Virus record (IMG/VR): IMGVR_UViG_3300047560_002175 | Coordinates: 1-64,000 of that record | Source: a virus | Taxonomy: Duplodnaviria > Heunggongvirae > Uroviricota > Caudoviricetes | DNA: 64,000 nt | Direction: 5' to 3' (one strand) | In this document: positions 1-64,000 of the stretch, one piece after another | How positions within the stretch are numbered: the first letter of the stretch is position 1 | Layout of the letters: each line of letters opens with the position of its first letter | Translations under genes and position numbers: made by a program | Notes under the pieces: model-generated | Told to the model about the DNA's origin: nothing | The model's database searches: none | The model's input: only the letters and a program-made list of their open reading frames with translations

Positions 1-1831
1 TATATGCTGAAAAGTAACAAGAGTCAGTATCACCATATATAATAGCTTTGCCTAAATGATTATATTCACCTGTAATAATTTCATTTACCTTTGCAGCCAT
101 ATGTTTAGCTACTTGTCTACCAGTTAGTGTAGTAGATTGACCAATACGCTTATCAAAGAATCTACAACCTGGATTAAGAATTGCACCGTATAAACTATTT
201 AGGTTAATCTTCTTAACTAGTTGTCGTTTATCCCAGTATTCTTCTTCAATTTTATTACCAGAAGCAATGGCTTCTTTCAGTTTCTTCTGCATATCTTTAC
301 GTTCTGAATACCAACGTTTAAGTAGACCTGAAATAACACCTTCTTTTTCGTATGTAAATATAGTTCCATTGGCTGACATGACCCATGGTTGATTACTTTC
401 AAACACTAGTCTATATACTTCTGCAGCACTCAATACATTACTATCGCCGTTTTCCCAGTCAACTACGATATCAGTACCTATTTCTTCATTCATTACTGAA
501 GTATATTCAAGTGTACCAAATAATCCTTCCCATGCAGCAGCAAATGATTTACCTTTAGCTATTTGTAAGCTAATATATTCGTCAGTTGCTATTGGTCTTA
601 ATTGTCCTACAATAGTTTCCGGACCCATATTTAATGCTCTAATAACACTAGGATATAGTGAATTGATATCAAGTGATCCAACCCAATCGTGAATACCTTC
701 TTTTGGATATGCAACATACGCACCGGCAGCTTGAACTGCATCTTCTCTGCGTCTATTTGGAACAACAAAACCTCTATTATGTGCTTCGTTGATAATAGCT
801 TGCTCTGTTACTGCAACTGCGCCCATGGTTGTTTGTAATAATACAGTATTTTCATGTGCAACAGTATTAGCCAAATCGATAAACTTTAGTTTTTTATCAA
901 GACGATCTAATAGCATAGTATCTTGTCTGTTATATTCAATGAATGTTTTAAAATCATTGTTGTATAACTGATCAAGTGTACCTTCGTATTGTGTTTTTCT
1001 ATCACCTAACTCGTATTCTGCAATAGCATCGAGTCTAAAACTATGTCGTTCTTCATATGTGTACTTTTGATATAGTTGTAAACTATCTAAATGGATACGT
1101 CCAATAAGATCATATGTTACTGCAGTTTTGCCATAGCGTTCATATTCACGTCTTTTTGGAAATTGATCAAATAAACAGAATCTGCGGGTATCATCTTTTG
1201 ATAATACTTTAGTAACACGATTTACTGTATATGGAATATCAAACCCTTCGCTATTCCAACCACTTAAAATGTCAGCATCATCGATTAGTGTAAGAAACGT
1301 ATCTAATAATTCTGCTTCAGTTTTAAATAAAAAAGTATTTGGGAACTCTTTTACTTGTTCAGTGGCTTCCTCCATGGTTAATGTCTTAGGAGGAATAGCT
1401 AAACAGATAAGAGTTTCCAACCATTGTAAGTGTACAGCAATTGAAGTGATTGGCATAAATGCATCATCAGGTGTTGCATAGCCACGTTCTGGGTCAAAAT
1501 CAACCTCGATATCAAAAAACGCAACATTTAACTTAGGTGCGTCATGATTGAGGTAATTTTCAGATAAATGTGTGAAAATTGGATTGATATCAGCTTCAAA
1601 CGTTTTTGAATTTGCGTGTATAGAAAGTTCTTTTCTATACTCTTTTGTATTTTTACAGACAATACGTGATACTGGATCACCGTAAATTGATTGATATCTA
1701 CCTTTTGGGTCTTTATAATATAATGTGTGTTTAACAGGTGAATCTTTAAACTCTCTTTCACCTTTTTCATTTCTTTCTACAATTTTAATGACATCGTTAC
1801 TTCTATCAAAGTATGCATCTACATAACTCAT
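1..1831 (-). CDS. Family B DNA polymerase (T4 gp43-like), N-terminal ~610 codons; the gene continues beyond the window start
   Basis: Manual translation of the minus strand gives MSYVDAYFDR from the ATG at 1831, with a GGAGG RBS upstream. Downstream it reads KKINLNSLYGAILNPG (pol motif B) and IIYGDTDSCYF (motif C) near position 60. There is no in-window stop, so the ORF track missed it. The middle part was translated less carefully. Confidence 0.8.
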   Translation of the reverse strand, partial: MSYVDAYFDRSNDVIKIVERNEKGEREFKDSPVKHTLYYKDPKGRYQSIYGDPVSRIVCKNTKEYRKELSIHANSKTFEADINPIFTHLSENYLNHDAPKLNVAFFDIEVDFDPERGYATPDDAFMPITSIAVHLQWLETLICLAIPPKTLTMEEATEQVKEFPNTFLFKTEAELLDTFLTLIDDADILSGWNSEGFDIPYTVNRVTKVLSKDDTRRFCLFDQFPKRREYERYGKTAVTYDLIGRIHLDSLQLYQKYTYEERHSFRLDAIAEYELGDRKTQYEGTLDQLYNNDFKTFIEYNRQDTMLLDRLDKKLKFIDLANTVAHENTVLLQTTMGAVAVTEQAIINEAHNRGFVVPNRRREDAVQAAGAYVAYPKEGIHDWVGSLDINSLYPSVIRALNMGPETIVGQLRPIATDEYISLQIAKGKSFAAAWEGLFGTLEYTSVMNEEIGTDIVVDWENGDSNVLSAAEVYRLVFESNQPWVMSANGTIFTYEKEGVISGLLKRWYSERKDMQKKLKEAIASGNKIEEEYWDKRQLVKKINLNSLYGAILNPGCRFFDKRIGQSTTLTGRQVAKHMAAKVNEIITGEYNHLGKAIIYGDTDSCYFSAY

Positions 1832-2019
1832 GCTGCACCTCCGTTACGATTAATATCGCGGTTTGTTGCATGATTGTTAATCCATGTCATAAATGATTCT
1901 TCGTCACGTATTTTAGCAACTTCTTCATGTGCGTGTACAACGATGCTGCATTCACATCTTGATGAGCATATTTCTGGACGGATACAATCCGCACAGGTAC
2001 TAAATTTAAAGTCTTCCAT
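1828..2019 (-). CDS. Small Cys-rich protein (5 Cys, possible Zn-binding), translationally coupled to the polymerase by an ATGA overlap
   Basis: 63-aa ORF. Its TGA stop overlaps the polymerase ATG. Motif CADC..C..C.C. No recognisable family. Confidence 0.35.
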   Translation of the reverse strand: MEDFKFSTCADCIRPEICSSRCECSIVVHAHEEVAKIRDEESFMTWINNHATNRDINRNGGAA

Positions 2020-2105
2020 ATTGTAAATCTCTGTGTATGTGATTTGTGGCTCACAAATACCCTTTTGCAGCTTATGGCCTGCCTACCATGTTCTATAATT
2101 TTTAT

Positions 2106-2360
2106 TTAGATTTTTTTAGTAACGTCTAAGATTGCTTCAATTTCTTCCCAATCTTCGTTATGATCTGCCCAGTTACCTTTATGTGCAATTTTAATAGCTT
2201 TATTGATAACTGCTGGTTTGATTTGTAACTCTTCTGCTACTGCTTTTACAGTATCTTTTAAGCCAGTTTGTAAATCTTCAACTTCTCTTAATACTAATGA
2301 ACCTTCATTGATTAGTTTTTCAAGTTTAGATTTTTCTTCTGGACCGTATGCTCTACTCAT
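2106..2360 (-). CDS. Hypothetical acidic 84-aa protein
   Basis: ORF with its own sigma70-like promoter and an AAAGGAG RBS. No family recognised. Confidence 0.4.
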   Translation of the reverse strand: MSRAYGPEEKSKLEKLINEGSLVLREVEDLQTGLKDTVKAVAEELQIKPAVINKAIKIAHKGNWADHNEDWEEIEAILDVTKKI

Positions 2361-2390
2361 TGTTTTCTCCTTTGTTTAAATTATGTATAT

Positions 2391-2419
2391 ATTATAGTAT
2401 CAGTTGTTCGTATTGTCAA
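2391..2419 (-). promoter_or_regulatory. Sigma70-type promoter (TTGACA-17-TATAAT) for the gene 2106-2360
   Basis: Minus strand reads TTGACAATACGAACAACTGATACTATAAT, followed by AAAGGAGAAAACAATG. Confidence 0.6.
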
Positions 2420-2430
2420 CTACTAATTAT

Positions 2431-2460
2431 AAAAAAAGGCAGTTTAACCTGCCTTTTTAT
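2431..2460 (-). terminator. Rho-independent terminator after the gene 2461-3408
   Basis: AAGGCAG-TTTAAC-CTGCCTT hairpin flanked by A and T runs (bidirectional shape). Confidence 0.6.
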
Positions 2461-3408
2461 TTAATAGTTTCTTAATTCATTTGCCGTTTCTGGATCTTTT
2501 TCCATTTCTTGTTTAAGTGAATTTAATTGCTGTAATAAATTACGAATTTCTTCAACATCTGTTTGAGCCGGCGGAGGCGTAACTGGTGCAGCTGGCGGAG
2601 GTGTTCCCTGTGAAGCTGGCGGTGTTACTTGGTCTGCAGGTTTAGCACCTTGCCCTTTAGGCGGTTGATTATTTAACCCCCCTTGAATCTGATCAGTTCT
2701 GAGCGCATTACTGTCTGGTTGATCTTTTTCTTTTTTAGGATCTGGTTCAACTTTTGGAGTTACTGGTTCAACTTTTGGAGTTACTGGTTTAACTTTTGGA
2801 GTTACTGGTTCAACTTTAGCAGCAGTTAATTCGTCAAACTTAGATTGAAATGCTGGAGTCCAAATACCATCTTCAGGTATTCCTGCATTATATTTAAGAT
2901 TCAAAAGATGTTGTAACGCTTGAATACTACCGTCTGGTTTTGGTTTTGTCTTTTCATCTTTGTTTGGTTTTTCATTATTAGTTGGCTTTTCATTATTGTC
3001 TGTCTTAACTTTTCCTGTAAGTGCATCAAAATAATCTTTAGCCAGCCATCCGCTGCCAACTAATCCAGCAGCACCTATTCCTTTGCCAAGTGTTTGTCCA
3101 GTTTTGTTTACTGCAACATCTTCAGGTGATGGAACATCCCATGTTTTATGAGCAGCAGTTACTTTACCACTTGGATCTTTAACTTTTGGAACTTTGATAG
3201 TTTTTCCAAGTGCTGATTGTTGTCCAAGACCTCTAATTAAGTTCCAAAATGGTCGATCAGCACCTTCAGACAAATATTCATTCTCAACTGTATTCATATG
3301 TTCTTGCAACAAAGATACAGGTGATTGAATTGGTTGTTCTTGATGATCAATTGCATCTAATTTTTGTCGTAAATTAGACATTGATTCCGCTATAGTAACT
3401 TGTTTCAT
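2461..3408 (-). CDS. Protein with a peptidoglycan-binding (PG_binding_1-like) motif and a Pro-rich PKVEPVT tandem repeat
   Basis: IQALQHLLNLKYNAGIPEDGIWTPAFQSKFDEL fits the LQ..L...G...DG.fG..T..A...FQ pattern. Contains 4 copies of VTPKVEP. Confidence 0.5.
   Translation of the reverse strand: MKQVTIAESMSNLRQKLDAIDHQEQPIQSPVSLLQEHMNTVENEYLSEGADRPFWNLIRGLGQQSALGKTIKVPKVKDPSGKVTAAHKTWDVPSPEDVAVNKTGQTLGKGIGAAGLVGSGWLAKDYFDALTGKVKTDNNEKPTNNEKPNKDEKTKPKPDGSIQALQHLLNLKYNAGIPEDGIWTPAFQSKFDELTAAKVEPVTPKVKPVTPKVEPVTPKVEPDPKKEKDQPDSNALRTDQIQGGLNNQPPKGQGAKPADQVTPPASQGTPPPAAPVTPPPAQTDVEEIRNLLQQLNSLKQEMEKDPETANELRNY
2742..2817. repeat. 21-bp coding tandem repeat, about 3.6 copies (ctggttcaacttttggagtta)
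   Basis: Direct head-to-tail copies seen in the sequence. They encode the VTPKVEP repeat. Confidence 0.8.
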
Positions 3409-4610
3409 TATTTTTGTGCTCCGTATTTTTGTAAGATATGTTGTCTAATTGCTTGTACTGTCTGCTCATTAAACTCACCATCTTCCGGAATTTGATCACC
3501 GTACTGTTGATTTATCGCAGATTGGAACATTTGAACTTCTTGAGATGCTTGTTCAAGGTTTGAAGGTTGTGCATCTGCGCCAATTTCTGGGGTTTCAACA
3601 CCGTATCCGCCACGCAATGCTGCTTGTCCGCCGTATGCTGCTGCACCGGCTGCTATTCCTTTTCCTAATCCTAAAAACTTACCAGGTCCTACGATTGAAC
3701 CAGCTACATTTCCGCCTGTGTATGCTCTGGGATAATTTTTATCAGCATTTTGAAAACGAGCTATTTCTGCAGGAACTTCATCTTTATACGATGTTCCTTT
3801 TACAAGTGATTTTACACCTGCGTTAATATCTGGACCTAATCCAAACGTTGCACCATTATACGCACCAAGTCCGGCTGCCTTAGCAGCTTCCCAATCAAAG
3901 TCTTCATTCATACTAAGTACAATTGATTCTGCTAATGACGGTACATTTGGAGTAATTTTATTTTTTGCTATATTGTTCATTGAATCTGATCCTAAACTTG
4001 GTGGCGGAGCCGGAGGAGCCGGAGGAGTTGAATAATTGTTAGGTGTATCTTGTCGACCATATACTGGTGCTTTATGAGCATCATAGTCTTGAAGAAAACT
4101 TAACGCCTCAGGCGGTAATTGAACTCCACGTTGTTGTAGATTAAGGATCTTATCTCTAATAGCTCTTTTTAATCTTACATATTCAGCTAGTCGATGCGTT
4201 CTTAAGTTTTGTTTCTCAGCTGCGGCTTGGCTTTGTGTAGTTAAATGAGCACCTGCAGCTTTATATACTCTATCATCATCAAACCAACCAGCTTGTGGTA
4301 GTTTAGCGTTTGGAGGAAGTAATCCGGCAGCTGAGAGTTTCTCAGCTGCTTCAAATGGTACTTCATCTTCATCATCGACATCAGTACTTCCATCGGCTTC
4401 GATGTAATTTCCTGTAACAGGATCCACTAGTCCTTCAAACCCATTTTGTTTAGCTAATTTTGCTATTATTGGATATCGTATACTATTGTCTTGTTCGTAG
4501 CCTGAGATATAGGCAACTAATGATGAAAGTGTTAAACCTTCAGATAACACGTCTAACTTGTTTAATAAATTTCTAAAATCCATTATCTTTTCCTTGACGT
4601 GGGGCACCAA
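3408..4610 (-). CDS. Hypothetical Gly/Ala/Pro-rich protein (possible virion or internal protein)
   Basis: 400-aa ORF, PPAPPAPPPS segment, G/A-rich C-terminal half. Confidence 0.45.
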   Translation of the reverse strand: MVPHVKEKIMDFRNLLNKLDVLSEGLTLSSLVAYISGYEQDNSIRYPIIAKLAKQNGFEGLVDPVTGNYIEADGSTDVDDEDEVPFEAAEKLSAAGLLPPNAKLPQAGWFDDDRVYKAAGAHLTTQSQAAAEKQNLRTHRLAEYVRLKRAIRDKILNLQQRGVQLPPEALSFLQDYDAHKAPVYGRQDTPNNYSTPPAPPAPPPSLGSDSMNNIAKNKITPNVPSLAESIVLSMNEDFDWEAAKAAGLGAYNGATFGLGPDINAGVKSLVKGTSYKDEVPAEIARFQNADKNYPRAYTGGNVAGSIVGPGKFLGLGKGIAAGAAAYGGQAALRGGYGVETPEIGADAQPSNLEQASQEVQMFQSAINQQYGDQIPEDGEFNEQTVQAIRQHILQKYGAQK

Positions 4611-5124
4611 CTATTCTGTCATATTGGTGCATACTTAAAACTTTTCCAGTTGAACTTAACTTAATCAATCTTTCAGTAACATCGTGTAAGTCCATATCTG
4701 TTTGAGCATCTTCTCTTGCATACTCTAATAATCGAATTAGTAATGGTATATCCATTTTAACAATATCTGTTGGATTTTCTGTAGATTCAGTCGGTACAGC
4801 ACTGTAACCAGGTATAGCATCTTCCATTACTTTAGCTGCAATCATTTGAGCATAACTTTTGAGTTCTGCTTTTTGAGCAAAAACTTGTTCTTCTTGTTCA
4901 GCAGATGCCTCAGCCATGTATTTTTTAAATAATGATGGCTTTGATGGTTTCTTTTCAATTGGTTCAGCATAGTGCTGCATTGCCATTTGTACAGGCAATG
5001 CAACTTTATGCGGATTTGAACCTTCTGTAATGATAGACATGAATTTCTTCATATCGTTAGTATTTTCTACAGGAACAGACTCTTTAACTGAGTCCATTGC
5101 TTGTAGAATCTTTTTCATATCCAT
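4573..5124 (-). CDS. Hypothetical protein
   Basis: 183-aa ORF packed between neighbours on the same strand. Confidence 0.4.
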   Translation of the reverse strand: MDMKKILQAMDSVKESVPVENTNDMKKFMSIITEGSNPHKVALPVQMAMQHYAEPIEKKPSKPSLFKKYMAEASAEQEEQVFAQKAELKSYAQMIAAKVMEDAIPGYSAVPTESTENPTDIVKMDIPLLIRLLEYAREDAQTDMDLHDVTERLIKLSSTGKVLSMHQYDRIVGAPRQGKDNGF

Positions 5125-6935
5125 TATTTAATAACTCGTTCAGTGATCATTTTTAAACGATCTAATTCAGTTGATTCTTTATATGCACCGTAACCCATTC
5201 CTTGATTTAAGCCTTGAGTATATTTTTGTAATTCTTCTGGATGTTGTGAATAGTACAATCTACGTGCTGCATAATCTTGTTCTTTAGCAGCATTATCTGC
5301 ATCTTTTTGTGCCATTCTAGCATCAAATTGAGCTGAATGTTTATTGGCCATTTGATCAAAATTATCACTTTTGTTATCAAACCATTGTTGGGCACGTTCG
5401 TGATCTCGATCCATTTGTGCCCATTGTCTTTCATCAGCACCTGGTCCAAATAATCCTGGCATTCTTTGTTGCGCACGTTTCCAATCTGCATCTGAAATTG
5501 GTTTTCCACCTTGTGACATTGGCTCTTGTGACATTGGCTCAAATTGTGCGTTTTGTTTTTCTTGAGCGGCATATTCTTCAGGTGAAATATCATAACCCAT
5601 GTCATCTTTGAATTCATTCAATCCGCTATTTCTCATAATTGCATTAATTTCTGCTGACTCAGTTTTAGATTTTTTAATAGCGTTATCTACTGCACCTCTA
5701 TGTTCTTCTGGACCAGTTTCAAGTTTACCATCCTCGTCATAATCTTTGTCAGCTGTTTTTGCAGCTTTCTTTTCTTCTAAATAAGAAACAGATTCTTTAA
5801 TATTTTTCCACATTGCAGCAGCGGCGATTTTTTTACCTTTTTCGCCGCCACCTGCTTTGGCTGCAACTTTATCAAAGTTTTTGCCTGGTTTACCGATGTC
5901 TTTGCCTGCTTTTGCGTCTTTAGCTACTTTTGATCTTTCTTTAGAGGTAAGATGACCGCCAGGTTTTTTTTTACCTTCGTAAAATGACTCATCAGTTTTT
6001 GTTTCTTTTTTAGCGTAAGGATTGCCAGTATCTTGACTGTTTACACTTGATTTAGGTTTTTCTTTTTTTTCACCTGAATCTTTTTTAGGTTCTGATTTAG
6101 AACTAGAATCTTTTTTTGGTTGTGTTTTTTTAGCAGGTTGTTTTGGTGCAGATGATTCTGCAGATTTACTTCCTGGACGTTTAGGCTGTTCTTTTTTGGT
6201 GATAATTTCATCATCCATTGCGTTGCCTTTTAAGTTTTCTTCATCATCTGGAATGCCGTTGTGGTTAGCATCAACTTTTGATTGAACAAAGTTACGTAAG
6301 ATTCTATGTTTGTTTACTAATTTTTTAGTACTAGCTGGAAGTTGTTTCTCTACCATACCGGATCCACCACATTCTCCGCATGTATGCATAACACCTTCTT
6401 TAACTGCTTTTGGTTTTTCAAGTTTATCGGCTTGATCAATTTTAAGGGCTGCAAGTGTTTTTCTTGCTTCCATTAAAGCTTTTTTCATTTGTCTTTTTTC
6501 ACTTTCTGAGTACATATCGCTTTTCTCTATCTTATCGCCGTATTCGCTGAACTTCATTTCGTATTCTAAATAATGATAAACTGAAGAAATATAATCTGCA
6601 GCTTTGGTAATTTTAGCTTGAACCCAAGATTCAAACTGATCATTATCTTCAATTTTCTTAAATAATTTAACACTGTATTTTGCCAACTTAAACAAGTCAG
6701 CTTTAACCATTGCACCTTCATCATCACTTTCGATGTTATGATCTTTATGATCAATTTCTTTATGTGAAATATCAACACTTGGTGCAGGTAAATCGAATTT
6801 AGGCAAATCTAGTTCAAGACCTGCAAATTCTGAAAGTTTTTTTCTATGTTTCATGATAAACTCCGTTATAGTATATTTAGCTTCTTTTAATGGTTCCACC
6901 GGTAAATAAGTCTCCGCCTTCCATTTGTGCGCCAA
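5124..6935 (-). CDS. Large, highly charged Lys/Glu-rich hypothetical protein with a CGECGGSG motif
   Basis: 603-aa ORF with a long K/S/E-rich low-complexity central region. Confidence 0.45.
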   Translation of the reverse strand: MAHKWKAETYLPVEPLKEAKYTITEFIMKHRKKLSEFAGLELDLPKFDLPAPSVDISHKEIDHKDHNIESDDEGAMVKADLFKLAKYSVKLFKKIEDNDQFESWVQAKITKAADYISSVYHYLEYEMKFSEYGDKIEKSDMYSESEKRQMKKALMEARKTLAALKIDQADKLEKPKAVKEGVMHTCGECGGSGMVEKQLPASTKKLVNKHRILRNFVQSKVDANHNGIPDDEENLKGNAMDDEIITKKEQPKRPGSKSAESSAPKQPAKKTQPKKDSSSKSEPKKDSGEKKEKPKSSVNSQDTGNPYAKKETKTDESFYEGKKKPGGHLTSKERSKVAKDAKAGKDIGKPGKNFDKVAAKAGGGEKGKKIAAAAMWKNIKESVSYLEEKKAAKTADKDYDEDGKLETGPEEHRGAVDNAIKKSKTESAEINAIMRNSGLNEFKDDMGYDISPEEYAAQEKQNAQFEPMSQEPMSQGGKPISDADWKRAQQRMPGLFGPGADERQWAQMDRDHERAQQWFDNKSDNFDQMANKHSAQFDARMAQKDADNAAKEQDYAARRLYYSQHPEELQKYTQGLNQGMGYGAYKESTELDRLKMITERVIK

Positions 6936-8244
6936 ATAAATTACCTTTTTTTCCTTTTATATCTAAAGCATTAACTGCAGTACCGTCTTTCTTTTTTGGT
7001 TGTAGAGTTTTAGTTTGAATTACCTTTGTACCGCTCTTACCAGGTGATCCGCTGTATGCTTTCATTTTTCTATTTTTTCCAAGACTACCTACTGGATTTT
7101 CAACTGAACCAATATTTGCTGCAGTTGTATCACTTGCTGATTCAGCAAGTGGTAGTTTTGCATTGCATTGATCAAGATGAGTCTTTAATTCAGTATATAA
7201 TATTTTAATATATCTTTTGTACACTTTTTGATACTGTGGTTTAGGGTTTTGTCTAAAGAACTGATAATAATGTTCTGTATTGTCGTCCTTAGACATACCA
7301 AGATGTCCAGTCTTTGATAATTCATTAAGAATGGCTTGCATATTTGCAGCATGACTTTTTAAATCACGATATTGACTTTTAGATTTTCTAATAATAGACA
7401 CTGCAGAGTTATGTGCAAATGCTGGTATTTCTCTTTGATCAGCAAGATACAATTCAACTGTTCTTTTATCCATCGGACCGCTTGATACATTAGATTGTGT
7501 ACCTTGTGCAGTTTCTCCACGCTTTGCTACATAAGATTTAGTTTCATGATTTTCAGGATCTTTTTTTATTTGAATTACATGAGTTAGCTCGTGTATTAAA
7601 ACTGGAGTTAGTGAAGAAGCAATTGTTTCAGCTATGCTGTGACTGAAATTAGTTGGATCAAATGAATGAATAAATTCATTAAATTGCTCAATATCAGTAA
7701 CCTGTACTTGTGGCATTTTAACATTTACAAATGGTAGCCCTTTAGTTAGCAACTTATTTGCAATTGATGTTACAAAATTCAATAACGGAGTTCTAATCAA
7801 TTTGTAATTAAGAACAACCATTGGTATATTACCAAATAGTTCACCTGTGTTTTTCTCAGTTGCATACGCAGTTGCTTTCATTTCATCAAACTCTAATATT
7901 ACCATTAGTTGCATTATATCACTGGTGTGTCTCCCAAATTCTGCAGATAGGTTTTCAGCAATGCGCCCAACAGCAGCTTCACATAACAAATAAGCAAACT
8001 CTTTATTAGTAATTACTGAATTATTTGATACGGTAATGCCTGCTGGTATTTTTTTAGTATTGGGATTGTTTGATTGAACTTGAGATCGGGTTGAAGTAAT
8101 AGTAGTTCCATCAAATTGTATGTTATTTGATAAATCAACTTCGTTACCTGCATTATTATTGATTATAGATATAATTGCTGATTTTAATTGATCTGCATGT
8201 TGTGATAATGATATAGCTTCTGCTATAATTTCAGAGATTATCAT
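6877..8244 (-). CDS. Hypothetical protein with an HExxH motif (candidate Zn-metallopeptidase)
   Basis: VLIHELTHVIQ motif. 455-aa ORF. No further family assignment. Confidence 0.4.
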   Translation of the reverse strand: MIISEIIAEAISLSQHADQLKSAIISIINNNAGNEVDLSNNIQFDGTTITSTRSQVQSNNPNTKKIPAGITVSNNSVITNKEFAYLLCEAAVGRIAENLSAEFGRHTSDIMQLMVILEFDEMKATAYATEKNTGELFGNIPMVVLNYKLIRTPLLNFVTSIANKLLTKGLPFVNVKMPQVQVTDIEQFNEFIHSFDPTNFSHSIAETIASSLTPVLIHELTHVIQIKKDPENHETKSYVAKRGETAQGTQSNVSSGPMDKRTVELYLADQREIPAFAHNSAVSIIRKSKSQYRDLKSHAANMQAILNELSKTGHLGMSKDDNTEHYYQFFRQNPKPQYQKVYKRYIKILYTELKTHLDQCNAKLPLAESASDTTAANIGSVENPVGSLGKNRKMKAYSGSPGKSGTKVIQTKTLQPKKKDGTAVNALDIKGKKGNLFGAQMEGGDLFTGGTIKRS

Positions 8245-8501
8245 AACTTATTACCCCACAATTCAAACCATGCAGGAGTACCAGGTTTGATGTTATTTTC
8301 ACGCTGATACTTTCCACGCTCGTCGTTTATAAATGATTCTTGTTTTAGGTTAGCGCGGTATTCGTGTAGTCTTGCTTCAGCACCTAAACCACCTAGATAG
8401 CTTGCAATTTTTAATTCTTGTATTGGATCATCGGGCGCGAGAAAACAGTCATCAGGACTGTCTTGTATTATGTTTTCTGTTGTTATTCTATACTGTTTCA
8501 C
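8241..8501 (-). CDS. Hypothetical protein
   Basis: 86-aa ORF with overlapping stop/start with neighbours. Confidence 0.35.
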   Translation of the reverse strand: MKQYRITTENIIQDSPDDCFLAPDDPIQELKIASYLGGLGAEARLHEYRANLKQESFINDERGKYQRENNIKPGTPAWFELWGNKL

Positions 8502-8504
8502 ATT

Positions 8505-8918
8505 TTAAACCCCATATCTGTTTCGTTTTGCAGCAGCAACTGGGCTAATTTTATGAGTATCGGGCGATTCTGTTGATCTTTTAGATGATCCTACTGACTT
8601 TCTGCTAATGCCCATTTGTTTTGCTGCAGCATCGAGCATTTTATCATCTTCGTCTGAGAATGAGATTGTAACAAAATCACCACCTAATGATCCTTTATGA
8701 GTTACTGCTGCTTTGTTAGGAGCACTTGAGAGCATCACACCGTACTTGTAAGCACGATATGGGTCGTTATTGTTATTTAATGCAGGATATGCAGTTAAAC
8801 CAGGAACTGCATCTCTTGCAGATTTATGTAGTTTATTCTCACGAATGATAACTTGCATCTCAGCAATGTCACGTTCTAGTTGTTCTATATCTTCTTTTGT
8901 AATTTTTTTCATATTCAT
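8505..8918 (-). CDS. Hypothetical protein
   Basis: 137-aa ORF. Confidence 0.4.
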   Translation of the reverse strand: MNMKKITKEDIEQLERDIAEMQVIIRENKLHKSARDAVPGLTAYPALNNNNDPYRAYKYGVMLSSAPNKAAVTHKGSLGGDFVTISFSDEDDKMLDAAAKQMGISRKSVGSSKRSTESPDTHKISPVAAAKRNRYGV

Positions 8919-10624
8919 TCCAATGTACAGTTTAATCCCTCCCGTGTGGCTTGAAATAAAGTTTTACCGTCTACAGTAATTTCTTCATCTACACCCGTTA
9001 TTAGTTGGAAATTAATTTTGTCACCTAATTTAGCGTACTCTCTTGCTTGTGTGCTACTAACGTTTGTATCATTAGATCTGTCACCGCTACTGACAAACTT
9101 TAATACTACGTGTTCTCTACCATTTGGTCCTCGTACATAATCGGTTGTACGAGTTGGACCACTGTTCCAGTTATTTAATGCAGTTTCTAAACTATTATTA
9201 CCTGGGCCTAACCTATCACTTCCTGCAATAAATGTCATGTGTCTATAGCCTTTATCGTATAGCCAACATGCAGCTTTCCATGGATCTGTTACAAAATCTG
9301 ACACTATAAATTCAGCATATTCCGGATGAATTTTCTTAATAAACTCAGTCTTAATATCGTAATTTAATGGATCATGTTTTGGATCACATTTGTTACTAGC
9401 AAAAATATACGCATGATTCTTACCAAGATCTACAGTTTGTTGCATTACTTTTGTATGTCCAATAGTCGGCGGATTCATTCTACCAAAGCAAAAAACTGCC
9501 ATTGGCATATTGCTTTTTGTTTCAATTTCTTCCGCTGGTATTTTGTATTTTGAAAAGTTAGCACGACTAAATTCTAACCGATTAATGATCTTTAATTTAT
9601 CATTACCGGCTCCTATTACATAGCCTTCGTGACTTATAATACTATTTATAATAGGTTGAACGGCACTGTGCAGTTGTTGCTCGTCAATCTGTCGTTTAAT
9701 ATCTAATTTAAGATTAGATATAGCACTCCATATTGCCCATAATCCTATTATACCTCTTTGAATATCTGCATTAAAACTGCCATCTTTTCTACACAGTTTT
9801 TCTCGTACACTATGGGTAAATCGAGGCTGTGCAAATTCTAAAAACCGTTCAACAATATTAGTTTCCATATCACCAGAGTTTATCATTTTAGTAATAAATG
9901 GACTCATTGCTGCAATTATACATTTGCATTTAGCCGTAGTAATTTTAGCAATACAAGCGTCTACGTTGCTGGAATGCGTTGTTATTGCATCTTGTGCGCG
10001 TAAAAGTAATGTGTTGTTTACTGTTATATTTGGTTTATTAGGCATTTGAGTTGCAATAAATGTGATATCTTTGCAATTTGAAAATACATCAAACCCTGTA
10101 ATAGGTTCGTCGGCTGCGTTTAGCCCTGGAAAGAATGTGTGTACAGCAATACCGCCTACACTATTAGAAATTGATTGTCCTAAGTCACTATTACAATCGA
10201 CATGATATTCAACAGTGTTAGGTTTAAAGATAAATTGATTGTTAATACAAGTAGGAGTTCCTGTCCATAACAAATCACCCATATAATACGTGTCTGTTAC
10301 TTTTGGAATAATATTTTCTAATGCAGGACGTAGAATATCTTCTTTAGCCCATAAGTCGCTACGTAATGAATTTCGAGAATTGTCATAATCTCGAATAGTT
10401 GTAAAGTCAAGTTTGCCAGCAGCGATTTGTTTAAACATGTGTTTATCAACAAATACTAAATTACCATTTGGATCTCGACCAAAAACTATTGCAGGAAAGC
10501 CATCCCATTTAATAGTTAATGTATCAGTGTTAAAAGAAAGACTACTTAGTTCATTAACTGCTCTCTGAGCTCCTTTAGATCCTTCTAAAATAATTAGATC
10601 TTCAGGGTGTGCAATTCCTGCCAT
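8915..10624 (-). CDS. Two-domain protein: N-terminal KxDG nucleotidyltransferase (ligase-like) motif plus C-terminal cytidylyltransferase-like (NMNAT/NadD-like) domain
   Basis: TIKWDGFPAIVFGRD near the N-terminus (KxDG at residue 39). C-terminal FGRMNPPTIGH (H-x-G-H nucleotidyltransferase motif) and VSSTQAREY (ISSTxIR-like). Confidence 0.5.
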   Translation of the reverse strand: MAGIAHPEDLIILEGSKGAQRAVNELSSLSFNTDTLTIKWDGFPAIVFGRDPNGNLVFVDKHMFKQIAAGKLDFTTIRDYDNSRNSLRSDLWAKEDILRPALENIIPKVTDTYYMGDLLWTGTPTCINNQFIFKPNTVEYHVDCNSDLGQSISNSVGGIAVHTFFPGLNAADEPITGFDVFSNCKDITFIATQMPNKPNITVNNTLLLRAQDAITTHSSNVDACIAKITTAKCKCIIAAMSPFITKMINSGDMETNIVERFLEFAQPRFTHSVREKLCRKDGSFNADIQRGIIGLWAIWSAISNLKLDIKRQIDEQQLHSAVQPIINSIISHEGYVIGAGNDKLKIINRLEFSRANFSKYKIPAEEIETKSNMPMAVFCFGRMNPPTIGHTKVMQQTVDLGKNHAYIFASNKCDPKHDPLNYDIKTEFIKKIHPEYAEFIVSDFVTDPWKAACWLYDKGYRHMTFIAGSDRLGPGNNSLETALNNWNSGPTRTTDYVRGPNGREHVVLKFVSSGDRSNDTNVSSTQAREYAKLGDKINFQLITGVDEEITVDGKTLFQATREGLNCTLE

Positions 10625-10645
10625 AATATACCTCTTATAAAAAAA

Positions 10646-11014
10646 TTAATCGTAAGTGCCGTCTTTTATATTATCAGACACGTCCTTAAACAACTGCTTA
10701 CATACTTTCTTACAAATCTTAATATCTATATCATCTGGTAATTCACGTATTGGATAATCCGTTAGATAACATTTATATGCTTTTTCTATTGTAGGTTTAA
10801 ACATTTTAAAACTAACATCTTTACCATCTTTTATTTTATCTTTGCATTTAAGAATAGTAGGATGCAAGTGTCGACGATAAACTTCGTCATTATTATGTAA
10901 ATAGTGGAGAAGATCATCGACTAAGTCAAAATCTATTTCACTACCTTTTTCAGTTTGTTTTGTAAATTGCTCACTTTTAAAGTGTGCATTTTCAAGTAAT
11001 TCGTTAATACGCAT
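10646..11014 (-). CDS. Hypothetical protein
   Basis: 122-aa ORF preceded by a TATAAATA motif. Confidence 0.4.
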   Translation of the reverse strand: MRINELLENAHFKSEQFTKQTEKGSEIDFDLVDDLLHYLHNNDEVYRRHLHPTILKCKDKIKDGKDVSFKMFKPTIEKAYKCYLTDYPIRELPDDIDIKICKKVCKQLFKDVSDNIKDGTYD

Positions 11015-11035
11015 GATAAATCCCGTGTTATTAGT

Positions 11036-11043
11036 ATATTTAT
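11036..11043 (-). promoter_or_regulatory. T4-type late promoter-like motif TATAAATA, about 22 nt upstream of the ATG at 11014
   Basis: Exact TATAAATA on the minus strand in the intergenic gap. Confidence 0.35.
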
Positions 11044-11044
11044 A

Positions 11045-11650
11045 CTAATTAAGAATCCTATCGATTGATAACTTAATATTGCCTAAATGTAATTTAACAA
11101 ATAAAAGAGTGTGTTCTCCTTTAACATATAATTGTGAGCCAGCATCATATCTATTTGGTTTTACAGATAACAACCGTTCAGTTTTTGGTTGAAGTTTAAT
11201 TTTGTCATTGTTGTTAGACCATTCTATAAACTCAGGATTAAGATTAGCTACTCCACCGAGCGTAACTCTAAAATCATATGGAGTATTTGGCATGTATACC
11301 ATTCCTCGTTCTAATCCATCTGGTGGAATACCAATTGAATCAACAAACCTTGGTATTAAATCTCGAATAGCAGTAATATCATTGTAATTGTTAGTATAGA
11401 TAATTAACGTTGGTAAATTAACTCTTGTTGCAAAGTTTTCCATATTCATTATATGTTCATATAGAAGAGTAGTTGCGTTATAATGATCTGGATAACGAAT
11501 ACTATCTATTTTAGAAACCATCTTAAGTCGTTTAGCATATTTAGACTTGTCATGTCCTTTAAAGATATCGCCATTGGCGAGAGTCAATACGATATTGTAT
11601 TGAAACTCGCCTTTGTACAATTTCTTAACAGTGGTAAACTTAATTGTCAT
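11045..11650 (-). CDS. Hypothetical protein
   Basis: 201-aa ORF. Confidence 0.4.
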   Translation of the reverse strand: MTIKFTTVKKLYKGEFQYNIVLTLANGDIFKGHDKSKYAKRLKMVSKIDSIRYPDHYNATTLLYEHIMNMENFATRVNLPTLIIYTNNYNDITAIRDLIPRFVDSIGIPPDGLERGMVYMPNTPYDFRVTLGGVANLNPEFIEWSNNNDKIKLQPKTERLLSVKPNRYDAGSQLYVKGEHTLLFVKLHLGNIKLSIDRILN

Positions 11651-13926
11651 ACTGCTTGATTAACTGCCCGTACATGATCAAGTGTTAGTACTGGCCCTTT
11701 AGTAATTACTTTAGGTTTTGCTGTTAATGAAATCTTGTCATCAACAACACTAATTGTTAACCAACCGCCGTTTTTAAGATCACCAAACAACATCATTTTA
11801 GCAAGATCGCGCTTGATCTCTTTATCAATTACACGATGTAGCGGTCTAGCACCCATCTTAGGATCAAAGCCTTTTTCTAACAACCAATTAGTTGCAGTTT
11901 TGTCAACTTTAATACGTACACCTTTGTCTTTAACTTGTTCACGAACTTCATCCATAAACTTGTTAATAACTTTAACCATTGAATCTTTACCTAATTTGCT
12001 AAAGGTAATAATACCGTCAAGTCTGTTACGGAACTCAGGAGTTAAAAACTTCTTAAGTTCTGCATCTGAATAGTCTTTTTCTTGAGTACCAAAGCCAATT
12101 TGATTCTTTTCTGCAGCTTGAGCACCAGCATTAGTGGTTAGAATTAGTACAATATGTCGACAATCTGCTTGTCTGCCGTTTGAACCTGTAATAAAACCAT
12201 TGTCCATCATTTGCAATAGTACAGTTGATACATCCGGATGTGACTTTTCAATCTCATCAAACAGCAATACTGCGTTAGGATTTTCTTGAATTTGTGTGAT
12301 CAATAACCCTGCACTGTCTTCAAAGCCAACATAACCCGGAGGACTACCAATTAATTTACTAATACTATGCTTTTCTTGATACTCAGACATATCAAAACGT
12401 AACAATTTAGTACTCAAGTGTTTAGCAAGTGCCTTAGCAGTTTCAGTTTTACCGCAACCTGTAGGCCCCATAAACACAAAACTACCAATTGGTTTATTTT
12501 CAGGTTTTAAACCTGCTTGTGCAACCATGATCTTATCAACAATTTCAGTAATTGCAGTGTCTTGGCCAAATACTTCTGTTTCAAGGGATTCTTGTAATGT
12601 GGCAATAGCACCGGTTTCAGTTTGCATAATTTGTTCAATAGGCATATTGATCATTTTTGCTAATTCAAACTGAATTTCAGGCTCAGATACGATTCTGTGT
12701 TCAGCAAGTTTTAAGTTAAATCGCGAACATGCACAGTCAATTAAGTCAATAGCTTTGTCAGGTAGCTTTTTATCCGCTTGATATTTAACAGATAATTTAA
12801 TTGCAGCCTGTAATGCATCGTCTTTGATTTTAAGTTTATGATGTCCTTCGTAGTATTTCTTAATACCTTTAAGAATCTGCAAAGTCATTTCTTGTGTAGG
12901 TTCATCAACAGTAATACGTTGGAATCTACGCATCAATGCACGATCTTTCTCAAAATGCTTACGATATTCATCCCATGTAGTTGACGCAATAACTTTGATG
13001 TTACCTTTACTAAGTGCAGGTTTCATCATATTAGCCAAGTCATTAGATGAATTACCTGAAGCACCTGCACCACTAATCATGTGTGCTTCGTCGATAAACA
13101 ATACGCATTTGCCTAATTTTTGTAGTGCTTTGATTACTTGTTTAAAGCGTTCTTCAAAGTCGCCTCTGTACTTAGATCCTGCTAACATTGCAGCAATATC
13201 AAGATTGTACACTGTATAATCTAATAAGAAATCTGGCACTGCTTCGTTGACAATATTATAAGCAAGCCCTTCAGCAATTGCAGTTTTACCTACACCTGGA
13301 TCACCTACCATAATAATATTATTTTTACTACGACGACCTAATGCTAGTGCAATATGCTCTAACTCGTCTTCTCTACCAATAACAGGATCAATCTTTTTAT
13401 TCTTAACTTCTTCATTTAAGTTAGTAGTATAAGATTGCAACGCCTTGTTAGTTGATTGATTTTTATTATCACCTACGTCATCGCCCATGTCAGTTGAATT
13501 CTGCATGTATTCGTTGAACTTTTCTTTAGTGATATTTACTTGTGATATATAGTAAAATGCCCATGTGCGCTTTTCACCTAACATTGCTAAGAAAAAGTTA
13601 GATGGTTCTATTTTTTGCCCACCATTAAACAATACCTGTGTAAATGATCTATTCAACACACGTTCAACTGCTTGTGTTTTTTTAGGTTTAACAACAACGT
13701 CAACTGTAGTAATTTCTTGACATTTAGTTTGTAAATGATTAAGTAATAAATTTTTCAAATAGTTTACGTCTGCCCCAACTCCTTGTAAAGCATTAGTAAA
13801 TGAACTATCTTCCATAAGCATCGAGCATAGAACATGTTCTAATGTTACATACTCATGGTGCATATTTTTTGCAGAGATAATAGCTTTGTCAAAAATCTCT
13901 TGTAATTTTTCGCTTGGTTCAACCAT
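11647..13926 (-). CDS. clpA: ClpA-like double AAA+ Clp ATPase (chaperone/unfoldase)
   Basis: Clp_N-like N-terminus. Two Walker A boxes, GDPGVGKTAIAEG and GPTGCGKTETAKAL. 759 aa with no long ClpB middle domain. Confidence 0.85.
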   Translation of the reverse strand: MVEPSEKLQEIFDKAIISAKNMHHEYVTLEHVLCSMLMEDSSFTNALQGVGADVNYLKNLLLNHLQTKCQEITTVDVVVKPKKTQAVERVLNRSFTQVLFNGGQKIEPSNFFLAMLGEKRTWAFYYISQVNITKEKFNEYMQNSTDMGDDVGDNKNQSTNKALQSYTTNLNEEVKNKKIDPVIGREDELEHIALALGRRSKNNIIMVGDPGVGKTAIAEGLAYNIVNEAVPDFLLDYTVYNLDIAAMLAGSKYRGDFEERFKQVIKALQKLGKCVLFIDEAHMISGAGASGNSSNDLANMMKPALSKGNIKVIASTTWDEYRKHFEKDRALMRRFQRITVDEPTQEMTLQILKGIKKYYEGHHKLKIKDDALQAAIKLSVKYQADKKLPDKAIDLIDCACSRFNLKLAEHRIVSEPEIQFELAKMINMPIEQIMQTETGAIATLQESLETEVFGQDTAITEIVDKIMVAQAGLKPENKPIGSFVFMGPTGCGKTETAKALAKHLSTKLLRFDMSEYQEKHSISKLIGSPPGYVGFEDSAGLLITQIQENPNAVLLFDEIEKSHPDVSTVLLQMMDNGFITGSNGRQADCRHIVLILTTNAGAQAAEKNQIGFGTQEKDYSDAELKKFLTPEFRNRLDGIITFSKLGKDSMVKVINKFMDEVREQVKDKGVRIKVDKTATNWLLEKGFDPKMGARPLHRVIDKEIKRDLAKMMLFGDLKNGGWLTISVVDDKISLTAKPKVITKGPVLTLDHVRAVNQAV

Positions 13927-13960
13927 TATTAGATCCTTGTGTAGTAGTTAATAAAGCAAT

Positions 13961-13989
13961 ATTATAAAGTATTTTAATTATAAAGTCAA
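13961..13989 (-). promoter_or_regulatory. Sigma70-type promoter (TTGACT-17-TATAAT) for clpA, overlapping the dnaJ terminator hairpin
   Basis: Minus strand reads TTGACTTTATAATTAAAATACTTTATAAT. The AGTCAAAT-A-ATTTGACT inverted repeat covers the -35 box. Confidence 0.55.
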
Positions 13990-14837
13990 ATAATTTGACT
14001 GTTTATTTGTTGCAATTGTGCCACCAATTCTGGTTTGGTAACTGCAGGGGTTTTTATTTTTACAACAGTAACAAATCTTCCAATCTGTCTATTGTGTAAA
14101 TTAGTAAACCCGCCGTGCGCTTTTGCATATTCTGTACCAGGTTGTACTCCTGGTTTAATAGTAATGTTATGTTTTTCACCTATTAAGTTGGTAACTTCTT
14201 TAACACAACCAATCATTGCTTCAATTGGTGAAATTTCAATTGAAGTAAATATGTCATTACCTTCGCGTCTAAAATTAGGATCAGGTATTACATTTATAGT
14301 TACATTTAAATTACCACGTGGAACACCCGGCTGTGAGTTATCTCCTAAGCCGTCATATCTAATAGTATCTCCGTTATCAATACCTGCAGGTACGTTAATT
14401 ACAACATGCTGTGGTTCTCCGCTAGGCAAGTTAATATTAGCATCTATTTGTTTTCCTTTAAATGTATCTGCTAATGTGACTTGAATTTGTAAATTTAAAT
14501 CTCGGTTACGGCGACCTTGTTGGAATCCATGTGCAAAGTGTTGTCCAAAAATATCATGCATATTAAACTGGAAGCCTCCACCGAAACTGTTACTAAATGG
14601 TCCTCCTCCACCAAATCCACCAAATCCACCAAATGGATTTCCATTTTGTTGCATATCATATTCTTGGCGTTTTTGTGGATCACTTAATGTATCATATGCT
14701 ACTGAAATATCTTTAAATGTAGCTTGGTCTCCACCTTTGTCGGGATGATGTTTATTTGCTAATGAACGATATGCTTTTTTAATATCGTCTTGTGATGCAT
14801 CTTTTGATACACCTAATTTTGAATAAAAGTCTGTCAT
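13986..14837 (-). CDS. dnaJ: DnaJ-class J-domain co-chaperone without a Zn-finger (CbpA/Sis1-like)
   Basis: DFYSKLGV...YRSLANKHHPDKGGD J-domain with HPD. G/F-rich linker GGFGGFGGGG. C-terminal substrate-binding domains. Confidence 0.85.
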   Translation of the reverse strand: MTDFYSKLGVSKDASQDDIKKAYRSLANKHHPDKGGDQATFKDISVAYDTLSDPQKRQEYDMQQNGNPFGGFGGFGGGGPFSNSFGGGFQFNMHDIFGQHFAHGFQQGRRNRDLNLQIQVTLADTFKGKQIDANINLPSGEPQHVVINVPAGIDNGDTIRYDGLGDNSQPGVPRGNLNVTINVIPDPNFRREGNDIFTSIEISPIEAMIGCVKEVTNLIGEKHNITIKPGVQPGTEYAKAHGGFTNLHNRQIGRFVTVVKIKTPAVTKPELVAQLQQINSQII

Positions 14838-14875
14838 GATTAATCTCTCATAATAAAAGGTCAGTTAGTATAGTA

Positions 14876-14904
14876 ATTATACTATACTAGAACTGACCTG
14901 TCAA
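14876..14904 (-). promoter_or_regulatory. Sigma70-type promoter (TTGACA-17-TATAAT) for dnaJ, embedded in a palindrome
   Basis: Minus strand reads TTGACAGGTCAGTTCTAGTATAGTATAAT. An imperfect inverted repeat GGTCAGTT...AACTGACC is centred on the -10 box. Confidence 0.55.
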
Positions 14905-14912
14905 GATTTTGA

Positions 14913-15158
14913 TTACTTACGTTTTTTAACTACTTTTTTTGGTGCAGGTTTAGCTGCTGGTTTTACAACTGGTTTTTTAGGTGGAACTTTTTTACCTTCA
15001 AACTTCTTGTGAACTTTGATAGTTTTACATTGTTTCTTACCTTTTACAGTTTTGCAAACTTCTTTAGTAGTTGGACCAACGTGTCCTTCTTCATGATTAG
15101 CATACGCAACTGGAGCTGCTAACATGCCAATAATAATTAATGATAATAGTTTTTTCAT
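14913..15158 (-). CDS. Secreted Lys/Pro-rich small protein (signal peptide)
   Basis: MKKLLSLIIIGMLAAPVAYA signal-like N-terminus. KPxxKP repeats. Confidence 0.45.
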   Translation of the reverse strand: MKKLLSLIIIGMLAAPVAYANHEEGHVGPTTKEVCKTVKGKKQCKTIKVHKKFEGKKVPPKKPVVKPAAKPAPKKVVKKRK

Positions 15159-15169
15159 ATTATTTCCTT

Positions 15170-15634
15170 TTATGATTTTGGAATTGGTTTAGCTGCAGGG
15201 CGTTTTCTTGCCACTTTAGGAGCTTCTTGTACAACAGGTTCTGGAGCTGGCTCTGGAATAACAACTGGTTCTGGTGCTATCACAGGAGCTGGTGCAGGCG
15301 CTGCTGGTGGAACATATACCGGTGCAGGAGCTGGTGCTGCTGGCGGTGGTGTAAAGCTGCTAAAGTCAGGTAAACTCGGACCTGCAATTTTTTCTTGTGT
15401 ACGACCGTGTGCTGAGATACCTAATACAACACCCATTGCAATGTGATAAAGACCGCCACCTTGTAATGTTAGTGGTTGCCACATATCTAAGTTTTGGCCT
15501 GGGTTATAGTATTGTAATATATTGTATAAGATTGGTCCTAAAACGAAGTCAAACAAACATGTAACCATGTATGTCATTGCCATCATTGGGCGCCAGTATC
15601 TTGTCATAAAATCCTCTTTATTTTGTTCTTCCAT
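15170..15634 (-). CDS. Membrane protein with a Pro/Ala-rich tail (holin candidate in the lysis cluster)
   Basis: Two hydrophobic segments, then PAPAPAPV repeats. Position next to the spanin and endolysin genes. Confidence 0.4.
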   Translation of the reverse strand: MEEQNKEDFMTRYWRPMMAMTYMVTCLFDFVLGPILYNILQYYNPGQNLDMWQPLTLQGGGLYHIAMGVVLGISAHGRTQEKIAGPSLPDFSSFTPPPAAPAPAPVYVPPAAPAPAPVIAPEPVVIPEPAPEPVVQEAPKVARKRPAAKPIPKS

Positions 15635-15649
15635 GTACGTTCCTTGTAT

Positions 15650-15919
15650 TTAAATCGCTTTTGCTGCGGTTGATGCAATTGTGATTGCAATTTCTATAAT
15701 TTTATTCAATTCTGCTTGTGCGTTAAGTGCTGCAGCATCTTCTATGATAATCCCTGTCGTAGAAATGTCTGATAATAATTCTTCATATTCTGAAGCACTA
15801 AGTTTTCCATTTTGATAATTGTTAGTTAGATCTTTAAGTTCTGTAGCTGCAGCCTCTAATGCATGACTTTTAACTGCATCAAATCCACTTAAACTATTTA
15901 AAATGTCTTGTGTATTCAT
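15650..15919 (-). CDS. Hypothetical protein
   Basis: 89-aa ORF. Confidence 0.35.
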   Translation of the reverse strand: MNTQDILNSLSGFDAVKSHALEAAATELKDLTNNYQNGKLSASEYEELLSDISTTGIIIEDAAALNAQAELNKIIEIAITIASTAAKAI

Positions 15920-16320
15920 CTTGGTTTACCTCCTATAGTTTGGGCAATTGTAGTTGCCGCTGTTGTTAAAATATCCATTTTTTGTTTACAATAAGCTTCA
16001 CTTATCTTTTCTGTTTTATGATATCGAACATGTAACGGTTGTGTTAAGTCCATTAGTGATTCTGATAATTTTATAGTAGCTTTATTTTCTGGTATGAATT
16101 CAGCATAGTTTTTAAATTCAATACTTTTTAAATATATACGATCTACAATAGGAACCATTTGTTGTTGGTTGCTGCAGAACTCGGAGCTTATTTGAGATAA
16201 GCTACGGATATCGTTAATTAGTTGATATTCATTTTGATCAAACTTAGCCATAAAATATGCATCCATTGCAGCGCAACCAGATAGCATACTAAGTATAATA
16301 ATTGCTAATACTTTTTTCAT
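15916..16320 (-). CDS. Lipoprotein (lipobox LSGC)
   Basis: MKKVLAIIILSMLSGCAA signal plus lipobox. Confidence 0.45.
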   Translation of the reverse strand: MKKVLAIIILSMLSGCAAMDAYFMAKFDQNEYQLINDIRSLSQISSEFCSNQQQMVPIVDRIYLKSIEFKNYAEFIPENKATIKLSESLMDLTQPLHVRYHKTEKISEAYCKQKMDILTTAATTIAQTIGGKPR

Positions 16321-16616
16321 TTTACGTCCTCATATATTTTCTTTTGTTGCGTGTACCAATCTTGCCAAGCAAGATATCGTTCTCGTAGTTCATAGTAAGA
16401 ACCGTAATTCTCACTAGCATTTTCTAATATATCACTTAGTTCCGGGTTAGTTTGAGATAATGTCTTTAACGTCGGTGCCGACTCCATCAAGGATGGAGGT
16501 ACCTTTGGGAAGCTCATTGTTAACGGCACTGTTGTAGAGCACCCTTGCAACATCAGGAACAGTACACTCGGCATTGATAATTTCTTTGTGTTCTTGAATA
16601 ATCTTTTTTGTTGCAT
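16317..16616 (-). CDS. o-spanin candidate (outer-membrane lipoprotein, Rz1-like), overlapping the i-spanin gene in another frame
   Basis: Lipobox LQGC. Pro-rich. The start lies inside the ORF 16447-16947. Confidence 0.5.
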   Translation of the reverse strand: MQQKRLFKNTKKLSMPSVLFLMLQGCSTTVPLTMSFPKVPPSLMESAPTLKTLSQTNPELSDILENASENYGSYYELRERYLAWQDWYTQQKKIYEDVK

Positions 16617-16947
16617 ATACTTTTTCCTTGATAACTTTTACTTTTTCTACTACACGAGTTTCAATTTGAACATTAACTTCTTTAGATTGTTGTTCAGCTA
16701 TTTCTATTTTTTGTTCAAGTTCTGCTACACGATTACGCCATTCCATTTCAACACCGTAACCACCTTTAAAGTAAACACCGGCAACTAATAAGATTGTTGA
16801 CAGTATATTTAACAATAACTGATATTGGTTAAGGAATGGTATGTACTTAATAAAAAATCCTGCTATAGTACCAATAGCACCTAATAGCAGGACTGTATTA
16901 ACTACCCAAAGTAAATATGCATCAGGGAGGAAATGTAAGAAAAACAT
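16447..16947 (-). CDS. i-spanin-like protein (N-terminal TM segments plus periplasmic coiled coil); alternatively a holin
   Basis: Hydrophobic N-terminus. AELEQKIEIAEQQSKEVNVQIE coiled coil. Directly downstream of the endolysin. Confidence 0.5.
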   Translation of the reverse strand: MFFLHFLPDAYLLWVVNTVLLLGAIGTIAGFFIKYIPFLNQYQLLLNILSTILLVAGVYFKGGYGVEMEWRNRVAELEQKIEIAEQQSKEVNVQIETRVVEKVKVIKEKVYATKKIIQEHKEIINAECTVPDVARVLYNSAVNNELPKGTSILDGVGTDVKDIISN

Positions 16948-17594
16948 TATGCACTCAATACTTTGATTGCGTTAGCATAGTGGTGTTTTCTGTCTTCTAA
17001 CCCAATAGTTCCGCCATTAATTCTTTTTGTTAAAGTAACAATGTCACCTTTGTCTGCCCATTGATTTAAATTATTAGTTTCCCAGAACCAGCAAGCACTT
17101 TGTACTGCACCTTCAAATGTTTCTAAATATTCAATTGTTTCATCGATATCCATTTCTAAGCTTTCTGCAAAACGAGTATAGTTGTCTTTACCGGTTAATT
17201 GGATAAGCCCACGCCCACAGAATTTAAATCCGTCACCAGTTGATTCATCGCCATTCCCCATACGACCGCCATACACTTTGCTTGCAATTTTTTGTGGATT
17301 TCCAGCATATGATTCTGCTAATGCATCGGTTGGGAAATATTTAGGGAATACTTTTCTCAATGTTGCTGCACGATAGTTTAAGTTTTCTTTCAATGCAGTG
17401 TAGTTTCCACTTTCGTGAGCAGTTTGAGCTAAAAATGCAGCAACTCGTTCTTTGCTCCAGATATCGTATTCTGGTAAGATTGAGCTTAATGCATCATACC
17501 ATTCTGCGATGTAAGGGTTGCCTGGTATAATTTTTGCTAAGTGTTCTTGTGTAAATGTAAATGCCATTATTTTTTCTCCAATGCTACAGCCCAT
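16947..17594 (-). CDS. Endolysin, glycoside hydrolase family 19 (chitinase-like lysozyme)
   Basis: FLAQTAHESG, GRGLIQLTGKDNY and INGG..G..DR motifs. The true start is possibly at the internal MAFTF. Confidence 0.8.
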   Translation of the reverse strand: MGCSIGEKIMAFTFTQEHLAKIIPGNPYIAEWYDALSSILPEYDIWSKERVAAFLAQTAHESGNYTALKENLNYRAATLRKVFPKYFPTDALAESYAGNPQKIASKVYGGRMGNGDESTGDGFKFCGRGLIQLTGKDNYTRFAESLEMDIDETIEYLETFEGAVQSACWFWETNNLNQWADKGDIVTLTKRINGGTIGLEDRKHHYANAIKVLSA

Positions 17595-18295
17595 CCGCTG
17601 TTTTCAAATATAAATGTATTACCAACTTTGGTAATATTGTAGTTTCCAATTCTTTTTGTAAAGTACATTACTTCTGCAATAGCACTTCCTTCTATTATAA
17701 TTGGACCTTGTATAGAATTATATACTTCAGATTTAGGTCCACTTGTAATAATATCAAAAGTTATAGTATCACTGTACGGTGTTTTAAATCTAAGTGACTC
17801 GTTAACAATATCAACTTCTGAAAAACTTTCTTTAAAGAAGGTACTAAAATTATCTAAACCGTGTTGTTTAGTTTTTTCTTCGTATGCTGCAGTGTCAGTA
17901 GGTATTGCTGATTTTAAATTTCTTAAAGTTGCGTCTTTGCTCTTAAAATTTTTAAAATATCGAAATCTCATATCAGACATTCCAGTTAATAATTCTATAC
18001 CGTTTAGTAATTCAAGAATGTTTGCCGGAGCTCTACTATTTCTTTCTAATTCAACAAAAACTTTATAAGTTCCATCTTCTGTTTCGCCAGGACTAACATC
18101 TGCATCAAGTACAAAGTCATATCCCATTTCAACAAAGTTTTCTAAATCGTTTGCAGGATCTTCATGATCAACTGTAAATGAGAGTACAATTACATCTTTG
18201 TCATTTCCGATTTTACTTTGGTAACAATCAATTTCAAAAACTTTTTTTACTAATTCTCGAAGATCTTTTGCGTGTAAACTTTCATTGATACTCAT
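17567..18295 (-). CDS. Hypothetical protein
   Basis: 242-aa ORF. Confidence 0.4.
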   Translation of the reverse strand: MSINESLHAKDLRELVKKVFEIDCYQSKIGNDKDVIVLSFTVDHEDPANDLENFVEMGYDFVLDADVSPGETEDGTYKVFVELERNSRAPANILELLNGIELLTGMSDMRFRYFKNFKSKDATLRNLKSAIPTDTAAYEEKTKQHGLDNFSTFFKESFSEVDIVNESLRFKTPYSDTITFDIITSGPKSEVYNSIQGPIIIEGSAIAEVMYFTKRIGNYNITKVGNTFIFENSGWAVALEKK

Positions 18296-18298
18296 AAT

Positions 18299-18910
18299 TT
18301 ACATCGGCATAGAAGCCGACCCTCCTGGCATTCCACCGCCCATTGGTGGCATTCCGCCACCTGGAGGAGGCATTCCACCACCTAACCCTGGCATAGGAGG
18401 TGTTGCTGCACCTGGTGCACCAGGTGCACCAGGAACTGGTGTTCCTTGACCTGGTATTGAATTTGGATCTATGTTTTCATTTTTTAATTTAGCCATGTAA
18501 CCATGGTACATATCAAATGCTAATTTTTTTGGCATTTGAATTTCTACAATCCAAATTGGATGTCTATCTAATTTACCTTTTTTAGTGTTAGGTCTGATAT
18601 CTTCTTGTGTTTTAATTGGACGTGGTTCGATGAGATGCGATTTTTGATATTTAACTTTGCATTTTAAATCTACTAATCGTTTTCCACCGTCAGGATTTGG
18701 CATGCTTTCTCTCGGCCACATAAAACCAGCTGTAATATAATGGCGATCAACTTTTGGACCATAGGCCAATTCACCATTTTCCCAGTTTTCATATACATAT
18801 AGATCTAATTCATCGAGAACTCGTTCAAAGTCTTTTAGTATTGCTAAATTTGAATTATTTTCATATAGATCTTGTATGTTTTTAATAATGTCTAATACAT
18901 CATGATGCAT
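18299..18910 (-). CDS. Hypothetical protein with a Gly/Pro/Met-rich C-terminus
   Basis: PGAPGAPG...GGGMPPPGGGMPPMGGGMPGG tail. ATAAATA motif upstream. Confidence 0.45.
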   Translation of the reverse strand: MHHDVLDIIKNIQDLYENNSNLAILKDFERVLDELDLYVYENWENGELAYGPKVDRHYITAGFMWPRESMPNPDGGKRLVDLKCKVKYQKSHLIEPRPIKTQEDIRPNTKKGKLDRHPIWIVEIQMPKKLAFDMYHGYMAKLKNENIDPNSIPGQGTPVPGAPGAPGAATPPMPGLGGGMPPPGGGMPPMGGGMPGGSASMPM

Positions 18911-19057
18911 AATAATATCCTAAAATGTTTATACTTATTTATCTTGGTTCGAAATCATACAGTATTTCTTTGTATTTGGCGAAATGCCAGTAAATATATG
19001 TGTAGCGACCATGTCGCTGTGGTTGTTACTATTCTAACATAACTAGGAGTTACCTAT

Positions 19058-19789
19058 ATGGGACACAAACGAGTACAAAAACGTTTTACATCACACGTCA
19101 ACATAGTAGAATTTCAACAACCAAAACAAATTAAACCTAAACGCTACAGTGTATCTTTAAATCCTCGCAACCAAAGTCAAAAAGAGTATGTTGCGATGTT
19201 ACAAGATGAATCTACTAGTATTGTTTTTGCAATTGGTCCGGCTGGAACAGGGAAAACGATGTTAGCTGTGCAACAAGGTATTAAATTGTTTCAAGAGGGA
19301 GTTATAGATAAAATTATTGTGACGAGACCGGCAGTGTCGGTAGATGAAGAATTGGGATTCTTACCAGGAACTTTAAATGAAAAGATGGCTCCTTGGACAA
19401 GACCTATTTTTGATGTATTCGGAGAGTATTACCATCAGACAGATATTGCAAAGTTTTTGGCTGAAGGTGAGATTGAGATTAGCCCACTAAGCTATATGAG
19501 AGGTAGGACATTTAAGAATGCTTATATCATTTTTGATGAGGCGCAGAATACAACGCCAAATCAAATGAAAATGGCTCTTACCCGCTTAGGAGAAAATTCG
19601 AGAATGGTTGTAACAGGGGATTTAGCACAAGCTGATCGCTTGCATGACAATGGATTATTAGAATTTATTGATAGATTAGACAATAATAAGACAGCGTTAA
19701 GCCATATTGATGTTGCGTATTTTACGCATAAAGATATTGAACGTCATAGTGCAGTTAAGGAGGTATTAGCACTCTACGGGGAAAGTTAG
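19058..19789 (+). CDS. phoH: PhoH-like ATPase
   Basis: AIGPAGTGKTMLAV Walker A and the overall PhoH pattern. GGAG RBS. Confidence 0.9.
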   Translation: MGHKRVQKRFTSHVNIVEFQQPKQIKPKRYSVSLNPRNQSQKEYVAMLQDESTSIVFAIGPAGTGKTMLAVQQGIKLFQEGVIDKIIVTRPAVSVDEELGFLPGTLNEKMAPWTRPIFDVFGEYYHQTDIAKFLAEGEIEISPLSYMRGRTFKNAYIIFDEAQNTTPNQMKMALTRLGENSRMVVTGDLAQADRLHDNGLLEFIDRLDNNKTALSHIDVAYFTHKDIERHSAVKEVLALYGES

Positions 19790-19806
19790 AAGTTTAAAAA
19801 TAGAAC

Positions 19807-19836
19807 TAGCAGCTGACTAATCAGCTGCTATGTTTT
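19807..19836 (+). terminator. Rho-independent terminator after phoH
   Basis: TAGCAGCTGA-CTAA-TCAGCTGCTA hairpin followed by TGTTTT. Confidence 0.6.
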
Positions 19837-20030
19837 AGCATAAAAAGAAAAAACTTTTGTTCATCAAATACCTTGTAACTTTCAATTTTACGATTGTTAA
19901 AATCAAAGTACACTTCGACACCATAGGTTTCTTTAAGCCAATTCCAAAAGATGTTTGGAAATCCTAGCTCTTTCCATTCTATAGTTGCTTTATTATGAGC
20001 ATCCTGTAATATATCAAGATCAATTGTCAT
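19821..20030 (-). CDS. Hypothetical protein
   Basis: 69-aa ORF overlapping dCMP deaminase by 4 nt. Confidence 0.35.
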   Translation of the reverse strand: MTIDLDILQDAHNKATIEWKELGFPNIFWNWLKETYGVEVYFDFNNRKIESYKVFDEQKFFLFMLKHSS

Positions 20031-20458
20031 AGTTTTTCAACAGTTATACCACATTTTTCTAAAAACTCAAGTCCAGCAGTACTACGATAAGTTTCTGTAT
20101 AGAACACTTTAATAATGCCGGACTGATATATCCCTTTAGCACACTCTATACACGGAGCATGTGTAATAAACATAAAAGCACCTTTACCTGATTCAGTCGA
20201 ACTAGCTAATTTCATTAGCGCATTCATTTCTGCATGGATGACTTCTGGTTTGGTTTTAAGATATGAACCACCATCTTGGATAATATCCATTTCTACTTCG
20301 CAAACATTATTCCAACCGGTAGGTGTACCGTTGTAGCCAAGACTAATAATACGATCATCTTTAACTACAACCGCACCAACTTTAAGCTTAACTGCGGAAC
20401 TAAGTTCCGCAAATGTATAAGCCGTTTTCATAAAAGCTTGTTTAAACTTAGCTTTCAT
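20027..20458 (-). CDS. cd: dCMP (deoxycytidylate) deaminase
   Basis: HAEMNAL and PCIECAK zinc-binding motifs of the cytidine/dCMP deaminase fold. Confidence 0.8.
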   Translation of the reverse strand: MKAKFKQAFMKTAYTFAELSSAVKLKVGAVVVKDDRIISLGYNGTPTGWNNVCEVEMDIIQDGGSYLKTKPEVIHAEMNALMKLASSTESGKGAFMFITHAPCIECAKGIYQSGIIKVFYTETYRSTAGLEFLEKCGITVEKL

Positions 20459-21309
20459 TACTTAATGCCAATCATCGGTAATGAGCTGTTAGGAACCATA
20501 GTAGTAGGCAATTCACCGTTCCATTTTTCAATAGCATTAAGTTCTGCTACGCCTGGGTTGTTTTTAACAGCTTCACCTTTTAAGTGAATGGCTTTAGCTT
20601 CAGCTTCTGCTACTAATAACCTTGCATTAGCTTCACCTTCTGCCTGTGCAACCGCAATAGCAGCCTGTGCTTTAGCAGTTTCAACTTGGTTTTGTCTTGT
20701 AATTGCCTGTTGCGATGCATTAATCTTTTCATTTATTGCAGTAGTAACAGTGTCTGGTAATCTAATATCGCCGACCCAAGAAAGATGATCTAAAATAATA
20801 CCGTATTGTTCAATCTCACCACGAACACGCTTTTCAGCAGCTTTGATTAAATCACTTTTGCCTTCGCCGTAGACTGTTTCAATTGACTTAGTCGATGATT
20901 CAGTATTGATTGCATCGCGCACTAGGTTTCTTAAGTAAACATCTGTAATTTCAGTAATACCTTTACGATACTTTTGGAATAAAACTGGAATTTTATCCTC
21001 TTGTAGCGTATATGTGATACCAATATCAGCATTTACACTTAAACCTTCTTTAGTTTGGAAGGTAATTGATTCGTCTTCTGCACGTCCTTCGGTATGTGAT
21101 TTAGTCCAAGTGTAGTTCTGCATAAAGGTTGGAAACGTGTATAACTCTTCGTTTACACCAATCCAGTATCGTCCTGGTCCTAATTGTTCAGTATCAACAC
21201 CTTTGTCGCCACCAAGTAAATGAACTTTAACACCAACTGTACCTACTTCAACTTTTGAACAACCTACGAGTGCAGTGGCAATTGCAGCAACTAAAAGTAA
21301 TTTTTTCAT
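20458..21309 (-). CDS. SPFH/Band-7 (prohibitin/HflC-like) lipoprotein
   Basis: Lipoprotein signal MKKLLLVAAIATALVGCS. AEGEANARLLVAEAEAKA coiled region. C-terminal AIEKWNGELP typical of SPFH proteins. Confidence 0.75.
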   Translation of the reverse strand: MKKLLLVAAIATALVGCSKVEVGTVGVKVHLLGGDKGVDTEQLGPGRYWIGVNEELYTFPTFMQNYTWTKSHTEGRAEDESITFQTKEGLSVNADIGITYTLQEDKIPVLFQKYRKGITEITDVYLRNLVRDAINTESSTKSIETVYGEGKSDLIKAAEKRVRGEIEQYGIILDHLSWVGDIRLPDTVTTAINEKINASQQAITRQNQVETAKAQAAIAVAQAEGEANARLLVAEAEAKAIHLKGEAVKNNPGVAELNAIEKWNGELPTTMVPNSSLPMIGIK

Positions 21310-21515
21310 TATTTTTTCTCCTCAAAAAGTTTTTCAATTTTGACATTTGCATCTTTAAGTAATGCGTAAAGTACAATTGGATCAATGACTAGTGCAATAA
21401 ACCAACCTAGTGTAAAAATATACCAGTCGTTTGATGACATACAGTATGGTAACACAAATATAAATTGGAGTGTAAAAAACACTAACACTCCAAGTAGTTT
21501 AAAATATGACAGCAT
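21309..21515 (-). CDS. Small two-TM membrane protein immediately upstream of the SPFH gene (possible NfeD-like partner)
   Basis: 68-aa hydrophobic ORF. Stop/start overlap with the SPFH gene. Confidence 0.4.
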   Translation of the reverse strand: MLSYFKLLGVLVFFTLQFIFVLPYCMSSNDWYIFTLGWFIALVIDPIVLYALLKDANVKIEKLFEEKK

Positions 21516-21574
21516 AAATGCTCCTGTTTATAAAAATAAAAGTATATTATACACTATATTATAATAAATGCAAA

Positions 21575-22498
21575 TTATAAATTACCTAACCGTATTAAAG
21601 TGGCTGCAAGGTTTATTTCAACATCACTAACTAGTGTATGGTCTACTAACCCTTGTTTAATAATAAGGATTGCTTTATCTTGTTTTGACTCGTCGTCACC
21701 AAATAATTGAATATTATCATATAACCATCTGTAGATGTCTTCCATTTCTTCTGGTCTTGCTTGCGAGCACACTAGTTTACGTGCATCAGATATCTTTCCT
21801 GCTTTAAAAAGTTCAACCATTTGAAGTTTATAATCAGTATCAGATGCACTGCCTTGTGTTGCAGCAACTAATTTACCATCTATACAGCTCATTTGTAATG
21901 TGTTGATACATTTTCTTAAATCAGGATAAGTTGCTGTTACAAAAGTATCAAGAGTATCTAAATCAAATTCAATATTTTCTTCTACTAAAATAGTTGCTAC
22001 CCTTGCTGTAAATTCTACAATATCAATTTTTTCAATATGGAAACCTTGACAACGTGAGTGAATTGCAGGAATAATTTTATTTGGGTAGTTACAAGTAAGA
22101 ATAAATCTTGCAGTTTCGTGATATTCTTCCATAACTCCACGTAAACTTGCTTGTGCTGGAGGAGTTAAGTAATCTGCTTCGTCTAATAATACAATTTTAA
22201 ATTGTCCAAATGGAATCATTTGCACGAACGACGTAATTCGATCACGCATTGTATCAATACCGCGTTCTCTTGATGCGTTTATTTCTAAAATGTCCAATGG
22301 ATCGATGTCTAATTCGTTGAATAGTATTTTTGCAAGAGTAGTTTTACCAATACCTGCAGCGCCACTGAATAAAAGATGTGGAATAGTTTTTTGGGCAACC
22401 CATGATTCAATTTTATTCTTTTGATCTTCGTCTTTAAAAACATAGCCATTAAGAGTTTTTGGTCGATATGATTCAACCCATAGAGCTTTTGTTGCCAT
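21575..22498 (-). CDS. Clamp-loader AAA+ ATPase subunit (T4 gp44 / RFC small-subunit-like)
   Basis: LLFSGAAGIGKTTLAKIL Walker A, DEADYLT Walker B, SRC motif (IHSRCQGF). Confidence 0.8.
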   Translation of the reverse strand: MATKALWVESYRPKTLNGYVFKDEDQKNKIESWVAQKTIPHLLFSGAAGIGKTTLAKILFNELDIDPLDILEINASRERGIDTMRDRITSFVQMIPFGQFKIVLLDEADYLTPPAQASLRGVMEEYHETARFILTCNYPNKIIPAIHSRCQGFHIEKIDIVEFTARVATILVEENIEFDLDTLDTFVTATYPDLRKCINTLQMSCIDGKLVAATQGSASDTDYKLQMVELFKAGKISDARKLVCSQARPEEMEDIYRWLYDNIQLFGDDESKQDKAILIIKQGLVDHTLVSDVEINLAATLIRLGNL

Positions 22499-22527
22499 TG
22501 TGTTACCTTTATTAGTTAAAAAAATAT

Positions 22528-22556
22528 ATTATACAGTGAACGACACAACTTGTCAA
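22528..22556 (-). promoter_or_regulatory. Sigma70 consensus promoter (TTGACA-17-TATAAT) for the clamp-loader gene, inside an inverted repeat
   Basis: Minus strand reads TTGACAAGTTGTGTCGTTCACTGTATAAT. The GAACGACAC...GTGTCGTTC repeat surrounds the -35 box. Confidence 0.6.
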
Positions 22557-22577
22557 GTGTCGTGTCGTTCAGTATTA

Positions 22578-22961
22578 TTAGTACATTGGTTGACTAAAGT
22601 CAAACGTTTGTTCTGTGGAAGGATTTGATAGTCCAATATTAACATCGGACGGCAAATGATTAGAAACTGCTAAAATTGCCTTATTGTCAACTCGTCTAAC
22701 GGTGACAATATCACCGTTTTCTTTTTTAACTTTAACGCCGCGTGTCCAACGACCGTGTTCAATTAAAATCCAGTCACCAACGCTTACATCTTGTTGTTCT
22801 GGACCAATTTTATATACTTGACCCCATCTTGGTCTAATACCTTCGGATGTTCCGTCGTCACTTTTAATAATAATACCACCTGCTGATACTTGTTCTTCAA
22901 AGTTCATATCAGTAATTAATACATTATCGTGTATAGTTTCTAATGTTTCTGTTATTATCAT
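22578..22961 (-). CDS. GroES/Cpn10-like co-chaperonin (T4 gp31 analogue)
   Basis: Mobile-loop-like SAGGIIIKSDDG. G.V..IG.....V.VGDWIL...ILAV pattern matching the GroES fold. Confidence 0.6.
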   Translation of the reverse strand: MIITETLETIHDNVLITDMNFEEQVSAGGIIIKSDDGTSEGIRPRWGQVYKIGPEQQDVSVGDWILIEHGRWTRGVKVKKENGDIVTVRRVDNKAILAVSNHLPSDVNIGLSNPSTEQTFDFSQPMY

Positions 22962-23320
22962 GCTTTACCTTTGTGTTTCTCTTTTAAACCATTTTGCAAA
23001 TCTTCTGTTTTTACAAGTTCAGTTGATGTTGATACAAATGGAACAGGAGTAGATTGTGTTACCGGAGTAGTAATTGGGGCTAACACATGTGGTTTAGGTT
23101 TAACCATTGGTTCTGGAATTCTGTGTGATTGTACAGGAGTCCCAGATGACGGAATATCATCTGTATGAGTAGCTCGAATGATCTGTCCATTTGGACCAAT
23201 TTCGTCGCCTCTTGCATTAATTTTAACATTGCTAACAGCAGGTGTTAATTCATGTTGAGCTGCTAATTTAGCCATGTCGACATATTTGCCTCTTGCTGAT
23301 CGATATAAATTTTGTGTCAT
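22958..23320 (-). CDS. Hypothetical protein
   Basis: 120-aa ORF. ATAAATA motif upstream. Confidence 0.4.
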   Translation of the reverse strand: MTQNLYRSARGKYVDMAKLAAQHELTPAVSNVKINARGDEIGPNGQIIRATHTDDIPSSGTPVQSHRIPEPMVKPKPHVLAPITTPVTQSTPVPFVSTSTELVKTEDLQNGLKEKHKGKA

Positions 23321-23344
23321 ATATAATCTCCTTTAGTTTTATAT

Positions 23345-23854
23345 TTATCTTAAAAAATCATGCCAATCTAAATTATATTTGATGCTATCAATTTTATGCA
23401 CACCTAGCAAATATAAAACAAAACTTGAAACGCTTGAGCCTCTCCCAACTCCCCAGACAACATTATTTTCTAAACAAGTATCTATAAAGAATTTAAGCCA
23501 TTGAAGAAGGTGCATCATATTTCTATTCTTAAATTCAGTTAGTTCTTCGTGTACACGGGTAGTTTCAATAGTTGAGTTACATTTAGCTATGCAATAAGAT
23601 TCTACATCAAAATTATAGTAATAATCAGGCATAAACCATTCATTTTGATTTAACATGTCATATTCTTCAATTGACAATGAGTTTACAGATTCATCAAATT
23701 GATGAATTTCAATTTCTGATACGGTTGATAATTGTGAAATTTCGTAACATTTTTCGGTTACAATAGTAGTTAATGGGATTTGATGCCCTGCGTACAAGGC
23801 ATCAAATATGTCTTTTTTATTAAAAATTGGATTTGAAAATTTGTCTGTTCTCAT
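23345..23854 (-). CDS. Hypothetical protein
   Basis: 169-aa ORF. Confidence 0.4.
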   Translation of the reverse strand: MRTDKFSNPIFNKKDIFDALYAGHQIPLTTIVTEKCYEISQLSTVSEIEIHQFDESVNSLSIEEYDMLNQNEWFMPDYYYNFDVESYCIAKCNSTIETTRVHEELTEFKNRNMMHLLQWLKFFIDTCLENNVVWGVGRGSSVSSFVLYLLGVHKIDSIKYNLDWHDFLR

Positions 23855-23862
23855 AATGTATT

Positions 23863-24093
23863 TTAACTTACATTAATGAGTTTGTCAAGTCCTTTATTGC
23901 GAGATTCAACGGCTAAATCCCATTCTGCTTTTCTTCTTTGTCTTAATTCTTCAGTGTACACATCTAATATGTTTATTATCTGTGATTGTACACTTGGGTT
24001 AGAAGTTAAGAAATACTTTTTATTTAAATCATTTATTTTTGATTCAATTTCATTTGTTTTGAGTTCAGCCAAGTTTGTTACTAATGGATGCAT
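23863..24093 (-). CDS. Hypothetical protein
   Basis: 76-aa ORF with coiled-coil character. Confidence 0.35.
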   Translation of the reverse strand: MHPLVTNLAELKTNEIESKINDLNKKYFLTSNPSVQSQIINILDVYTEELRQRRKAEWDLAVESRNKGLDKLINVS

Positions 24094-24101
24094 AAATTAC
24101 C

Positions 24102-24701
24102 TTATGGTTTTACATATTTTCCAAGATATCGCATAAACACTGTAACCCCGTGATCATTTGACCAGGCTTCTAATACAACGTAAGATTCTTTACTTACATG
24201 CAATGTAGTTGGGAAACTAATGTCTTTAATTACGTACCCGTTATTTTGTGTTGTGAACACAGTAACATCAACACCTGCTGCAATAGTAGGAACAGTAGTT
24301 AAATGAACACGCACTGATGCATATTGTCCTGTAGCAGGCCAATTAACAAATGCTAATGTAGTATCAGAGTTAATAGTTAATGTTAATTGTTGTGATATTC
24401 CTGAATCTAAGTTTACAGTTGCAACGTTTGATGCAATTGATCCAGTGTAGCTTGTACCGTATAATTTGTTAAAATTTCCATTTACAATTGAACTACCATT
24501 GATATCATTTTCAACTGGGTCTTCGTTGCTATCTAATGTACTTTTTAATACTGCTCGATTTTCAAATAATTGAAGTTCGATTTTTGCTTGATCTAAAGCT
24601 GTTTTGATTCTTAAGAAATTATCACGAAACCCTTGGCTATCGTTATCAACACCTGCGATTGGATAATTAGTAAGAATTGTGTTAGTTATAATACTGCTCA
24701 T
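24102..24701 (-). CDS. Probable virion structural protein (fibre/baseplate-associated)
   Basis: 199-aa ORF coupled (ATGA) to the downstream Ig-domain protein. Confidence 0.4.
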   Translation of the reverse strand: MSSIITNTILTNYPIAGVDNDSQGFRDNFLRIKTALDQAKIELQLFENRAVLKSTLDSNEDPVENDINGSSIVNGNFNKLYGTSYTGSIASNVATVNLDSGISQQLTLTINSDTTLAFVNWPATGQYASVRVHLTTVPTIAAGVDVTVFTTQNNGYVIKDISFPTTLHVSKESYVVLEAWSNDHGVTVFMRYLGKYVKP

Positions 24702-27070
24702 ATGTTGTTCCTGTTATTAGTGAATATAATGTATTTATCAGCATATTTGTTTGAAGATCGAATAATAATTCTATCTATCAAATAATCTAATAAATTAAAT
24801 TTAAAATTACTGTGTTTGATATTAAGTAAAACTTGATCTGCAGATCCAACTTTACAATAACACAATGGAACTGCTAAAGTATATCCAAGTTCTGTCCGTG
24901 TGTTTGGTTGAATTGATCTCATCCACAGGGGTAATAATTCATTGTCTGTCGTACTAATTAGACTTAAACTCTGTTGCCATCTTGTTACACTACTTGGATA
25001 ATACGTGTTGTTATTGACAATAGTATTTCGTGATAAATGATTTACTAATGAATCAATTGGATCGATCATGTGAATATAAATTACCTCATATACTGCTGTA
25101 TGTGTACCAGGTATCAATGCTACAGCTTTCTTTACTTCACCAAATCGAAATCTTTTATTTTTATAATTAGTCTGCATTTGATTAATATAATCTGATACAT
25201 CGGCTTCTTGTATACCTGCATAAATTAACATTGATAAATCTGTTTGCACACCAAATGCACGATCGTATGGACGATATATTAAATTTGGTTCAAAAATCGA
25301 TTGGTTTGTAATAAAGCCATCCCACAATATTCTATCATTAAGATCCATAAATGGTTTAACTACTACATTATCAAAGTTTGAGTGTGTAGGTGTTTTTATA
25401 GTTATTGAGAAGGTACGTTCAGTTGCGCTGTAATAAAACTGATCACGTGCTTCAACTGTAAATTTAAATTGCCGATCAATTGTAGTTTCACCGCCATCAT
25501 ATATTGTATCAGTGTCTAATCGATAATCAAATGTAGTCAATCCCTTACGACTAAATTGTTTATCAAATGTAGTAGTAGGTGATTGATCAAATGTAGTAAG
25601 CCCGTCATCCATCGCCGGAATTGAAATTACTGTTGTGAATTTAGTAATACCGTTAATGTTAAAGGTAGTTTCTCCATTATCAAAACTAATTAAAGTCGTC
25701 TTTACATCAAAATAGGTATCATCACTATCAAATCTTAAATTACTTGATAATAATGGAACTACTCCCATTATTTCACCGTCATATGACATAGTTAGCCCTG
25801 GCGGTAATGAACCAGCAACTACTGAATGAATTACTACAGCATCTTCAATTGTACTTGTTGCCTGTACACTAAACATCGATGGATAATCAGTTCGTATTTG
25901 TCCTAAATCGTTAGATCCAGCCCAAGTAATAACACTGTCTATTTCACCGATAAGTTTAACAGTAAAGGTTCTCGAAGAACTATTAGTTTCAGTTTTATTC
26001 TCATCTCCGTGGGTTGATGCTGTTACTGTAAATGAGTAGGTAGTTGTAATAGCAGGCTGGTATGGAACATAACCATATATTTCACCAGTGATAACATCAA
26101 ATGACAATCCAGTAGGTAATTTTGTAATATCATCAATTGAATAGTAAACTATACCAACGCTATAAACATCTAAAACTATAGTAACATAATTATTAGCTCG
26201 ATATGTTCCTAAGTCACTTGGAGTAATCCATACTGGAGCTTGTAGATATGTTACATCAGCTGTAAACAACCCAACATTTGAAATTAATTCGTCAGCATCT
26301 GCTCTAAAATAATCTTCGTTAACTACATATATTTCAAATTTACGTTTTGGAGTTAATATTCCATCTGTAACAGAAACAATAAATTCAAATTTACGATTAA
26401 TAGATTTAACTTTTCGTACAGCAAGATAATCGTACACTGCATAATCAAATGGAATAGTATCATAACCGTTTTGTTTTGGAGGAATAGCAAAGTCAAATGG
26501 GCCTACATCGTAATAACCGTTGTCATATGATCCAGATCCGCTTGCTGGTGTGATTGCAGTTACTTCGTTAACAACACCAACAATTCTACCATCAGGTGTT
26601 AGTGTAAGACCTGATGGTAATTCTCCATCACCTCGATTAATGAAAAAAGATATTTCTTGTCCTGCAGATAAATCGTAATCAATTGCATTGAGTTGATAAT
26701 TTACAACCGAATTATCAATTACAAATAATTGTTTTGCAGGACCAATATCAAGTAATCCAGCATTAGTTAGAATAATTGGAGCATCTGGCCCAACAACTGT
26801 TACTTCAAATGTTCTGTCAGCAATTAAATTATTGTATTTTGCACGAATACAAAAGTTATAGATTGTATCATCTGTTACTTCAACTGGTGCTCCGATTAGT
26901 CGATTTCCTTGTAATTTTAGGCCGCGAGGCAACGACCCAGTTATAATTGAATACGATACATTCAAATCGTCAGTTACTGGTAATTTTATATCAACATCAA
27001 TTCCCTCGGCGAGGGTTTCAAGGTTAATTTTATTTAAGGTGGAATTTTGTGTCCAAACATTAAGTGCCAT
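24698..27070 (-). CDS. Structural protein with about four putative-Ig (dystroglycan/cadherin-like) domains
   Basis: Repeated motifs ITGSLPRGLKLQGNRLIGAP, GELPSGLTLTPDGRIVGVV, AGSLPPGLTMSYDGEIMGVV. ATAAATA motif upstream. Confidence 0.5.
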   Translation of the reverse strand: MALNVWTQNSTLNKINLETLAEGIDVDIKLPVTDDLNVSYSIITGSLPRGLKLQGNRLIGAPVEVTDDTIYNFCIRAKYNNLIADRTFEVTVVGPDAPIILTNAGLLDIGPAKQLFVIDNSVVNYQLNAIDYDLSAGQEISFFINRGDGELPSGLTLTPDGRIVGVVNEVTAITPASGSGSYDNGYYDVGPFDFAIPPKQNGYDTIPFDYAVYDYLAVRKVKSINRKFEFIVSVTDGILTPKRKFEIYVVNEDYFRADADELISNVGLFTADVTYLQAPVWITPSDLGTYRANNYVTIVLDVYSVGIVYYSIDDITKLPTGLSFDVITGEIYGYVPYQPAITTTYSFTVTASTHGDENKTETNSSSRTFTVKLIGEIDSVITWAGSNDLGQIRTDYPSMFSVQATSTIEDAVVIHSVVAGSLPPGLTMSYDGEIMGVVPLLSSNLRFDSDDTYFDVKTTLISFDNGETTFNINGITKFTTVISIPAMDDGLTTFDQSPTTTFDKQFSRKGLTTFDYRLDTDTIYDGGETTIDRQFKFTVEARDQFYYSATERTFSITIKTPTHSNFDNVVVKPFMDLNDRILWDGFITNQSIFEPNLIYRPYDRAFGVQTDLSMLIYAGIQEADVSDYINQMQTNYKNKRFRFGEVKKAVALIPGTHTAVYEVIYIHMIDPIDSLVNHLSRNTIVNNNTYYPSSVTRWQQSLSLISTTDNELLPLWMRSIQPNTRTELGYTLAVPLCYCKVGSADQVLLNIKHSNFKFNLLDYLIDRIIIRSSNKYADKYIIFTNNRNNI

Positions 27071-27159
27071 ATTTGTTCTCGTTTTTAGTATTTATCCTTT
27101 AATTTACTTAATGCAGACTCCCATAATAACCGTACTAAATACAGTATCATATAGGAATA

Positions 27160-27486
27160 TTGATGACAAATAATAAAAATACACAACTTTCGGAGAAGAT
27201 TTTACAATTAGAAAAAGTTTACGTACAAAGAAAGTGGTGGTTGTATGCTAGCTCTCTTGTCTACACTATACTAATAGTTGTAATTTTTAGTTGGGATTAT
27301 TTAGTAAATAATGTGAGTAACAGATTATGGTGGGTTGGGATATCACTAGCGTTATTAGTTAGTATAAATTGGTGGTATTGGACTATGAGATCATTAGCTT
27401 CATTAATTCAAAGCATCTATGTTGAATATGGAATTTTAGATGAATTGCGTGTTGAAATTGACGAAATAAAAAGAATAATAAAATGA
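27160..27486 (+). CDS. Small membrane protein
   Basis: 108-aa ORF with two hydrophobic segments. First gene of the plus block. Confidence 0.4.
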   Translation: MMTNNKNTQLSEKILQLEKVYVQRKWWLYASSLVYTILIVVIFSWDYLVNNVSNRLWWVGISLALLVSINWWYWTMRSLASLIQSIYVEYGILDELRVEIDEIKRIIK

Positions 27487-27704
27487 AAGTAAAAGAAATC
27501 ACACAATTAGATGAAAAAGCAGTAAGTAAAGCCCAACAAAGATTTATGGGTATGGTTCATGCTGCTCATAAAAGTGGAAAAGCTGCCAGTCCTGAAGTTG
27601 CAAAAGTAGCCAAAGGAATGAGTAAAAAAGCTGCTAAAGATTTTGCCAGTACAAAACATAAAGGTTTGCCTAATAAAAAGACAAAAAAGAAAAAGAAAGA
27701 TTGA
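27483..27704 (+). CDS. Small Lys-rich protein
   Basis: 73-aa ORF, KKTKKKKKD tail. Confidence 0.4.
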   Translation: MKVKEITQLDEKAVSKAQQRFMGMVHAAHKSGKAASPEVAKVAKGMSKKAAKDFASTKHKGLPNKKTKKKKKD

Positions 27705-27729
27705 CTTATTGATTAAATGATCGTATAAT
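27701..27729 (+). promoter_or_regulatory. Sigma70-type promoter (TTGACT-17-TATAAT) for queD
   Basis: TTGACTTATTGATTAAATGATCGTATAAT read on the plus strand. Confidence 0.55.
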
Positions 27730-27756
27730 ATGTTTTTTTAAATAAAGAGATATTAT

Positions 27757-28299
27757 ATGAAATGGCAAATAGATAAAGAGTTCCATTTTGAAATGGGGCA
27801 TAGAGTATGGGCACAAAAATTAGAACATGCTGAGTTAAGTATTACAACTGATTGTGCGTGTAAACATTTACACGGGCATAGTTATGCAATTAAAGTGTTT
27901 TTAGGATCTGATAGTTTAGATCAATCAGAAATGGTTACTGACTTTAAAAATTTAAACTTTATGAAACAATTTGTAGATGATGTATTAGATCATAAGTTTA
28001 TGATCGATGTTAATGATCCAAACTTCAAATTAATTACAGGTCAAGATTGGGAAAATAATCCAACAACAGATCATCCATTTGCAAACTTTATAAACCTTGG
28101 TAGTTATAACTGGGTTGGTTTATCAGATGATGAAAAATTACATCTTAATAGTTTTGTATTAGTAGATTTTGTACCAACTAGTGAAAATATTTGTAGATAT
28201 TTGTTTGAATATGCACAATCACGTATTGGTGATTTAGCAAAAGTTACTGCAGTTGAGCTGTGGGAAACAAAGAAAAGTCATTGTAGATATACAGGATAA
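27757..28299 (+). CDS. queD: 6-pyruvoyl-tetrahydropterin synthase / QueD-like (6-carboxy-tetrahydropterin synthase)
   Basis: CACKHLHGHSY, the C-x5-HGH signature of the PTPS/QueD family. Length 180 aa. Confidence 0.75.
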   Translation: MKWQIDKEFHFEMGHRVWAQKLEHAELSITTDCACKHLHGHSYAIKVFLGSDSLDQSEMVTDFKNLNFMKQFVDDVLDHKFMIDVNDPNFKLITGQDWENNPTTDHPFANFINLGSYNWVGLSDDEKLHLNSFVLVDFVPTSENICRYLFEYAQSRIGDLAKVTAVELWETKKSHCRYTG

Positions 28300-28302
28300 A
28301 AC

Positions 28303-28329
28303 AAAGGCAGCGTAAGCTGCCTTTTTTAT
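28303..28329 (+). terminator. Bidirectional rho-independent terminator
   Basis: AAAGGCAGC-GTAA-GCTGCCTTT hairpin plus TTTTATT. Confidence 0.6.
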
Positions 28330-28332
28330 TGA

Positions 28333-28698
28333 CTAAACAGTCTTATCTTTTTTAGGACGACCTTTTTTCTTTTCAACAGGTGGTACTAATTTAACAATAT
28401 TTGTTAATGCGTCAGCTTTTGTAGGTTCTTTAACTTCTACAACTTTAGCTACTTTTGGCTTAGCTGGTTTTTTAACAGGTTTAACTTCTGCAACAACAGG
28501 TGTTACTACATCAATTGGTTTAGTTGCAGATGGTTTAGCTTTAGTTTTTGGTTTAGTTGCTTTTGGTTTTGCAGCTGGAGTTAATTTAACTTCTTTCACT
28601 ACAATAGTTTCACCGATGTCAGCATGCACTAATATAGGTGCTGATGTATCTTCTTTTACTTCTGATTTTTTGAATAATTGTTTAATAAATTCAAACAT
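28333..28698 (-). CDS. Histone H1-like / AT-hook Lys-Pro-Ala-rich DNA-binding protein candidate
   Basis: KPKATKPKTKAKP repeats and C-terminal KKKGRPKKDK (AT-hook GRP core). Confidence 0.45.
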   Translation of the reverse strand: MFEFIKQLFKKSEVKEDTSAPILVHADIGETIVVKEVKLTPAAKPKATKPKTKAKPSATKPIDVVTPVVAEVKPVKKPAKPKVAKVVEVKEPTKADALTNIVKLVPPVEKKKGRPKKDKTV

Positions 28699-28717
28699 AA
28701 ACTCTCCTTTTAATTAT

Positions 28718-29005
28718 TTATAAATGCCCTAGTGTCTTAAGACTACTTACTGGCATATCCCATATCTTTCTTCGTTCTACTCCTTTTTCTTGAGCAAATC
28801 GTTTAGTGTCACAATTCTCACAAACATGATAAACTTCATTTGTTAGTCGTTGAGGTGACATTGACCCTTTTTCTCTTTTAAAAATTGTACTGCATTTATC
28901 GCACCTTAAGACTACCATAGATTTTTTTCGAGAATAAACATGGTGTTTACCTAATTTGCTAGTACGATAATACTGTGTAAGTTCGTATTCAATAGATATA
29001 ATCAT
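28718..29005 (-). CDS. Zn-ribbon protein (CxxC...CxxC)
   Basis: CDKCSTIF...CENCDTKRF. Confidence 0.4.
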   Translation of the reverse strand: MIISIEYELTQYYRTSKLGKHHVYSRKKSMVVLRCDKCSTIFKREKGSMSPQRLTNEVYHVCENCDTKRFAQEKGVERRKIWDMPVSSLKTLGHL

Positions 29006-29040
29006 ACTTATATTTACATTAAGATTATAAAAATCTTTTG

Positions 29041-29047
29041 ATAAATA
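29041..29047 (+). promoter_or_regulatory. Late-promoter-like ATAAATA motif, about 38 nt upstream of the giant fibre gene
   Basis: GATAAATATT on the plus strand in the 79-nt gap before 29085. Confidence 0.3.
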
Positions 29048-29084
29048 TTGTAAAACAAGCGTTCACAAAGGGGTGTGACATAAT

Positions 29085-32000
29085 ATGGCAAAAAAAATAA
29101 TTGAAATTGGTGTTCAAGGGAATGACGGTACTGGCGACAGTATACGTGAAGCGTTTAGTAAAGTTAATGATAACTTTAGTGAAATTTATGCAGTATTTAA
29201 GAGTGAGGGTAAAATTAATTTTAGTGATCTATCTGATGGATGTACTTACATCAGTGATCAGCTTATCACCGCAAGTCACGATGGAACTACGTTAATTGCA
29301 AGAGATTTAGTACCAGGGAATGGTATATTCATATCTGCAACATCGTCGGCTATTACAATTGAAGCACAAGCAGCTTCATTATCAAATGATTTAAAACCAG
29401 AGATATCAGCACCATTTAATGCTAATAAATTTGCAATTGGTCGTTTGTCGGATCCAAGCGAAGACCTTGTAGATCTTTTTAACTTAGTATACGATATACC
29501 AACTACATTAGATGAGTTACCAGTAACTGTGGGATATGCAAATAGACGATATGCACAGTTAACTGAATCAGGTGTTATTGGTGTTTTAGAAAATGGGGTT
29601 ATAGTTCCAAGTCCTATACAAACAAGAGCAGAACCTACAACTCCTGATATTACAAACCCATTGTACGATCCAACATTAACTGGTAATTACTTGTCAACTG
29701 AAGTATTACCACGTAAGGACGTAGTATACCGTGGTGGTGATAAGATGACCGGTGCGTTAATCTTAAATGATCACCCAGGAGCAATGGCTGGAACAGTTGG
29801 TGCAATGTTTGATTCTGATCTACAGGCAGCAACTGCATTTTATGTAGATAACAAAACATTCACAAGTAATGTTAATTTATATGTTTCTGCGGCATCAGGT
29901 GACGATTTGCAACTTAGAACACCTGCAGGGAAAGAAGGTAGATATTGGAATTATGCGTTTAAATCTATCGGTGCTGCATTGTTACATGCTGAGTCATTGA
30001 TTAATTTAGCAAGTCAAGAACCTGGTCCTTACAAACAACGTATTTCTTATACACTTGGAGCAGATCAAACATTTTCAACAGTTCAACGTGTAAGATTAAC
30101 CGGTGGTGAATCTACAACACCTGGCTATGTTGCTGCATTTAACTTATTACAAGCTAATCGGTCATTTATTCAATCAGAAACAATTTCATATATTAATAAA
30201 AAGTATGTGAATAAATTTTCTTATAATAAAACACTATTTTCAAACAGAATAGAGTTTTTAATTAAAGCAGTATGTGATGATTTATTGTTAGGTGCTACTG
30301 ATCCAGATACATCAGTACCTGGAACAAATTATAGATCAATTCGGTCTGCTGTAAAATATTTACATGATGATCCATATTTAGAGCAATCGATTCAATGGTT
30401 ATCTGCTATTGAGTTTATTAGAAATCAAATTATTGAGTTTACATACGATGGACCTGCATTGCAAGATTATACTACTCAGTTAGTTACTGCATTATGCTAT
30501 GATTTGATTTTTTCTTCAAACTATCAAAGTATTCAAGCTGGTATTGCATTTAAAAATGCCGGAACTAAAGTAAGTGCAGAACAATTAGGTTCAATGCTTA
30601 CTATTAAACCTATTAACATTTTATCTGTAACAGTTAACGGTGGTGTTGTAACACTTAATTTCTTAACTCAATCATCGGCATTCTTATTAAACAGTGAAAT
30701 ATTAATTGATGCAGTGTTTACAAACGTTGACGATGAAACAAATGAAATCATAATTAAACCGAGTGAAACTGTTAACAATGTTACTACTATTACTTCTGTT
30801 ACTATTGATTCTGCATCAACTGTTTCATCTGTTAGTTTTAGAAAAGGTGGATATCCATTTATTAACGATGGCACATACACTGTAACAGGGTCGTTTGATC
30901 GTAAGAACTTAATTAATCTGTTGTTATTAACACCAGGTATTACAACTTATCCAAGTTCTGCAGTTGATATTACTGCTAATGCTACAATAGTGCGTGATAT
31001 AGTGTTAACTGGGACTATCCCAGAACCGGTTATGCCTACACCAAACAATCCACCAGCAGGGTATAATGTTCTTGGTCATGTTCATGCAAAATCGTTGTTA
31101 TTAGATAACATTTCATTTATTCAAGCTGAAGTAGTTGCTTATCTTAGTTCAGAATTCCCAGATGTATCATATAATCGAGAATTATGTTTGCGAGATGTGA
31201 AATATATCATTTGGAGTTTAGCATATGATTTAACATATGGCGGTAATAGTCAAAGTGTATATGCTGGTAAAAAATATTGGAATAATTCAACCAACTTTAT
31301 CATTGCATCTGAAAAAACCGCATGTGTAAGCGTAATTAACTATATCAATACATTGGCTCAAGCAGTCATTATAAACAGTGCGACTACTACGACCTATCAA
31401 CAATCAGTTAGACAGTACAGAAATGATACATTAACTAATGGTAATGTAGCATCAGCATCAATTGCAAGCAATGTTGCTACGATTGCAGCAATTGTGACCA
31501 GTTTAAGTAATGTTCCTGCTATTATAAATCCAAGTGTTACAACTGGTTTAGCAGAAATGCAAACTATTTTTGATAGAATTACTGCAGATATTGGAAATTA
31601 CACAGATGACACAAAATCTACATCGACAATATGGTATTTAGATAGTTATTTCCCAGTAATTAAGACATTAACTGATAAAGATAAGATTAATAACTTGTTT
31701 GATCAGATAATATCTATTGTATCCGGTGGTGTTTATCCGTCAGTAGTACCAGTTTATCCAATTGTAACTATTCCAACACCAGTTAACGTAAATGTTACTG
31801 ATGCATGGATTGTTCAAGCTACCGGATTGCTTGATCAAACAGCAATTAATACCATTGCACAATCTACAAATTCTTATATTGCGTCAGTTTATACAACAAT
31901 TACCTATAATTCAACTACTTTACAAAATGATATTAAAGATTTGTTGTTTGCAGCAATTTACGATTTAAAATATGGTGGTACATTGGCTAGTTTTGATGTT

Positions 32001-35000
32001 GCAACTACATTTACATTGTTAGGATCTAATGTTAATACTCAAAAAACAATAGTTCAAGCTGCAATTGATCATGCATGGTCTCTTACAAATACTTTATTAG
32101 TTGGAAATATAACTGGAGATACTTCAAATCATACAGTTAACAAATTGCGTGAAAAATTCACATTTGCTTCTTCATATTTTAGCAATAATCCGCCAATACA
32201 AGGCGACGATATTACAGTATCATTATTCTCAACTACTACATATGACAATGCTACTAAATTAAGAACCTTAATTTTAAATAGTTTATCTACTATTTCAAAC
32301 GATACCTTAACTTACATTGATTCAGTGTTTAAAGGTGGGTTTACTTATGATGAATCTTTATGTTATAGAGATTTAGGTTTGATTATTGATGCAATGTCAA
32401 TTGATTTAATCACTGGTGGTACATATCAATCTATAAATGCAGGTAAAAGTTTTTATAAAAACTCAAGTGCAAGAGCAGTTTCAATTGGTACACAATATAC
32501 ACAGTCATTTGATGGTATAATGTTTGCTCAATCAGTAGCATTGCAAGTATTAAATAAACAACTTAAGAATAGATACCAATTATTACCGCAAATTACACAA
32601 TTTGCAACAACAAATCCATCTAATTTAACATATATTAGCACAGGCGAATTACCAACTGATAGTATCGGTGTTACAGGCGATCGTTCATTGCCAGTTTCTC
32701 AAAATGCAATTGACACATTTGTTGCAAACATGTTAAGATTAACTGATATTATACAGTACGGTATAAGCGTTGCAGCAACACCGTCGTTTGGTTCAGGTAT
32801 TTGGAATTTATTAATTGACAATGGCGGGAGAGGCTATGTAGATCAAGGTTCTCCGTCAAATAACGACTTATTCCCAGCTAAAGTAATTGTAGGTGTTGGT
32901 ACTTCATCTATTGCTGCATCCAATGCGTATGGAAGTATTGTTACATATACATACGGCAGTGATATTTCCGGTGCACCTTTAGTGTTAGGCGATGTTGATA
33001 CACTTCAAGTACGGTTAACAAAGCCTGGATTCTTTAAATCTGCTTACACTTTAGTAGATCTTAACTGGTCTTTTGTTGGAACTACTGTTACAGTTACTAA
33101 AGCTAACCATACAATTACACAAGGTACTCGTATAATTGTAAACTTTGCCCAATTCTTTGGGTCTGGATCTAATGCCCCAATTGGAACTTGGATTGTATCG
33201 GCAGTAACAACTAACACATTTTCATTTGTAACAAGTTTAGCACCAATTGGAACTAGTACATTAATGACTGTAACGGTTCAAGTAGGTGAACAAATTGAAT
33301 TTGGTGAAACTGTTCGTGATTTGCAACTAACAATGTTCATTGAAAGTGGCATTTATTACGAAGATTATCCATTGAGAGTGTCATCAAACATATCTATTAA
33401 GGGTGACGAGTTCCGTAGAACTATAATTAGACCAAAAGATCGTATTAGTCAAAGCCCATGGCGTAAGATTTTCTTCTATCGTGATGCAATTGTTGATGCT
33501 TTAGAGGTAGGTTTAATTGATTATACCGGAACTAACTATGCTCCGAGCGGAATTACAGCGTCTTTAGACGGTGTAACTAATAAAATTGTGGTAACATTGA
33601 GCGGTAATTTCCAAGCACCATTGAGTTGGGTTGGTAAAGTGTTTGCTGATACTAATACTACAAACGGAAATGCAAAACGCGGTAAAGCTGTAGTTGACTC
33701 TGTTAGTGGTAATACTATAAATTGTACAGTAATTTACCCATTTAGCGTAAGTGGATTATATGCTGCCGGTAGTTGGAAGCTATTTGGTACTATAAATTAC
33801 GGTCGTCACTACTTAACTAACCCATTAGATGTAACAAGTACGGCTAAAAACAACAAAGATATCGACGTTTTATTATGTAATGAAGGTACACGTATTGTTG
33901 GTGTAACATTCCAAGGTCATGGCGGGTTTGCTATGGTACTTGATCCAGAAGGAAACATCAAAACTAAGTCACCGTATATTCAAGAATGCGCAAGTTTCAC
34001 ACAAAGTAACAATTATAAGAGATTTGCAGGTGGACAATACATTGACGGATTTGCAGGAAGACTATACGGTAACATCATAGGTGTTTCTAATGACGGTATT
34101 ACTGTAACTGTACAAGGTGAAACTAATAGTGGTTTAGATATTAGACCTCCACAACCACCATGTTCGTTCTATGTACGTGGAAAACGTTATCAAATTGATG
34201 ATATTGTAAGTTTTGATGCAACTACTGCAACTGTAGTATTAACATTGGATAAAACTACACCGTATTTACATACAACATCTGGTGTTTTAACATACGACGA
34301 TGTTAAAGCAAAACGTGATATCGGTTATGTTTTGGATGCAATTGCAAGCGATGCTGCATTAGGTACAACATATCGTTCAGTACATGCTGGTCGTTCTTTC
34401 TTAAAAATATATTCTAGTCGTTTAGTGGGAGATTTACAAGATCTTACTATTGCAGGTATTAATAAAGCATTAGAATTGTCAAATACAACACTTAGCGGTA
34501 GTACATATTCAAGTATTAGAACTCAATATGCCACTAATATTGCTATTATTACTTCTATGATTTCAAATGGAGTTAATGCAACACCAACTATTGTATGGTC
34601 TACTAGTTCAACAGCTGATGATAACTTAGCTCGTAATATTATTCAAAACAATAAAGCATTTATTAAGTCAGAAATTAGTGCATATATCGCACAATACTTT
34701 ACTTTAGGTGATTACCCAAGATACAATGTATTAACAAGTGAACGAGATGTTGGTTATGTACTTGACGCTATGACATATGACATGTTCTATGGTGGTGATA
34801 GTCAAACAAAAGATAGTGCAGAAGCATTCTTTTACAATAATACATCGTATATACCTGATGAAAATGTAATTTGTTCAGCTGCGTATACCAGATTAAAAGC
34901 TGTATTAGCTGCTGTAGTTGCGGGATCACCAGTTGTTGTAAGTTCAGGTAACAGTGTTTCACAAATACTAACAAATCCGCCAGCATCATCAGCCGGTTAT

Positions 35001-38000
35001 GTTACTAAATTAAACACACTGAGCGACATTGTTATTGATTATATTGCAGACGGTAGTTATAGTTCACCAAGAACAAGTGCTCGTACATATCCATTGTTAC
35101 CAGTAGGTACAACTGGAACTACAGCTTATAACTTATTCTTTGATACCGGAACAAATCCAGCTACTAAAACAACTGCTGAAACTACTATTGAAACTTCTGT
35201 ATCAACTTTCTTAAAAAATGGTGCAAACTTAAGAATTAATATTGAAGCTGGCGGTAACCGTTCAATGTTAGGTAACGATTTTGCTATGTTTAATGATTTA
35301 GCATATGGTATTTTAGCTACTAATGGTGCATTTACTGAACAAGTATGTACATTCACATATTATGCGCATACCGGGCTTTGGGCAAACAATGGTAGTAACT
35401 TACGTGGTGTAGGATGTTCAAATACATTTGGTAACTACGGTATGAGAGCATCCGGTTATGACGTTACTGAATTACCAGATAGTACAAATCTTGCTAATCA
35501 TATGATTCAAACTGCTCGAGTATATAAGCAAGGCATAGTTGCAAACGAAATGATTCCAACCGCAACTGTTCCGGCTATTGCAGTGTGGATCATTGGGTAT
35601 GATTATATTCCAACTAATGGTTCAATTATGGAAATTAATCATTCTGTTAATAGTGGAACTATCAATAGTTACACTGTAACATCGGCAGAATATACTACTA
35701 TACAATTTGCAAATCAAACTGTTCTTAAATTAAATTTAAACACAACTGACACAGGTTCTGGATCAGGTTTATCAAAAGAATTGTACGATGGACAAATGGT
35801 TTCTATTAGATCACTTAAAAATGTTAAGTTTAATAATGTTGATAATGTTAAACCAACAAGACCGTCAACTGCGTTACAATATGTTGATAATTTAAATGAT
35901 GTATATCGTATCATTGCTTACAATTTAACAGAATCAACTGGTGATATGTTAGGTGATAACATTGCAATATTACAAAGTGATAACTCATTTGCATATTACA
36001 ATTTTACAACTGATCCTAAATCAATAATAATAGGTGATCCTGATTCAAGTATCTATACTACTGTAGCATTAAACGGAGGCGCAACTACTAGTACATCATT
36101 AACTGTTACAAGTGCAACAGGTATTTTACAAGGTCACATAATTAGTGGTGTTGGCTTTACTGGACAGATAATTACTAACATTAACGGTAATGTTCTTACA
36201 TTAAGTTCAGCACCAAATGCCACACCATATGGCACTGTGTATTTTTCATTCAAAACACAAGGTTCTAAAGTAGGTGATACTAAAATTGCAGTTGATCAAG
36301 TTTCTCAATTAAGAATAATAGATCAAATTAACAAAGGCACTTATATTACAGCATGGAATGGTAGATTACATCGTGTATTGAGATATGTAACTCCAACATT
36401 TGCAGTGTCTAAAACTTATGCATCTTACAACAGTGGTACTTCTACAATGGTAGTAACTGGTTCAGCAGGATCGATTACTGCTGGTATGTTAGTTATTAAA
36501 CGAAATGCAACAACCGAAGCACTTGAATTTACCGGTACTGTAGTGTCGGCAACTGTAGTAGGTCTTACAACAGAAGTTGTGATATCAACTCCAAATCAAG
36601 TAGTAACTCCGTTAACTCAAGGCCCTGTAACATTTGGTGTAACTGCAAACGGTTATATTGAACTATCACCAAATGCATTTATAAACAATGCTGCTAATGG
36701 TGTTTCTGTTAATGCAATGACTTATCTAAGTTCAGACTTCCAAGTTGATAGTATTACTGCTAAAGTAGTAACTTTTGATATACCATTTAGTAAAGATAAT
36801 TTATTACCAAAAGTTGATAGTTATCTAACATTTGCAGGCAACTCAAATGCAAGTTATAATGGCGAATATCAAATAACCAGGGTAATAAATCAAACATTAG
36901 TAACATTGTCAACTATTACTGATTTTGTAGTAGGTATGGTTGTAACTTCACAAGTAACTACACAATTTATTACAAACTCAGGCGGTGTTTCAACATTTAC
37001 ATCAACTGCAAATCATAACATGGTATTAAATGATCCAGTAACAGTAAATGTTTCAAGTAATATGAATGGTCTTGTTCAAAGCACTACGTATTATGTTAAA
37101 ACAATTCCAACTTCAACATCGTTTACATTAAGTGCGACATCAGGCGGTACTGCATTAGGTAATTTTGGTATTGTTGTATCAGCTGGGGTTGTGATTATTT
37201 CGATAGCAACTAATTTAGGTGTATCAACGTTTACAACAAACACATCACATGGTTTAGTTTCTGGTAATACATTTGCACCAAATATCAGTACAAACAGTTT
37301 TGTTGCTGGAACTACCTATTATGTTAAAGATGTAACATCAAATACGTTTACATTAAGTGCAACATCAGGTGGTTTAGCGTTAGGAAACTTTGGAACTACT
37401 AATGTAATTTCATCGTCAGTATCATTTAAAACTCCACAGACTGCTATTATACCCGGCGGTAGTGCAATTATTCAATCTGTTTCATCTGATCCATTAGTTA
37501 AAACAATTGTAATCAGTCCTGCAGCATGGGTTCCTGCAAACTCGCCAATTAGAGCATCGTTAGCTGCAAGTGTAATGAGTATTTCAATTACATCAGGTGG
37601 TTCAGGATATACATCTGCACCATCTTTAACAATTGAAGGTGGTTCTCCAACTCAACGAGCAACTGCAACTTGTACAATTGTTAACGGTGAGATTAATGAA
37701 GTTCGTGTAATTATTAAAGGTAGTGGATATGTTTCTATACCGTCAGTTACAGTTACACCTGCGGTTGGTAATATTCCAACTTCAACTGCTGTATTATCTG
37801 TAAACTTATCAACTGCTGTATTGCGTGATGCTACTTCAACAACTGGTGTGTCTACAATACAGATGTCTGCATTGTATCCAACAGATCCAGGTACATTTGG
37901 AACTGTTACATCGATTACAGTATCTGCTGAAACTACAACTACTACTACATATAATTCAGTTAGTGGTTATTCAATGGCTTATACAGTATCATCAGGATCT

Positions 38001-41000
38001 ACAAAACCTGCAAATGATACTTGGTGCAAGGTTGAAGGTAATAGTAATGCGTTGTATAATGGATTTTTCCAAGTTATTTCAACTGCAAGCACTACAATTA
38101 CATTATTTTCTCCATTAAATCCAGGAATTTATGGAACTGGTACTACAACTATTACTTCTACTCCTACAAACGGAACAAGTACAAGTTTAGGTATTAGTAA
38201 ACCATTTAGTACTAAAGATGGATACACATTTAACATTGGTTATGCCGCAAATACATTTGCTCAAGTAACAACACGCATTAGTACATGTCGTGCTACTGGA
38301 CATGACTTCTGTGATATTGGGACAGGTGGATATAGTACAACAAATATTCCATATTCAATCTATGGTGAGCCTGCATTAAGTCGTCAAGTTTCACATGAAA
38401 CATTAGATGAAAGTGTAGGACGTTGTTTCTATGTATCAACTAACCAAGATGGTATATTTAGAGTAGGTAAATTCTTCTCAGTAGACCAAGGTACAGGTGT
38501 TGTAACACTTAGTTCAAAGACTGCATTGTCAAATATTGAAGCATTTGGATTTAGTGGCGGCGGTGCTGTTGTAAATGAATTTTCAACAGACTCAACATTA
38601 ACTGATAACTCCTCTAATAAAGTACCAGTTGAAAGTGCAGTACGTGGATATATTGATAAACGGTTAGGCATTGATCATGGTGGTTCTCCATTACCGTTCT
38701 TGTCAATTATTGGACCAGGATTTGTTCCATTAAATGGTTCAGCAAAAATGACAGGAGATTTGGTATTAGGTGGAAATGGTATTACAGGTGTTAGATCTCC
38801 AATTTCATCGTCTGATGTAGTAACTAAAGGTTATTTAGAGCAATCATTATTAGCACACAATTCATTAAATGAACTCGATGATGTAACATTAACTACTCCA
38901 AGTAACGGACAATCAATATTTTATGATTCAGTATCAGCTAAATGGAGAAATGCTGTATTCTCAGGAGATGTTTCAGTTTTAGTTCGCCCATCGACTACAC
39001 TTGACAATGTTATTGTTAGTAGAGGAACAGCATCTGGTATTGATAGTGAGTTTACATGTGATGCAAATGTTGGATTGTTTGTTGGACAACAAGTTACATT
39101 CTCTGGGACATATTCTGGTTCTGGGTTAATAAATGGTTATACTAATCCATCTACATATTTTATTATTGCAACTAATGGAACTACAACTTTCCAACTTTCA
39201 ACTGTAAAAGGTGGTGTTGCTGTTACTGCTACTGCAGGTACATTAGGTTTAACTGTAACGGTTCCGTTGATGTCAATTGCAATAGGTAGTGGAAGAATTG
39301 TTAATAGTATGATTAGTTCTGCTGCTAAAATTGATCAAAGTAAATTATCTTTGAATTTAGCAGGTACATCAACTACTACAGGCGGAACATTAGGTGTAGC
39401 AAGTTTCAGTAGTTATCAATTTAGTGTTGATGCTAACGGTTGGGTAACATTAGCTAATTCATCATCAGAAACAACCGGAACAACATTAACTAAATTGCAG
39501 CATGTTCCAGCTAAAACTGTATTGAGTAACTTAACCGATGGTTCTACAAATGTTGTTGCAAATTCTGCATCTGAGGTAGTTAGAGTTGGTGAAGGTATAC
39601 AACTTGGGTCGTTTACATCAGTTGGTGTTATGACAGTTACTTCAGTTTTAAATTCAAAACCAACTGGATTTGCTGTCGTTGGTATTACAACAACAGGTGA
39701 AGGGTCAAAAATTGTTAAAACTGGTACATCAGGTGGTATTGATGTTGCTGAATTATTAATTGATGGTTATTCTGTTCTTGATGTTGATGCAACACCTGTA
39801 GGTGGAGCTGCTTCAGCAATTGTACAGTTTAAGACACCAGGTAACTACACATTCTTAACTGCAACAGGTAACAACACAGTTAATAACCCAAGTGTTATTA
39901 GTGTTGCCGGAACATTAGATGTTACTGGTACTAATAGTTCAATAAAATGTTCATCTTTATCAACCGGTAGCACAGGTACAGAAGGTACATTAACTGGAGC
40001 TTGGAAATTAGCATCAGGTAGTTCGTTAGACTTTTCAGCAGGTTTTGTAACATCTTCGTCTGCAGGGTTAACATCGAGTGATTTAAATACAATAACAAGA
40101 CCAGCATTGATATTAGATTTTGCAAATAGTAAAACACTTGATCCTCGTATTTCGTTTACTCGTAATTCAATTGGAACATATACTAATGCACAAGGTTTAT
40201 TAGTAACTGCAAGCGTTCATCAAGCAAGATTTGATTTTAATCCAACAACTGGTGTATCAAAAGGTTTGTTAATTGAAGAACAAAGAACTAATGTGTTATG
40301 TGGATCTGCATCATTTGCAATATCAGGCGGAACTAACCAATGGGTTGATAGCAGTATTTCAAGAGGGGTAGGATCAACTTCACCTGCAGGAACAGCTACT
40401 ATTACATTTACTGCATCGGCAGGAAATGCAACAATTATAAGTAACGCAGTTGCATCGGGTACTTCATACAGAACTTTTTCAATATGGTTAAAAAGAGAAG
40501 CAGGTACAGGTGATATTCAATATACATTAAATAACGGTGCTACTTGGACTACACAGGCGATTACAAGTACATTAACACGTTATAGTTGGTCTGCTTCAGT
40601 TACTAATGCAAGTGTTGGTATTAGAATTGTAACATCAGGTAATTCAATTACAATGTGGGGAGCTCAGTTAGAAGATGGAGCATTTGCAACATCTTACATT
40701 CCGACTACAACTGCTGCAGTTATAAGAAGAGCAGATGTTGCAATCGTAAATGGAACTAATTTTTCAAGATGGTATAGACAAGCCGAAGGAACATTTGTAT
40801 TAACACATGCTGCATTAGGCATTGATGCTGTTGCAAATTCATATAATGGTGTTAAAGTTCAATCTACTGATTTAACTGCGTCTATGGAAATACGATGCGG
40901 GTCAACTGGTACAGGTTTATTGTATGATGTAAAAGGTTTAACTAATACTGGTACTACTCAGTTTGATTTTATTGGATATTCAACATTAACAGTAAATACT

Positions 41001-41210
41001 CCAGTTATGCAAGCATTTGGTTATAAGGCAAATGATTGTGCATATAGTGTAAATGGTGATGTTGCAGAAGAAGATACTGTAGCAACTATTCCAACTACAA
41101 TTGCTGAAATGGTAATCGGAGGCGCAGGCGCACAATATATCGAAAGAATTGCGTATTATCCACGTAGGTTAACTAACTTGGAAATTCGTTCACTCACATC
41201 AACTCTATAA
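29085..41210 (+). CDS. Giant (4041 aa) tail-fibre-like structural protein with repeated internal modules and a C-terminal LamG/ConA-like lectin-type domain
   Basis: N-terminal GNDGTGDSIREAFSKVNDNFSEIY (phage fibre N-terminal motif). At least 7 copies of a C.RD.gyv.DA...Dl.yGG..QS..AG..F module. Three copies of a YYVK...FTLSATSGG.ALGNFG module. Two GSGY..P..T repeats. C-terminal WGAQLEDGAFATSYIPT. Confidence 0.7.
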   Translation: MAKKIIEIGVQGNDGTGDSIREAFSKVNDNFSEIYAVFKSEGKINFSDLSDGCTYISDQLITASHDGTTLIARDLVPGNGIFISATSSAITIEAQAASLSNDLKPEISAPFNANKFAIGRLSDPSEDLVDLFNLVYDIPTTLDELPVTVGYANRRYAQLTESGVIGVLENGVIVPSPIQTRAEPTTPDITNPLYDPTLTGNYLSTEVLPRKDVVYRGGDKMTGALILNDHPGAMAGTVGAMFDSDLQAATAFYVDNKTFTSNVNLYVSAASGDDLQLRTPAGKEGRYWNYAFKSIGAALLHAESLINLASQEPGPYKQRISYTLGADQTFSTVQRVRLTGGESTTPGYVAAFNLLQANRSFIQSETISYINKKYVNKFSYNKTLFSNRIEFLIKAVCDDLLLGATDPDTSVPGTNYRSIRSAVKYLHDDPYLEQSIQWLSAIEFIRNQIIEFTYDGPALQDYTTQLVTALCYDLIFSSNYQSIQAGIAFKNAGTKVSAEQLGSMLTIKPINILSVTVNGGVVTLNFLTQSSAFLLNSEILIDAVFTNVDDETNEIIIKPSETVNNVTTITSVTIDSASTVSSVSFRKGGYPFINDGTYTVTGSFDRKNLINLLLLTPGITTYPSSAVDITANATIVRDIVLTGTIPEPVMPTPNNPPAGYNVLGHVHAKSLLLDNISFIQAEVVAYLSSEFPDVSYNRELCLRDVKYIIWSLAYDLTYGGNSQSVYAGKKYWNNSTNFIIASEKTACVSVINYINTLAQAVIINSATTTTYQQSVRQYRNDTLTNGNVASASIASNVATIAAIVTSLSNVPAIINPSVTTGLAEMQTIFDRITADIGNYTDDTKSTSTIWYLDSYFPVIKTLTDKDKINNLFDQIISIVSGGVYPSVVPVYPIVTIPTPVNVNVTDAWIVQATGLLDQTAINTIAQSTNSYIASVYTTITYNSTTLQNDIKDLLFAAIYDLKYGGTLASFDVATTFTLLGSNVNTQKTIVQAAIDHAWSLTNTLLVGNITGDTSNHTVNKLREKFTFASSYFSNNPPIQGDDITVSLFSTTTYDNATKLRTLILNSLSTISNDTLTYIDSVFKGGFTYDESLCYRDLGLIIDAMSIDLITGGTYQSINAGKSFYKNSSARAVSIGTQYTQSFDGIMFAQSVALQVLNKQLKNRYQLLPQITQFATTNPSNLTYISTGELPTDSIGVTGDRSLPVSQNAIDTFVANMLRLTDIIQYGISVAATPSFGSGIWNLLIDNGGRGYVDQGSPSNNDLFPAKVIVGVGTSSIAASNAYGSIVTYTYGSDISGAPLVLGDVDTLQVRLTKPGFFKSAYTLVDLNWSFVGTTVTVTKANHTITQGTRIIVNFAQFFGSGSNAPIGTWIVSAVTTNTFSFVTSLAPIGTSTLMTVTVQVGEQIEFGETVRDLQLTMFIESGIYYEDYPLRVSSNISIKGDEFRRTIIRPKDRISQSPWRKIFFYRDAIVDALEVGLIDYTGTNYAPSGITASLDGVTNKIVVTLSGNFQAPLSWVGKVFADTNTTNGNAKRGKAVVDSVSGNTINCTVIYPFSVSGLYAAGSWKLFGTINYGRHYLTNPLDVTSTAKNNKDIDVLLCNEGTRIVGVTFQGHGGFAMVLDPEGNIKTKSPYIQECASFTQSNNYKRFAGGQYIDGFAGRLYGNIIGVSNDGITVTVQGETNSGLDIRPPQPPCSFYVRGKRYQIDDIVSFDATTATVVLTLDKTTPYLHTTSGVLTYDDVKAKRDIGYVLDAIASDAALGTTYRSVHAGRSFLKIYSSRLVGDLQDLTIAGINKALELSNTTLSGSTYSSIRTQYATNIAIITSMISNGVNATPTIVWSTSSTADDNLARNIIQNNKAFIKSEISAYIAQYFTLGDYPRYNVLTSERDVGYVLDAMTYDMFYGGDSQTKDSAEAFFYNNTSYIPDENVICSAAYTRLKAVLAAVVAGSPVVVSSGNSVSQILTNPPASSAGYVTKLNTLSDIVIDYIADGSYSSPRTSARTYPLLPVGTTGTTAYNLFFDTGTNPATKTTAETTIETSVSTFLKNGANLRINIEAGGNRSMLGNDFAMFNDLAYGILATNGAFTEQVCTFTYYAHTGLWANNGSNLRGVGCSNTFGNYGMRASGYDVTELPDSTNLANHMIQTARVYKQGIVANEMIPTATVPAIAVWIIGYDYIPTNGSIMEINHSVNSGTINSYTVTSAEYTTIQFANQTVLKLNLNTTDTGSGSGLSKELYDGQMVSIRSLKNVKFNNVDNVKPTRPSTALQYVDNLNDVYRIIAYNLTESTGDMLGDNIAILQSDNSFAYYNFTTDPKSIIIGDPDSSIYTTVALNGGATTSTSLTVTSATGILQGHIISGVGFTGQIITNINGNVLTLSSAPNATPYGTVYFSFKTQGSKVGDTKIAVDQVSQLRIIDQINKGTYITAWNGRLHRVLRYVTPTFAVSKTYASYNSGTSTMVVTGSAGSITAGMLVIKRNATTEALEFTGTVVSATVVGLTTEVVISTPNQVVTPLTQGPVTFGVTANGYIELSPNAFINNAANGVSVNAMTYLSSDFQVDSITAKVVTFDIPFSKDNLLPKVDSYLTFAGNSNASYNGEYQITRVINQTLVTLSTITDFVVGMVVTSQVTTQFITNSGGVSTFTSTANHNMVLNDPVTVNVSSNMNGLVQSTTYYVKTIPTSTSFTLSATSGGTALGNFGIVVSAGVVIISIATNLGVSTFTTNTSHGLVSGNTFAPNISTNSFVAGTTYYVKDVTSNTFTLSATSGGLALGNFGTTNVISSSVSFKTPQTAIIPGGSAIIQSVSSDPLVKTIVISPAAWVPANSPIRASLAASVMSISITSGGSGYTSAPSLTIEGGSPTQRATATCTIVNGEINEVRVIIKGSGYVSIPSVTVTPAVGNIPTSTAVLSVNLSTAVLRDATSTTGVSTIQMSALYPTDPGTFGTVTSITVSAETTTTTTYNSVSGYSMAYTVSSGSTKPANDTWCKVEGNSNALYNGFFQVISTASTTITLFSPLNPGIYGTGTTTITSTPTNGTSTSLGISKPFSTKDGYTFNIGYAANTFAQVTTRISTCRATGHDFCDIGTGGYSTTNIPYSIYGEPALSRQVSHETLDESVGRCFYVSTNQDGIFRVGKFFSVDQGTGVVTLSSKTALSNIEAFGFSGGGAVVNEFSTDSTLTDNSSNKVPVESAVRGYIDKRLGIDHGGSPLPFLSIIGPGFVPLNGSAKMTGDLVLGGNGITGVRSPISSSDVVTKGYLEQSLLAHNSLNELDDVTLTTPSNGQSIFYDSVSAKWRNAVFSGDVSVLVRPSTTLDNVIVSRGTASGIDSEFTCDANVGLFVGQQVTFSGTYSGSGLINGYTNPSTYFIIATNGTTTFQLSTVKGGVAVTATAGTLGLTVTVPLMSIAIGSGRIVNSMISSAAKIDQSKLSLNLAGTSTTTGGTLGVASFSSYQFSVDANGWVTLANSSSETTGTTLTKLQHVPAKTVLSNLTDGSTNVVANSASEVVRVGEGIQLGSFTSVGVMTVTSVLNSKPTGFAVVGITTTGEGSKIVKTGTSGGIDVAELLIDGYSVLDVDATPVGGAASAIVQFKTPGNYTFLTATGNNTVNNPSVISVAGTLDVTGTNSSIKCSSLSTGSTGTEGTLTGAWKLASGSSLDFSAGFVTSSSAGLTSSDLNTITRPALILDFANSKTLDPRISFTRNSIGTYTNAQGLLVTASVHQARFDFNPTTGVSKGLLIEEQRTNVLCGSASFAISGGTNQWVDSSISRGVGSTSPAGTATITFTASAGNATIISNAVASGTSYRTFSIWLKREAGTGDIQYTLNNGATWTTQAITSTLTRYSWSASVTNASVGIRIVTSGNSITMWGAQLEDGAFATSYIPTTTAAVIRRADVAIVNGTNFSRWYRQAEGTFVLTHAALGIDAVANSYNGVKVQSTDLTASMEIRCGSTGTGLLYDVKGLTNTGTTQFDFIGYSTLTVNTPVMQAFGYKANDCAYSVNGDVAEEDTVATIPTTIAEMVIGGAGAQYIERIAYYPRRLTNLEIRSLTSTL

Positions 41211-41220
41211 GGAATAAACA

Positions 41221-43272
41221 ATGAGTAGTTTTATAGGTAATAAACCAAATCAAGTACCAACAAATGGTGATCTGGGAAGATTAGCATTTATGGATTTTAT
41301 AGGCATGGAGGACATTGGGTCCTCCATCCCAACTATTGTATCTGCATCTAACATTTATCCACAAGTAAAGATATCTTATGTTAGTGGAACTGTTACAATT
41401 GATACAATAACTCCTCCTCAGGATTTAATAAATGGTGGACAAATAACGTTAATACCAACTGGAGTATTTGCATTAAGCACTTCTGGAAATATTGCACTTG
41501 CAATCAACTCTGAAATTTCAAAAGCAATTATTTTGACATATGATTCAGTTGTTGCAAAATGGTATCCAAGTTATACTAATACAGTTAATAATTTAACACT
41601 AAATGGTACTGCAAATTCTACTATTACACTTGGAACAGGTGGTACCGTTGCATACACAAAAGATAAATTATCAGTATTTGCGCAAACAACTGCATCAGAA
41701 TTTGCCAGTGTTATTTCAGATGGATCAACCGGTTCCGGTAAAATAGTATTGGCAACAAGTCCAACATTAGTAACACCTGTATTAGGTGCTGCAACTGCAA
41801 CTTCGATTAATAAAATTGCACTTACTGCAGTGGCTACTGGATCTACAATTACACTTGCAGATCAAAAAACATTAACCGTAAATAACACCGTAACACTTAC
41901 TGGTACTGATGCATCAACCATTACATTTGGGACAGGCGGTACCGTTACTTATACATCTAATAAATTATCAGTATTTGCTGCAACAACTTCATCTGAATTA
42001 GCTGGTGTTATTTCAGATGAAACTGGATCTGGTTTATTAGTGTTTAATACAAGTCCAACATTAGTAACACCTGCATTAGGTGCTGCAACTGCAACTTCAA
42101 TTAATAAAATTGCACTTACTGCGGTAGCTACTGGGTCTACAATTACACTTGCAGATCAAAAAACATTAACTGTAAATAATACAGTAACACTTACTGGTAC
42201 TGATGCATCAACCATTACATTTGGGACAGGCGGTACAGTTGCATATACATCTAATAAATTATCAGTATTTGCTGCAACAAGCTCATCTGAATTAGCCGGT
42301 GTTATTTCAGATGAAACTGGATTTAGTACAACTGGTTTACTGATGTTTAATAACAATCCAACAGTAGTTACTGGAATAGTTGCTGATGCAGCATCAACTA
42401 CATTTAATTTAATCAATACTGTTTCAACAACGGTAAATGCATTTGGTGCAGCAACAACATTAAATGTTGGATATACTGGTACAGGTGTAGCATCAACTAC
42501 AAATATTTCAACAGGAGCATTAGCTGGATCATTTATTAAAACAGTTAACTTAGGAACCGGCGCTGCTTCTGGATCAACTACTAATATTAATATTGGTTCA
42601 AATATTGCCGGAACTACAGCAATTAATAGTCCAACTATTTCTACATTAAGTGCTACTCTTGATTTATTTACAACAACTGTTGGAACTGTTAATTTTGGTA
42701 GTGTAGCCACTACTATGGGTATAGGATATACTGGTACTGCAGCATCTACACTTAATATTTCAACAGGCGCAGTTACAACTGGTACAACAAAAACAATCAA
42801 TATAGGAACAGGTGGAGCTGCAAGTTCTACTACAACTATGAATATTGGAACAAGTGCAGGCGCATCTAATGTAACAATTGGGTCAACTGTATCTGGTACA
42901 ACTACTGTTAATTACAATTTAGATGTATTGCAGAACATTACAGCTCGTCAAAATGTTACAGCATATTTTAGTTCTGATAGAAGATTAAAAGAAAACATCA
43001 CACCTATTGAAAACCCATTAGATAAGTTGTTAACATTATCAGGAAATACATTTAAGTGGTCTGATGAATACTATGCAACACAAAATCAAGAAATGGTTAA
43101 ACAATATGATGTTGGGGTTATTGCTCAAGAAGTATTAGAAGTATTGCCAGAAGCAGTACATGAGCGTGATTCTGGAATGTTAGCAGTTGATTATACAAAA
43201 TTAATACCATTATTAATTGAATGTATTAAGGCTCAACAAAAACAGATTGATAATTTATTAGCAAAGGAGTAA
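41221..43272 (+). CDS. Tail fibre/spike protein with a C-terminal intramolecular-chaperone auto-proteolytic domain (peptidase S74-like)
   Basis: C-terminal SSDRRLKENITPIENP...GNTFKWSDE motif (S-D-x-R-x-K-x-N-I). Internal 90-aa repeats. Confidence 0.8.
   Translation: MSSFIGNKPNQVPTNGDLGRLAFMDFIGMEDIGSSIPTIVSASNIYPQVKISYVSGTVTIDTITPPQDLINGGQITLIPTGVFALSTSGNIALAINSEISKAIILTYDSVVAKWYPSYTNTVNNLTLNGTANSTITLGTGGTVAYTKDKLSVFAQTTASEFASVISDGSTGSGKIVLATSPTLVTPVLGAATATSINKIALTAVATGSTITLADQKTLTVNNTVTLTGTDASTITFGTGGTVTYTSNKLSVFAATTSSELAGVISDETGSGLLVFNTSPTLVTPALGAATATSINKIALTAVATGSTITLADQKTLTVNNTVTLTGTDASTITFGTGGTVAYTSNKLSVFAATSSSELAGVISDETGFSTTGLLMFNNNPTVVTGIVADAASTTFNLINTVSTTVNAFGAATTLNVGYTGTGVASTTNISTGALAGSFIKTVNLGTGAASGSTTNINIGSNIAGTTAINSPTISTLSATLDLFTTTVGTVNFGSVATTMGIGYTGTAASTLNISTGAVTTGTTKTINIGTGGAASSTTTMNIGTSAGASNVTIGSTVSGTTTVNYNLDVLQNITARQNVTAYFSSDRRLKENITPIENPLDKLLTLSGNTFKWSDEYYATQNQEMVKQYDVGVIAQEVLEVLPEAVHERDSGMLAVDYTKLIPLLIECIKAQQKQIDNLLAKE
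41671..42330. repeat. Near-identical ~270-bp direct repeats (about 2.5 copies) inside the fibre gene
   Basis: Repeated protein segment LTAVATGSTITLADQKTLTVNNTVTLTGTDASTITFGTGGTV with nearly identical DNA. Confidence 0.7.
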
Positions 43273-43275
43273 TAC

Positions 43276-46200
43276 ATGACACTACCATTAAGCAATAATG
43301 CTATATCAATGGGACAAGTTAACACTGAATTAAACTTAGCAGCCAATGCACAAATATCATTAAATGATCCTGCAGTTCGTACATTACTTGCAAAAACAGG
43401 TGATAAGACAACCATTTCGTTAGCAGACGGTTGGGGTAAATCTAACATTGGAGCTGTAACAAATCTTGCAGTTACAAATGGATCAGTTACTGTTATGTCA
43501 GCTACTGTTACATGGACTACACCTGCAACAGGAACTATAACAAAATATGAAATTTATGCAAAAGATGCAAATAATGTAGTTAAAGGTTTAATAACAATTA
43601 ATGCACCATTTTCTCCAATACCAACATCTGCAACAGTAACTGGTATGGCGTCAAATACTGCATATACCATTTATGTTACTACGTCAAACACATCGTCAAG
43701 TGCAACTGCAAGTGCAACTGTTCCGGTAACAACATTAGCATACAACTTCCCATTTACTACAGTTTCCAATGTAAATCCAAATACAGTTACATCATCAACT
43801 GTGGTTTCAGTTGGTGGATTACCAGTAAATCAAATTGTTACAGTTTCGGTCTCAGGTAGTGCTGGCGCACAATTTGCTGCAGCAAGCACACAAGCTGGTG
43901 CAACTTCATTTACGTCAACTTCTGGATTATACACAGCATCATCAAGTGGTATATTATATGTTGCTGCTCGAGTCACTTCAGGAACATTTTTAGCTGATGC
44001 AACTGCAACTGTTACAGTTGGTGATGGCAGTAGTACATTCACTGCAACTACACGAGCAGCTGATATATCTCCATCAAACACAGTGCCAATTATAATTCCA
44101 GCAAAAATAGATGTTCCTATCAATTCAGCAGTAACGTCAGAACAGTTTACAATTACTGGATTAGAACCAAATTATACTGGATTAGTAATTAGTGCATCGG
44201 CTGGCGCAACATTTGTTGCAGGTCCAACTAGTGGATCGTTACCGTCAGTTTATGTAAATTCTGGGACATTTACAGTTGGCGCAGACACTAACATTTATAT
44301 TAAAGCAAGAGTAACATCGAGCTCATTATTTGGAGCTGATGTAACTGGAACTTATACTATTGGATCAGGTACAGCCACATTTAAAGCTACAACAACTTCA
44401 AATGCATTTACTATTCCTGCAAAAACTGGACAGGCAATTAATACATTAATTACTTCAGATTCAATACTTGTTACTGGTCTTGAATATTCTACAAGTTATC
44501 AAGTATCAGTTGCAAATGGGTCTGGTTCTACAGGTGCAGCTTATGAAGCAGTTACTGGTACAGGTACGTTAACAGGAACATTTACATCATCTACTACATC
44601 AGTAACATCATCTGCTGTAGGTGAAATAAGAGTACAAGTAAGAGTTCAATCAAGTACACAAGGTTCTACAACAACTAGTGCTACATTATCAATTGGATCT
44701 TATAAGTCAGGTACATTTAGTGTAACAACACCAGTTCCTGATACAAGTCCAACATTTGGATCAACTTTTGCAGCTATTACAAACGTTCCGTTAGGTTCGT
44801 TAATTTTAGCAGCAGAATCTCCAATAACAGTAACCAGTTTAGAACCAAATTATAATATTCCAGTTAGTGTTACTGGTGGGTATTATTATATATCATCATC
44901 AACATTTACACCAGGTAATGTAACATTTATTAATACCGACTCAACAGTTACAACACCGACCGGTACATTGTATCTTGGTCTTAAAGCATCTGCTAACTCG
45001 TCTTCGTTTTTAACTGATTCGACTGCAACTGTAACTATAGGTTCGGGATCAACTTCGTTTAAAGTTACAACTACAACAGGAACATTTTCATTTACAACAG
45101 CTTCAAATCTTAATATAAGCACATCTTCAACTTCAAATGTTATAGCAGTAAATGGTTTACCATATCCGGGTACTGTTACAGTTAGTATACCAAACGCTGA
45201 TGCTAAAGTTGATGCAGGTACAACAACATCAATGAGCGGAACATATGAGTTTATTAAGAGTAATGTTTCTACTGTACAAGACGGAACTGGCGGTAAGGTT
45301 TATTTAGCAATCCGAGGAACATCGAGTGATTTATTCTCAACTACCGTTACATATACTGCCAGCATAGCATACACGCAAGGAACAAAATCTGGTACTTATA
45401 GTATTGGAACAAGAGCAGCAGTTACACAACCATCGACTCAATTTACATTTACAGATTTAACTGGACAGGCAAGATCTTCAACAATTACATCTAGTCAGAT
45501 TTCAATTACTGTAGAACCTAATTATACTCACACTATCACTGCTACTACAAATACTGGTACAACTGTAGGAGTTGATGCAGGTACAACTACATCAATGAGT
45601 GGTTCTTATGGTACATCAAAATCAGTAACAACTGATGGAACTGGTGTAATTTATATAACGGCATCGGTACAAACAGGTACTGCATATTCGACTGCATATA
45701 ATTGTACAATAACCGTTGGCACAATGTCTGATACTTTTACAGCAACAACTCTTGTACAGATTATTATTCCAGGATCAATCACATTGGGATTTAGTGGCAC
45801 TACATCAAGTTCAACTACAATGACTATTTCAGCTGGAAGCGGAAGTGCACCTGATTCATATTATTATGAAAGATACACAGATGCTGCATATACTGCTAAT
45901 AAGTTTACTGGAACAAGTCAAAGTTCAAATAGTTTTTCAGTTAGCTTACCAAGTTCAAACACTACTTATTATATTAAAGGTTTTGCAACTAATACTGCAG
46001 GAACAGGTTCAGGAACAGGTTCAGTTACATCAGCTGCAGCAGCACCAACAAGTGCTTCGATAGCATTTTCGTCAATTGCTGAAACATCTGCAACATTAAC
46101 TGTTACATCGACTGGTGCAACAACATGGGGTTATCAGCAATATACTGATGCAAATTATAATGTAGCAGTCGGAAGTACTGTATCAAGTAATGCTACAAAT

Positions 46201-48642
46201 AGTTTTGGGTTGTCAAGTTTAACAGGTGCAACTTATTATTATTTTAAAGGGTATGGTTCAAATACTGGTGGATCATCACCGTATTCAGCAGGACAATCAG
46301 TTTTAACAGTTCCTGGGTCAGTATCGGTGACTGCATCAACTCCAGTTTGGAATGCAGCTAGTTCAGTTTACACTTATACTATTAGTCTTTCGTATACCGG
46401 AACGGTTTCATCGTGGATAGCATATAGAGGACAAAATCCAAATTTAACTGCACCAACCGCACTTGGTACTGGAATTTTACCAAGTTCGTCATTTTCTGCA
46501 ACATCAGCTGTAAGTACAACTACATATTATTCAGGAAAGGCAACTAATGCATCTGGAACATCTGCGTCATATGGGCCAACTATATCAGTAACAGTTGGAG
46601 CTGCTCCAATTACTGCACCATCTAGTGCATCAATTGCATCTTCGTCAATTACTGAAACTACGTTAACATTGACTATTACATCTACTAATGCTACAACTTG
46701 GGGTTATCAAGAATATACTAACTCAAATTATAACGTAGCAGTTGGAAATGCTGTATCAAGTACGTCTACAAATAGCTTTGGTGTAACAGGTCGTACTGGT
46801 GGTTCTACATATTATTATGCAGGTTTTGGTTCAAATGCATCGGGAACATCGCCGTATTCTACAGGAATATCAGTATTAATGAAACCAAGTACACCAACAT
46901 TAACAGTTAGTAGTACACCATCCTGGAATGCAACTACATCAAAATATGATTATAGTACAACTTATTCTGGAGGTGGAACAACAGTTTCTAGTTATAAATT
47001 GTATCAAGGAACTTCAACAAGTGATTCTAATCCTACATTGTTAGGATCTAGTATTGTTGCGGTAGGTGTGACAGCTTCTACTAGCATGTACCTTAGGGCA
47101 ACTGCAGTTAACACTTCAGGTGAGTCTAGTGCAACTGGGTATGCTACTATAACTGCACCAGCAGCACCAATAACACCAGCAGCTCCAACAATAACGTTTA
47201 CAGCAGGAACTGGTACAGGAGTTACAGTAACTATTTCAAGTACAAATGCAACCGCATACAAATATAGTTACGCAACAACTACACCGTCATCTGCATCAAC
47301 TGATAGCAATGGCACTGTTACAATAGCTAATGGTACACTGTCAACTAACACAACGTATTATTTCGTTGCAATTGCAATAAGAACTGCAGGTGGTGTAACT
47401 ACACAATCAGCACTATCAAGTGCATATTCATATGCAACACCAGCACCGGCAGTTGGTACTGCATCTATTACTATATCTGATGTAGGTATAAGAAGTATTA
47501 AAGGAACAGTTTCTGCAACCAATGCAACTTACTACTATACACAAAATTACGATCCATATGCAGTCGGTGTTTGGCCAACTCCAAGATATAGACCATCAAG
47601 TTCATCACAATGGACCACTAGTACTGCATTTTCTCAAAACATACCTAGCGGACAAGCTATGTATGTATTAGCAATTAATTATAAATCTGGGTTTAATCCA
47701 TATTCATCGACTGACGGATGGACAGGTGTAAATTCATTTTCAGAAGGATATTCGTCTGGAACTGTTACACTAGTAGCATCTACTGGAACATACAATTCTC
47801 CTTCAACATCTACTGCGTCATTAGCAATACCATGGGATGTTGTTAAAATTAGAATCAGTGCAACCGGCGGCGGCGGTGGAGGCGGTGGTGCTAACTCAGT
47901 TAATAATGACGGTACTGGAGGTGCAGGTGGTGGATCACCGACATTGGCTGCAACATTTAATAAACCATCAGGCCAAACACACTTACTGATTTCAGTAGGC
48001 GGTGGCGGATACAGTGGTAACGGCGGTGGTTATACAAGTGGAAGTGGCACTGGCGGTAATGGTGGTATTGGTATATCTGGATATGCAGGTGGTGCAGGTG
48101 GCACTAAAGGCGGCACTGGAGTTTCAGGTGGTGGCGGTGGCGGTGGCGGCGCTTCTGTAGTTTCTACATACCCTAATAGCTATACATTAATAGTAGTAGG
48201 CGGTGGCGGTGGCGGACTCGGTGGTACATATCAATATAAAAGCAACATACCAATCGGTGGTGTAGTAACATCGTATTCGGGTAAAACTGACTATTCGGGA
48301 ATGGTTAATGGTACTGCCGGTGCAACACCAATTGCAACCGTTAACGGTGGTGGCGGTGGCGGTGGCGCCGGACCAGGCGGAGCAGGTGGGGTTGCTGGTA
48401 AAGACAGTGTAAATCTACCCGGAATAGGCGGTGCAAGTGCAGTATATTATAACAGTACTTATTATGTCGGGTCTGGTGCAACTTGGACTGCAGCACCTAC
48501 TGCACTTGTAACATCAACGTCTACTGATGCACCAGGTACCGGTGGTAAAGGTGGAACTTCATTTAGTAATACTAATTATATTGCAGCTGATTCATGGGCT
48601 GGATCTGCCGGACAGGTAACTTATACATTCTATGATGTATAA
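43276..48642 (+). CDS. Large (1788 aa) Ser/Thr-rich structural protein with FN3-like repeats and a poly-Gly-rich C-terminal domain
   Basis: Repeated ...TW.Y..YT..NY...G...S...N.F...T..TYYY.K... modules. C-terminal GGGGGGGGAN...GGGGYSGNGGGYTSGSGTGGNGG tracts. Confidence 0.6.
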   Translation: MTLPLSNNAISMGQVNTELNLAANAQISLNDPAVRTLLAKTGDKTTISLADGWGKSNIGAVTNLAVTNGSVTVMSATVTWTTPATGTITKYEIYAKDANNVVKGLITINAPFSPIPTSATVTGMASNTAYTIYVTTSNTSSSATASATVPVTTLAYNFPFTTVSNVNPNTVTSSTVVSVGGLPVNQIVTVSVSGSAGAQFAAASTQAGATSFTSTSGLYTASSSGILYVAARVTSGTFLADATATVTVGDGSSTFTATTRAADISPSNTVPIIIPAKIDVPINSAVTSEQFTITGLEPNYTGLVISASAGATFVAGPTSGSLPSVYVNSGTFTVGADTNIYIKARVTSSSLFGADVTGTYTIGSGTATFKATTTSNAFTIPAKTGQAINTLITSDSILVTGLEYSTSYQVSVANGSGSTGAAYEAVTGTGTLTGTFTSSTTSVTSSAVGEIRVQVRVQSSTQGSTTTSATLSIGSYKSGTFSVTTPVPDTSPTFGSTFAAITNVPLGSLILAAESPITVTSLEPNYNIPVSVTGGYYYISSSTFTPGNVTFINTDSTVTTPTGTLYLGLKASANSSSFLTDSTATVTIGSGSTSFKVTTTTGTFSFTTASNLNISTSSTSNVIAVNGLPYPGTVTVSIPNADAKVDAGTTTSMSGTYEFIKSNVSTVQDGTGGKVYLAIRGTSSDLFSTTVTYTASIAYTQGTKSGTYSIGTRAAVTQPSTQFTFTDLTGQARSSTITSSQISITVEPNYTHTITATTNTGTTVGVDAGTTTSMSGSYGTSKSVTTDGTGVIYITASVQTGTAYSTAYNCTITVGTMSDTFTATTLVQIIIPGSITLGFSGTTSSSTTMTISAGSGSAPDSYYYERYTDAAYTANKFTGTSQSSNSFSVSLPSSNTTYYIKGFATNTAGTGSGTGSVTSAAAAPTSASIAFSSIAETSATLTVTSTGATTWGYQQYTDANYNVAVGSTVSSNATNSFGLSSLTGATYYYFKGYGSNTGGSSPYSAGQSVLTVPGSVSVTASTPVWNAASSVYTYTISLSYTGTVSSWIAYRGQNPNLTAPTALGTGILPSSSFSATSAVSTTTYYSGKATNASGTSASYGPTISVTVGAAPITAPSSASIASSSITETTLTLTITSTNATTWGYQEYTNSNYNVAVGNAVSSTSTNSFGVTGRTGGSTYYYAGFGSNASGTSPYSTGISVLMKPSTPTLTVSSTPSWNATTSKYDYSTTYSGGGTTVSSYKLYQGTSTSDSNPTLLGSSIVAVGVTASTSMYLRATAVNTSGESSATGYATITAPAAPITPAAPTITFTAGTGTGVTVTISSTNATAYKYSYATTTPSSASTDSNGTVTIANGTLSTNTTYYFVAIAIRTAGGVTTQSALSSAYSYATPAPAVGTASITISDVGIRSIKGTVSATNATYYYTQNYDPYAVGVWPTPRYRPSSSSQWTTSTAFSQNIPSGQAMYVLAINYKSGFNPYSSTDGWTGVNSFSEGYSSGTVTLVASTGTYNSPSTSTASLAIPWDVVKIRISATGGGGGGGGANSVNNDGTGGAGGGSPTLAATFNKPSGQTHLLISVGGGGYSGNGGGYTSGSGTGGNGGIGISGYAGGAGGTKGGTGVSGGGGGGGGASVVSTYPNSYTLIVVGGGGGGLGGTYQYKSNIPIGGVVTSYSGKTDYSGMVNGTAGATPIATVNGGGGGGGAGPGGAGGVAGKDSVNLPGIGGASAVYYNSTYYVGSGATWTAAPTALVTSTSTDAPGTGGKGGTSFSNTNYIAADSWAGSAGQVTYTFYDV

Positions 48643-48643
48643 G

Positions 48644-49852
48644 TTATGAAATCTTCAATAATATAGTATCTTCATTAATGCGACCGTTTAATTTAGTATC
48701 GGTCGCATTAATATCTTCTAAAAACTTACGCAACATGATTTTATTCGCATCTTTAAACTCTTTAATCTTTTCTTCTGGCTTTCTTATAGATTTTTGAACA
48801 CTTTTATGCTCATCAAAACCTAAAATAACAGTACCTTTAACAGTTAAAGGCCCTGTAAACTCATCTGCAACGTATTTTCCAATTTTTCTGTTCTTAGTAT
48901 TGTAAACCCATAGCTCAGATGCACCAATTATGTTCACTGGATTAGCAGAAACAAGCTTCAATGGTTCAAATGTCTTCAAATATTTCAATTTTTCAACTAA
49001 TTTGTCCTTAGAAACTGACTTTTTAACTCTTGGGGCTTTATTAACCTTGCTTTCTTCAATCAACATGTTGCATGCTGATTCAATTTCTTTATAAAATGCC
49101 AATAAATTTCGTATTTCTTTCTTAGATTTAGTATTATATGCTTCTTGAAGTTGTTCGTAGCTGTCTAATTTTGTTTCATCAGTGGGTTTTCCGGCATTTA
49201 GCTCTTCTAAATCCTTTAAATTACGCGAGTAAATGTCTTTAATTATACGTGCATGCGCTGCTTTAGTTTCCTTAGCTTTAAACACGTTTATTAGCTTAAA
49301 TGCTTTGGGATCAAACGTAGCTGCGTTAGTAACCCAGCTGTCTATAGCATCTTCTATAACTTCGCACATGCTAATAGACGCTTCTTTTACACGAGCTTGT
49401 ATAGTAATAGTTTGAGTTGGCTTTTTAATATCGCTATCTTCATCTTCTACTTCAATATCAGCAGTACCTGCTTCAATAGTATCAGCAATTGCTTGTCTTA
49501 GCCATTCAGCCGCATCTCTGCCGTTATTAAAAGTTTCATGAACAGCTGGCATACCTCTGACAAGACAAGAAGCAATAGAACCCATAGTAGTACTTGACCG
49601 CCAATCTTTAGTAGCTTTATAATCTGTAATTTCTTTGTCTGTAAAGTCATTTGTATTCATCCATTTAAGTACTGCTGGTTTAATATCTTTACTGCTCAAT
49701 TGTAAATTATAATAATGCATGGCATTATGCCATCTTTTTCTATATTCACTTGGAGACCAATATTCCCAGTCAGCCCAACTTGGGCTTAAATCTTTCTTAG
49801 CATTTTCACGTATTGTTACTGATGTAACTTTTGTTTTCTTTTTTGTTGCCAT
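48644..49852 (-). CDS. Hypothetical protein
   Basis: 402-aa ORF convergent with the fibre operon. Confidence 0.45.
   Translation of the reverse strand: MATKKKTKVTSVTIRENAKKDLSPSWADWEYWSPSEYRKRWHNAMHYYNLQLSSKDIKPAVLKWMNTNDFTDKEITDYKATKDWRSSTTMGSIASCLVRGMPAVHETFNNGRDAAEWLRQAIADTIEAGTADIEVEDEDSDIKKPTQTITIQARVKEASISMCEVIEDAIDSWVTNAATFDPKAFKLINVFKAKETKAAHARIIKDIYSRNLKDLEELNAGKPTDETKLDSYEQLQEAYNTKSKKEIRNLLAFYKEIESACNMLIEESKVNKAPRVKKSVSKDKLVEKLKYLKTFEPLKLVSANPVNIIGASELWVYNTKNRKIGKYVADEFTGPLTVKGTVILGFDEHKSVQKSIRKPEEKIKEFKDANKIMLRKFLEDINATDTKLNGRINEDTILLKIS
48676..48716. repeat. Perfect 13-bp inverted repeat (ATTAATGCGACCG...CGGTCGCATTAAT) at the convergent junction, inside the 3' end of the ORF 48644-49852
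   Basis: Seen directly. No U-run on either strand. Confidence 0.7.
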
Positions 49853-49853
49853 G

Positions 49854-50651
49854 TTATGTCCAAAGTCCGTCTCTTATTTTAATAAGTCTAATCATCATTT
49901 CAGTATCTTCGATTTGATATTTTTGTTCAATCTCATGTTCAATTTCTCGCATAGATTTAAGTTTAGCATCTTCTTCTGGAGGACGATCTCTAAATATATC
50001 ACCTGTGTCGTTATCGTAAAACTCATTAATACCCGATGTATCACTTGGATCAACTCGGTTAGGACGCTCTTCAGTCCACCAAGTATATAATCTTGCAAGT
50101 TCTATTGCTACTACTGCTTGGTGTGATAACCTTGGAAAGTTAGATTCTGAATCAGGATAAGTTATTGAAGAAGCCCATTGTAAATAGTCTAAACCAGCTT
50201 GTTTACAACGCCAACCTCTAACATGTCCAAACCAACGATCTGGGTAATTATATTTTTCTTTTGCATGTTCATCGTCCCATCTAATATAACTCCATGCTAA
50301 TTCAATTTCAACAAAATTAACTAATTCGTTAAACATACATGGTAAAAATCTACCACCAAGATCTTGCCATGTTCCGGGTTTAATATCTTGTGGGTGAGCA
50401 GTCAATGCATGTGTTTTTGTAATCCATCTATTATCAATATAATATTTAATATTGTAATAAGTGTCTTGAGGAAACATAACCACATCTTGAATTTTATCAA
50501 GTAGTGTTTCTGCAATCCAATATCGAACTGGGTGGGTGGCCTTAGCAATCGTAGAAATAGAAGTCCACCCTTCACTAGATGCGTATTCAGGGTACTCAGT
50601 TCCACGAATCCAAGTACCAAACTTGCTTAAAGACCAATAGTTAGCTCTCAT
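49854..50651 (-). CDS. Hypothetical protein
   Basis: 265-aa Trp-rich ORF. Confidence 0.45.
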   Translation of the reverse strand: MRANYWSLSKFGTWIRGTEYPEYASSEGWTSISTIAKATHPVRYWIAETLLDKIQDVVMFPQDTYYNIKYYIDNRWITKTHALTAHPQDIKPGTWQDLGGRFLPCMFNELVNFVEIELAWSYIRWDDEHAKEKYNYPDRWFGHVRGWRCKQAGLDYLQWASSITYPDSESNFPRLSHQAVVAIELARLYTWWTEERPNRVDPSDTSGINEFYDNDTGDIFRDRPPEEDAKLKSMREIEHEIEQKYQIEDTEMMIRLIKIRDGLWT

Positions 50652-50663
50652 TGTTTTTATCCT

Positions 50664-51164
50664 TTAGTTATTTACGAATTGTTGTAAACTTGGTGGAGAA
50701 TAAGATTCTGGTTTTAAGATCTTACCATCCTCTCTTTTGATAACTTTACCTGTAGTTGGATCTACTTTAGACATATTTGATCGAATTACTTCATTCCATG
50801 CACCTTCTGCATCTACACCTAATGAATGTAATGCACCAACTGTAACAACTAAAATATCAATTAGTGCATCAAGTTGTTCAACACGATCATTATCATCAAC
50901 TGCAGCATGTAATTCACCGACTTCTTCTTTAATTAAATCTAAGTACATATTATATTGTGATTCACTGTAAGTGTCAACTGATTGATCACCAGCTATCATA
51001 AATGTTTTTTGATCTGTAAATACGTTTGTCATATAATTCCTTTTTTTAGTTGTTTCTATTAAATCTTTAATTATTTCTTTGTCGACTTCTTTCATTATTT
51101 CTTCGCCTAATATACGAGTTAGTTCTCTTTCTTGCAGTGACCGGTAATGTGGTTTAAGTTTCAT
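50664..51164 (-). CDS. mazG: MazG-like nucleoside triphosphate pyrophosphohydrolase
   Basis: EEVGELHAAVDDNDRVEQLDALIDILVVTVGAL pattern of the all-alpha NTP-PPase family. Confidence 0.65.
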   Translation of the reverse strand: MKLKPHYRSLQERELTRILGEEIMKEVDKEIIKDLIETTKKRNYMTNVFTDQKTFMIAGDQSVDTYSESQYNMYLDLIKEEVGELHAAVDDNDRVEQLDALIDILVVTVGALHSLGVDAEGAWNEVIRSNMSKVDPTTGKVIKREDGKILKPESYSPPSLQQFVNN

Positions 51165-51244
51165 CTTCTGGTTCCATTGCTAAGTAAATTAAAGCACATT
51201 CTTCTAACATTTTAAATTCTAATTGCATTGCTGTCAACTCTGAT

Positions 51245-51439
51245 TCATTCATTTTTAATGTCTTTGGTTAGGGTTGGTGTAACACATCCGACCGGTTTAG
51301 GTCGGATGTATGGTTCTTTTATAAACTCTACGTGGCAATCCACGCATATAAACATATCCCTAGATGTTATAATTAACATCCCAGCGCCGCAACGCGGACA
51401 CTGGTTTCCTGTTACTTCTTCATATGACTGTGTAGTCAT
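51245..51439 (-). CDS. Small Zn-ribbon protein
   Basis: CPRC...CVDC. Confidence 0.4.
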   Translation of the reverse strand: MTTQSYEEVTGNQCPRCGAGMLIITSRDMFICVDCHVEFIKEPYIRPKPVGCVTPTLTKDIKNE

Positions 51440-52800
51440 TTAGTCTTTCCCATTGCGCTATCAAACTGATCCTGTATTCGTTGCAACGAATCAGCTTCTG
51501 ATTTATCTTTGCGGAACTCTACAAATCTTGGCAAAAATAAACTGTAATATTGGTTGCTTGATGTAGGTGGCATAATGTTATTAGATTTAATTGTTACAAT
51601 AGTTCCATATAACTCGTCTTTACGAGTAAAGATATCTTTACGTAAATCATCTGAGAAACCAGAAGCATTTACTTCTAACAATTCATCTGAAGAGCGACAA
51701 GTAATTGAACCAAACAGTTTTTCGTTTTTACCTTTGCCTTCTGTAAATCCTACAATTTCTAAATCAACATCTACTTCAAGTTTAAGTTTAACTTGGTCTT
51801 TGCTTGTACCATCACGCCATTTAGCATCTGGACGTTTAATAATAGTACCTTCAAGACCTTGTTCTACTAACTCAAGGTAATGTTTAAATGCTTCTTCCCA
51901 TGAAAACACTAACTTAGTTTCAATCATTTTAACATATTGATAATCAGTTACTGCTTGTGATGCTACTCGATTTTTTAATTTATGGTATCGATCCCTATAC
52001 TCTTCAGAGCCTTTACCTTTTGGTACAGCTTCAGATAACGGAATTTGATCCCATACTAAAAATAATGGCCATTCATTTTCAGCAAACGATCCGCCGTCTG
52101 AAACACTGTTTAAAATACCATTGCCAATTTCACGTGGTAACACAACTCCGTCACGACATACAACAAGTTCGCCATGTGTTTGTGTATTACATTCCATTTT
52201 ACGTTGCATGTAATCAACAATGCCTTTAAATTGGTCTAACGGCATTGGATTACCACTTCTGCTTAATAATTCAATAGACAAGTCTTCATAGAAGTTAGCA
52301 TTGATATACATGCCGTCTGCTTTTAACTGTGAATACACACCTTTAGACCATGGCCAAGTATCAAGTTTAACATGTTTAGGTAATGAGCAACGTTGATATG
52401 GAAACTCTGGAATTAAACCCTTCCACACTTTATTTACTGTGGCTGCTTGAACACCACAGCGCAAGTCTTTATTTACAATTTTGATAACAACCTGTGCATC
52501 TTGTGCTGATACTGATTCTAAAATATTTTTAAGATGATCAATGCCTGCGTGACCTGTATAAGTACGGTCAGCTAGTGCATGTAAGTGGACAATAGCTTCG
52601 TCAAGCTGCATTTTTGCAAGTCCTGTGTTAGGAGTAAACTCAGGAATTTTTTTGATATTAAACGGTAGTAATTTATTATTAGCACAGTAGCAAATGTCTT
52701 TCAACAACTTGTTAGTGCTGTTCTGTTTGAGGATAGCTAATTTAGCGTTAGTTTTAGGTTCATTAGCTAACTGCTCTAAAATTGTAGAGATCATATACAC
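51436..52800 (-). CDS. ATP-dependent DNA ligase
   Basis: KADGMY adenylation motif (KxDG), about 450 aa as in T4 ligase. AGGAG RBS. Confidence 0.75.
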   Translation of the reverse strand: MYMISTILEQLANEPKTNAKLAILKQNSTNKLLKDICYCANNKLLPFNIKKIPEFTPNTGLAKMQLDEAIVHLHALADRTYTGHAGIDHLKNILESVSAQDAQVVIKIVNKDLRCGVQAATVNKVWKGLIPEFPYQRCSLPKHVKLDTWPWSKGVYSQLKADGMYINANFYEDLSIELLSRSGNPMPLDQFKGIVDYMQRKMECNTQTHGELVVCRDGVVLPREIGNGILNSVSDGGSFAENEWPLFLVWDQIPLSEAVPKGKGSEEYRDRYHKLKNRVASQAVTDYQYVKMIETKLVFSWEEAFKHYLELVEQGLEGTIIKRPDAKWRDGTSKDQVKLKLEVDVDLEIVGFTEGKGKNEKLFGSITCRSSDELLEVNASGFSDDLRKDIFTRKDELYGTIVTIKSNNIMPPTSSNQYYSLFLPRFVEFRKDKSEADSLQRIQDQFDSAMGKTK

Positions 52801-52823
52801 TCCTGTTTAATTAAAAAAAATAT

Positions 52824-52852
52824 ATTATACAGCAATTAGCTAATGTTGTCAA
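52824..52852 (-). promoter_or_regulatory. Sigma70 consensus promoter (TTGACA-17-TATAAT) for the DNA ligase
   Basis: Minus strand reads TTGACAACATTAGCTAATTGCTGTATAAT. Confidence 0.6.
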
Positions 52853-52955
52853 GAGTTAATCATCTAATAAAAACATTAGTATTGCCAGTGTTGAAATGAT
52901 TGCGCACATTACTGCACCAAATTCGTCTGCTACATTAGTCATAAGTATTCCCCCA

Positions 52956-52987
52956 TAAAAAAAGCTCTTGGTGTCAACCAAGAGCTT
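52956..52987 (-). terminator. Rho-independent terminator after the BI-1 gene
   Basis: AAGCTCTTGG-TGTCAA-CCAAGAGCTT hairpin followed by a U7 run on the minus strand. Confidence 0.65.
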
Positions 52988-53007
52988 TGATACCATGCTA
53001 ATAATAT

Positions 53008-53712
53008 TTAGTCTTTGGAACTAAGGATGTTTAATAAACTTAAAAATAAGTTGATAAAATCCAAATACAAGTTCAATGCACATAACAGTTCGGTATTAGT
53101 GTTTGCGCTATATCTGAGCATTTCTTGAGTTTTCTGAACATCGTATGCAGTAAAGCCCATAAACACAATAATAGTAATGCCACTAATAACTAAACTGAAT
53201 ACTGAACTCATAACAAAGATATTAATCAGCCCAGCAAAAATCAATGCAATTAAACCAACCATTAAAAAGTCACCCCATGATGACAAATCTCGTCGTGTAT
53301 AAGCACCATATACTGCCATAGAACCAAATAGCACTGCTGCACTGGACAATGCAGTAGCAACTGATTCAAACGAAGCCATTGCTATTGCTGGCCCCATCAT
53401 AACACCAATCATCGATGAAACGATTAAAAATCCAACATAACCAACGACTGAACTAGCATCATCGTTAGTTAAAAACCAAGCTAATAACATTATTGCAGGT
53501 AATGGTGCAAATATTGAAACCCAAAGCATAGGGCCGGTGTATAAGAAATGCATTAGTGCAGGACTGGCATAGACTGCTGCAACTGTCAAAAATGACGTTA
53601 AGATTGATAAGAACACATTTTTATATACACGCACCATTGGTGTATATACAAGTTCTTTTTGTAAAGCTGATAACATATTATTCTCCTTTATATTTAGGTT
53701 GTTGACCTGCAC
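53008..53712 (-). CDS. Bax-inhibitor-1 / YccA-family seven-TM membrane protein
   Basis: MAVYGAYTRRDLSSWGDFLMVGLIALIFAGLINIF and ISGITIIVFMGFTAYDVQKTQEM match the BI-1/YccA signature. Confidence 0.7.
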   Translation of the reverse strand: MQVNNLNIKENNMLSALQKELVYTPMVRVYKNVFLSILTSFLTVAAVYASPALMHFLYTGPMLWVSIFAPLPAIMLLAWFLTNDDASSVVGYVGFLIVSSMIGVMMGPAIAMASFESVATALSSAAVLFGSMAVYGAYTRRDLSSWGDFLMVGLIALIFAGLINIFVMSSVFSLVISGITIIVFMGFTAYDVQKTQEMLRYSANTNTELLCALNLYLDFINLFLSLLNILSSKD

Positions 53713-53962
53713 TTGCCATAATAATTTCTTTATTAGGTCCGCAGGAATAAAATTCTACTTCGTAAAGATCTCTCGCGTGACCTAAGTATGTACACCCAAG
53801 AGGTTTTGAAATTGCTCGTCTTTGATCAGTGTATTTTACAGTATTAAATGTTAATCCTCCAACTACTGCTAACCCAACCATTACAACTGTTACTAATGCG
53901 GATTGAAATATCAGTCCGCCTAATACTCCTAAGAAAATTATTAGTATCATTGTTAAAATCAT
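53678..53962 (-). CDS. Small two-TM membrane protein
   Basis: 94-aa ORF overlapping both neighbours. Confidence 0.35.
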   Translation of the reverse strand: MILTMILIIFLGVLGGLIFQSALVTVVMVGLAVVGGLTFNTVKYTDQRRAISKPLGCTYLGHARDLYEVEFYSCGPNKEIIMASAGQQPKYKGE

Positions 53963-54987
53963 TCTGTAACTCCTTTAGAATTGTGATAATTATATAGTTC
54001 AAATGAAGCAAGGTTTTTGCCTTTGCTTTCTGCCATTATGTCAAAGTTATCTAAAAAGCTCAATGCCCAGTCATTGACTGCAACATTCCAGTAAAAGTTA
54101 GAATGAGCTCGAAGTTTTTGTTTATTTAATCCAGATTCAAGCAATAGTTGAAGTTCTGGCAAAGTTTGTTTGTTATGGGTTGGTAGCACATCTTCCCTAC
54201 TAATAGAATAATGCATAGTGGGGCGACGACCACGCCAGCTATCAATAACCCTTTGTACGCGCTCATCGTCCGGCTGTATGTATTCGCCTGTTTTAATAAA
54301 GTGATGGTGTATATCCAAAACCACAGGTACTCTACTAGCAAGGGTAAGGCAGTCATCAAGTCCAAAAGAAATCTCCTCATTTTCTACAGTAATACAATTT
54401 TTAGCAACATCGCTTAATCTTTCGTAAGCGTCTAAGAAACCTTGTGGACCACGTTTACCTGCAATATGCACATTGATTTTCATATCCTGAAATTCCTTGC
54501 CATATCCCATCCAACGTGCCATGTCTGCATGATATTCAAATTCTTCAATACTGCGTTCAACTACGTCATCTCGATCAGATGCTAGTACACAAAACTGACC
54601 TGGGTGGAAACTAAGTTTAATATCATTCGTTTTTGCAATTTCGCCAACACGAGCAAACTCACGCGCAATATAAGCAATCACATCAGGTTTTTTGTAAAAG
54701 TAAGAATAGTTTTCGTGTGTGTAAACAGGAAGTATATCGCTACTAATACGTAACATACGTAATGGTTGTGGAAGTGTAGAAACTTTGAGTACTAATTTAC
54801 GAGTAGCTTCAATATTTTGTTTTATTAGTTCCCACAGTTTTTTCTCAGCATTAGCTGGGAGTTGTCTGCCAAGCCAAGCAACTGTAGTAGTGCCTGTGTT
54901 ATATTTTTTACAATCGTCAGTTGATTTAATTCCGTCAACTTGATGCGGAAAATCAATAAACTTGCAAGCAAAGCCTATTCTGTACAT
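53959..54987 (-). CDS. uvdE: UV-damage endonuclease UvdE
   Basis: RISSDILPVYTH, SFHPGQFCVLAS, INVHIAG, ITVENEE, LDIHHHF and DIMAESKGKNLA line up with Bacillus/S. pombe UVDE. Confidence 0.8.
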   Translation of the reverse strand: MYRIGFACKFIDFPHQVDGIKSTDDCKKYNTGTTTVAWLGRQLPANAEKKLWELIKQNIEATRKLVLKVSTLPQPLRMLRISSDILPVYTHENYSYFYKKPDVIAYIAREFARVGEIAKTNDIKLSFHPGQFCVLASDRDDVVERSIEEFEYHADMARWMGYGKEFQDMKINVHIAGKRGPQGFLDAYERLSDVAKNCITVENEEISFGLDDCLTLASRVPVVLDIHHHFIKTGEYIQPDDERVQRVIDSWRGRRPTMHYSISREDVLPTHNKQTLPELQLLLESGLNKQKLRAHSNFYWNVAVNDWALSFLDNFDIMAESKGKNLASFELYNYHNSKGVTE

Positions 54988-55011
54988 GAATACCTCGTGT
55001 TAGTAGTGAAT

Positions 55012-55037
55012 AAAAAAGGGGTCATAAGACCCCTTAT
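55012..55037 (-). terminator. Rho-independent terminator
   Basis: AAGGGGTC-ATAA-GACCCCTT hairpin plus a U-run on the minus strand. Confidence 0.6.
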
Positions 55038-55040
55038 TGT

Positions 55041-55289
55041 TTAAGCAACGTTGTGTACTGGTTCACTAAATTTTAATGCAAACCATGCAAACTTTTCATC
55101 GGAATTAAATTGAACGTATTGTTCGTTGTCACCGTCAAATACAATGTGTGCATCGTATTCTGCTAATGCTTCTTGTGCAATACGTCTAACGCCGTCTTTG
55201 TCGTTGTCAAGAATATGTTGACGAACTGTTGCCATGTACCAGTTGTCGTGAAGTTTTGTATCAAATTCTAATTTATGCATAGTAAACAC
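55041..55289 (-). CDS. Hypothetical protein
   Basis: 82-aa ORF with its own promoter and terminator. Confidence 0.4.
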   Translation of the reverse strand: MFTMHKLEFDTKLHDNWYMATVRQHILDNDKDGVRRIAQEALAEYDAHIVFDGDNEQYVQFNSDEKFAWFALKFSEPVHNVA

Positions 55290-55304
55290 CTCATGTAAGT
55301 AATT

Positions 55305-55333
55305 AAAAAAAATATATTATACAATAATAATAA
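55305..55333 (-). promoter_or_regulatory. Sigma70-type promoter (TTGCAA-17-TATAAT)
   Basis: Minus strand reads TTGCAATTGTTTTATTATTATTGTATAAT. Confidence 0.5.
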
Positions 55334-55357
55334 AACAATTGCAAGTACTAAGACATT

Positions 55358-55388
55358 CAAAAAGAAAGGAGCCTAAGCTCCTTTCTGT
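55358..55388 (-). terminator. Rho-independent terminator after pmoC
   Basis: AAAGGAGC-CTAA-GCTCCTTT hairpin plus CTTTTTG on the minus strand. Confidence 0.6.
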
Positions 55389-55404
55389 ATGTACAACTTA
55401 GATA

Positions 55405-56175
55405 CTACGCTAAGTTGGATTTAAGTAATTTTGAAATAGCTTGTACTTCAATATTTACCACACCTAATACACCTAAAGCAGCCCATCCAAAGAATACAAA
55501 CCCGTAGTGTAATGGTGCTACGAATAGTTCTTCCATGAACCAGAAAGTGTGTCCCCATTCGTTTAATCCAACGTTTGGAAGAATCATAAATGGCCCGATT
55601 ACAGATACCATGTATTGTAATGGTAAGCCTTTTTGGTAGGTAGGCAAGCGTGTTTTAGCATATAAGAATGCTGCGACACCTGTGATGATGTAGATAGGAT
55701 AACTTAGATAAAACTCAATAACATGACTTGGTGTAAAATCAGTATCACGGACAATCGTTTGATGCCATGTACCATCTTGTTCTGTAAAGTATGAAGCACC
55801 GTAATAAATTGCAATACCATACATTACTAACCAAACCCAGTGTGTAAAATGTCGACGCAGTTCCTCGCGAGGTGTAATTGACATTACGTTGCGATCACGT
55901 GATTTCCAAAGATAACCCCATAATACAGAAGCGGTTAGGATTTCAAGAACCATTTCAATGTATAGGAAGTTCATCCAATATGTTTCAAACTCTGGTGCAA
56001 ATGAGTCTAAACCAGCAGACCATCCATAAACACCTTCATACCAACGGACCCACCCGTAAAATACAACGTACAACGCTGCACCTGCGAGCATGTTTGTTTT
56101 GTTTAAAAGTGAAGCTTCTTTAGCTTCAGCTTTTACTGTTTCAATTGTAGCTGACATGTTGTTTCTCCTAAGCAA
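55405..56175 (-). CDS. pmoC: Ammonia/particulate-methane monooxygenase subunit C (AmoC/PmoC family, bacterial type)
   Basis: SYFTEQDGTWHQTIVRDTDFTPSHVIEFY...AFLYAKTRLP and MILPNVGLNEWGHTFWFMEELFVAPLHYGFVFFGWAAL closely match bacterial AmoC/PmoC. Six hydrophobic helices. AGGAG RBS. Confidence 0.85.
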   Translation of the reverse strand: MLRRNNMSATIETVKAEAKEASLLNKTNMLAGAALYVVFYGWVRWYEGVYGWSAGLDSFAPEFETYWMNFLYIEMVLEILTASVLWGYLWKSRDRNVMSITPREELRRHFTHWVWLVMYGIAIYYGASYFTEQDGTWHQTIVRDTDFTPSHVIEFYLSYPIYIITGVAAFLYAKTRLPTYQKGLPLQYMVSVIGPFMILPNVGLNEWGHTFWFMEELFVAPLHYGFVFFGWAALGVLGVVNIEVQAISKLLKSNLA

Positions 56176-56270
56176 GGGAAAATAAAAACGAAGTGCAACA
56201 CCCGTTACACTTCAACTCGAGTTAAAACTATTTATAATAAACTGAGTATTTTACTCTGTAAATATTATAA

Positions 56271-56298
56271 ATTGTGTTACATTATACAGTAAAAAAAT
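56271..56298 (-). promoter_or_regulatory. Sigma70-type promoter (TTGACT-16-TATAAT) about 100 nt upstream of pmoC
   Basis: Minus strand reads TTGACTTATTATTTTTTTACTGTATAAT. Confidence 0.55.
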
Positions 56299-56325
56299 AA
56301 TAAGTCAACAATTAATTTTACCAAT

Positions 56326-56532
56326 CTATCTTGGTGGGAAATCTTGCGGTGGAAGTGGATGTCCTTCATGTTTGTGATGTCTGGTATAATGATGTTCTAA
56401 ATTACCAGGTCTAATATAATCACGGTGGACAGGCTTTGAATCGCAGCCTGTCATTAAAAATACTGCAAATAGCAAACTAACGACTAGTAACAATTTCATC
56501 GACAAGCCCATACATAACACTCTCTTCAGCAC
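56326..56532 (-). CDS. Small His-rich lipoprotein (candidate periplasmic metal-binding peptide)
   Basis: Lipobox LMTGC. Mature part contains HHYTRHHKHEGH. The start may be at an internal Met because the ORF overlaps the clpP 3' end. Confidence 0.45.
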   Translation of the reverse strand: MLKRVLCMGLSMKLLLVVSLLFAVFLMTGCDSKPVHRDYIRPGNLEHHYTRHHKHEGHPLPPQDFPPR

Positions 56533-57058
56533 TCATAAAACAATCACGACTCATGTCTTGTTTAAGTTTTTCAAACGATTGTCCAGTGTTTTTTACATAC
56601 ACTTCAGTTAAATAAGTATTCAACTTTAATGTTTCTTCAAGTGCAATTTGCATGTCAATTGCAGTACCGCGTGTACCTGAACTAACTTGATGAATCATGT
56701 GTCTTGCGCTTGGAAGAATTTTACGTTTACCTTTAGCACCTGAACTAGCAAGTAAACTGCCCATACTACATGCTTGACCCATAACAATAGTAGAAACATC
56801 TGGTTTGATAAAGTTCATTGTATCGTAAATTGCAAGTCCTGCAGTAACTGAACCACCTGGGCTATTGATAAAGAAGTGGATATCTTCGGTACCTTGACTT
56901 TCTAAGAACAGTAACTGGGCAACAATAATACTTGAAGATTGTTCGTTAACATCTGTATCTAACATAATAATCCTATCTTTGAGCAATCGCGAATAAATGT
57001 CATAACTGCGTTCGCCTTTTGCTTCTTGTTCTACGACCATTGGGATTAAACTTGGCAT
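56477..57058 (-). CDS. clpP: ClpP serine protease subunit
   Basis: GQACSMGSLL (catalytic Ser) and HMIHQ (His), with the typical ClpP fold pattern. GGAG RBS. Confidence 0.85.
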   Translation of the reverse strand: MPSLIPMVVEQEAKGERSYDIYSRLLKDRIIMLDTDVNEQSSSIIVAQLLFLESQGTEDIHFFINSPGGSVTAGLAIYDTMNFIKPDVSTIVMGQACSMGSLLASSGAKGKRKILPSARHMIHQVSSGTRGTAIDMQIALEETLKLNTYLTEVYVKNTGQSFEKLKQDMSRDCFMSAEESVMYGLVDEIVTSR

Positions 57059-57089
57059 TGTATCTCCTTGTGTTAAGTAATAAAAGTAT

Positions 57090-57118
57090 ATTGTAAAGTA
57101 AAACTATTAAGAAGTCAA
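57090..57118 (-). promoter_or_regulatory. Sigma70-type promoter (TTGACT-17-TACAAT) for clpP
   Basis: Minus strand reads TTGACTTCTTAATAGTTTTACTTTACAAT. Confidence 0.5.
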
Positions 57119-57122
57119 ACTA

Positions 57123-64000: not shown

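Follow-up and report, generated by a model that had tools for sequence, protein, structure and literature searches.

Co-carriage of ClpA, DnaJ and ClpP has been annotated and discussed for the jumbo phage Atu_ph07 (Attai 2018, PMC6102473), and the occurrence of such genes together across jumbo phages was discussed by Iyer 2021 (PMC7824862). ClpA belongs to the orthologous groups shared by 80% or more of 'moraphage' genomes, and most RaK2-like phages conserve it. A 2026 review of jumbo phages makes no mention of Clp proteins or chaperones. The literature that we searched contained no test of jumbo-phage ClpA function, and no expression, interaction or activity data for the phage family studied here. 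In Atu_ph07 (ClpA gp292, DnaJ gp293, ClpP gp676) dnaJ lies directly upstream of clpA on the same strand, as it does in the DNA described below, and PA5oct shares this arrangement (gp297 DnaJ, gp298 ClpA, with ClpP), with PhoH encoded nearby on the opposite strand. Sinorhizobium phage Phosso has the equivalent genes, but with peptide deformylase (def) between dnaJ and clpA. Jumbo phages that also encode a true ClpP include RaK2, PA5oct, Atu_ph07, Phosso and Lak. T4 gp31/GroES and RB43 Rki, the latter a small J-domain-only protein, are likewise phage co-chaperones that redirect host GroEL or DnaK.

Here we analyze a 64,000-nucleotide stretch of DNA (the window) from a huge freshwater phage, which encodes phage ClpA, DnaJ, ClpP, a GroES-like protein and a parvulin; the analysis confirmed the five genes as genuine and intact, the parvulin gene being truncated by the end of the window. 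The novelty that the initial annotation implied for this suite does not hold, as it is already annotated for Atu_ph07 (PMC6102473) and for jumbo phages (PMC7824862) and is visible in RaK2, PA5oct, Phosso and others. For RaK2/PA5oct/Atu_ph07-like jumbo phages the set is a hallmark of old standing that has been annotated before, and finding it here is incremental. Our preferred reading, to which we assign a probability of about 0.6, is that jumbo phages of the RaK2/PA5oct/Atu_ph07 type inherited this protein-quality-control set vertically from ancient times and that the suite is the copy kept by the present lineage. That its ClpA and ClpP form a phage ClpAP protease is plausible from their sequences.

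Results

The relatives of the window are IMG/VR viral contigs, together with contigs of 352-372 kb on which PolB, clamp loader, PhoH, holin and endolysin genes are found. These viral relatives with phage genes, and the synteny common to the window and cultured jumbo phages, establish the phage origin of the DNA. The genes and their order are shared by hundreds of related phage contigs and by cultured jumbo phages that are only distantly related; IMG/VR holds 476 ClpA loci for the window's clade alone. An amoC/pmoC-family gene lies about 300 bp downstream of clpP and points to a methanotroph or an ammonia oxidizer as the probable host.

The clpA gene (11647-13926, minus strand) encodes a 759-residue double-AAA+ Hsp100 unfoldase, with matches to Pfam Clp_N, AAA, AAA_lid_9, AAA_2 and ClpB_D2-small. 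It had been called a full-length ClpA-type double AAA+ ATPase, and its end-to-end alignment with E. coli ClpA (PDB 1ksf; residues 8-735 against 6-743, E 1.6e-191) bears this out. The absence of an M-domain is seen in the single stretch of that alignment, compared with two separate stretches against ClpB, ClpC and Hsp104. The Walker A (GDPGVGKT, 208-215; GPTGCGKT, 487-494) and Walker B motifs (LFIDE, 276-280; LLFDE, 554-558) are each found twice, and the pore loops are KYRG (252-255) and GYVG (531-534). At residues 610-612 the tripeptide IGF aligns with the ClpP-docking IGL loop in D2 of E. coli ClpA; the loop on which the initial annotation made a private ClpA-ClpP protease hinge is therefore in place. 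The E. coli ClpAP system (PDB 1ksf, 6w1z, 6uqe) is thus matched by a full-length collinear ClpA without M-domain, by the Walker A/B pairs, by KYRG and GYVG, and by IGF at the position of IGL. It differs in that the N-domain and C-terminal tail of the window's protein have diverged and the scores fall under the equivalog cut-offs: TIGR02639 is matched by residues 5-726 over model positions 2-733 of 734 with 848.8 bits (cut-off 993.15), and NF008263 with 716.1 (cut-off 1350). By the NCBI criterion this predicted protein is not an equivalog but a divergent ClpA-type protein. Its motifs identify it as a complete ClpA-type double-ring unfoldase, with ATPase and pore motifs intact and the docking IGF present.

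Within the clade, IGF, both Walker A/B pairs and GYVG are invariant in 120 of 120 ClpA homologues. Conservation reaches 81-88% in the AAA+ modules and 83% in the docking-loop region, compared with 66% in the N-domain and 43% in the C-terminal tail, and over 80 loci ClpA is by a wide margin better conserved (74-95% identity) than the neighboring genes (25-88%). IGF is also found in 58 of the 80 nearest bacterial ClpAs, and IGV replaces IGF/IGL at the docking position in RaK2 and Vibrio phage 2.275.O. A phmmer search with E. coli ClpS as query detected no ClpS in the 64-kb window. The dnaJ-clpA pair stands here in place of the clpS-clpA pairing of bacteria.

The clpP gene (56477-57058, minus strand) encodes a canonical ClpP peptidase (S14 serine peptidase) of 193 residues, as first annotated. 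As in E. coli, the Ser-His-Asp residues are present, with Ser98 (GQACSMG), His123 (MIHQ) and Asp172 (SRDCF) completing the triad of which the initial annotation had noted the serine. The protein matches Pfam CLP_protease (E 6.5e-72), passes the cut-off of NF001368 (276.7 bits, cut-off 249), stays below that of TIGR00493 (267.1 against 308.6), and is 52-58% identical to bacterial-type ClpP. All triad patterns were matched in 46 of 51 related loci, although these patterns are crude and some Asp matches fall at a non-catalytic position; the five misses are probably pattern or HSP artefacts. We also considered a ClpP-like prohead protease. The head-maturation model NF045542 scored 92.5, under its cut-off of 120, whereas NF001368 was passed. 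We therefore regard the protein as a true ClpP and not as the prohead protease, which in PA5oct is encoded separately as gp152 (PMC7318152).

The initial annotation asked whether clpA and clpP were acquired together. They share one genome: both occur on a 372,031-bp contig and on a 352,184-bp contig, where the two have diverged from the window to a similar degree (ClpA 87% and ClpP 92% on one contig; 76% and 77% on the other). Acquisition as one operon is not supported, because the genes lie about 43-44 kb apart in the window, and about 44 kb apart on both large relatives. At 43 kb they are not co-transcribed. The sequence prerequisites for a phage ClpAP protease are nonetheless all present, namely IGF, the triad, co-carriage and the genes' own sigma70-type promoters.

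The separation of the two genes bears on a different account, in which ClpA works without ClpP as a stand-alone unfoldase or remodelling chaperone with DnaJ and host DnaK, and ancestrally with peptide deformylase. Its role would then be in phage protein maturation, replication-complex remodelling or virion assembly, while ClpP would work with a different partner, for instance the ClpX of host or phage. There is precedent in E. coli ClpA, which remodels P1 RepA by itself, a task that DnaJ/DnaK perform as well. Moreover, clpA is always beside dnaJ and often def, and never beside clpP; the ClpAs of RaK2 and the Vibrio phage have IGV; and in other phage lineages ClpP lies beside a ClpX-like gene (weak 24% matches; loci L095, L121 and L122). 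According to a proposal of Iyer 2021 (PMC7824862), ClpA and ClpX of jumbo phages may act as translocases or in virion assembly. Against this account, the invariant IGF and the conserved loop region are hard to explain if docking is dispensable, every well-sampled lineage with ClpA also carries ClpP, and ClpX was not found in the 64-kb window. We consider it possible, yet on the unlikely side.

Comparison with other phages and with bacteria dates the set. Atu_ph07, Phosso and PA5oct resemble the window in having the IGF tripeptide and a canonical ClpP encoded elsewhere in the genome, with their ClpA only 40-42% and their ClpP 48-57% identical to the window's. Atu_ph07 also encodes ClpS, ClpX and ClpB (PMC6102473), a comparison that covers 64 kb of the window's genome. 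The dnaJ-clpA adjacency recurs in Atu_ph07 and PA5oct, and the dnaJ-def-clpA order of Phosso recurs in 31 of 74 relatives of the window. The conserved neighbors of clpA, dnaJ and def, act in protein folding and maturation, and their company is as compatible with a chaperone role as with a protease role.

As the nearest bacterial ClpAs are only 41-45% identical (none exceeds 45% among one genome for each of 185,579 species), clpA appears from its divergence to be an ancient phage gene and not a recent host capture. Neighbor-joining placed a single split between the phage ClpAs and the 80 nearest bacterial ones in all 60 bootstrap replicates. The opposing account is that these are recently captured auxiliary genes, like pmoC, that simply supplement the host's proteostasis while a slow-growing methanotroph is infected over a long time. 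The amoC/pmoC-family gene close to clpP is clearly a host-derived auxiliary gene, and Attai 2018 (PMC6102473) suggests that such genes help the host survive infection stress. However, besides the low bacterial identity and the monophyly of the phage ClpAs, the synteny is common to phages of Pseudomonas, Agrobacterium and Sinorhizobium. In addition, pmoC comes and goes near clpP among relatives (present in locus L084; absent in L081, L082 and L141), while clpP and clpA are fixed. We give recent capture very little credence.

The dnaJ gene (13986-14837, minus strand) adjoins clpA on the same strand, as the initial annotation stated, and encodes a class-B J-protein of 283 residues resembling CbpA and T. 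thermophilus DnaJ2. Its description as a zinc-finger-less DnaJ agrees with what we find: a J-domain (E 4.8e-22) with HPD at 31-33, a G/F region at 68-90, DnaJ_C (E 2.1e-30) and a single Cys in the whole protein. PRK14299, CbpA PRK10266 and PDB entries 6psi, 4j80 and 3lz8 match it over its full length in a single stretch. Unlike RB43 Rki, it has the C-terminal substrate-binding domains of a full class-B Hsp40. The 64-kb window yielded no homologue of DnaK or GrpE, and the DnaK partner of the phage J-protein is presumed to be that of the host.

Two further genes keep their first assignments. The product of 22578-22961 (minus strand, 127 residues), annotated as a GroES/gp31-like co-chaperonin, matches Pfam Cpn10 weakly, above threshold (29.9 against 21.1 bits). 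Its best match is PHROG 931 'head morphogenesis' (59.3 bits), better than the GroES PHROG, and all NCBIfam GroES models are far below their cut-offs. We take the PHROG 931 match to denote a T4 gp31-type co-chaperonin. At 63743-64000 (minus strand) the C-terminal 85 residues of a PpiC-type parvulin (E about 1e-21) precede the end of the window, past which the gene runs; a parvulin gene (PF00639 Rotamase) occupies the corresponding position in the 372-kb relative, where the end of the examined locus truncates it as well. The fibre protein encoded at 41221-43272 has its own S74 intramolecular chaperone domain. No link between the chaperone/protease suite and fibre folding was seen in the window.

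The initial annotation gave clpA and dnaJ each a promoter of its own, nested in the terminator of the previous gene. Sigma70-type sequences are indeed found upstream of both, and the nesting applies to dnaJ and not to clpA. Upstream of dnaJ lies a composite promoter-terminator (14850-14904, minus strand) in which a perfect TTGACA-17-TATAAT promoter (14904-14876; -35 at 14904-14899, -10 at 14881-14876) sits within a 42-nt hairpin (14899-14858, -24 kcal/mol) that has the -10 at its apex and is followed by a T-run (14857-14850). The hairpin folds alike in all 33 distinct relatives (mean z -6.7), 29 of which keep the T-run, and it shows covariation, with 22 different outer stems carrying compensatory changes. 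The clpA promoter (13961-13989, minus strand; TTGACT-17-TATAAT, 11/12 matches) overlaps the dnaJ stop codon with its -35 hexamer, has no G+C-rich terminator hairpin, and is kept at 11/12 matches or better in 21 of 26 distinct short-gap relatives. That of clpP (57090-57118, minus strand; TTGACT-17-TACAAT, 10/12 matches) is a perfect 12/12 in the closest relatives.

The dnaJ element recalls the PeSL cassettes of T4-like phages (Arbiol 2010; Comeau 2014, PMC4122927), which likewise combine an early sigma70-type promoter and a stem-loop terminator in one short intergenic element. It differs in having the -10 at the hairpin apex and the -35 abutting the 5' arm. It is also not evidently a repeated mobile cassette, since exactly one element in the 64-kb window, that of dnaJ, qualifies as a composite promoter-terminator.

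Early-type promoters would also suit a counter-defence role, in which phage ClpAP degrades host immunity proteins while the J-protein competes with or diverts the host DnaJ/DnaK that some bacterial NLR-like sensors use to detect phage. Phage sensing by bNACHT25 is described as mediated by host DnaJ (Conte 2025, as cited in PMC12619734), the RB43 J-protein Rki is described as acting on host DnaK and sigma32 (Perrody 2012, as cited in PMC12619734), and Iyer 2021 (PMC7824862) counts ClpP among those phage peptidases that, from their patchy occurrence, are suggested to be used against the host. The suite, however, consists of strongly conserved core genes, unlike patchy, fast-turnover counter-defence genes, and this role appears quite improbable.

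Downstream of clpA, a 201-residue ORF (p201; 11045-11650, minus strand) starts with an ATG that overlaps the clpA stop codon (ATGA). It is fast-evolving, and it lies directly downstream of clpA in nearly all relatives. Its AlphaFold2 model has a pLDDT of 95 and gave no informative fold match. The next ORF, p122 (10646-11014, minus strand; 122 residues), has no Pfam or PHROG match, and its position after p201 is conserved across the clade. Neither was detectable beside clpA in cultured phages. A speculative and doubtful idea is that phage ClpA-ClpP is a self-contained early protease whose choice of substrates is set by p201, which is clade-specific, translationally coupled to clpA and confidently predicted to have a fold that lacks a characterized relative. 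The p201 protein would then act as a new type of adaptor or regulator, steering degradation of host regulatory or anti-phage proteins.

Discussion

How an ancient, inherited quality-control set might operate in this phage can be outlined. The clpA, clpP and dnaJ genes would be transcribed early by host RNA polymerase, the timing being taken from promoter consensus only. The hairpin upstream of dnaJ would stop read-through from the lysis cassette, while the promoter within it would yield a new dnaJ transcript without the 5' arm of the hairpin and hence without self-termination. ClpA hexamers would dock via IGF on phage ClpP, and possibly also on host ClpP, to give a phage-supplied ClpAP protease. 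The J-protein would pass phage-chosen clients to host DnaK, and the gp31-like protein would re-tool host GroEL.

Nearly all members of a large jumbo-phage group with worldwide distribution have ClpA as a near-core gene, and PA5oct, RaK2 and Atu_ph07 are relatives in culture in which its role can be approached by experiment. Phages that build a ClpAP of their own and also redirect the host's DnaK and GroEL, if these do, would control protein turnover in infected cells independently of the host. Given the nearby amoC/pmoC gene, this would, if true, be relevant to the ecology of methanotrophs and nitrifiers.

ClpA and its ClpP-docking loop

The clpA gene (11647-13926, minus strand) encodes a protein of 759 amino acids with a Clp_N domain, two AAA+ modules, AAA_lid_9 and ClpB_D2-small. 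The NCBIfam ClpA model matches it over its whole length with 848.8 bits, short of the equivalog cut-off (993.15) set for that model, and PHROG 4871 covers its full length with 818.6 bits. E. coli ClpA (PDB 1ksf) and the window ClpA give a single unbroken alignment (E 1.6e-191). ClpB, ClpC and Hsp104 align in two pieces only, and the M-domain is therefore absent. Both Walker A/B pairs are present, as are the KYRG and GYVG pore loops. The initial annotation, whose coordinates for the clpA and dnaJ reading frames we recover exactly, had proposed a private phage protease that depends on the ClpP-docking loop; this loop is found, with IGF at residues 610-612 aligned to the IGL of E. coli ClpA.

IMG/VR viral contigs hold 476 relatives of this ClpA. 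At least 120 representative homologues (clustered at 90% identity) share 75-95% identity with it, several of them from contigs of 350-375 kb, and all 120 of the representatives listed keep IGF, both Walker pairs and GYVG. Conservation is 81-88% in the AAA+ modules, 66% in the N-domain and 43% in the C-terminal tail. The docking loop is under strong purifying selection.

ClpP and its inheritance with ClpA

The clpP product (56477-57058, minus strand) is a canonical ClpP that scores above the NF001368 cut-off, and the catalytic Ser98, His123 and Asp172, on which a working protease would likewise depend, are all in place. PHROG 94 labels the protein a 'head maturation protease'. We rejected a role as prohead protease, as the protein falls below the NCBIfam cut-off for ClpP-related head-maturation proteases and the gene is set among non-structural genes; such a role is also disfavoured by the separate prohead protease, gp152, of phage PA5oct (PMC7318152). 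Exact-sequence look-up returned no record identical to the window ClpA or ClpP.

Two relatives, with genomes of 372,031 bp and 352,184 bp, each carry ClpA and ClpP on one contig, about 44 kb apart. Identity to the window proteins is 87% for ClpA and 92% for ClpP in the former, and 76% and 77% in the latter. Because the two genes share contigs and have diverged from the window to a matched degree, they are older than the clade and were inherited together. They do not form one operon. Just upstream of clpP lie a calcineurin-like metallophosphoesterase gene (57296-58081, minus strand) and a gene for an IF-1-like protein of 72 amino acids (58091-58309, minus strand), whose equivalent in relatives is annotated PF01176 eIF-1a; synteny of the two genes extends to the 372-kb and 352-kb relatives.

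A class-B J-protein and further chaperone-related genes

The dnaJ gene (13986-14837, minus strand) encodes 283 amino acids: a J-domain with HPD at residues 31-33, a G/F-rich linker and DnaJ_C. This arrangement, together with the presence of one cysteine in the entire protein, identifies a class-B J-protein without the zinc finger. CbpA-type models and T. thermophilus DnaJ2 structures are matched over their full length. The open reading frame of 127 amino acids at 22578-22961 (minus strand) has a weak Cpn10 match, and a phage 'head morphogenesis' family, which we take to be T4 gp31-like, fits it better than GroES does. A PpiC parvulin is represented by its C-terminal part, truncated by the window end (63743-64000, minus strand). 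With E. coli ClpS, GrpE, SspB, DnaK and ClpX as phmmer queries, single sequences of limited sensitivity, nothing was found in the window beyond ClpA itself.

Between the clamp loader and PhoH genes lies an SPFH/Band_7 protein (20458-21309, minus strand, E 1.4e-26) that is conserved in relatives. In bacteria, SPFH proteins (HflK/C for example) are modulators of the FtsH protease, and the window may thus hold one more gene linked to proteostasis. A fibre-like protein of 683 amino acids (41221-43272, plus strand), encoded between giant reading frames of 4041 and 1788 amino acids, has a Peptidase_S74 intramolecular chaperone domain at its C-terminal end (E 7e-16); thus at least one fibre has its own folding aid.

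A conserved gene order with a variable deformylase

The best 80 related loci all keep one gene order, holin, p81, DnaJ, ClpA, p201 and p122, wherever the flanks are present, p201 and p122 being the reading frames of 201 and 122 amino acids that follow clpA. Across these loci ClpA (74-95% identity) is far better conserved than DnaJ (44-88%), p201 (25-74%) or p122 (34-77%). A peptide deformylase gene (def) lies between dnaJ and clpA, overlapping both, in 31 of 74 related loci (for example L031, 9520-10008; L074, 9507-10001; and L146, 5508-6014). The subclade of the window is without it at this position, and phmmer with a peptide deformylase of the clade as single-sequence query found no def elsewhere in the window. 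These relatives, with Sinorhizobium phage Phosso, which has the order dnaJ-def-clpA where the window lacks def, suggest an ancestral dnaJ-def-clpA operon that was reduced in the subclade of the window.

The start codon of p201 (11045-11650, minus strand) overlaps the clpA stop codon as ATGA, which couples the translation of the two genes, and p201 directly follows clpA in nearly all relatives. Its family is fast-evolving, with about 150 representative clusters, almost all of about 200 amino acids. The AF2 model has a pLDDT of 95, and neither the sequence nor the modeled fold gave an informative match. Exact-sequence look-up located an identical p201 on a Logan contig of 908 bp. Three genes downstream of clpA is a conserved protein of 569 amino acids (8915-10624, minus strand) with DUF6267 (E 6.7e-39) and a cytidylyltransferase-like C-terminal region (PHROG 3041 and PHROG 395).

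Promoters and the composite element before dnaJ

Seven perfect promoters (TTGACA-16/17-TATAAT, 12/12) are found in the window, all on the minus strand, at 63136, 60231, 52852, 50977, 22556, 14904 and 2419; a rough back-of-envelope figure for minus-strand matches expected by chance is about 0.02. Those that were checked precede genes, dnaJ included. They imply a heavy reliance of the minus-strand gene block on host sigma70 RNA polymerase, and from the consensus matches we infer that this polymerase would carry out early transcription. The clpP promoter (TTGACT-17-TACAAT, 57118-57090, minus strand) is a perfect 12/12 in the closest relatives. The clpA promoter (13989-13961, minus strand) scores at least 11/12 in 21 of 26 distinct loci lacking def, and its -10 is frequently of the extended TG type.

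The initial annotation had described clpA and dnaJ as each having a promoter nested in the terminator of the preceding gene. This description holds for dnaJ, where the -10 hexamer lies in a hairpin followed by a T-run, but not for clpA, whose promoter has no hairpin. The dnaJ element (minus strand) comprises a hairpin at 14899-14858 with the T-run behind it, a -35 hexamer at 14904-14899 that abuts the hairpin, and a -10 hexamer at 14881-14876 that forms its apex. Of 43 distinct related upstream regions, 29 keep the 12/12 promoter. Folded one by one, the 33 distinct versions of the element all adopt the same hairpin (-15.5 to -26.9 kcal/mol; mean z of -6.7 versus shuffles), with 22 different outer stems that carry compensatory changes (GGTCAG/CTGACC, GGCTCC/GGAGCC, GGTCCAAT/ATTGGACC and GGTTATGT/ACATAACC, for instance). 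RNAalifold predicted no structure on the MAFFT alignment of these elements because the aligned stems are out of register, and covariation was judged by per-sequence folding and shuffling in its place.

The element fits the concept of the composite promoter-terminators (PeSL) of T4-like phages (Comeau 2014, PMC4122927). The hairpin would end transcripts arriving from the lysis-like genes upstream, and the embedded promoter would start dnaJ transcripts inside the 3' arm, so that these could not form the hairpin themselves. A repeated PeSL cassette was considered and rejected, as the dnaJ element is the one element in the window that qualified. The lysis-like cassette directly upstream (14913-17594, minus strand) encodes a Glyco_hydro_19 endolysin (16947-17594), a lipoprotein-like protein of 134 amino acids with an LSGC lipobox (15916-16320), a holin-like protein of 154 amino acids (15170-15634; PHROG holin, E 1.4e-6) and a Lys-rich secreted protein of 81 amino acids (14913-15158).

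Bacterial relatives and cultured phages

In a scan of one genome per species for 185,579 bacterial and archaeal species, ClpA identity to the window protein was at most 45% among the matches listed. All 60 neighbor-joining bootstraps split the phage ClpAs (the window clade and those of five cultured jumbo phages) from the 80 nearest bacterial ClpAs among these matches, in a method where long-branch attraction is possible. Recent capture of the genes from a host was rejected on these identity levels and the phylogeny.

Cultured jumbo phages have comparable genes. As in the window, dnaJ is directly upstream of clpA in Atu_ph07 (gp293 and gp292) and in PA5oct (gp297 and gp298), the latter also having PhoH close by on the other strand. 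A true ClpP (44-58% identity) is encoded by Atu_ph07, Phosso, the PA5oct group, RaK2, K64-1, Muenster, RaK2-like coliphages, Xanthomonas XbC2, Erwinia jumbo phages, Lak phages and SCTP-2. Atu_ph07 is listed with ClpA, DnaJ, ClpP, ClpS, ClpX and ClpB, and most RaK2-like phages have a conserved ClpA (Attai et al. 2018, PMC6102473). Over 224 jumbo phages, Iyer et al. 2021 (PMC7824862) discussed ClpP, ClpS, ClpA/ClpX, DnaJ and Hsp10, and proposed that such proteins target host proteins, recruit host Hsp70 and Hsp60, and act in virion assembly. In a 2025 paper, ClpA is one of the orthologous groups shared by at least 80% of 'moraphage' genomes. The gene content of the window is thus of a kind already known. 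Our literature search found no experimental study of ClpA, ClpP or class-B DnaJ of this phage group; the PA5oct omics paper (PMC7318152) and a 2026 jumbo-phage review have nothing on Clp proteins or chaperones.

RaK2 and Vibrio phage 2.275.O differ: their ClpA is encoded by itself at another locus and has IGV where the window has IGF. Such variants in RaK2-type phages, and the constant pairing of clpA with dnaJ and def, lend weight to the main rival reading, that ClpA acts as a chaperone independently of ClpP. Against that reading stand the invariant IGF and a ClpP whose co-carriage is fixed.

The phage and the proposed role of the suite

Neighbors in ClpA-bearing relatives include PolB, clamp loader, PhoH, dCMP deaminase, holin, endolysin and a gp31-like protein; the window also encodes the reading frame of 4041 amino acids, the S74 fibre protein, a DNA ligase and a UV-damage endonuclease UvdE homologue (53959-54987, minus strand, E 2.3e-41). 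About 300 bp downstream of clpP is a full-length AmoC/PmoC gene (55405-56175, minus strand; Pfam AmoC E 2e-121; NCBIfam AmoC_BACT 399 bits, cut-off 319) with an 11/12 sigma70-type promoter (56308-56281, minus strand). The gene is variable: the related locus L084 has a copy (92% identity) 1.5 kb from clpP, and L081, L082 and L141 have none near clpP. Its presence marks the phage as one of the pmoC-/amoC-carrying large freshwater phages (PMC7674155; bioRxiv 10.64898/2026.06.18.733297); the main text of the former paper makes no mention of Clp proteins or chaperones.

With domains, motifs, co-inheritance with ClpP and promoters all present, the private ClpAP protease of the initial annotation is plausible at the level of sequence. 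The best-supported reading is of a phage-supplied ClpAP, assembled from the phage ClpA and ClpP, accompanied by co-chaperones that would redirect the chaperones of the host: the J-protein may redirect host DnaK, and the gp31-like protein may redirect host GroEL.

Follow-up and report, generated by a model that had tools for sequence, protein, structure and literature searches.

The locus analysed here is best explained as a translationally coupled two-gene operon belonging to a widespread phage cassette, PHROG 200 plus PHROG 1130. It encodes an SPFH/Band-7 (prohibitin-like) lipoprotein and a small membrane protein, and very probably provides a periplasm-facing, lipid-anchored SPFH protein with an obligatory partner of two transmembrane (TM) helices. 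A BI-1/TMBIM-family gene elsewhere in the window (the whole stretch of 64,000 nucleotides that was analysed, from IMG/VR record IMGVR_UViG_3300047560_002175) is best explained as an independent, recently acquired accessory gene without demonstrable link to the cassette. For the explanation as a whole, in which the cassette forms a scaffold that conditions the host membrane and BI-1 is a separate matter, we consider the chances about even.

The preliminary description had placed an SPFH lipoprotein and a small TM neighbour at this site, and both open reading frames are confirmed, on the minus strand. The window derives from a jumbo phage; the identical SPFH protein and the identical BI-1 protein are each recorded on a contig of 372,173 bp. 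Its clamp loader and the one of Pseudomonas phage PA5oct share 54% identity, and a search of the phage collection for near-identical DNA gave no match.

Architecture of the SPFH lipoprotein and its partner

The partner gene precedes the SPFH gene (Table 1). Its ATG follows a Shine-Dalgarno AGGAG, its stop codon overlaps the SPFH start in TAATG, and the SPFH stop likewise overlaps the start of a dCMP-deaminase gene. The cassette is flanked by genes for the clamp loader and dCMP deaminase.

Table 1. Features of the cassette and of the BI-1 region, with positions in the window
Feature	Position	Strand	Basis
SPFH/Band-7 (prohibitin-like) lipoprotein gene, 283 aa	20458..21309	-	Band_7; PHROG 200
C-terminal motif E-K-W-[ND]-G-x-L-P ... 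P-[FM]-[IV]-x-[IV]-K	20461..20535	-	homologue alignments
Long coiled-coil-type helix, residues 186-250	20560..20754	-	AlphaFold model, pLDDT 87-92 over core
SPFH (Band_7) domain, residues 19-216, two residues after Cys17	20662..21255	-	Band_7; SPFH1/SPFH2 beta/alpha elements in model
Predicted signal peptide (residues 1-16) and lipobox L-V-G-C	21259..21309	-	sequence MKKLLLVAAIATALVGC, then SKVEVG
Partner gene, 68 aa, inner-membrane	21309..21515	-	ORF; hydrophobic segments
Partner loop motif P23-Y-C-M-S27-S-N-D30	21426..21449	-	family alignment
Gap between clamp-loader gene and cassette	21516..21574	-	sigma-70-like promoter TTTGCA-17-TATAAT and AGGAG; consensus matches only
BI-1/TMBIM-family 7-TM gene, 222 aa from ATG	53008..53676	-	Bax1-I; public gene call
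Insertion block: UvdE, 94-aa TM ORF, BI-1	53008..54987	-	between pmoC and DNA ligase
84-aa TM ORF, overlapping insertion block ORFs	54126-54380		
Phage PmoC/AmoC, particulate methane monooxygenase subunit C	55405..56175	-	PF04896, E 2e-121

The lipoprotein matches Pfam PF01145 (Band_7) over profile positions 2-176 of 176 (E = 1.4e-26; 94 bits, cut-off 23.6) and PHROG 200, 'lipoprotein', with an E-value of 2e-81. Cys17 is its predicted lipidated N-terminus. This residue is kept in at least 90% of a diverse homologue set and invariant in a set of 40 sequences, and a lipobox is found in 111 of the 120 closest SPFH homologues. In the C-terminal motif W263, G265 and P268 are invariant and P278 is nearly so; by analogy with the HflK/C and prohibitin cages, the motif may act as an oligomer cap.

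In solved SPFH cages a long coiled-coil-type helix is the wall-forming element. An AlphaFold model of the lipoprotein, computed from an alignment of database homologues, contains a 65-residue helix, has a pLDDT of 76 (below 55 from residue 250 on) and represents a monomer. As modelled, the protein appears to have the full architecture of a cage-forming SPFH protein, consisting of SPFH1, SPFH2, the long helix and a C-terminal part, and the stretch 186-250 aligns with helices of prohibitin-2, HflC and QmcA. Comparison of a predicted structure with HflK/C and QmcA had been proposed as a check; the fold matches both with Foldseek probability 1.0. The same probability is obtained for prohibitin (8rrh, E = 8e-13), for erlin, stomatin and flotillin. 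The matches to prohibitin, HflK/C (7vhq, 7wi3, 9cz2), erlin, stomatin and QmcA extend over about 250-300 columns and are equally unselective, so that they do not discriminate the SPFH subfamily. Searches of the PDB with the single sequence and with a family profile gave weak and roughly equal matches to prohibitin-2, HflC and QmcA (E about 1e-4 with the profile). No HflK chain in the PDB matched the family profile, HflK not being alignable by sequence.

In the partner, two hydrophobic helices span approximately residues 5-22 and 32-52. Its PHROG family is 1130, 'membrane protein' (E = 4.7e-5), which 36 of 42 partner homologues match as well. Pfam holds no family for it; when the 42 homologues were also searched, two matched Phage_holin_2 weakly (best E = 0.004). 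An identity as NfeD was rejected, since neither the partner nor the 42 homologues gave a Pfam match to it, and 68 residues with two TM helices leave no room for an NfeD (OB-fold) domain. Homologues in the same place on related contigs are 54-65% identical, and P23, S27 and G37 are near-invariant, which together mark the short reading frame as a real gene. The family consensus is G-x3-P-x-L-[IV]-S-[SA]-x-[DS]-x3-V-x2-G-F. Among 59 non-redundant partner sequences the motif P is present in 57, S in 58 and G in 58; in a further alignment S27 and G37 are invariant and P23 occurs in at least 90%.

The partner is predicted to adopt an N-in/C-in topology with its loop towards the periplasm. K plus R amount to 4.6 in the termini versus 0.49 in the loop, and all 41 of 41 partner sequences obey the positive-inside rule for this arrangement. 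The SPFH domain is likewise predicted to face the periplasm, as do those of HflK/C and the prohibitins. Gene fusions are consistent with both assignments. Three fused partner-SPFH genes (L131, L161, L166) occur on bacterial genome or MAG contigs, and a partner-like domain is present in 20 of the 150 best family representatives. In 19 of these it is N-terminal, with an internal signal peptide and lipobox before the SPFH domain, an order compatible only with a cytoplasmic partner C-terminus and a periplasmic SPFH domain. One family representative, P0379, carries the partner at the SPFH C-terminus, at odds with the proposed topology.

The two genes are also rarely apart. Of 80 IMG/VR loci, 79 have a partner reading frame in the orientation of the SPFH gene, and in 73 it immediately precedes that gene (58 distinct partner sequences). 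Among bacterial genomes, 50 loci encode an SPFH protein of 39% identity or more, and 49 of these have the partner immediately upstream. The window has the same features, with both PHROG profiles matched, the partner upstream on the same strand and the residues P23...S27...G37 in place. Conserved adjacency and natural fusions thus bear out the partnership suggested for the small TM protein.

In E. coli, Asp at position +2 keeps lipoproteins in the inner membrane, and Ser or Ala gives the outer-membrane default. Among 11 Enterobacterales phages the +2 residue is D (5), Y followed by D/E (3), E (2) or N (1), and never S or A, a pattern of the inner-membrane type. The window lipoprotein has Ser (C-S-K), an outer-membrane signal by the E. 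coli rule, which may not be that of the methanotroph host. Its oligomerisation, the membrane in which it resides and its client are matters of inference.

Spread of the cassette and its possible role in infection

The cassette is ordinary for a phage and no specialty of this one. Its SPFH gene is present in 451 of 50,697 phage records, from many families both virulent and temperate, and in 460 of 5,426 complete E. coli genomes (about 8%), frequently in prophages and phage-like plasmids; with E <= 1e-30, grouping at 50% identity divides the family into 624 clusters. In the RefSeq E. coli records that were listed, annotation is confined to the SPFH gene, although the underlying match extends over the partner reading frame too. 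Some phage homologues go by the name 'prohibitin family protein' in GenBank, where the record for ProddE refers to CDD cd03401. Virulent phages carry the cassette in early or middle regions beside genes for DNA polymerase, helicase or exonuclease.

More than 20 genomes of Dyella and relatives have a chromosomal SPFH-partner pair at a conserved position, although the scan of bacterial genomes was pattern-limited with a tight alignment and its Dyella/Chitinophaga taxonomic picture is a biased sample. The Dyella pair is divergent from BlaI/BlaR1-like genes, near nrdAB, syntenic and outside any visible prophage. That it is kept on the chromosome indicates that the cassette also functions outside phages and suggests a function independent of infection.

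Relatives that share the gene order have an SPFH protein 85-87% identical to that of the window, compared with 79% for the clamp loader, 75% for dCMP deaminase, 71-73% for a GroES-like protein and 62-65% for the partner. In this lineage the cassette occupies a fixed place within the replication module and is under strong purifying selection. The function of phage SPFH genes has been described as poorly understood (PMC7760394), and the literature that we searched contained no experiments on members of the cassette and no demonstrated function for them.

We propose that the first gene would yield an inner-membrane hairpin of 68 residues with both ends cytoplasmic and a short conserved loop in the periplasm. 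The product of the second would be exported as a pre-lipoprotein and cleaved at the lipobox, leaving an SPFH protein anchored by its lipidated N-terminus and facing the periplasm. Oligomers of this protein could then build a dome over the inner membrane on its periplasmic side, enclosing a patch of membrane in which the partner resides or which the partner organises, and the phage would in this way supply a scaffold of the HflK/C or prohibitin type. If transcribed together with the clamp-loader and dCMP-deaminase genes, the cassette would act early to mid infection. Tentatively, its purpose may be the broad one of conditioning or stabilising the host inner membrane and protein quality control during phage replication.

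The setting of the cassette also invites a reading as superinfection exclusion, in which an SPFH layer and its partner would shield the inner membrane and block the DNA of later phages, comparable to T4 Imm and Sp or T5 Llp. The early or middle location in virulent phages and the frequency in E. coli prophages and phage-like plasmids fit such a role. In the temperate-looking Pseudomonas phage Hali, the cassette lies about 800 bp downstream of a co-directional cI/LexA-type repressor gene (HTH_3 and Peptidase_S24), an arrangement resembling lambda cI-rexAB. The PHROG category of the partner is 'moron, auxiliary metabolic gene and host takeover', and the SPFH cassette gene of a Burkholderia phage has been described as a moron (PMC10269572). 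However, the SPFH protein is conserved above the neighbouring core replication genes, unlike an arms-race protein, relatives of this phage have a separate T4 Imm-like gene, and the syntenic Dyella pair lies outside visible prophages. The defence models of PADLOC gave no match of worth; the only one, to AbiEi (E = 0.003), is meaningless, and a defence-system assignment was rejected. We consider superinfection exclusion unlikely, although the data do not draw a sharp line between it and so broad a function as conditioning of the membrane.

The BI-1 gene, FtsH and further readings

The BI-1 protein matches Pfam PF01027 (Bax1-I) over its full length (E = 7e-45; 153.8 bits, cut-off 34.1). In public data the gene for the identical protein is called from Met13, giving 222 aa; use of an upstream GTG would extend the reading frame to 53712. 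An alignment of the protein with B. subtilis YetJ takes in all helices and shows conservation of the motifs A-Y-D and L-Y-L-D-F-I-N-L-F, whose Asp residues we take to be the pH-sensor Asp pair. Like BI-1/TMBIM proteins elsewhere, the phage protein probably functions as a pH-sensitive cation-leak channel. It shares seven TM helices with YetJ and with E. coli YccA, and is no YccA orthologue as judged from its score against NCBIfam YccA NF007765 (39.3 bits, cut-off 353). Its two nearest relatives are 70% and 58% identical, and all others at most 46%.

The BI-1 gene belongs to an insertion next to pmoC. Phage-type homologues of the encoded PmoC are 93-97% identical and lie on contigs of 227-358 kb, and its named bacterial matches come from gammaproteobacterial methanotrophs (63-70%). 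The genome is accordingly that of a pmoC-phage of methanotrophs, a group described in PMC7674155. In two syntenic relatives, L201 on a 358-kb contig and L203 on a 266-kb contig, identity to the window proteins is 93-95% for PmoC and 87% for the ligase, and the interval between pmoC and ligase in both holds no BI-1 and no UvdE gene; a 222-aa reading frame at the BI-1 position in L203 is no BI-1 homologue. Neither an SPFH nor a BI-1 gene is mentioned in the pmoC-phage and amoC-phage papers, and a literature search found no BI-1 gene described in phages. It is this gene beside pmoC, in a phage of methane oxidisers, that is the rare item in the window.

The preliminary description regarded the two loci together as an unusual pair that manipulates host membrane proteolysis. 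We find BI-1 matches in five of the 50,697 phage records, all of them unverified faecal scaffolds and none with an SPFH gene, so the pair is indeed unusual, but its unusualness is due to BI-1 alone, the SPFH cassette being common in phages. As to the co-occurrence survey that had been suggested, neither these records nor the fetched loci (IMG/VR flanks) contain a case of both. Further, the closest pmoC-phage contigs (310-358 kb) are absent among the contigs that carry close SPFH relatives. Co-inheritance is not seen, and a joint programme is therefore not shown.

Such a programme would have two arms, an SPFH cage that mimics or displaces HflK/C and a BI-1 protein that serves as a YccA-like competing substrate and inhibitor of FtsH. 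To our knowledge, HflK/C, prohibitins and erlins are the SPFH classes that face away from the cytoplasm, and all of them regulate membrane-protein degradation; the phage protein shares their orientation, and HflC is among its weak sequence matches. E. coli YccA, itself of the BI-1 family, is a substrate and modulator of FtsH (reference cited in PMC12048511). Both genes reside in one genome, a combination found in 0 of the 50,697 phage records, and an involvement of HflKC/FtsH in the action of phage SPFH genes has already been the subject of published speculation (PMC8540360, PMC10269572).

The domain calls themselves hold at the level of SPFH lipoprotein and BI-1 family, but not at that of HflC (22.4 bits against NCBIfam hflC TIGR01932, cut-off 134.4) or YccA. 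NCBIfam hflK gave no match to the lipoprotein, and judged by its sequence the protein is no HflK/C orthologue. It has a lipobox where HflK and HflC have an N-terminal TM anchor, a single SPFH gene in place of tandem SPFH paralogues, and its own non-SPFH neighbour. The family profile matches HflC, QmcA and prohibitin-2 equally weakly and HflK not at all, and HflK is the subunit for which contact with FtsH has been reported, through Arg191 and the FtsH periplasmic domain (PMC12048511). The cassette and the BI-1 gene are 32 kb apart, the latter in a lineage-specific insertion missing from syntenic relatives, and the chromosomal pair of Dyella suggests a function independent of infection. Grouping with phage-specific Band-7 proteins of established unrelated function had been named as grounds for giving up the FtsH proposal; the Band-7 family to which the protein belongs is indeed typical of phages, but has no established function. 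This analysis found no tie of the cassette to host FtsH or to the BI-1 gene. The link to FtsH is one of family-level analogy, which leaves FtsH as one candidate among possible clients, and we regard the two-armed programme as quite unlikely. It is a long shot that BI-1, about 1.7 kb from pmoC, and the SPFH cage jointly re-tune the turnover of membrane proteins by FtsH-type proteases, in a phage that provides its host with PmoC, and so keep particulate methane monooxygenase and its membranes working during infection. If true, a counterpart would exist in cyanophage psbA and the D1 repair cycle that depends on FtsH. A more modest version would see in PHROG 200/1130 a self-contained, lipid-anchored SPFH cage system with a non-NfeD partner, the two being made in some genomes as one precursor that is cut at the lipobox, with a general role at the phage-host membrane.

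The cassette might instead be a moron of benefit to the host, its lipoprotein reaching the outer membrane or vesicles and altering the surface, and be carried along in this jumbo phage with no part in its lytic cycle. A precedent exists in PM0222 of Pasteurella multocida, a prophage 'HflK/C-like' protein of 25-35 kDa. The lysogen expresses this protein, which occurs in outer-membrane vesicles, stimulates TLR1/2 in the manner of lipoproteins and has effects on capsule, serum sensitivity and biofilm (PMC9872710). The Ser at +2 of the window lipoprotein would agree with such a destination, but PM0222 is only a putative member of the SPFH lipoprotein family, many strictly virulent phages carry the cassette, and the fixed position in the replication module and strong purifying selection argue for a use in lytic growth. 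We consider this very unlikely.

A role in lysis timing, with the partner as a class II holin- or antiholin-like protein whose oligomerisation is restrained or timed by the SPFH cage, is highly improbable: size and topology (two TM helices, N-in/C-in, charged C-terminus) and the two weak Phage_holin_2 matches fit class II holins, but holins do not show such a conserved loop, a strict pairing with SPFH genes or fusion into lipoprotein precursors, no endolysin or spanin gene is annotated beside the cassette in the loci examined, and the cassette occurs in non-prophage regions of Dyella chromosomes. A two-component spanin (Rz/Rz1-like) was rejected: the membrane protein lacks a periplasmic domain, the lipoprotein is not small but a 283-aa protein of the SPFH type, and clamp loader and dCMP deaminase are the neighbours in place of a lysis cassette.

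Comparison with known SPFH systems

SPFH cages have recently been solved by cryo-EM for HflK/C, prohibitin, stomatin, flotillin, erlin and QmcA, and their roles are still debated. Phages and prophages very probably possess an SPFH version of their own, lipid-anchored, periplasm-facing and with an obligatory partner of two TM helices, in hundreds of phage genomes. Because phages and plasmids of E. coli carry the cassette, cage formation, client and effect on infection are directly testable.

The direct family of the window protein is formed by the PHROG 200 phage lipoproteins, among them phiP27 L05, PVP-SE1 gp117, phiEa21-4 gp81, CcrMagneto gp178 and RB43 ORF139c (31-52% identity). Their genes have the same upstream partner and show no difference in kind; the window copy is set apart by its residence in a pmoC-phage of about 372 kb.

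Among cellular systems, prohibitin PHB1/PHB2 (8rrh, 9o9z) is the best match in sequence (phmmer E = 1.4e-3) and fold (Foldseek E = 8e-13), and its domain faces away from the matrix, or cytoplasm, side, as that of the phage protein is predicted to do. In contrast to the phage protein, to which they are 17-20% identical, prohibitins are eukaryotic TM-anchored heteromers that work with the m-AAA protease. The E. coli HflK/HflC-FtsH complex (7vhp/7vhq, 7wi3, 9cz2) has the layout SPFH1-SPFH2-long helix-C-terminal part in common with the phage protein, as well as a periplasmic SPFH domain, although the target membrane of the C-S-K copy is less certain. HflC is weakly similar over the end of SPFH2 and the first helix. 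HflK and HflC form a heteropair with N-terminal TM helices and have no dedicated 2-TM partner, whereas the phage cassette has one SPFH gene, a predicted lipid-modified Cys and such a partner.

Of the SPFH-NfeD operons, E. coli QmcA-YbbJ (8z5g; Foldseek E = 1e-7, profile E = 2e-4) likewise joins an SPFH protein to a small polytopic membrane protein, but QmcA faces the cytoplasm. Operons of this class supply a partner with an OB-fold, which the 68-residue phage partner, outside any Pfam family, does not have.

The partner–SPFH gene pair

The preliminary description placed an SPFH lipoprotein with a small transmembrane neighbour at 20458-21515, and this stands: both ORFs, the Band_7 match, the lipobox and the two helices of the neighbour are confirmed. 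The two ORFs overlap each other on the minus strand. The N-terminus of the SPFH protein (MKKLLLVAAIATALVGC followed by SKVEVG) forms a signal peptide with a classical lipobox, directly after which the SPFH domain begins; the protein matches Pfam Band_7 with 94 bits (E 1.4e-26) and PHROG 200 'lipoprotein' with E 2e-81. An AGGAG ribosome-binding site precedes the partner ORF, TAATG stop/start overlaps occur at the partner/SPFH and SPFH/dCMP deaminase junctions, and the 59 nt between the clamp-loader gene and the partner ORF contain a promoter-like match.

Coordinates of the cassette, BI-1 and pmoC genes and of other features
Feature	Coordinates	Strand	Match or remark
Window, partner ORF, 68 aa, two hydrophobic helices	21309..21515	-	PHROG 1130 'membrane protein', E 4.7e-5
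Window, SPFH lipoprotein ORF, 283 aa	20458..21309	-	Band_7 and PHROG 200
Window, BI-1 (Bax1-I), full-length	53008..53712 (ORF); 53008..53676 (from Met13, 222 aa in public calls)	-	E 7e-45
Window, PmoC/AmoC, full-length	55405..56175	-	PF04896, E 2e-121
Dyella-type cassette (L123-L170)	about 4700-5850 of each locus		
Window, 203-aa ORF	18299-18910	-	low-complexity tail
Window, 4,041-aa ORF	29085-41210	+	no Pfam match
Window, 683-aa protein	41221-43272	+	C-terminal Peptidase_S74 (endosialidase chaperone)
Window, 1,788-aa protein	43276-48642	+	fn3-containing
Window, 46-aa hydrophobic ORF	52856-52996	-	
Window, 94-aa hydrophobic ORF	53678-53962	-	
Window, 84-aa hydrophobic ORF	54126-54380	-	
Related contigs, split pmoC	L201 7001-8673; L203 7001-9029; L204 13-2041		211-aa main ORF
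Related contigs, T4 Imm-like protein	L201 10556-10747; L203 11586-11786		PF14373
Related contigs, ClpP-family protease	L201 5376-5963; L203 6125-6694		
Erwinia phage phiEaP8 locus (L200), ClpX-type ATPase subunit	1483-2001		by annotation

By tblastn, the SPFH protein finds matches in 451 of 50,697 phage records, with at least 80% query coverage in 418 matches. Both virulent and temperate phages are represented, with hosts that include Pseudomonas, Erwinia, Klebsiella, Escherichia, Burkholderia, Caulobacter and Salmonella. In at least nine of the first ten loci examined, a two-helix ORF of 65-102 aa lies directly or one to two genes upstream, and these ORFs have an inter-helix loop motif in common. 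An HMM built from eight of the upstream ORFs detects the partner on the SPFH strand in 79 of 80 IMG/VR loci (the 80th has no upstream sequence), directly upstream in 73, with 58 distinct partner sequences and almost no matches elsewhere in the 80 loci. The motif reads G-x3-P-x-L-[IV]-S-[SA]-x-[DS]-x3-V-x2-G-F, with P, S and G near-invariant. PHROG 1130 takes in 36 of 42 partners, Pfam has no family for any of the 42, and the positive-inside rule assigns both termini to the cytoplasm in all 41 sequences to which it was applied.

Partner and SPFH protein are fused on three bacterial genome or MAG contigs, and 20 of the 150 best family representatives contain a partner-like domain within the SPFH protein. 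Nineteen of the 20 have this domain at the N-terminus, ahead of a third hydrophobic segment, the lipobox and the SPFH domain. The natural fusions show that the two proteins are functionally coupled, and the fusion order places the partner C-terminus inside and the SPFH domain outside. Signal peptidase II cleavage of the fusions would release the two parts at a 1:1 ratio. The 344-aa representative P0379 is the sole case with the partner-like domain at the SPFH C-terminus (residues 284-335); its order is at odds with the topology that follows from the other 19 fusions and could reflect read-through or an assembly artefact.

Elsewhere in the window, the 203-aa ORF ends in a Gly/Pro/Met-rich tail (…PGAPGAPGAATPPMPGLGGGMPPPGGGMPPMGGGMPGG…). 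The 4,041-aa ORF is followed by the Peptidase_S74 protein and the fn3-containing protein, and the three products encoded at 29085-48642 are probably giant fibre or structural proteins.

Genomic setting and predicted membrane location of the cassette

Relatives of the window keep the gene order GroES-like, clamp loader, partner, SPFH, dCMP deaminase, and in other virulent phages the cassette likewise lies among replication genes. Identity between the relatives is 85-87% for SPFH, 79% for the clamp loader, 75% for dCMP deaminase, 71-73% for the GroES-like protein and 62-65% for the partner. In phage Hali, a temperate context, the cassette follows a cI/LexA-type repressor gene on the same strand. 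In N4-like Erwinia phage phiEaP8 the annotation names a ClpX-type ATPase subunit as the product of the gene directly downstream of the SPFH lipoprotein; this may or may not bear on proteolysis.

The pair is also chromosomal, at a conserved site in more than 20 genomes of Dyella and related Rhodanobacteraceae, and these syntenic copies indicate that the cassette also serves cells outside infection. It is divergent from genes for a BlaI-like repressor, a BlaR1-like M56 peptidase and a MacB-like permease and lies upstream of nrdAB; a hemerythrin-domain gene also follows it. This gene neighbourhood hints that the Dyella-type cassette is regulated by envelope stress. Among 5,426 complete E. coli genomes, 460 carry the cassette, at 310 chromosomal and 201 plasmid positions, the plasmids often being about 97 kb in size. 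The match in the RefSeq records listed (H81-H88, for example NZ_CP033848.1 64163-65207) is annotated only as 'SPFH domain-containing protein'. Since it also spans a 78-aa partner ORF, the partner has apparently been missed by annotation.

The AlphaFold model of the SPFH lipoprotein (pLDDT 76) contains SPFH1/SPFH2 and a 65-residue helix; the C-terminus is conserved and modelled with low confidence. Foldseek returns a probability of 1.0 against full-length prohibitin, HflK/C, erlin, stomatin, QmcA and flotillin, without discriminating among them. In sequence searches, both the protein and the profile of its family match prohibitin-2, HflC and QmcA weakly (E 1e-3 to 1e-4), and neither matches HflK. 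Orthology to HflK/C was rejected: the NCBIfam HflC model gives 22 bits, where the cut-off is 134. The weak matches and the sub-cut-off score thus mark the family as a distinct SPFH subfamily, which divides into at least 624 clusters when grouped at 50% identity (E <= 1e-30).

The partner is assigned to the inner membrane because it is helical. In E. coli and its relatives, lipoproteins that have Asp at +2, behind the lipid-modified Cys, stay in the inner membrane. Position +2 in 11 homologues from Enterobacterales phages is taken by D (five), Y followed by D or E (three), E (two) or N (one), and the outer-membrane default residue occurs in none of the 11. These signals support a predicted inner-membrane, periplasm-facing location of the cassette lipoprotein. 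The window protein reads C-S-K at the lipid-modified Cys; for this copy we infer the same location, and the sorting rules of its host may differ from those of E. coli.

A BI-1 gene beside pmoC

The protein previously described as YccA-like is a full-length member of the BI-1 family. Its alignment with Bacillus subtilis YetJ extends across all helices, with the two Asp-containing motifs conserved. At 39 bits, where the YccA cut-off is 353, it is no orthologue of YccA. Few phages carry BI-1 genes: matches occur in five unverified faecal scaffolds among the 50,697 phage records, and a pattern-limited IMG/VR scan gave 27 BI-1 loci, some on 240-560-kb contigs and some in giant-virus bins. The nearest relatives are 70% and 58% identical and all others at most 46%. 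Our literature search found no paper on phage BI-1 genes.

The syntenic relatives L201 (358 kb) and L203 (266 kb) encode PmoC 93-95% and ligase 87% identical to those of the window. Their pmoC-to-ligase interval lacks BI-1 and UvdE and has a homing endonuclease instead; BI-1 therefore lies in a lineage-specific insertion at a variable spot. Of the three small hydrophobic ORFs around BI-1, those of 94 and 84 aa belong to this insertion, and the 46-aa one is kept upstream of the ligase gene in the relatives (59-67% identity). Both relatives also have genes for a T4 Imm-like superinfection-immunity protein, immediately following the ligase gene, and for a ClpP-family protease, on the upstream side of pmoC.

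No cultured phage has DNA similar to the window; its clamp loader shares 54% identity with its counterpart in the Pseudomonas jumbo phage PA5oct. The SPFH and BI-1 proteins each have an identical counterpart recorded on a 372,173-bp metagenome contig. The closest PmoC relatives (93-97% identity) are on 227-358-kb contigs, and the named bacterial ones are gammaproteobacterial methanotrophs (63-70%). The gene and its closest relatives thus identify the window as DNA of a 'pmoC-phage' of methanotrophs, a group described by Chen et al. 2020 (PMC7674155); neither that paper nor a 2026 amoC-phage preprint mentions FtsH, SPFH or BI-1. The window ORF is TTG-initiated and 256 aa long, and as phage-type PmoC in public gene calls has 211-221 aa, the true start is probably internal. 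In L201, L203 and the related contig L204, pmoC appears split: a C-terminal AmoC fragment of 38-45 aa stands apart from the main ORF, 230-500 nt further downstream, beside a NUMOD3-type homing endonuclease gene on the opposite strand. The arrangement resembles an intron or insertion; unlike these copies, pmoC of the window is uninterrupted.

Role of the cassette

Phage SPFH genes have been noticed since 2006 (PMC1524935), a link to HflKC/FtsH has already been the subject of published speculation (PMC8540360, PMC10269572), and their function has been called poorly understood (PMC7760394). The one experimental study that we found concerns a Pasteurella prophage 'HflK/C-like' protein, a virulence factor present in outer-membrane vesicles (PMC9872710), whose kinship to the PHROG 200 family is putative.

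The cassette is best read as a self-contained, phage-supplied SPFH scaffold, which would lie on the periplasmic face of the inner membrane. Superinfection exclusion by the cassette, a holin-type role of the partner and a pure accessory-gene role of the cassette are each possible, and each is less well supported than the scaffold reading. By analogy, FtsH is a legitimate candidate client of such a scaffold. The proposal that the SPFH cassette and BI-1 together manipulate host FtsH in a joint programme finds no support in distribution or synteny; none of the loci and phage records examined contains both genes. The cassette is ordinary among phages, and the rarer feature is the BI-1 gene beside pmoC.

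We liken the cassette to the HflK/C and prohibitin cages. In HflK/C, the SPFH domain is on the periplasmic face, the same side as predicted for the phage lipoprotein, although the cassette falls outside both families.

Follow-up and report, generated by a model that had tools for sequence, protein, structure and literature searches.

What is encoded by a single open reading frame of 12.1 kb in the genome of a phage, and what are the repeated modules from which a large part of its 4041-residue product is built? The frame lies in a 64,000-nucleotide stretch of phage DNA (hereafter the window; IMG/VR record IMGVR_UViG_3300047560_002175), where an initial annotation described it as a fibre with several repeat families, one of which it could not name. 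Our reading, which we hold at a probability of roughly 0.8, is that the product of the frame is a giant fibre for host recognition in a jumbo phage (∼372-kb contig) of Methylococcales, with domains homologous to phycobiliproteins in its shaft. The features on which this reading draws are listed in Table 1.

Table 1. Coordinates of the giant gene, its domains and its downstream neighbours (positions in the window).
Feature	Residues	Position	Strand	Details
Giant fibre gene	4041 aa plus stop codon	29085..41210	+	Uninterrupted single ORF
T4 gp9/gp10-type N-terminal motif	3-41	29091..29207	+	Pfam PF07880
Module 1	344-452	30114..30440	+	HMM E 1.7e-26; degenerate, FSNR replaces CxRD
Module 2	433-531	30381..30677	+	HMM E 2.2e-19, profile positions 22-101; partial, LQDY
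Module 3	661-806	31065..31502	+	Intact C-L-R-D, aa 701-704, nt 31185-31196
Module 4	905-1023	31797..32153	+	HMM E 3.6e-27; degenerate, LQND
Module 5	1050-1173	32232..32603	+	HMM E 9e-36; intact C-Y-R-D, aa 1093-1096, nt 32361-32372
Conserved beta-rich region	1385-1715	33237..34229	+	'ESGIYYEDYP...SIKGD' and 'SPYIQEC' motifs
Module 6	1717-1821	34233..34547	+	HMM E 3.7e-25; AKRD, Arg-Asp without Cys
Module 7	1842-1963	34608..34973	+	SERD, Arg-Asp without Cys
Post-module region	∼1985-2110	35037..35414	+	Also in cyanophage and pelagiphage tail-fibre-like proteins
Two tandem YYVK...FTLSATSGG repeats	2617-2770	36933..37394	+	Self-BLAST 50.6%, E 1.7e-14
GSGY..P..T small-repeat pair	∼2825-2900	37557..37784	+	GSGY at aa 2839 and 2879
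'GHDF.DIGTGG' domain	∼3035-3203	38187..38693	+	Common to cyanophage tail-fibre proteins
Third, divergent YYVK-type repeat	3315-3402	39027..39290	+	Self-BLAST 30.7%, E 0.001
Variable distal tip	3655-4041	40047..41207	+	phrog_5939, 6tb9, cyanophage 'tail protein'
Second fibre gene	683 aa	41221..43272	+	T4 gp37-like distal long-tail-fibre PHROGs; Peptidase_S74 chaperone, aa 585-647
Third large cluster gene	1788 aa	43276..48642	+	fn3 at aa 60-149, E 5e-9

One gene across a clade of viral contigs

The frame is one genuine gene, and related viral contigs of one clade keep it undivided. Its translation runs through 4041 codons without an internal stop, just as first described; since ∼7% of random codons are stops at ∼34% G+C, we estimate the chance of such a run at ∼e^-300. 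A Shine-Dalgarno-like AAGGGG is found ∼10 nt 5′ of the ATG, and a gap of 10 nt separates the stop codon from the start of the next gene. An identical protein, encoded on a 372,173-bp contig, is labelled 'hypothetical protein' in JGI/IMG. Orthologous ORFs are present at 49 related IMG/VR loci (3,269–5,762 aa, 39–73% identical to the giant protein), 31 of them with exactly seven modules, and a representative library contains ∼15 proteins that are collinear with it from the N-terminus to ∼aa 3650 at 35–51% identity. A megablast search of the phage collection returned no match to the gene.

Being of metagenomic origin, the sequence might in principle be an assembly chimera, or several genes fused by sequencing error, and one related locus (L055) is indeed split into two frames. 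We give this explanation practically no credence: a single frame is kept in 48 of the 49 loci, which are independent and come from different samples, and the order of domains is collinear throughout the range of identities given above. It can be regarded as already effectively refuted.

Phycobiliprotein homologues in the shaft

An iterated HMM identifies seven copies of the module in the giant protein, the second of them partial and the third matched over aa 661–782; elsewhere in the window it matches nothing in any of the six frames. The initial annotation had counted at least seven copies of ∼150 aa, and the length is right as well, because the unit comes to ∼145 aa once the sixth helix is counted; the motif string by which it marked them has no literal match, being a consensus.

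The module belongs, as a divergent member, to the globin-like superfamily of the phycobiliproteins (PF00502), which takes in phycocyanin, phycoerythrin, allophycocyanin and the bilin domain of ApcE. Relative to a gathering score of 22.2 bits, the family consensus scores 22.8 bits against PF00502, and two proteins of the family score 30.4 (P0015) and 15.6 bits (P0004), the last below the gathering score; the giant protein itself, whole or as 500-aa pieces, gives no match. The comparison of the module profile with phycobiliprotein by hhalign gives a probability of 89.9%, and the C-x-R-D motif (present in modules 3 and 5) falls without gaps, within residues 81–105 of C-phycocyanin alpha, on the bilin-attachment site Cys84-x-Arg86-Asp87. 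Models of single modules, proposed earlier as a check, were obtained with AlphaFold (pLDDT 84 and 76). They are all-helical, with a globin-like fold as in phycobiliproteins, and ∼43 of the top 50 Foldseek matches to the module model are phycobiliproteins, with E-values that are weak (0.6–4). The seven shaft domains are thus phycobiliprotein homologues with a globin-like six-helix fold, and a module family that was previously unnamed becomes a phycobiliprotein-like globin domain. A match of the repeats to a well-known fibre repeat family would have refuted the initial annotation; the modules do match a familiar family, but not one of fibres. The homologue set collected for alpha-phycocyanin held near-identical sequences only and did not sharpen the profile–profile comparison.

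As in phycobiliproteins, C-x-R-D lies on the equivalent of helix E and is followed downstream by G-x(12)-GG and A-G motifs. Differences are nonetheless considerable. Phycobiliproteins are soluble subunits of 160–180 aa, whereas the modules are found in phages (including a methanotroph phage), in tandem or dispersed within virion proteins of 2,000–6,400 aa; the alpha/beta pairing and X-Y hairpin of the former are not evident in the modules, which were modelled as monomers; the loop from GG to AG is shorter; and the modules have invariant residues of their own (Asp55, 99%; Tyr71, 96%; Gln117, 95%). The PF00502 alignment begins at profile position 49, a hint that the hairpin at the N-terminus has not been conserved.

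The family is large. A word-indexed search with the module profile gave 2 matches; the family as defined here comes from an exhaustive search and comprises 1,493 representative proteins with a maximum of 36 modules per protein. Among 50,697 phage records the module is confined to cyanophages (321/321 and 357/357 matches), where it is found in about three-quarters of cultured Synechococcus myovirus records. Modules are embedded, unrecognised, in phrog_4527, 5342, 3442, 18802 and 701, the annotations of which read 'short tail fiber', 'gp7' and 'virion structural protein'. In the literature searched, no phycobiliprotein-like, globin-like or PF00502 domain is reported in phage structural proteins or virions. 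Cyanobacteria and red algae harvest light with phycobiliproteins, a textbook case whose roots outside photosynthesis (BBAGs, photoglobins/photocobilins) are being actively studied; a large unannotated branch of the superfamily inside virion proteins adds an unexpected lineage to that story.

Cyanophage proteins with the same module include the 'short tail fiber protein' of S-PM2 and S-RIM32 (3,779 and 4,021 aa) and the gp7 'baseplate wedge initiator' of P-HM2 (4,454 aa). Like the giant protein, these giant cyanophage structural proteins are single ORFs in fibre or baseplate clusters, and they have the GHDF domain and the tip family in common with it. However, overall identity is very low (tblastn covers 4–36% of the query), the N-terminus and domain order are unlike, and C-x-R-D is present in nearly all of their module copies as opposed to two of seven; the host of the giant-fibre phage is a methanotroph and its backbone is PA5oct-like. 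A second set of relatives, the 750-aa proteins P0004, P0006 and P0007 (phrog_17885, phrog_5342), consists of Mtd_N, a beta-rich region and two modules with C-x-R-D. They share flanking SPY(V/I)Q(N/E)C and GNYG regions with the giant protein, and their C-terminal 'G.G.N...P' domain resembles its residues 3060–3140; but they are short, carry the N-terminal motif PF18454 instead, and have their modules after the beta-rich region, whereas modules 6 and 7 of the giant protein sit within it.

Across the family the triad is intact in 1,538 of 1,723 copies (89%), with Cys conserved at 92%, Arg at 92% and Asp at 96%. Arg and Asp are both lost in 54 of the 133 copies that lack Cys, compared with 1 of the 1,590 that have it. 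Only modules 3 and 5 of the seven in the giant protein retain C-x-R-D. Module 5 has it in 29 of the 31 seven-module orthologues (the remaining two have CxQD and YxRD), while the motifs of the other modules drift, a pattern which points to selection on the triad of module 5 in particular; in module 3 it would be maintained less strictly. Asp55 is present in 217 of 217 orthologous modules, irrespective of the state of the triad.

Attachment, tip and host

At the N-terminus, the conserved phage-fibre motif that had been noticed before corresponds to Pfam PF07880 (T4_gp9_10_N; E 4e-6, 27.5 bits against a cut-off of 25). The match emerged when the protein was split into 500-aa pieces, a whole-protein Pfam search being blank. 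This region is 54–67% identical among orthologues and is presumed to be the end that attaches to the baseplate and trimerises. T4 gp9 (∼290 aa) and gp10 (∼600 aa) are far shorter than the giant protein; they have the N-terminal motif in common with it, but likeness ceases past the first ∼40 residues, Pfam matched none of the remaining gp9/gp10 domains, and the PDB search brought up neither a gp9 nor a gp10 chain. Because the attachment motif alone is shared, we do not label the protein a gp10 orthologue. The PF07880 match spans just 39 residues.

Between and beyond the modules the shaft comprises several further regions. The beta-rich region preceding module 6 is 56–82% identical among orthologues and resembles the part that precedes the modules in P0004 and P0007; from its motifs it is possibly the first part of a beta-helix, for which a 14-sequence profile searched against the PDB gave a best E of 1.7 (an irrelevant match) and Pfam was blank. 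The post-module region resembles P0004 residues ∼200–280, and aa 2046–2153 are 31–34% identical (tblastn) to tail fibre genes of S-SSM7 and Pelagibacter phage Mosig. Of the three YYVK/FTLSATSGG copies originally proposed, two are clear (aa 2617–2695 and 2695–2770) and the third is weak; the paired GSGY repeats are present as described. The GHDF domain is 39–44% identical (tblastn) to tail fibre genes of S-CAM3, P-SSM2, P-SSM5 and S-SSM7.

The distal tip matches phrog_5939, 'tail protein', over aa 3819–4039 (E 8.6e-58) and is 30–34% identical to the 'tail protein' of S-CAM4 and ACG-2014j. It is common to only 5 of ∼60 orthologues. Within the phrog_5939 match, the C-terminus contains WGAQLEDGAFATSYIPT, which aligns with WGAQLEAGAAVSSVIPT of Rcc01080 (PDB 6tb9; E 4.6e-6), the 325-aa head fibre of the Rhodobacter gene transfer agent RcGTA. 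The alignment takes in the C-terminal ∼240 residues, including WGAQLE.GA..S.IPT; Rcc01080 itself is held by an N-terminal Leu-Gly star. The RcGTA head fibre attaches particles to capsular polysaccharide (PMC7296036), and we presume that the tip of the giant protein is likewise a receptor (glycan) binding domain. The entry 6tb9 conveys no information on the fold of the tip, because only residues 2–10 were experimentally resolved (PMC7296036). A lectin-like receptor-binding tip had been proposed: the motif is present and the homologue binds capsule, but for the ConA/LamG part of the claim a Pfam search of aa 3601–4041 returned no lectin family (concanavalin-like, Laminin_G) at E≤1, and such a fold, though possible, is unsupported.

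The giant gene heads a three-gene fibre cluster, the third gene of which has no PHROG match. The tail and fibre homology of the distal part of the protein (phrog_5939 and cyanophage tail genes), together with this location and the gp37-like/S74 fibre gene downstream, agrees with the original call of a fibre and supports the product as a probable virion fibre or baseplate-attached protein; that the phage is a 'large myovirus' is plausible. A T4-type late promoter, TATAAATA, was considered and rejected: 6 sites are present where 11.8 are expected, and none precedes the giant gene.

The window carries pmoC, and on this basis we take the host to be a Methylococcales methanotroph. The encoded PmoC is 84–92% identical to PmoC of Methylococcales and has no match in the phage collection. 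A thaumarchaeal host was discarded in view of the same identity, the AmoC being of the bacterial type. The genome backbone resembles that of PA5oct (clamp loader 54% identical).

From these elements a picture of the working fibre can be proposed. The N-terminus would plug a trimer into the periphery of the baseplate, in the manner of T4 gp9/gp10; helical phycobiliprotein-like modules interleaved with beta-rich segments would form a long beaded shaft; and an exchangeable tip would bind host surface polysaccharide. The five Cys-less or triad-less modules would act as structural spacers, while the C-x-R-D pocket retained in module 5, and less strictly in module 3, would by its kinship with phycobiliproteins and BBAG globins most likely hold a ligand, with a linear tetrapyrrole heading the list of candidates.

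The C-x-R-D pocket

Does the pocket hold a pigment? There is close to an even chance that the modules are purely structural, the fold having been captured once as a rigid helical spacer that is pigment-free both here and in cyanophages; C-x-R-D, Asp55 and Tyr71 would then be conserved only for the stability of the fold or of the contacts among three packed chains, and a conserved C-x-R-D could indeed serve folding or inter-chain contacts rather than ligand binding. The five Cys-less modules of the giant protein still occupy fixed positions in orthologues, and the indifference of Asp55 to the state of the triad looks like a constraint at the level of the fold; selection, however, holds the triad in module 5 specifically, and the joint loss of Cys, Arg and Asp is what would be expected of one functional site. 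A conserved extended segment after helix 5, containing Gln117, might fill the cleft, yet a single Cys maintained at 92% over 1,700 copies of an extracellular repeat is unusual for a spacer. Modules occur in 357 phage records and cpeT in only 66, and pigmented virions are not reported in the literature searched; on the other hand, phycobiliproteins and BBAG-1/3 attach bilin at CXRD, the Cys, Arg and Asp of which are the residues that contact the bilin in this homologous family (PMC10151467). Even if colourless, the modules constitute a new helical unit from which giant phage fibres are widely built. They would also be a clear case in which virus structure exapted the fold of a host antenna protein, which then spread among phages whose hosts are unrelated.

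It is possible, if doubtful, that intact C-x-R-D modules are true biliproteins with a covalent linear tetrapyrrole, which would make the fibre or baseplate light-responsive or pigment-dependent. The bilin would be supplied by heme oxygenase and bilin reductase of host or phage and perhaps attached by phage CpeT, and in the methanotroph phage loading would be limited to module 5, alone or together with module 3. This fits the homology with the motif in register, the coupled conservation of the triad and the confinement of the module, among phage records, to cyanophages. BBAG-1/3 globins with CXRD attach bilins by themselves (PMC10151467). The CpeT-bearing, Prochlorococcus-named phages P-HM1, P-HM2, MED4-213 and Syn1 all have modules; cpeT lies 1.5–1.8 kb upstream of the giant module gene in S-PM2 and S-RIM32, and the order of cpeT followed by a module gene recurs in at least eight further species. 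P-HM2, however, has cpeT in the same syntenic slot with no module within 12 kb, so the adjacency may reflect shared ancestry, and we have downgraded physical linkage of cpeT to module genes to a lead. Adsorption of P-HM1, P-HM2 and S-PM2 takes place in the light only and independently of photosynthesis, by a mechanism left unexplained (PMC6628666), while P-SSM2, which adsorbs in the dark, is without the module; the comparison covers four phages. P-SSM2 nevertheless has ho and pebS, from which it follows that phage bilin genes do not require modules. The pmoC-phage CB_2 encodes HemO, PcyA and AlaS. It produces phycocyanobilin for a purpose that is likewise unexplained (PMC11480375, PMC7674155). 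A scan of ∼35 of the 63 ORFs of the window revealed no heme oxygenase, bilin reductase or lyase. Most phycobiliproteins depend on dedicated lyases. To our knowledge, methanotroph hosts have no phycobilins of their own. Phages of heterotrophs and methanotrophs are among the carriers of unexplained heme oxygenase, bilin reductase and CpeT genes; bilin-loaded modules would account for the presence of these genes, including those in pmoC-phages, and for the light-dependent adsorption of S-PM2 and P-HM1/2. That the tail and baseplate proteins of phages contain biliprotein domains in the true sense, loaded with bilin (possibly via a CpeT-type lyase) and serving as a virion photoreceptor or pigment switch, strikes us as rather unlikely.

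Improbable, in our view, is a pocket that binds something other than a bilin (host surface glycan, metal or haem), or a Cys that forms an inter-chain disulfide or reactive bond by which the fibre is stabilised or anchored. The invariant Asp55, Tyr71 and Gln117 do fall outside the classical phycobiliprotein set, and the motif persists in the phage of a non-phototroph; but the conserved His needed for haem is absent, and the nearest neighbours in both structure and sequence belong specifically to the bilin-binding branch. A thioester between Cys41 and Gln117 was considered and dropped. Photoglobins use CXQD, the variant that is seen in the module 5 orthologue with CxQD.

The giant fibre gene

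As the initial annotation held, the giant fibre is encoded by a single uninterrupted ORF: its 4041 codons contain no internal stop. At the window's ~34% G+C we estimate that stops would make up ~7% of random codons, so that over such a length this is not a chance open frame. A Shine-Dalgarno-like AAGGGG lies upstream of the ATG, and 10 nt separate the stop from the start of the next gene. An identical protein, labelled 'hypothetical protein', is present in JGI/IMG on a 372,173-bp contig. With aa 1380-2120 as query, IMG/VR yielded 49 related loci (identity 39-73%, contigs up to 356 kb), 31 of them with exactly seven repeat copies; the gene is one open frame in 48 and measures 3,269-5,762 aa where complete. 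At the sole exception, L055 808-6233 (IMGVR_UViG_3300002220_003522), it occupies two overlapping frames, probably through a frameshift or assembly error. In a representative library of 1.84 billion proteins, ~15 are collinear with the giant protein from residue 1 to ~3650 and do not match its last ~390 residues. Given that orthologues keep the single frame, and collinearity up to ~3650 and not over the tip, the gene is real and conserved, and its tip is exchangeable.

The phage-fibre motif reported at the N-terminus is Pfam PF07880 (T4 gp9/gp10 N-terminal; aa 3-41, E 4e-6, exceeding the cut-off). Seven modules, the minimum originally counted, were delimited by iterated HMM (Table), and none was found outside the giant ORF in any other frame of the window. 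GSGY is present twice, in keeping with the paired repeats described; of the three supposed YYVK/FTLSATSGG copies two are clear and the third is weak. Comparison with the 750-aa tail-fibre proteins P0004 and P0007 suggests that aa 1385-1715 and ~1985-2110 may be one beta-rich domain interrupted by modules 6 and 7, for which a profile search with aa 1385-1715 gave no structural support.

The C-terminus matches phrog_5939 'tail protein' (E 8.6e-58) and is 30-34% identical to cyanophage 'tail protein' genes. It also aligns with the head fibre of RcGTA, Rcc01080 (E 4.6e-6), over a stretch that includes WGAQLE.GA..S.IPT. A ConA/LamG-like fold, once proposed for this tip, is possible but found no support: no lectin Pfam family matched, and residues 2-10 alone are resolved in the Rcc01080 structure (PMC7296036). 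Glycan binding by the tip is nonetheless plausible, since the homologous GTA fibre anchors particles on capsular polysaccharide (PMC7296036). Beyond domain order, homology and conservation, which are established, a model can be proposed. The fibre, probably a trimer, would be fixed at the baseplate periphery by its gp9/gp10-type N-terminus; its helical modules would take turns with conserved beta-rich segments along a long, bead-like shaft; the variable tip would bind a host surface glycan; and the two downstream genes (683 aa and 1788 aa) would provide additional fibre components.

A phycobiliprotein-type repeat

The repeat family, for which no name could initially be offered, can now be placed. 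Against PDB sequences a 22-copy module profile gave a single weak match (E 2.9), R-phycocyanin alpha residues 80-104, aligned without gaps on 'kCkRDvGliidAlvyDltyGGn'; this stretch is the Cys84 bilin-attachment site. Foldseek with a module model (a monomer built from a shallow 22-sequence alignment) returned phycobiliproteins as ~43 of the best 50 matches, at TM 0.55-0.65 and non-significant E values of 0.6-4. The family consensus (positions 19-125) scores 22.8 bits on positions 49-153 of the 155-position Pfam PF00502 'Phycobilisome protein' profile, whose gathering score is 22.2, and P0015, a 22-module relative, scores 30.4 bits; the window's own modules, too divergent, fall individually below the threshold. 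Finally, hhalign of 128 diverse copies with C-phycocyanin alpha (sequence identical to PDB 1ha7_A) gave a probability of 89.9% and set C-x-R-D on residues 84-87, the extended alignment covering 30-147. On these results we assign the module to the phycobiliprotein-type globin domains, as a divergent member.

Among large phages giant fibres are commonplace, and this protein is a new and very divergent one; what matters most is the identity of the repeat. Full-text literature searches brought up no phage structural protein described as having a phycobiliprotein-like, globin-like or PF00502 domain, and to our knowledge light harvesting and sensing are the only other settings in which this domain family is known.

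By exhaustive HMMER search the module is present in 1,493 representative proteins, 604 of them at E<=1e-30; most measure 1,000-6,400 aa, they have up to 36 modules each, and those looked up are unnamed or 'hypothetical protein'. Three metagenomic proteins, P0012 (5,984 aa), P0013 (4,799 aa) and P0014 (6,382 aa), consist largely of 31-36 tandem modules. Conservation was scored on the 150 best-scoring representatives plus word-indexed finds (165 proteins, 1,731 copies), a sample biased towards canonical copies: Cys41 92%, Arg43 92%, Asp44 96%, Asp55 99%, Tyr71 96% and Gln117 95%. The C-x-R-D triad is intact in 1,538 of 1,723 copies. Its residues are lost in coupled fashion, Arg and Asp both being gone in 54 of 133 Cys-less copies versus 1 of 1,590 that retain Cys.

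Of the seven modules in this phage's fibre, two still have the triad, module 3 (C-L-R-D, aa 701) and module 5 (C-Y-R-D, aa 1093); modules 6 and 7 retain Arg-Asp without the rest, and modules 1, 2 and 4 have lost it. Among the 31 seven-module orthologues Asp55 is invariant (217/217 modules). Module 5 has CxRD in 29 (one CxQD, one YxRD) and module 3 in 14 (SxRD in 8), while the motif of the others drifts. The constancy of module 5 amid this drift shows that one module per chain is specifically selected for the triad; the remainder look like structural copies.

Do the modules carry a bilin?

CXRD is a motif of phycobiliproteins and BBAG-1/3 globins, in which Cys attaches the bilin covalently and Arg and Asp hydrogen-bond it; photoglobins have CXQD instead (Rockwell et al., PMC10151467). 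By homology, a linear tetrapyrrole is the first ligand candidate for the conserved pocket. Chromophorylated modules would be categorically new; we hold them to be possible, at perhaps a little over one chance in four.

One lead towards this reading is host restriction: among cultured phages the modules are confined to cyanophages. PHROGs with the module are giant cyanophage families only, labelled 'short tail fiber', 'tail fiber' or 'virion structural protein'. By tblastn the consensus matches 321 of 50,697 phage records, all cyanophages (Synechococcus 258, 'Cyanophage' 52, Prochlorococcus 10, marine SAG virus 1), and a P-HM2 module matches 357, again all cyanophages. Intact triads occur in both modules of P-HM2 gp7 (4,454 aa), in three of four in the S-PM2 giant 'short tail fiber' (3,779 aa) and in four of five in the S-RIM32 giant fibre (4,021 aa). 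Sixty-six phage records encode the T-type lyase homologue CpeT, and the CpeT-bearing species cross-checked among the matches listed all carry modules too. So do the four CpeT-bearing 'Prochlorococcus phage' records P-HM1, P-HM2, MED4-213 and Syn1; four further Prochlorococcus-named records have modules. Yet modules are present in 357 records and cpeT in 66, P-SSM2 has ho and pebS and no module in its 250 kb, and no bilin gene is among the scanned ORFs of the 64-kb window (of a 372-kb genome).

Gene order is a further lead. In S-PM2 (NC_006820.1 163952-177267) and S-RIM32 (NC_031235.1 18245-32632) cpeT precedes the giant module gene by 1.5-1.8 kb in the same orientation, with tRNAs or small ORFs and a 2OG-Fe(II) oxygenase between. 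This arrangement is also implied for at least eight more cyanophage species, a module match lying 1.7-6 kb downstream of cpeT in S-CAM1/3/4, S-WAM2, S-RIM44, Sf-CH1a and ACG-2014e/j. P-HM2 cpeT holds the same slot (after gp5), yet no module lies within 12 kb, so the adjacency may be inherited synteny. Among four phages only, the light-dependent adsorbers P-HM1, P-HM2 and S-PM2 have modules and P-SSM2, which adsorbs in the dark (PMC6628666), does not. The pmoC-phage CB_2 encodes active HemO, PcyA and AlaS, and its authors 'can only speculate' why (PMC11480375, PMC7674155).

Two side observations concern these loci. The P-SSM2 heme oxygenase gene (L007 13709-14410; NC_006883.2 213709-214410) is directly upstream of the tail-fibre/tail-spike cluster PSSM2_293 to PSSM2_301. 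In the RefSeq record of S-PM2 the uninterrupted 'short tail fiber' CDS of 3,779 codons (L137 19485-24312; NC_006820.1 168556-173383) is annotated with 16 internal tRNA features and itself bears a tRNA-style locus tag, S-PM2t009, apparently through an error of coordinates or annotation.

The phage and its other genes

The window is not of cyanophage origin. Its PmoC is 84-92% identical to that of Methylobacter, Methylomonas, Methylovulum and other Methylococcales (MAGs and isolates), which marks it as part of a pmoC-carrying large (jumbo) phage of methanotrophs, a type that Chen et al. have described (PMC7674155). The clamp loader shares 54% identity with its counterpart in Pseudomonas phage PA5oct. 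The ClpA/B-like ATPase, DnaJ and ClpP make up a proteostasis set of the phage's own. The 790-aa He_PIG protein may be another surface or virion protein, and the 169-aa ORF a fragment or split polymerase gene.

Features of the giant protein (aa) and of the window (nt)
Feature	Position	Strand	Remarks
Module 1	aa 344-452		iterated HMM
Module 2 (partial)	aa 433-531		iterated HMM
Module 3	aa 661-782		iterated HMM
Module 4	aa 905-1023		iterated HMM
Module 5	aa 1050-1173		iterated HMM
Module 6	aa 1717-1821		iterated HMM
Module 7	aa 1842-1963		iterated HMM
ClpA/B-like AAA+ ATPase	11647-13926	-	phrog_4871, E 1e-245
DnaJ, full	13986-14837	-	
PhoH	19058-19789	+	
SPFH/Band-7 protein	20458-21309	-	
169-aa ORF	23345-23854	-	similarity confined to the NTPase-domain part of the alpha subunit of bacterial DNA polymerase III, E 3.7e-11
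790-aa protein	24698-27070	-	He_PIG putative Ig domain, E 3.8e-18; just upstream of fibre cluster, opposite strand
QueD-like 6-pyruvoyl-tetrahydropterin synthase	27757-28299	+	
Giant fibre gene	29085-41210	+	4041 aa
683-aa fibre gene	41221-43272	+	directly behind giant ORF; T4 gp37-like distal-fibre PHROG matches; C-terminal Peptidase_S74 intramolecular chaperone
1788-aa gene	43276-48642	+	after 683-aa gene; fn3 sole recognisable domain; no PHROG match
Bax1-I family membrane protein	53008-53712	-	
UvdE UV-damage endonuclease	53959-54987	-	
AmoC/PmoC, complete, bacterial-type	55405-56175	-	Pfam AmoC E 2e-121; NF041641 398.6 bits
ClpP	56477-57058	-	

A related IMG/VR locus (L011 936-1594; IMGVR_UViG_3300020198_000887) has pmoC-like fragments of 82% and 61% identity, apparently split between two ORFs, beginning ~6 kb upstream of its giant fibre gene; fragmented phage pmoC genes are also mentioned by Chen et al. 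(PMC7674155).

Follow-up and report, generated by a model that had tools for sequence, protein, structure and literature searches.

The genes analysed here lie within a 64-kb stretch of viral DNA (hereafter the window) that also encodes a tail fibre, giant ORFs and phage structural genes. In the direction of transcription they are pmoC, orf82, uvdE, orf94, BI-1 and orf28, and every one of them is on the minus strand, as are the terminators and promoters described below. A protein identical to BI-1 is encoded on a phage contig of 372,173 bp, and the source of the window is a jumbo myophage, represented by this ~372-kb contig, that infects Methylococcales methanotrophs. A megablast comparison with GenBank phages returned no match to the window DNA.

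The first of these genes, pmoC (55405..56157), encodes 250 residues from an ATG at 56157. An initial annotation had named it as the neighbour of the genes discussed below, and this identification was borne out: the product matches the Pfam AmoC/PmoC family (E = 2e-121) and is of Methylococcales type, being 86–92% identical to Methylococcales PmoC and 82–92% identical to its best 80 bacterial matches, which come mostly from MAGs and isolates labelled as Methylococcales or its genera. An amoC identity was also considered, as the best NCBIfam model is 'AmoC_BACT' and amoC phages exist, and was rejected because the best 80 matches are nearly all from Methylococcales, its genera or methanotroph symbionts; no ammonia oxidisers were found among the best 80 genomic pmoC matches. 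Neither pmoA nor pmoB is adjacent to the phage pmoC, which stands alone.

An 82-aa ORF, orf82 (55041..55289), separates pmoC from uvdE. Its product is probably 79 aa long, from an ATG at 55280, and had no match to Pfam, PHROG, PDB or any other family searched. Downstream are uvdE (53959..54987), encoding a 342-aa UV-damage endonuclease homologue; orf94 (53678..53962), encoding a small membrane-anchored protein of 94 aa with a conserved Cys-containing C-terminal domain; and BI-1 (53008..53676), encoding a 222-aa, 7-TM inner-membrane protein of the TMBIM family (YbhL/YetJ-type). They are followed by orf28 (52856..52942), a conserved gene for a 28-aa hydrophobic peptide. PADLOC defence models gave no matches among the six proteins tested, those of orf94 and orf82 included.

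The uvdE, orf94 and BI-1 genes had been described as three translationally overlapping ORFs, which most probably holds for the first two only. The uvdE and orf94 frames overlap by 4 nt (ATGA), the orf94 start overlapping the uvdE stop, and orf94 has AAAGGAG as its ribosome-binding site. For BI-1, the longest-ORF rule gives a GTG start and 234 aa (53712..53008), but judging from the sequence the gene most likely starts at the ATG at 53676, separated by one nucleotide from the orf94 stop (TAAtATG). This ATG has AAAGGAG 7 nt upstream, the resulting 222-aa form was called by two gene callers, and its N-terminus agrees with that of the homologue at L001, one of the related viral loci (numbered with the prefix L).

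Terminators and promoters

Intrinsic terminators and sigma70-like promoters partition the locus. T1 (55363..55386; 10-bp stem, ΔG -16.5 kcal/mol, z -5.38) follows pmoC and marks the left-hand junction of the insertion described below. Next comes P1 (55300..55344), a sigma70-like promoter (TTGCAA-17-TATAAT) with a conserved 24-nt motif, TGTATAATATATTTTTTTTAATTA. With a terminator of its own and a promoter after it, pmoC forms a separate transcription unit. T2 (55016..55035; 8-bp G+C-rich stem and U-tract, ΔG -14.0 kcal/mol, z -3.87) lies between orf82 and uvdE, its end some 28 nt before the uvdE ATG. No sigma70-like promoter was found between T2 and the uvdE start, the only candidate being a weak 9/12 match inside orf82. 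With T2 just upstream of uvdE and no such promoter between them, the trio of uvdE, orf94 and BI-1 is without a recognisable promoter of its own, and it may be transcribed by read-through or from a phage-specific promoter.

A strong terminator had been proposed at the end of the trio, and we found one after BI-1: T3 (52961..52988) has a 12-bp stem, a 4-nt loop and U7 (ΔG -17.0 kcal/mol, z -4.84). The short orf28 lies between T3 and P2 (52808..52852), a consensus sigma70 promoter (TTGACA-17-TATAAT) driving the ligase gene. P2 carries the same 24-nt motif, an exact second copy at 52808..52831, where chance would be expected to give none. In the 64 kb the motif is present twice in exact form and once more with 3 mismatches.

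An optional block between pmoC and the ligase gene

In the relatives L181–L183, L185 and L186, the gene order is PmoC-orf28-ligase-orf64-MazG-orf265, with identities to the window of 95–97% for PmoC, 82–87% for the ligase and 88–94% for orf64. Because these closest pmoC-phage relatives run from pmoC straight to orf28 and the ligase gene, orf82-uvdE-orf94-BI-1 is an insertion of ~2.4 kb, with orf82 as its first gene. A junction alignment showed that L183 is without the block exactly between a T1-like hairpin, near-identical to T1 and likewise placed after pmoC, and orf28. The right-hand junction is marked by the 13-mer TAAATATTATTAG (52998..53010, minus strand), which includes the BI-1 stop codon; the same 13-mer is found after the pmoC stop in L183. 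L181 carries a different insert of ~1 kb at the same site. Homologues of orf28 (67–86% identical) are present at 11 viral pmoC loci, each time with pmoC on one side and the ligase gene on the other.

The preferred reading, to which we assign a probability of roughly 70%, is that P1, orf82, T2, uvdE, orf94, BI-1 and T3 form an optional accessory block of ~2.4 kb, which sits in a hyperplastic early-gene region with pmoC on one side and orf28/ligase on the other, and that its genes are independent cargo rather than a co-evolved cassette. At its boundaries the block has hairpin-terminator/early-promoter modules, which share an exact 24-nt repeat.

Co-occurrence of uvdE, BI-1 and pmoC

The initial annotation had instead seen a stress-survival cassette, in which uvdE, orf94 and BI-1 are a co-selected module that acts alongside pmoC so that an energy-stressed, UV-exposed host stays alive during infection. 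The compactness of the trio, whose genes are tightly packed, co-oriented and translationally coupled, speaks for such a module, as do the ClpA-like, DnaJ and ClpP proteostasis genes also present on the phage. The three genes are adjacent in window-type strains, and L001 has them in the same order and orientation with other genes intercalated, which leaves some room for co-selection. Two divergent lineages (window/L001 and L223) have BI-1 at most 10 kb from pmoC, and BI-1 and pmoC are both encoded by the CB_2 pmoC-phage genome (PMC7674155); that the two genes lie in one hyperplastic region may not be the whole reason for their proximity.

Wider surveys do not reproduce the association, on counts that are biased and not phylogenetically independent because loci were retrieved by similarity to the window. 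A look for synteny in related phages had been suggested; there UvdE is widespread, and of the 58 related viral contigs that carry it hardly any has BI-1 or pmoC close by (within 8 kb, BI-1 in 1/58 and PmoC in 2/58). A BI-1 start at most 1.5 kb downstream of UvdE was seen at one of 53 independent loci, that of L001. Viral pmoC loci gave a similar result, with UvdE nearby at 1/80 and BI-1 nearby at 2/80. The frequent neighbours of UvdE, widely conserved in related phages, are ligase, ClpP or MazG. BI-1 recurs beside MazG, orf265 and members of the orf94 family rather than beside UvdE; orf265 lies immediately downstream of BI-1 in L001, L018, L067, L167 and L169, and the arrangement orf94-MazG-BI-1 occurs in L001 and L255. 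Together with the absence of the block from the closest pmoC-phage relatives, the terminators at the pmoC–block and orf82–uvdE boundaries, and the report by Chen et al. that pmoC phages have no specific protein other than PmoC (PMC7674155), these counts make a co-selected stress module quite improbable. As cargo of a shuffling hot-spot, missing in the nearest relatives, the genes beside pmoC should not be taken for a functional pmoC module.

UvdE is a UVDE-family endonuclease

The UvdE call of the initial annotation was upheld by profile searches. The protein matches PF03851 with an E-value of 2.3e-41 (142.3 bits, cut-off 24) and TIGR00629 with 128.5 bits, narrowly over the cut-off of 124.45; further matches are phrog_8420 (1e-85) and the PDB entries 3tc3 from Sulfolobus (8.5e-23) and 2j6v from Thermus (2.6e-15). 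The three-metal ligands of the Thermus (Tth) enzyme, which we take to be H101, H143, E175, D200, H203, H231, H244 and E269, provided the reference for the active site. H128, H174, E202, D225, H228 and H259 of the phage protein align to Tth metal-ligand residues, while H295 lies in an RAHS motif and E320 in DIMAESKGK, which aligns to DIMLEVKDK of the Sulfolobus (Sac) enzyme. Among 15 phage homologues, H128, H174, D225, H228, H259, H295 and E320 are invariant and E202 is conserved in at least 90%. Three-metal catalysis by UVDE has been confirmed (PMC3553973), and by its sequence features the phage protein qualifies as a genuine member of the UVDE family of TIM-barrel, three-metal endonucleases.

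The Thermus, Sulfolobus and jumbo-phage UVDEs share the Pfam/TIGRFAM family, the metal-ligand His/Asp/Glu residues and the HPGQ motif; the phage protein differs in having Gln-Phe for Gln-Tyr and ~30 extra residues before the last His, between H259 and H295. Its probing finger reads HPGQF, with Gln131 retained and Phe132 replacing Tyr throughout the phage clade. Tyr104 of SacUVDE works by stacking (PMC3553973), and by analogy Phe132 could stack in its place. The position of the carboxylated Lys229 of Thermus is occupied by Thr257 and is variable among the phage proteins; this Lys is not universal in the UVDE family, as SacUVDE has Met there.

These departures (Phe for the probing-finger Tyr, no carboxylated Lys and the insert) would also suit a general structure-specific nuclease that serves not UV repair but, for example, host-DNA degradation, or that acts on replication and recombination intermediates or abasic and mismatched sites. 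S. pombe Uve1 reportedly cuts non-UV lesions too, and UV would be weak near the oxyclines where methanotroph hosts presumably live. Such a role nevertheless seems very unlikely to us, given that the protein scores above an equivalog cut-off (TIGR00629), that every metal-ligand position and the probing-finger Gln are conserved, that Phe can stack like Tyr104 of SacUVDE (PMC3553973), and that the gene lies beside DNA ligase in six relatives; free virions, moreover, gather UV damage whatever the habitat of the host. As a UVDE-type repair enzyme, UvdE would nick phage DNA on the 5' side of UV photoproducts, or of other distortions, and so begin an excision repair that polymerase, flap nuclease and the ATP-dependent ligase of the phage would finish.

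The surface-water UV setting that had been read from this gene is speculative. Annotations of the same UvdE type are present in 118 records of cultured jumbo phages, from Erwinia, Dickeya, Aeromonas and Vibrio, whose 'putative UV damage endonuclease' proteins are ~45% identical to the one studied here. An annotated UvdE is nothing new among jumbo phages. A literature search found no biochemical characterisation of any phage UvdE.

BI-1 resembles YbhL and YetJ

BI-1 matches PF01027 (Bax1-I) over profile positions 4–207 of 207 (E = 7.2e-45, 153.8 bits, cut-off 34.1). Its AF2 model (pLDDT 88.7, pTM 0.85) was compared with the PDB using Foldseek, and the top 10 matches were all YetJ (E-values of 2e-7 to 1e-6, TM-scores of 0.70–0.83), the first match beyond YetJ appearing at E = 0.7. 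The family named by the initial annotation is thus the right one, the predicted fold being that of YetJ and no unrelated 7-TM family. D179 and D206 of BI-1 align with D171 and D195 of YetJ, the di-aspartyl pH sensor, and sit in YD and LYLDFINLF motifs; D179 is invariant in 50 homologues, and D206 is replaced by Asn in 11 of the 50, including that of L001. The Arg60 latch in TM2 of YetJ is not conserved, and BI-1 has an acidic loop there (T70-N71-D72-D73), in a region where the alignment is uncertain.

Within the superfamily, BI-1 is 34% identical to YbhL (E = 1e-28) versus 27% to YccA (E = 7e-13). Both sensor aspartates are present in YetJ, YbhL and the phage protein and are missing from YccA, and BI-1 scores 39.3 bits (E = 6e-10) with the YccA equivalog model NF007765, far below the cut-off of 353. 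By these comparisons BI-1 resembles E. coli YbhL and B. subtilis YetJ, with which it shares the 7-TM fold, and not the FtsH modulator YccA of E. coli, with which it shares superfamily, length and topology. It differs from YetJ and YbhL in being phage-encoded, in having the TNDD loop without the Arg60 latch, and in an N-terminus shorter than that of YbhL.

A role at FtsH had been brought up by way of YccA, which BI-1 resembles less than it does YbhL. Spelled out, this role would have BI-1 act on host FtsH as a pseudo-substrate or inhibitor that shields SecY or phage-made membrane proteins such as an orphan PmoC, comparable to lambda CIII. Unassembled membrane proteins are FtsH substrates, BI-1 and YccA belong to the same Pfam family and give a weak equivalog match, and the identical protein bears the JGI name 'FtsH-binding integral membrane protein'. 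Lambda CIII is a reported precedent for phage interference with FtsH (PMC1838920). Set against this are the greater closeness to YbhL, the equivalog score, the aspartate pair and the absence of BI-1 from nearly all pmoC loci. YccA-like FtsH modulation is possible but less supported, and we regard the shielding of membrane proteins from FtsH as a decidedly unlikely function. As a YbhL/YetJ-type protein, BI-1 would insert in the host inner membrane during a long infection and, by analogy, might serve as a pH-gated cation (Ca2+/H+) leak or a membrane-homeostasis factor.

TMBIM/BI-1 proteins recur on many large environmental viral contigs from several clades; 50,697 cultured-phage records yielded 9 weak partial matches. 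A search for literature on phage-encoded YccA, BI-1 or TMBIM found nothing relevant. Phage TMBIM proteins are recurrent and unstudied, and are the sole moderately novel element of the locus.

orf94 is a fast-diverging membrane protein

The orf94 product had been described as a two-TM protein. It is membrane-anchored, but through one long hydrophobic stretch (residues 1–40), possibly two helices, and a strain variant of 77 aa is single-TM. Searches of Pfam, PHROG, NCBIfam and PADLOC gave no assignment, the only match being a weak one to phrog_2682 (E = 0.006), and a word-indexed search and a viral pattern scan matched only orf94 itself. Homologues were recovered by tblastn and an exhaustive phmmer search, at L172 (65%), L001 (51%) and L255 (50%) and as proteins P0243, P0245, P0246 and P0249; they have in common the motif GC.Y(L/I)G.ARDL..V.FY.C. 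A WD40-like blade was considered and rejected, the WD40 matches being marginal (E about 1e-4) and the multi-repeat protein P0242 consisting of low-complexity repeats.

Between orf94 and its strain variant, nucleotide identity is 80%, with 17 nonsynonymous versus 5 synonymous changes; the flanks differ at 1/669 positions in BI-1 and 8/582 in UvdE. On these counts orf94 is a fast-diverging island between near-identical flanks. It belongs to a small family of phage membrane proteins with a single pass, found repeatedly alongside MazG and BI-1, and could act as partner or regulator of BI-1; the two were seen together in the window/L001 lineage and in L255. One could go further and propose that a YbhL/YetJ-type TMBIM channel and its fast-evolving single-pass partner form an unrecognised host-takeover module of environmental jumbo phages, which would tune inner-membrane ion/pH homeostasis or membrane-protein quality control in long infections and be acquired preferentially in the hyperplastic region that also takes up membrane-protein AMGs such as pmoC. 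This proposal is tentative, and we think it rather unlikely.

Implications and comparison with known systems

The gene identifications originally made at this locus were right, and the block is neither a conserved unit nor tied to pmoC. It clearly exemplifies, in a phage outside the classical T4 group, an indel with terminator/early-promoter modules at its borders, and supports PeSL-like shuffling as a general route by which jumbo phages gain and lose auxiliary genes, including those next to pmoC. The recurrence of TMBIM/BI-1 on environmental contigs raises a testable question, namely how a phage benefits from a bacterial 'Bax inhibitor'.

T4 endonuclease V (DenV), a pyrimidine-dimer glycosylase/AP lyase, is a phage enzyme that initiates the repair of UV photoproducts in phage DNA, and it is the functional precedent for phage UvdE. 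The folds are unrelated, and UVDE makes a direct 5' phosphodiester incision where DenV acts as glycosylase/AP lyase; by starting excision repair, UvdE would be its functional analogue. The poxvirus protein vGAAP, a viral TMBIM4 homologue, is like BI-1 a virus-encoded TMBIM protein and illustrates the capture of this family by viruses to manipulate host ion fluxes and survival (PMC3346125). It differs in belonging to a eukaryotic virus and in its Golgi and apoptosis context, and it has no evolutionary link to the phage genes.

The pmoC-phages of Chen et al. (2020, Nat Microbiol, PMC7674155) resemble the source of the window in being large freshwater myophages with a stand-alone pmoC ~90% identical to that of gammaproteobacterial methanotrophs. 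Their Table S7 has the UvdE family in CB_2, CB_1, LR_6 and TP6_1 and a 233-aa, 7-TM Bax1-I family in CB_2 only; both are tabulated without discussion, and the insertion architecture beside pmoC is not described there (PMC7674155).

A parallel to that architecture is found in the PeSL cassettes of T4-type phages, in which a stem-loop is followed by a near-consensus sigma70 early promoter, an SD and an ATG, the sequence being repeated at indel boundaries in the hyperplastic region (PMC2839356, PMC4122927). T1, the P1 promoter at 55344–55316, a GAGG and the ATG of orf82 follow this plan, the 24-nt repeat lies at several intergenic sites, if in few copies, and the boundaries coincide with indels between close relatives (L183, L181). 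Unlike in PeSL, the hairpin belonging to P2 is T3, ~110 nt upstream, with the 28-codon orf28 between them, and the lineage is the Rak2-like/jumbo group according to Chen et al. rather than T4-type. The pattern at this locus is the one known from accounts of modular shuffling through PeSLs in T4-type phages.

Gene layout and transcription signals

The ORF listing of the window places pmoC (56175..55405), the block orf82-uvdE-orf94-BI-1 and an ATP-dependent DNA ligase gene (52800..51436) on the minus strand, and Pfam also finds ligase, MazG and ClpP near the block. The initial annotation had described three translationally overlapping ORFs, and all three are present on that strand: uvdE (54987..53959, 342 aa), orf94 (53962..53678, 94 aa) and, in its longest form, BI-1 (53712..53008, 234 aa). 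The overlap holds for uvdE and orf94, which share an ATGA, whereas BI-1 is better started at ATG 53676, 1 nt past the orf94 stop and 7 nt downstream of an AAAGGAG. The resulting 222-aa protein is the form called in public data on a 372,173-bp contig (100% identical), and the N-terminus of the closest BI-1 homologue agrees with it.

The strong terminator proposed after BI-1 (T3) was confirmed, with a dG of -17 kcal/mol. Two other strong terminators follow pmoC (T1, dG -16.5) and separate the 82-aa ORF, orf82, from uvdE (T2, dG -14, ~28 nt ahead of the uvdE ATG). A search between T2 and this ATG found no sigma70-like promoter. The probable start of pmoC is ATG 56157 (250 aa) rather than TTG 56175. 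Ahead of its ribosome-binding site is a strong hairpin with a U-tract (56189-56214, minus strand, dG -14.4 kcal/mol), itself preceded by a group of promoter-like sites (56308-56234); this hairpin could serve as a leader attenuator or form the 3' terminus of a transcript from upstream. Further upstream, orf68 (56326-56532, minus strand) overlaps the clpP 3' end and carries a lipoprotein-like signal (…LFAVFLMTGC…). Its homologues (54-57% identity) occupy the same ClpP/PmoC interval in five related viral contigs (L181-L183, L185 and L186).

UvdE is a UV-damage endonuclease homologue

The UvdE assignment stands: the protein belongs to the UvdE family by Pfam (2.3e-41), narrowly passes the TIGR00629 equivalog cut-off, and matches a UvdE-type 'endonuclease' family in PHROGs (1e-85) as well as the UVDE structures from Sulfolobus (3tc3, 8.5e-23) and Thermus (2j6v, 2.6e-15). 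In an alignment of 15 phage homologues, H128, H174, D225, H228, H259, H295 and E320 never vary, and E202 is kept in 90% or more. All eight align with metal-site positions of the Thermus and Sulfolobus enzymes, using the residues that we take to be the metal ligands of Thermus UVDE. The phage clade differs from these two enzymes by ~30 residues inserted ahead of the last His, and at the position of the Thermus carboxy-Lys229 it has Thr, where Sulfolobus has Met. Characterised UVDE uses three-metal catalysis and a Gln-Tyr probing finger (PMC3553973); in the phage clade the finger is Gln-Phe.

Most likely, UvdE would start the repair of phage DNA by nicking it 5' of photoproducts or other distortions, leaving completion to polymerase, flap nuclease and the phage ligase. 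Annotations of this enzyme type are present in 118 cultured jumbo-phage records, so a repair role is not new, and it is linked neither to methanotrophy nor to the surface-water setting that had been read from it.

BI-1 is a YbhL/YetJ-type TMBIM protein

Membership of BI-1 in the Bax1-I family is clear from Pfam (7.2e-45, over the full length) and from structure, and an unrelated 7-TM family is excluded; PHROGs contained no family for it. With a confident AlphaFold2 model (pLDDT 88.7, pTM 0.85), Foldseek returned only YetJ structures (TM-score 0.72-0.83; next match E=0.7). The YetJ pH-sensor residues D171 and D195 align with D179 and D206. Among 50 BI-1 homologues D179 is invariant, and D206 is replaced by Asn in 11. 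The Arg60 latch of YetJ is not conserved in the phage protein.

The initial annotation had placed the protein with BI-1/YccA, but it is not a YccA orthologue. E. coli YbhL is 34% identical (E=1e-28) and has both sensor aspartates, whereas E. coli YccA is 27% identical (E=7e-13) and has neither, and BI-1 scores 39 bits against the YccA equivalog cut-off of 353. These comparisons therefore identify BI-1 as a YbhL/YetJ-type TMBIM protein. Its most likely role would be that of a pH-gated cation leak or membrane-homeostasis factor of the YetJ/YbhL kind, placed in the inner membrane of the host; acting on FtsH as YccA does is the weaker alternative.

orf94 is a variable island between near-identical flanks

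Pfam, NCBIfam and PADLOC searches gave no family for orf94, and the PHROG match was weak (phrog_2682, E=0.006). Relatives occur in a strain variant (L172, 65% identity) and in two other viral contigs (L001, 51%; L255, 50%), and an exhaustive search added four small membrane proteins of the single-pass type. Common to all are a membrane anchor at the N-terminus and a C-terminal motif, GC.Y(L/I)G.ARDL..V.FY.C. When the window was compared with L172 (orf94 at 53678-53962 and at 579-812, respectively), BI-1 showed 1 difference in 669 nt (99.85% identical) and the part of UvdE covered showed 8 in 582 (98.6%), whereas the orf94 C-terminal domain had only 80% nucleotide identity, with 17 nonsynonymous and 5 synonymous codon changes. 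Between its near-identical flanks, orf94 is thus a swapped or fast-evolving island, and the sharp divergence suggests allele swapping or diversifying selection. The anchor differs by an indel, and the two strains have one versus two hydrophobic helices there.

The pmoC gene and the phage

The neighbouring gene is indeed pmoC (AmoC/PmoC by Pfam, 2e-121). The best 80 bacterial matches to its product, at 82-92% identity, are mostly MAGs or isolates labelled Methylococcales or the genera Methylobacter, Methylomonas and Methylovulum. They reject the amoC identity implied by the NCBIfam name 'AmoC' and thus support the pmoC label and a probable gamma-methanotroph host. Megablast found no match to the window among GenBank phages. 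Tail-fibre proteins and giant ORFs are encoded in the window; two giant ORFs (4,041 aa, 29085-41210; 1,788 aa, 43276-48642; both plus strand) flank a tail-fibre-like gene (41221-43272) and are presumably virion or fibre proteins.

Phages carrying pmoC were described by Chen et al., 2020 (PMC7674155), who reported PmoC as the only protein specific to them. Their Table S7 lists, without comment, UvdE in CB_2, CB_1, LR_6 and TP6_1, and a 233-aa, 7-TM Bax1-I protein only in CB_2. They also reported 'fragmented pmoC', with which the two tblastn pieces ~250 nt apart on L181, L182, L185, L186, L191 and L193 (around 10600-11000) are consistent.

A ClpA-type double-AAA+ unfoldase (759 aa; Clp_N, AAA, AAA_lid_9, AAA_2, ClpB_D2-small; phrog_4871, 1e-245) adjoins a DnaJ co-chaperone (283 aa; both within 11647-14837, minus strand), and a ClpP protease (56477-57058, minus strand, 6.5e-72) is encoded two genes ahead of pmoC. 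For a phage, this proteostasis set is sizeable, and a broader proteostasis theme is conceivable.

uvdE and BI-1 are rarely neighbours in related phages

Relatives of UvdE, at 51-73% identity, are present on 58 IMG/VR contigs. At distances of up to 8 kb, one of these loci has BI-1 and two have PmoC, against 7-9 loci each for ClpP, ligase, MazG and orf265. The ligase gene directly follows UvdE, behind its own promoter, at six loci; otherwise, gene content downstream is highly variable. Synteny did not bear out a uvdE-BI-1 unit: BI-1 starts within 1.5 kb downstream of UvdE only in L001, among 53 independent loci. Around viral pmoC genes (±10 kb), UvdE was found at 1 of 80 loci and BI-1 at 2 of 80. 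A second, independent example of BI-1 near pmoC comes from L223 (129 kb contig; 9989-15085), whose divergent pmoC (61% identical) is followed 3.7 kb downstream by a bona fide Bax1-I gene (7e-49) amid unrelated cargo (DPBB, methyltransferase and 2OG-oxygenase genes).

The genes that recur next to BI-1 are orf265, orf94 and MazG rather than UvdE. In five divergent contigs (L001, L018, L067, L167 and L169) the gene immediately after BI-1 is an orf265 homologue, the most consistent gene at that place in related phages, and L001 and L255 share the order orf94-MazG-BI-1. orf265 (49854-50651, minus strand) belongs to a very large phage hypothetical-protein family (3,429 hits at about 50% identity); it has no Pfam domain, and its confident, all-helical AlphaFold2 model gave no informative structural match. 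The window's MazG-like pyrophosphohydrolase (50664-51164, minus strand) has an N-terminal stretch of ~60 residues weakly matching major-capsid (Gp23) profiles (Pfam 7e-5; phrog_138, 1e-4); the length of its PHROG MazG family, phrog_671 (678 positions), hints at fusion or mis-clustering in related phages.

Of the relatives with BI-1, the nearest is L001, which reads ligase-PmoC-helicase-like ORF-UvdE-small ORFs-orf94-MazG-BI-1-orf265. The relative order agrees with the window, with other genes intercalated, so recombination and deletion could have produced the window block from an arrangement of this kind. Viral BI-1 genes form several clades on contigs of 100-560 kb and are almost missing from cultured-phage records; the unstudied recurrence of TMBIM proteins, and of their putative small membrane partner, in environmental jumbo phages is the one moderately novel element.

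The block is an accessory insertion

The closest relatives in this region, the five contigs sharing the orf68 interval (ligase 82-87%, orf64 88-94%, PmoC 95-97% identity), have the order MPE-ClpP-orf68-PmoC-orf28-ligase-orf64-MazG-orf265, with no counterpart of orf82-uvdE-orf94-BI-1. After its pmoC stop, L183 has the 13-mer TAAATATTATTAG, a hairpin near-identical to that after pmoC in the window, and orf28, in that order; the window has this 13-mer after the BI-1 stop. From this junction, ~2.4 kb of the window, roughly 55362..52961, is an insertion. L181 has a different, unrelated ~1 kb insert at the same site, between pmoC and orf28. orf28 itself (52856-52942, minus strand; MTNVADEFGAVMCAIISTLAILMFLLDD), a hydrophobic ORF of 28 codons, is flanked by T3 and the ligase promoter. 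It is conserved (67-86% amino acid identity) in 11 viral pmoC loci, in every case in the pmoC/ligase interval, and so probably encodes a genuine micro-protein.

Both ends of the insertion carry an exact 24-nt repeat, TGTATAATATATTTTTTTTAATTA (55323..55300 and 52831..52808, minus strand), none being expected by chance. It contains a -10 box and the transcript start, and each copy lies downstream of a terminator hairpin. A third copy, with 3 mismatches, lies at 22512-22535 (minus strand). The extended motif likely marks an early-promoter class with a conserved initial transcribed region.

Thus four lines of evidence, from UvdE loci, pmoC loci, the closest relatives and the repeat-bounded ends, show that the block is not a conserved cassette. 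The initial gene identifications were correct and the observation is confirmed with corrections, but its interpretation as a stress-survival cassette working with pmoC is not supported. What we find is an accessory insertion built from members of known families. Its ends, with their hairpins and repeated promoter motif, have the anatomy of the PeSL elements of T4-type phages, which mediate modular shuffling in hyperplastic regions (PMC2839356, PMC4122927).
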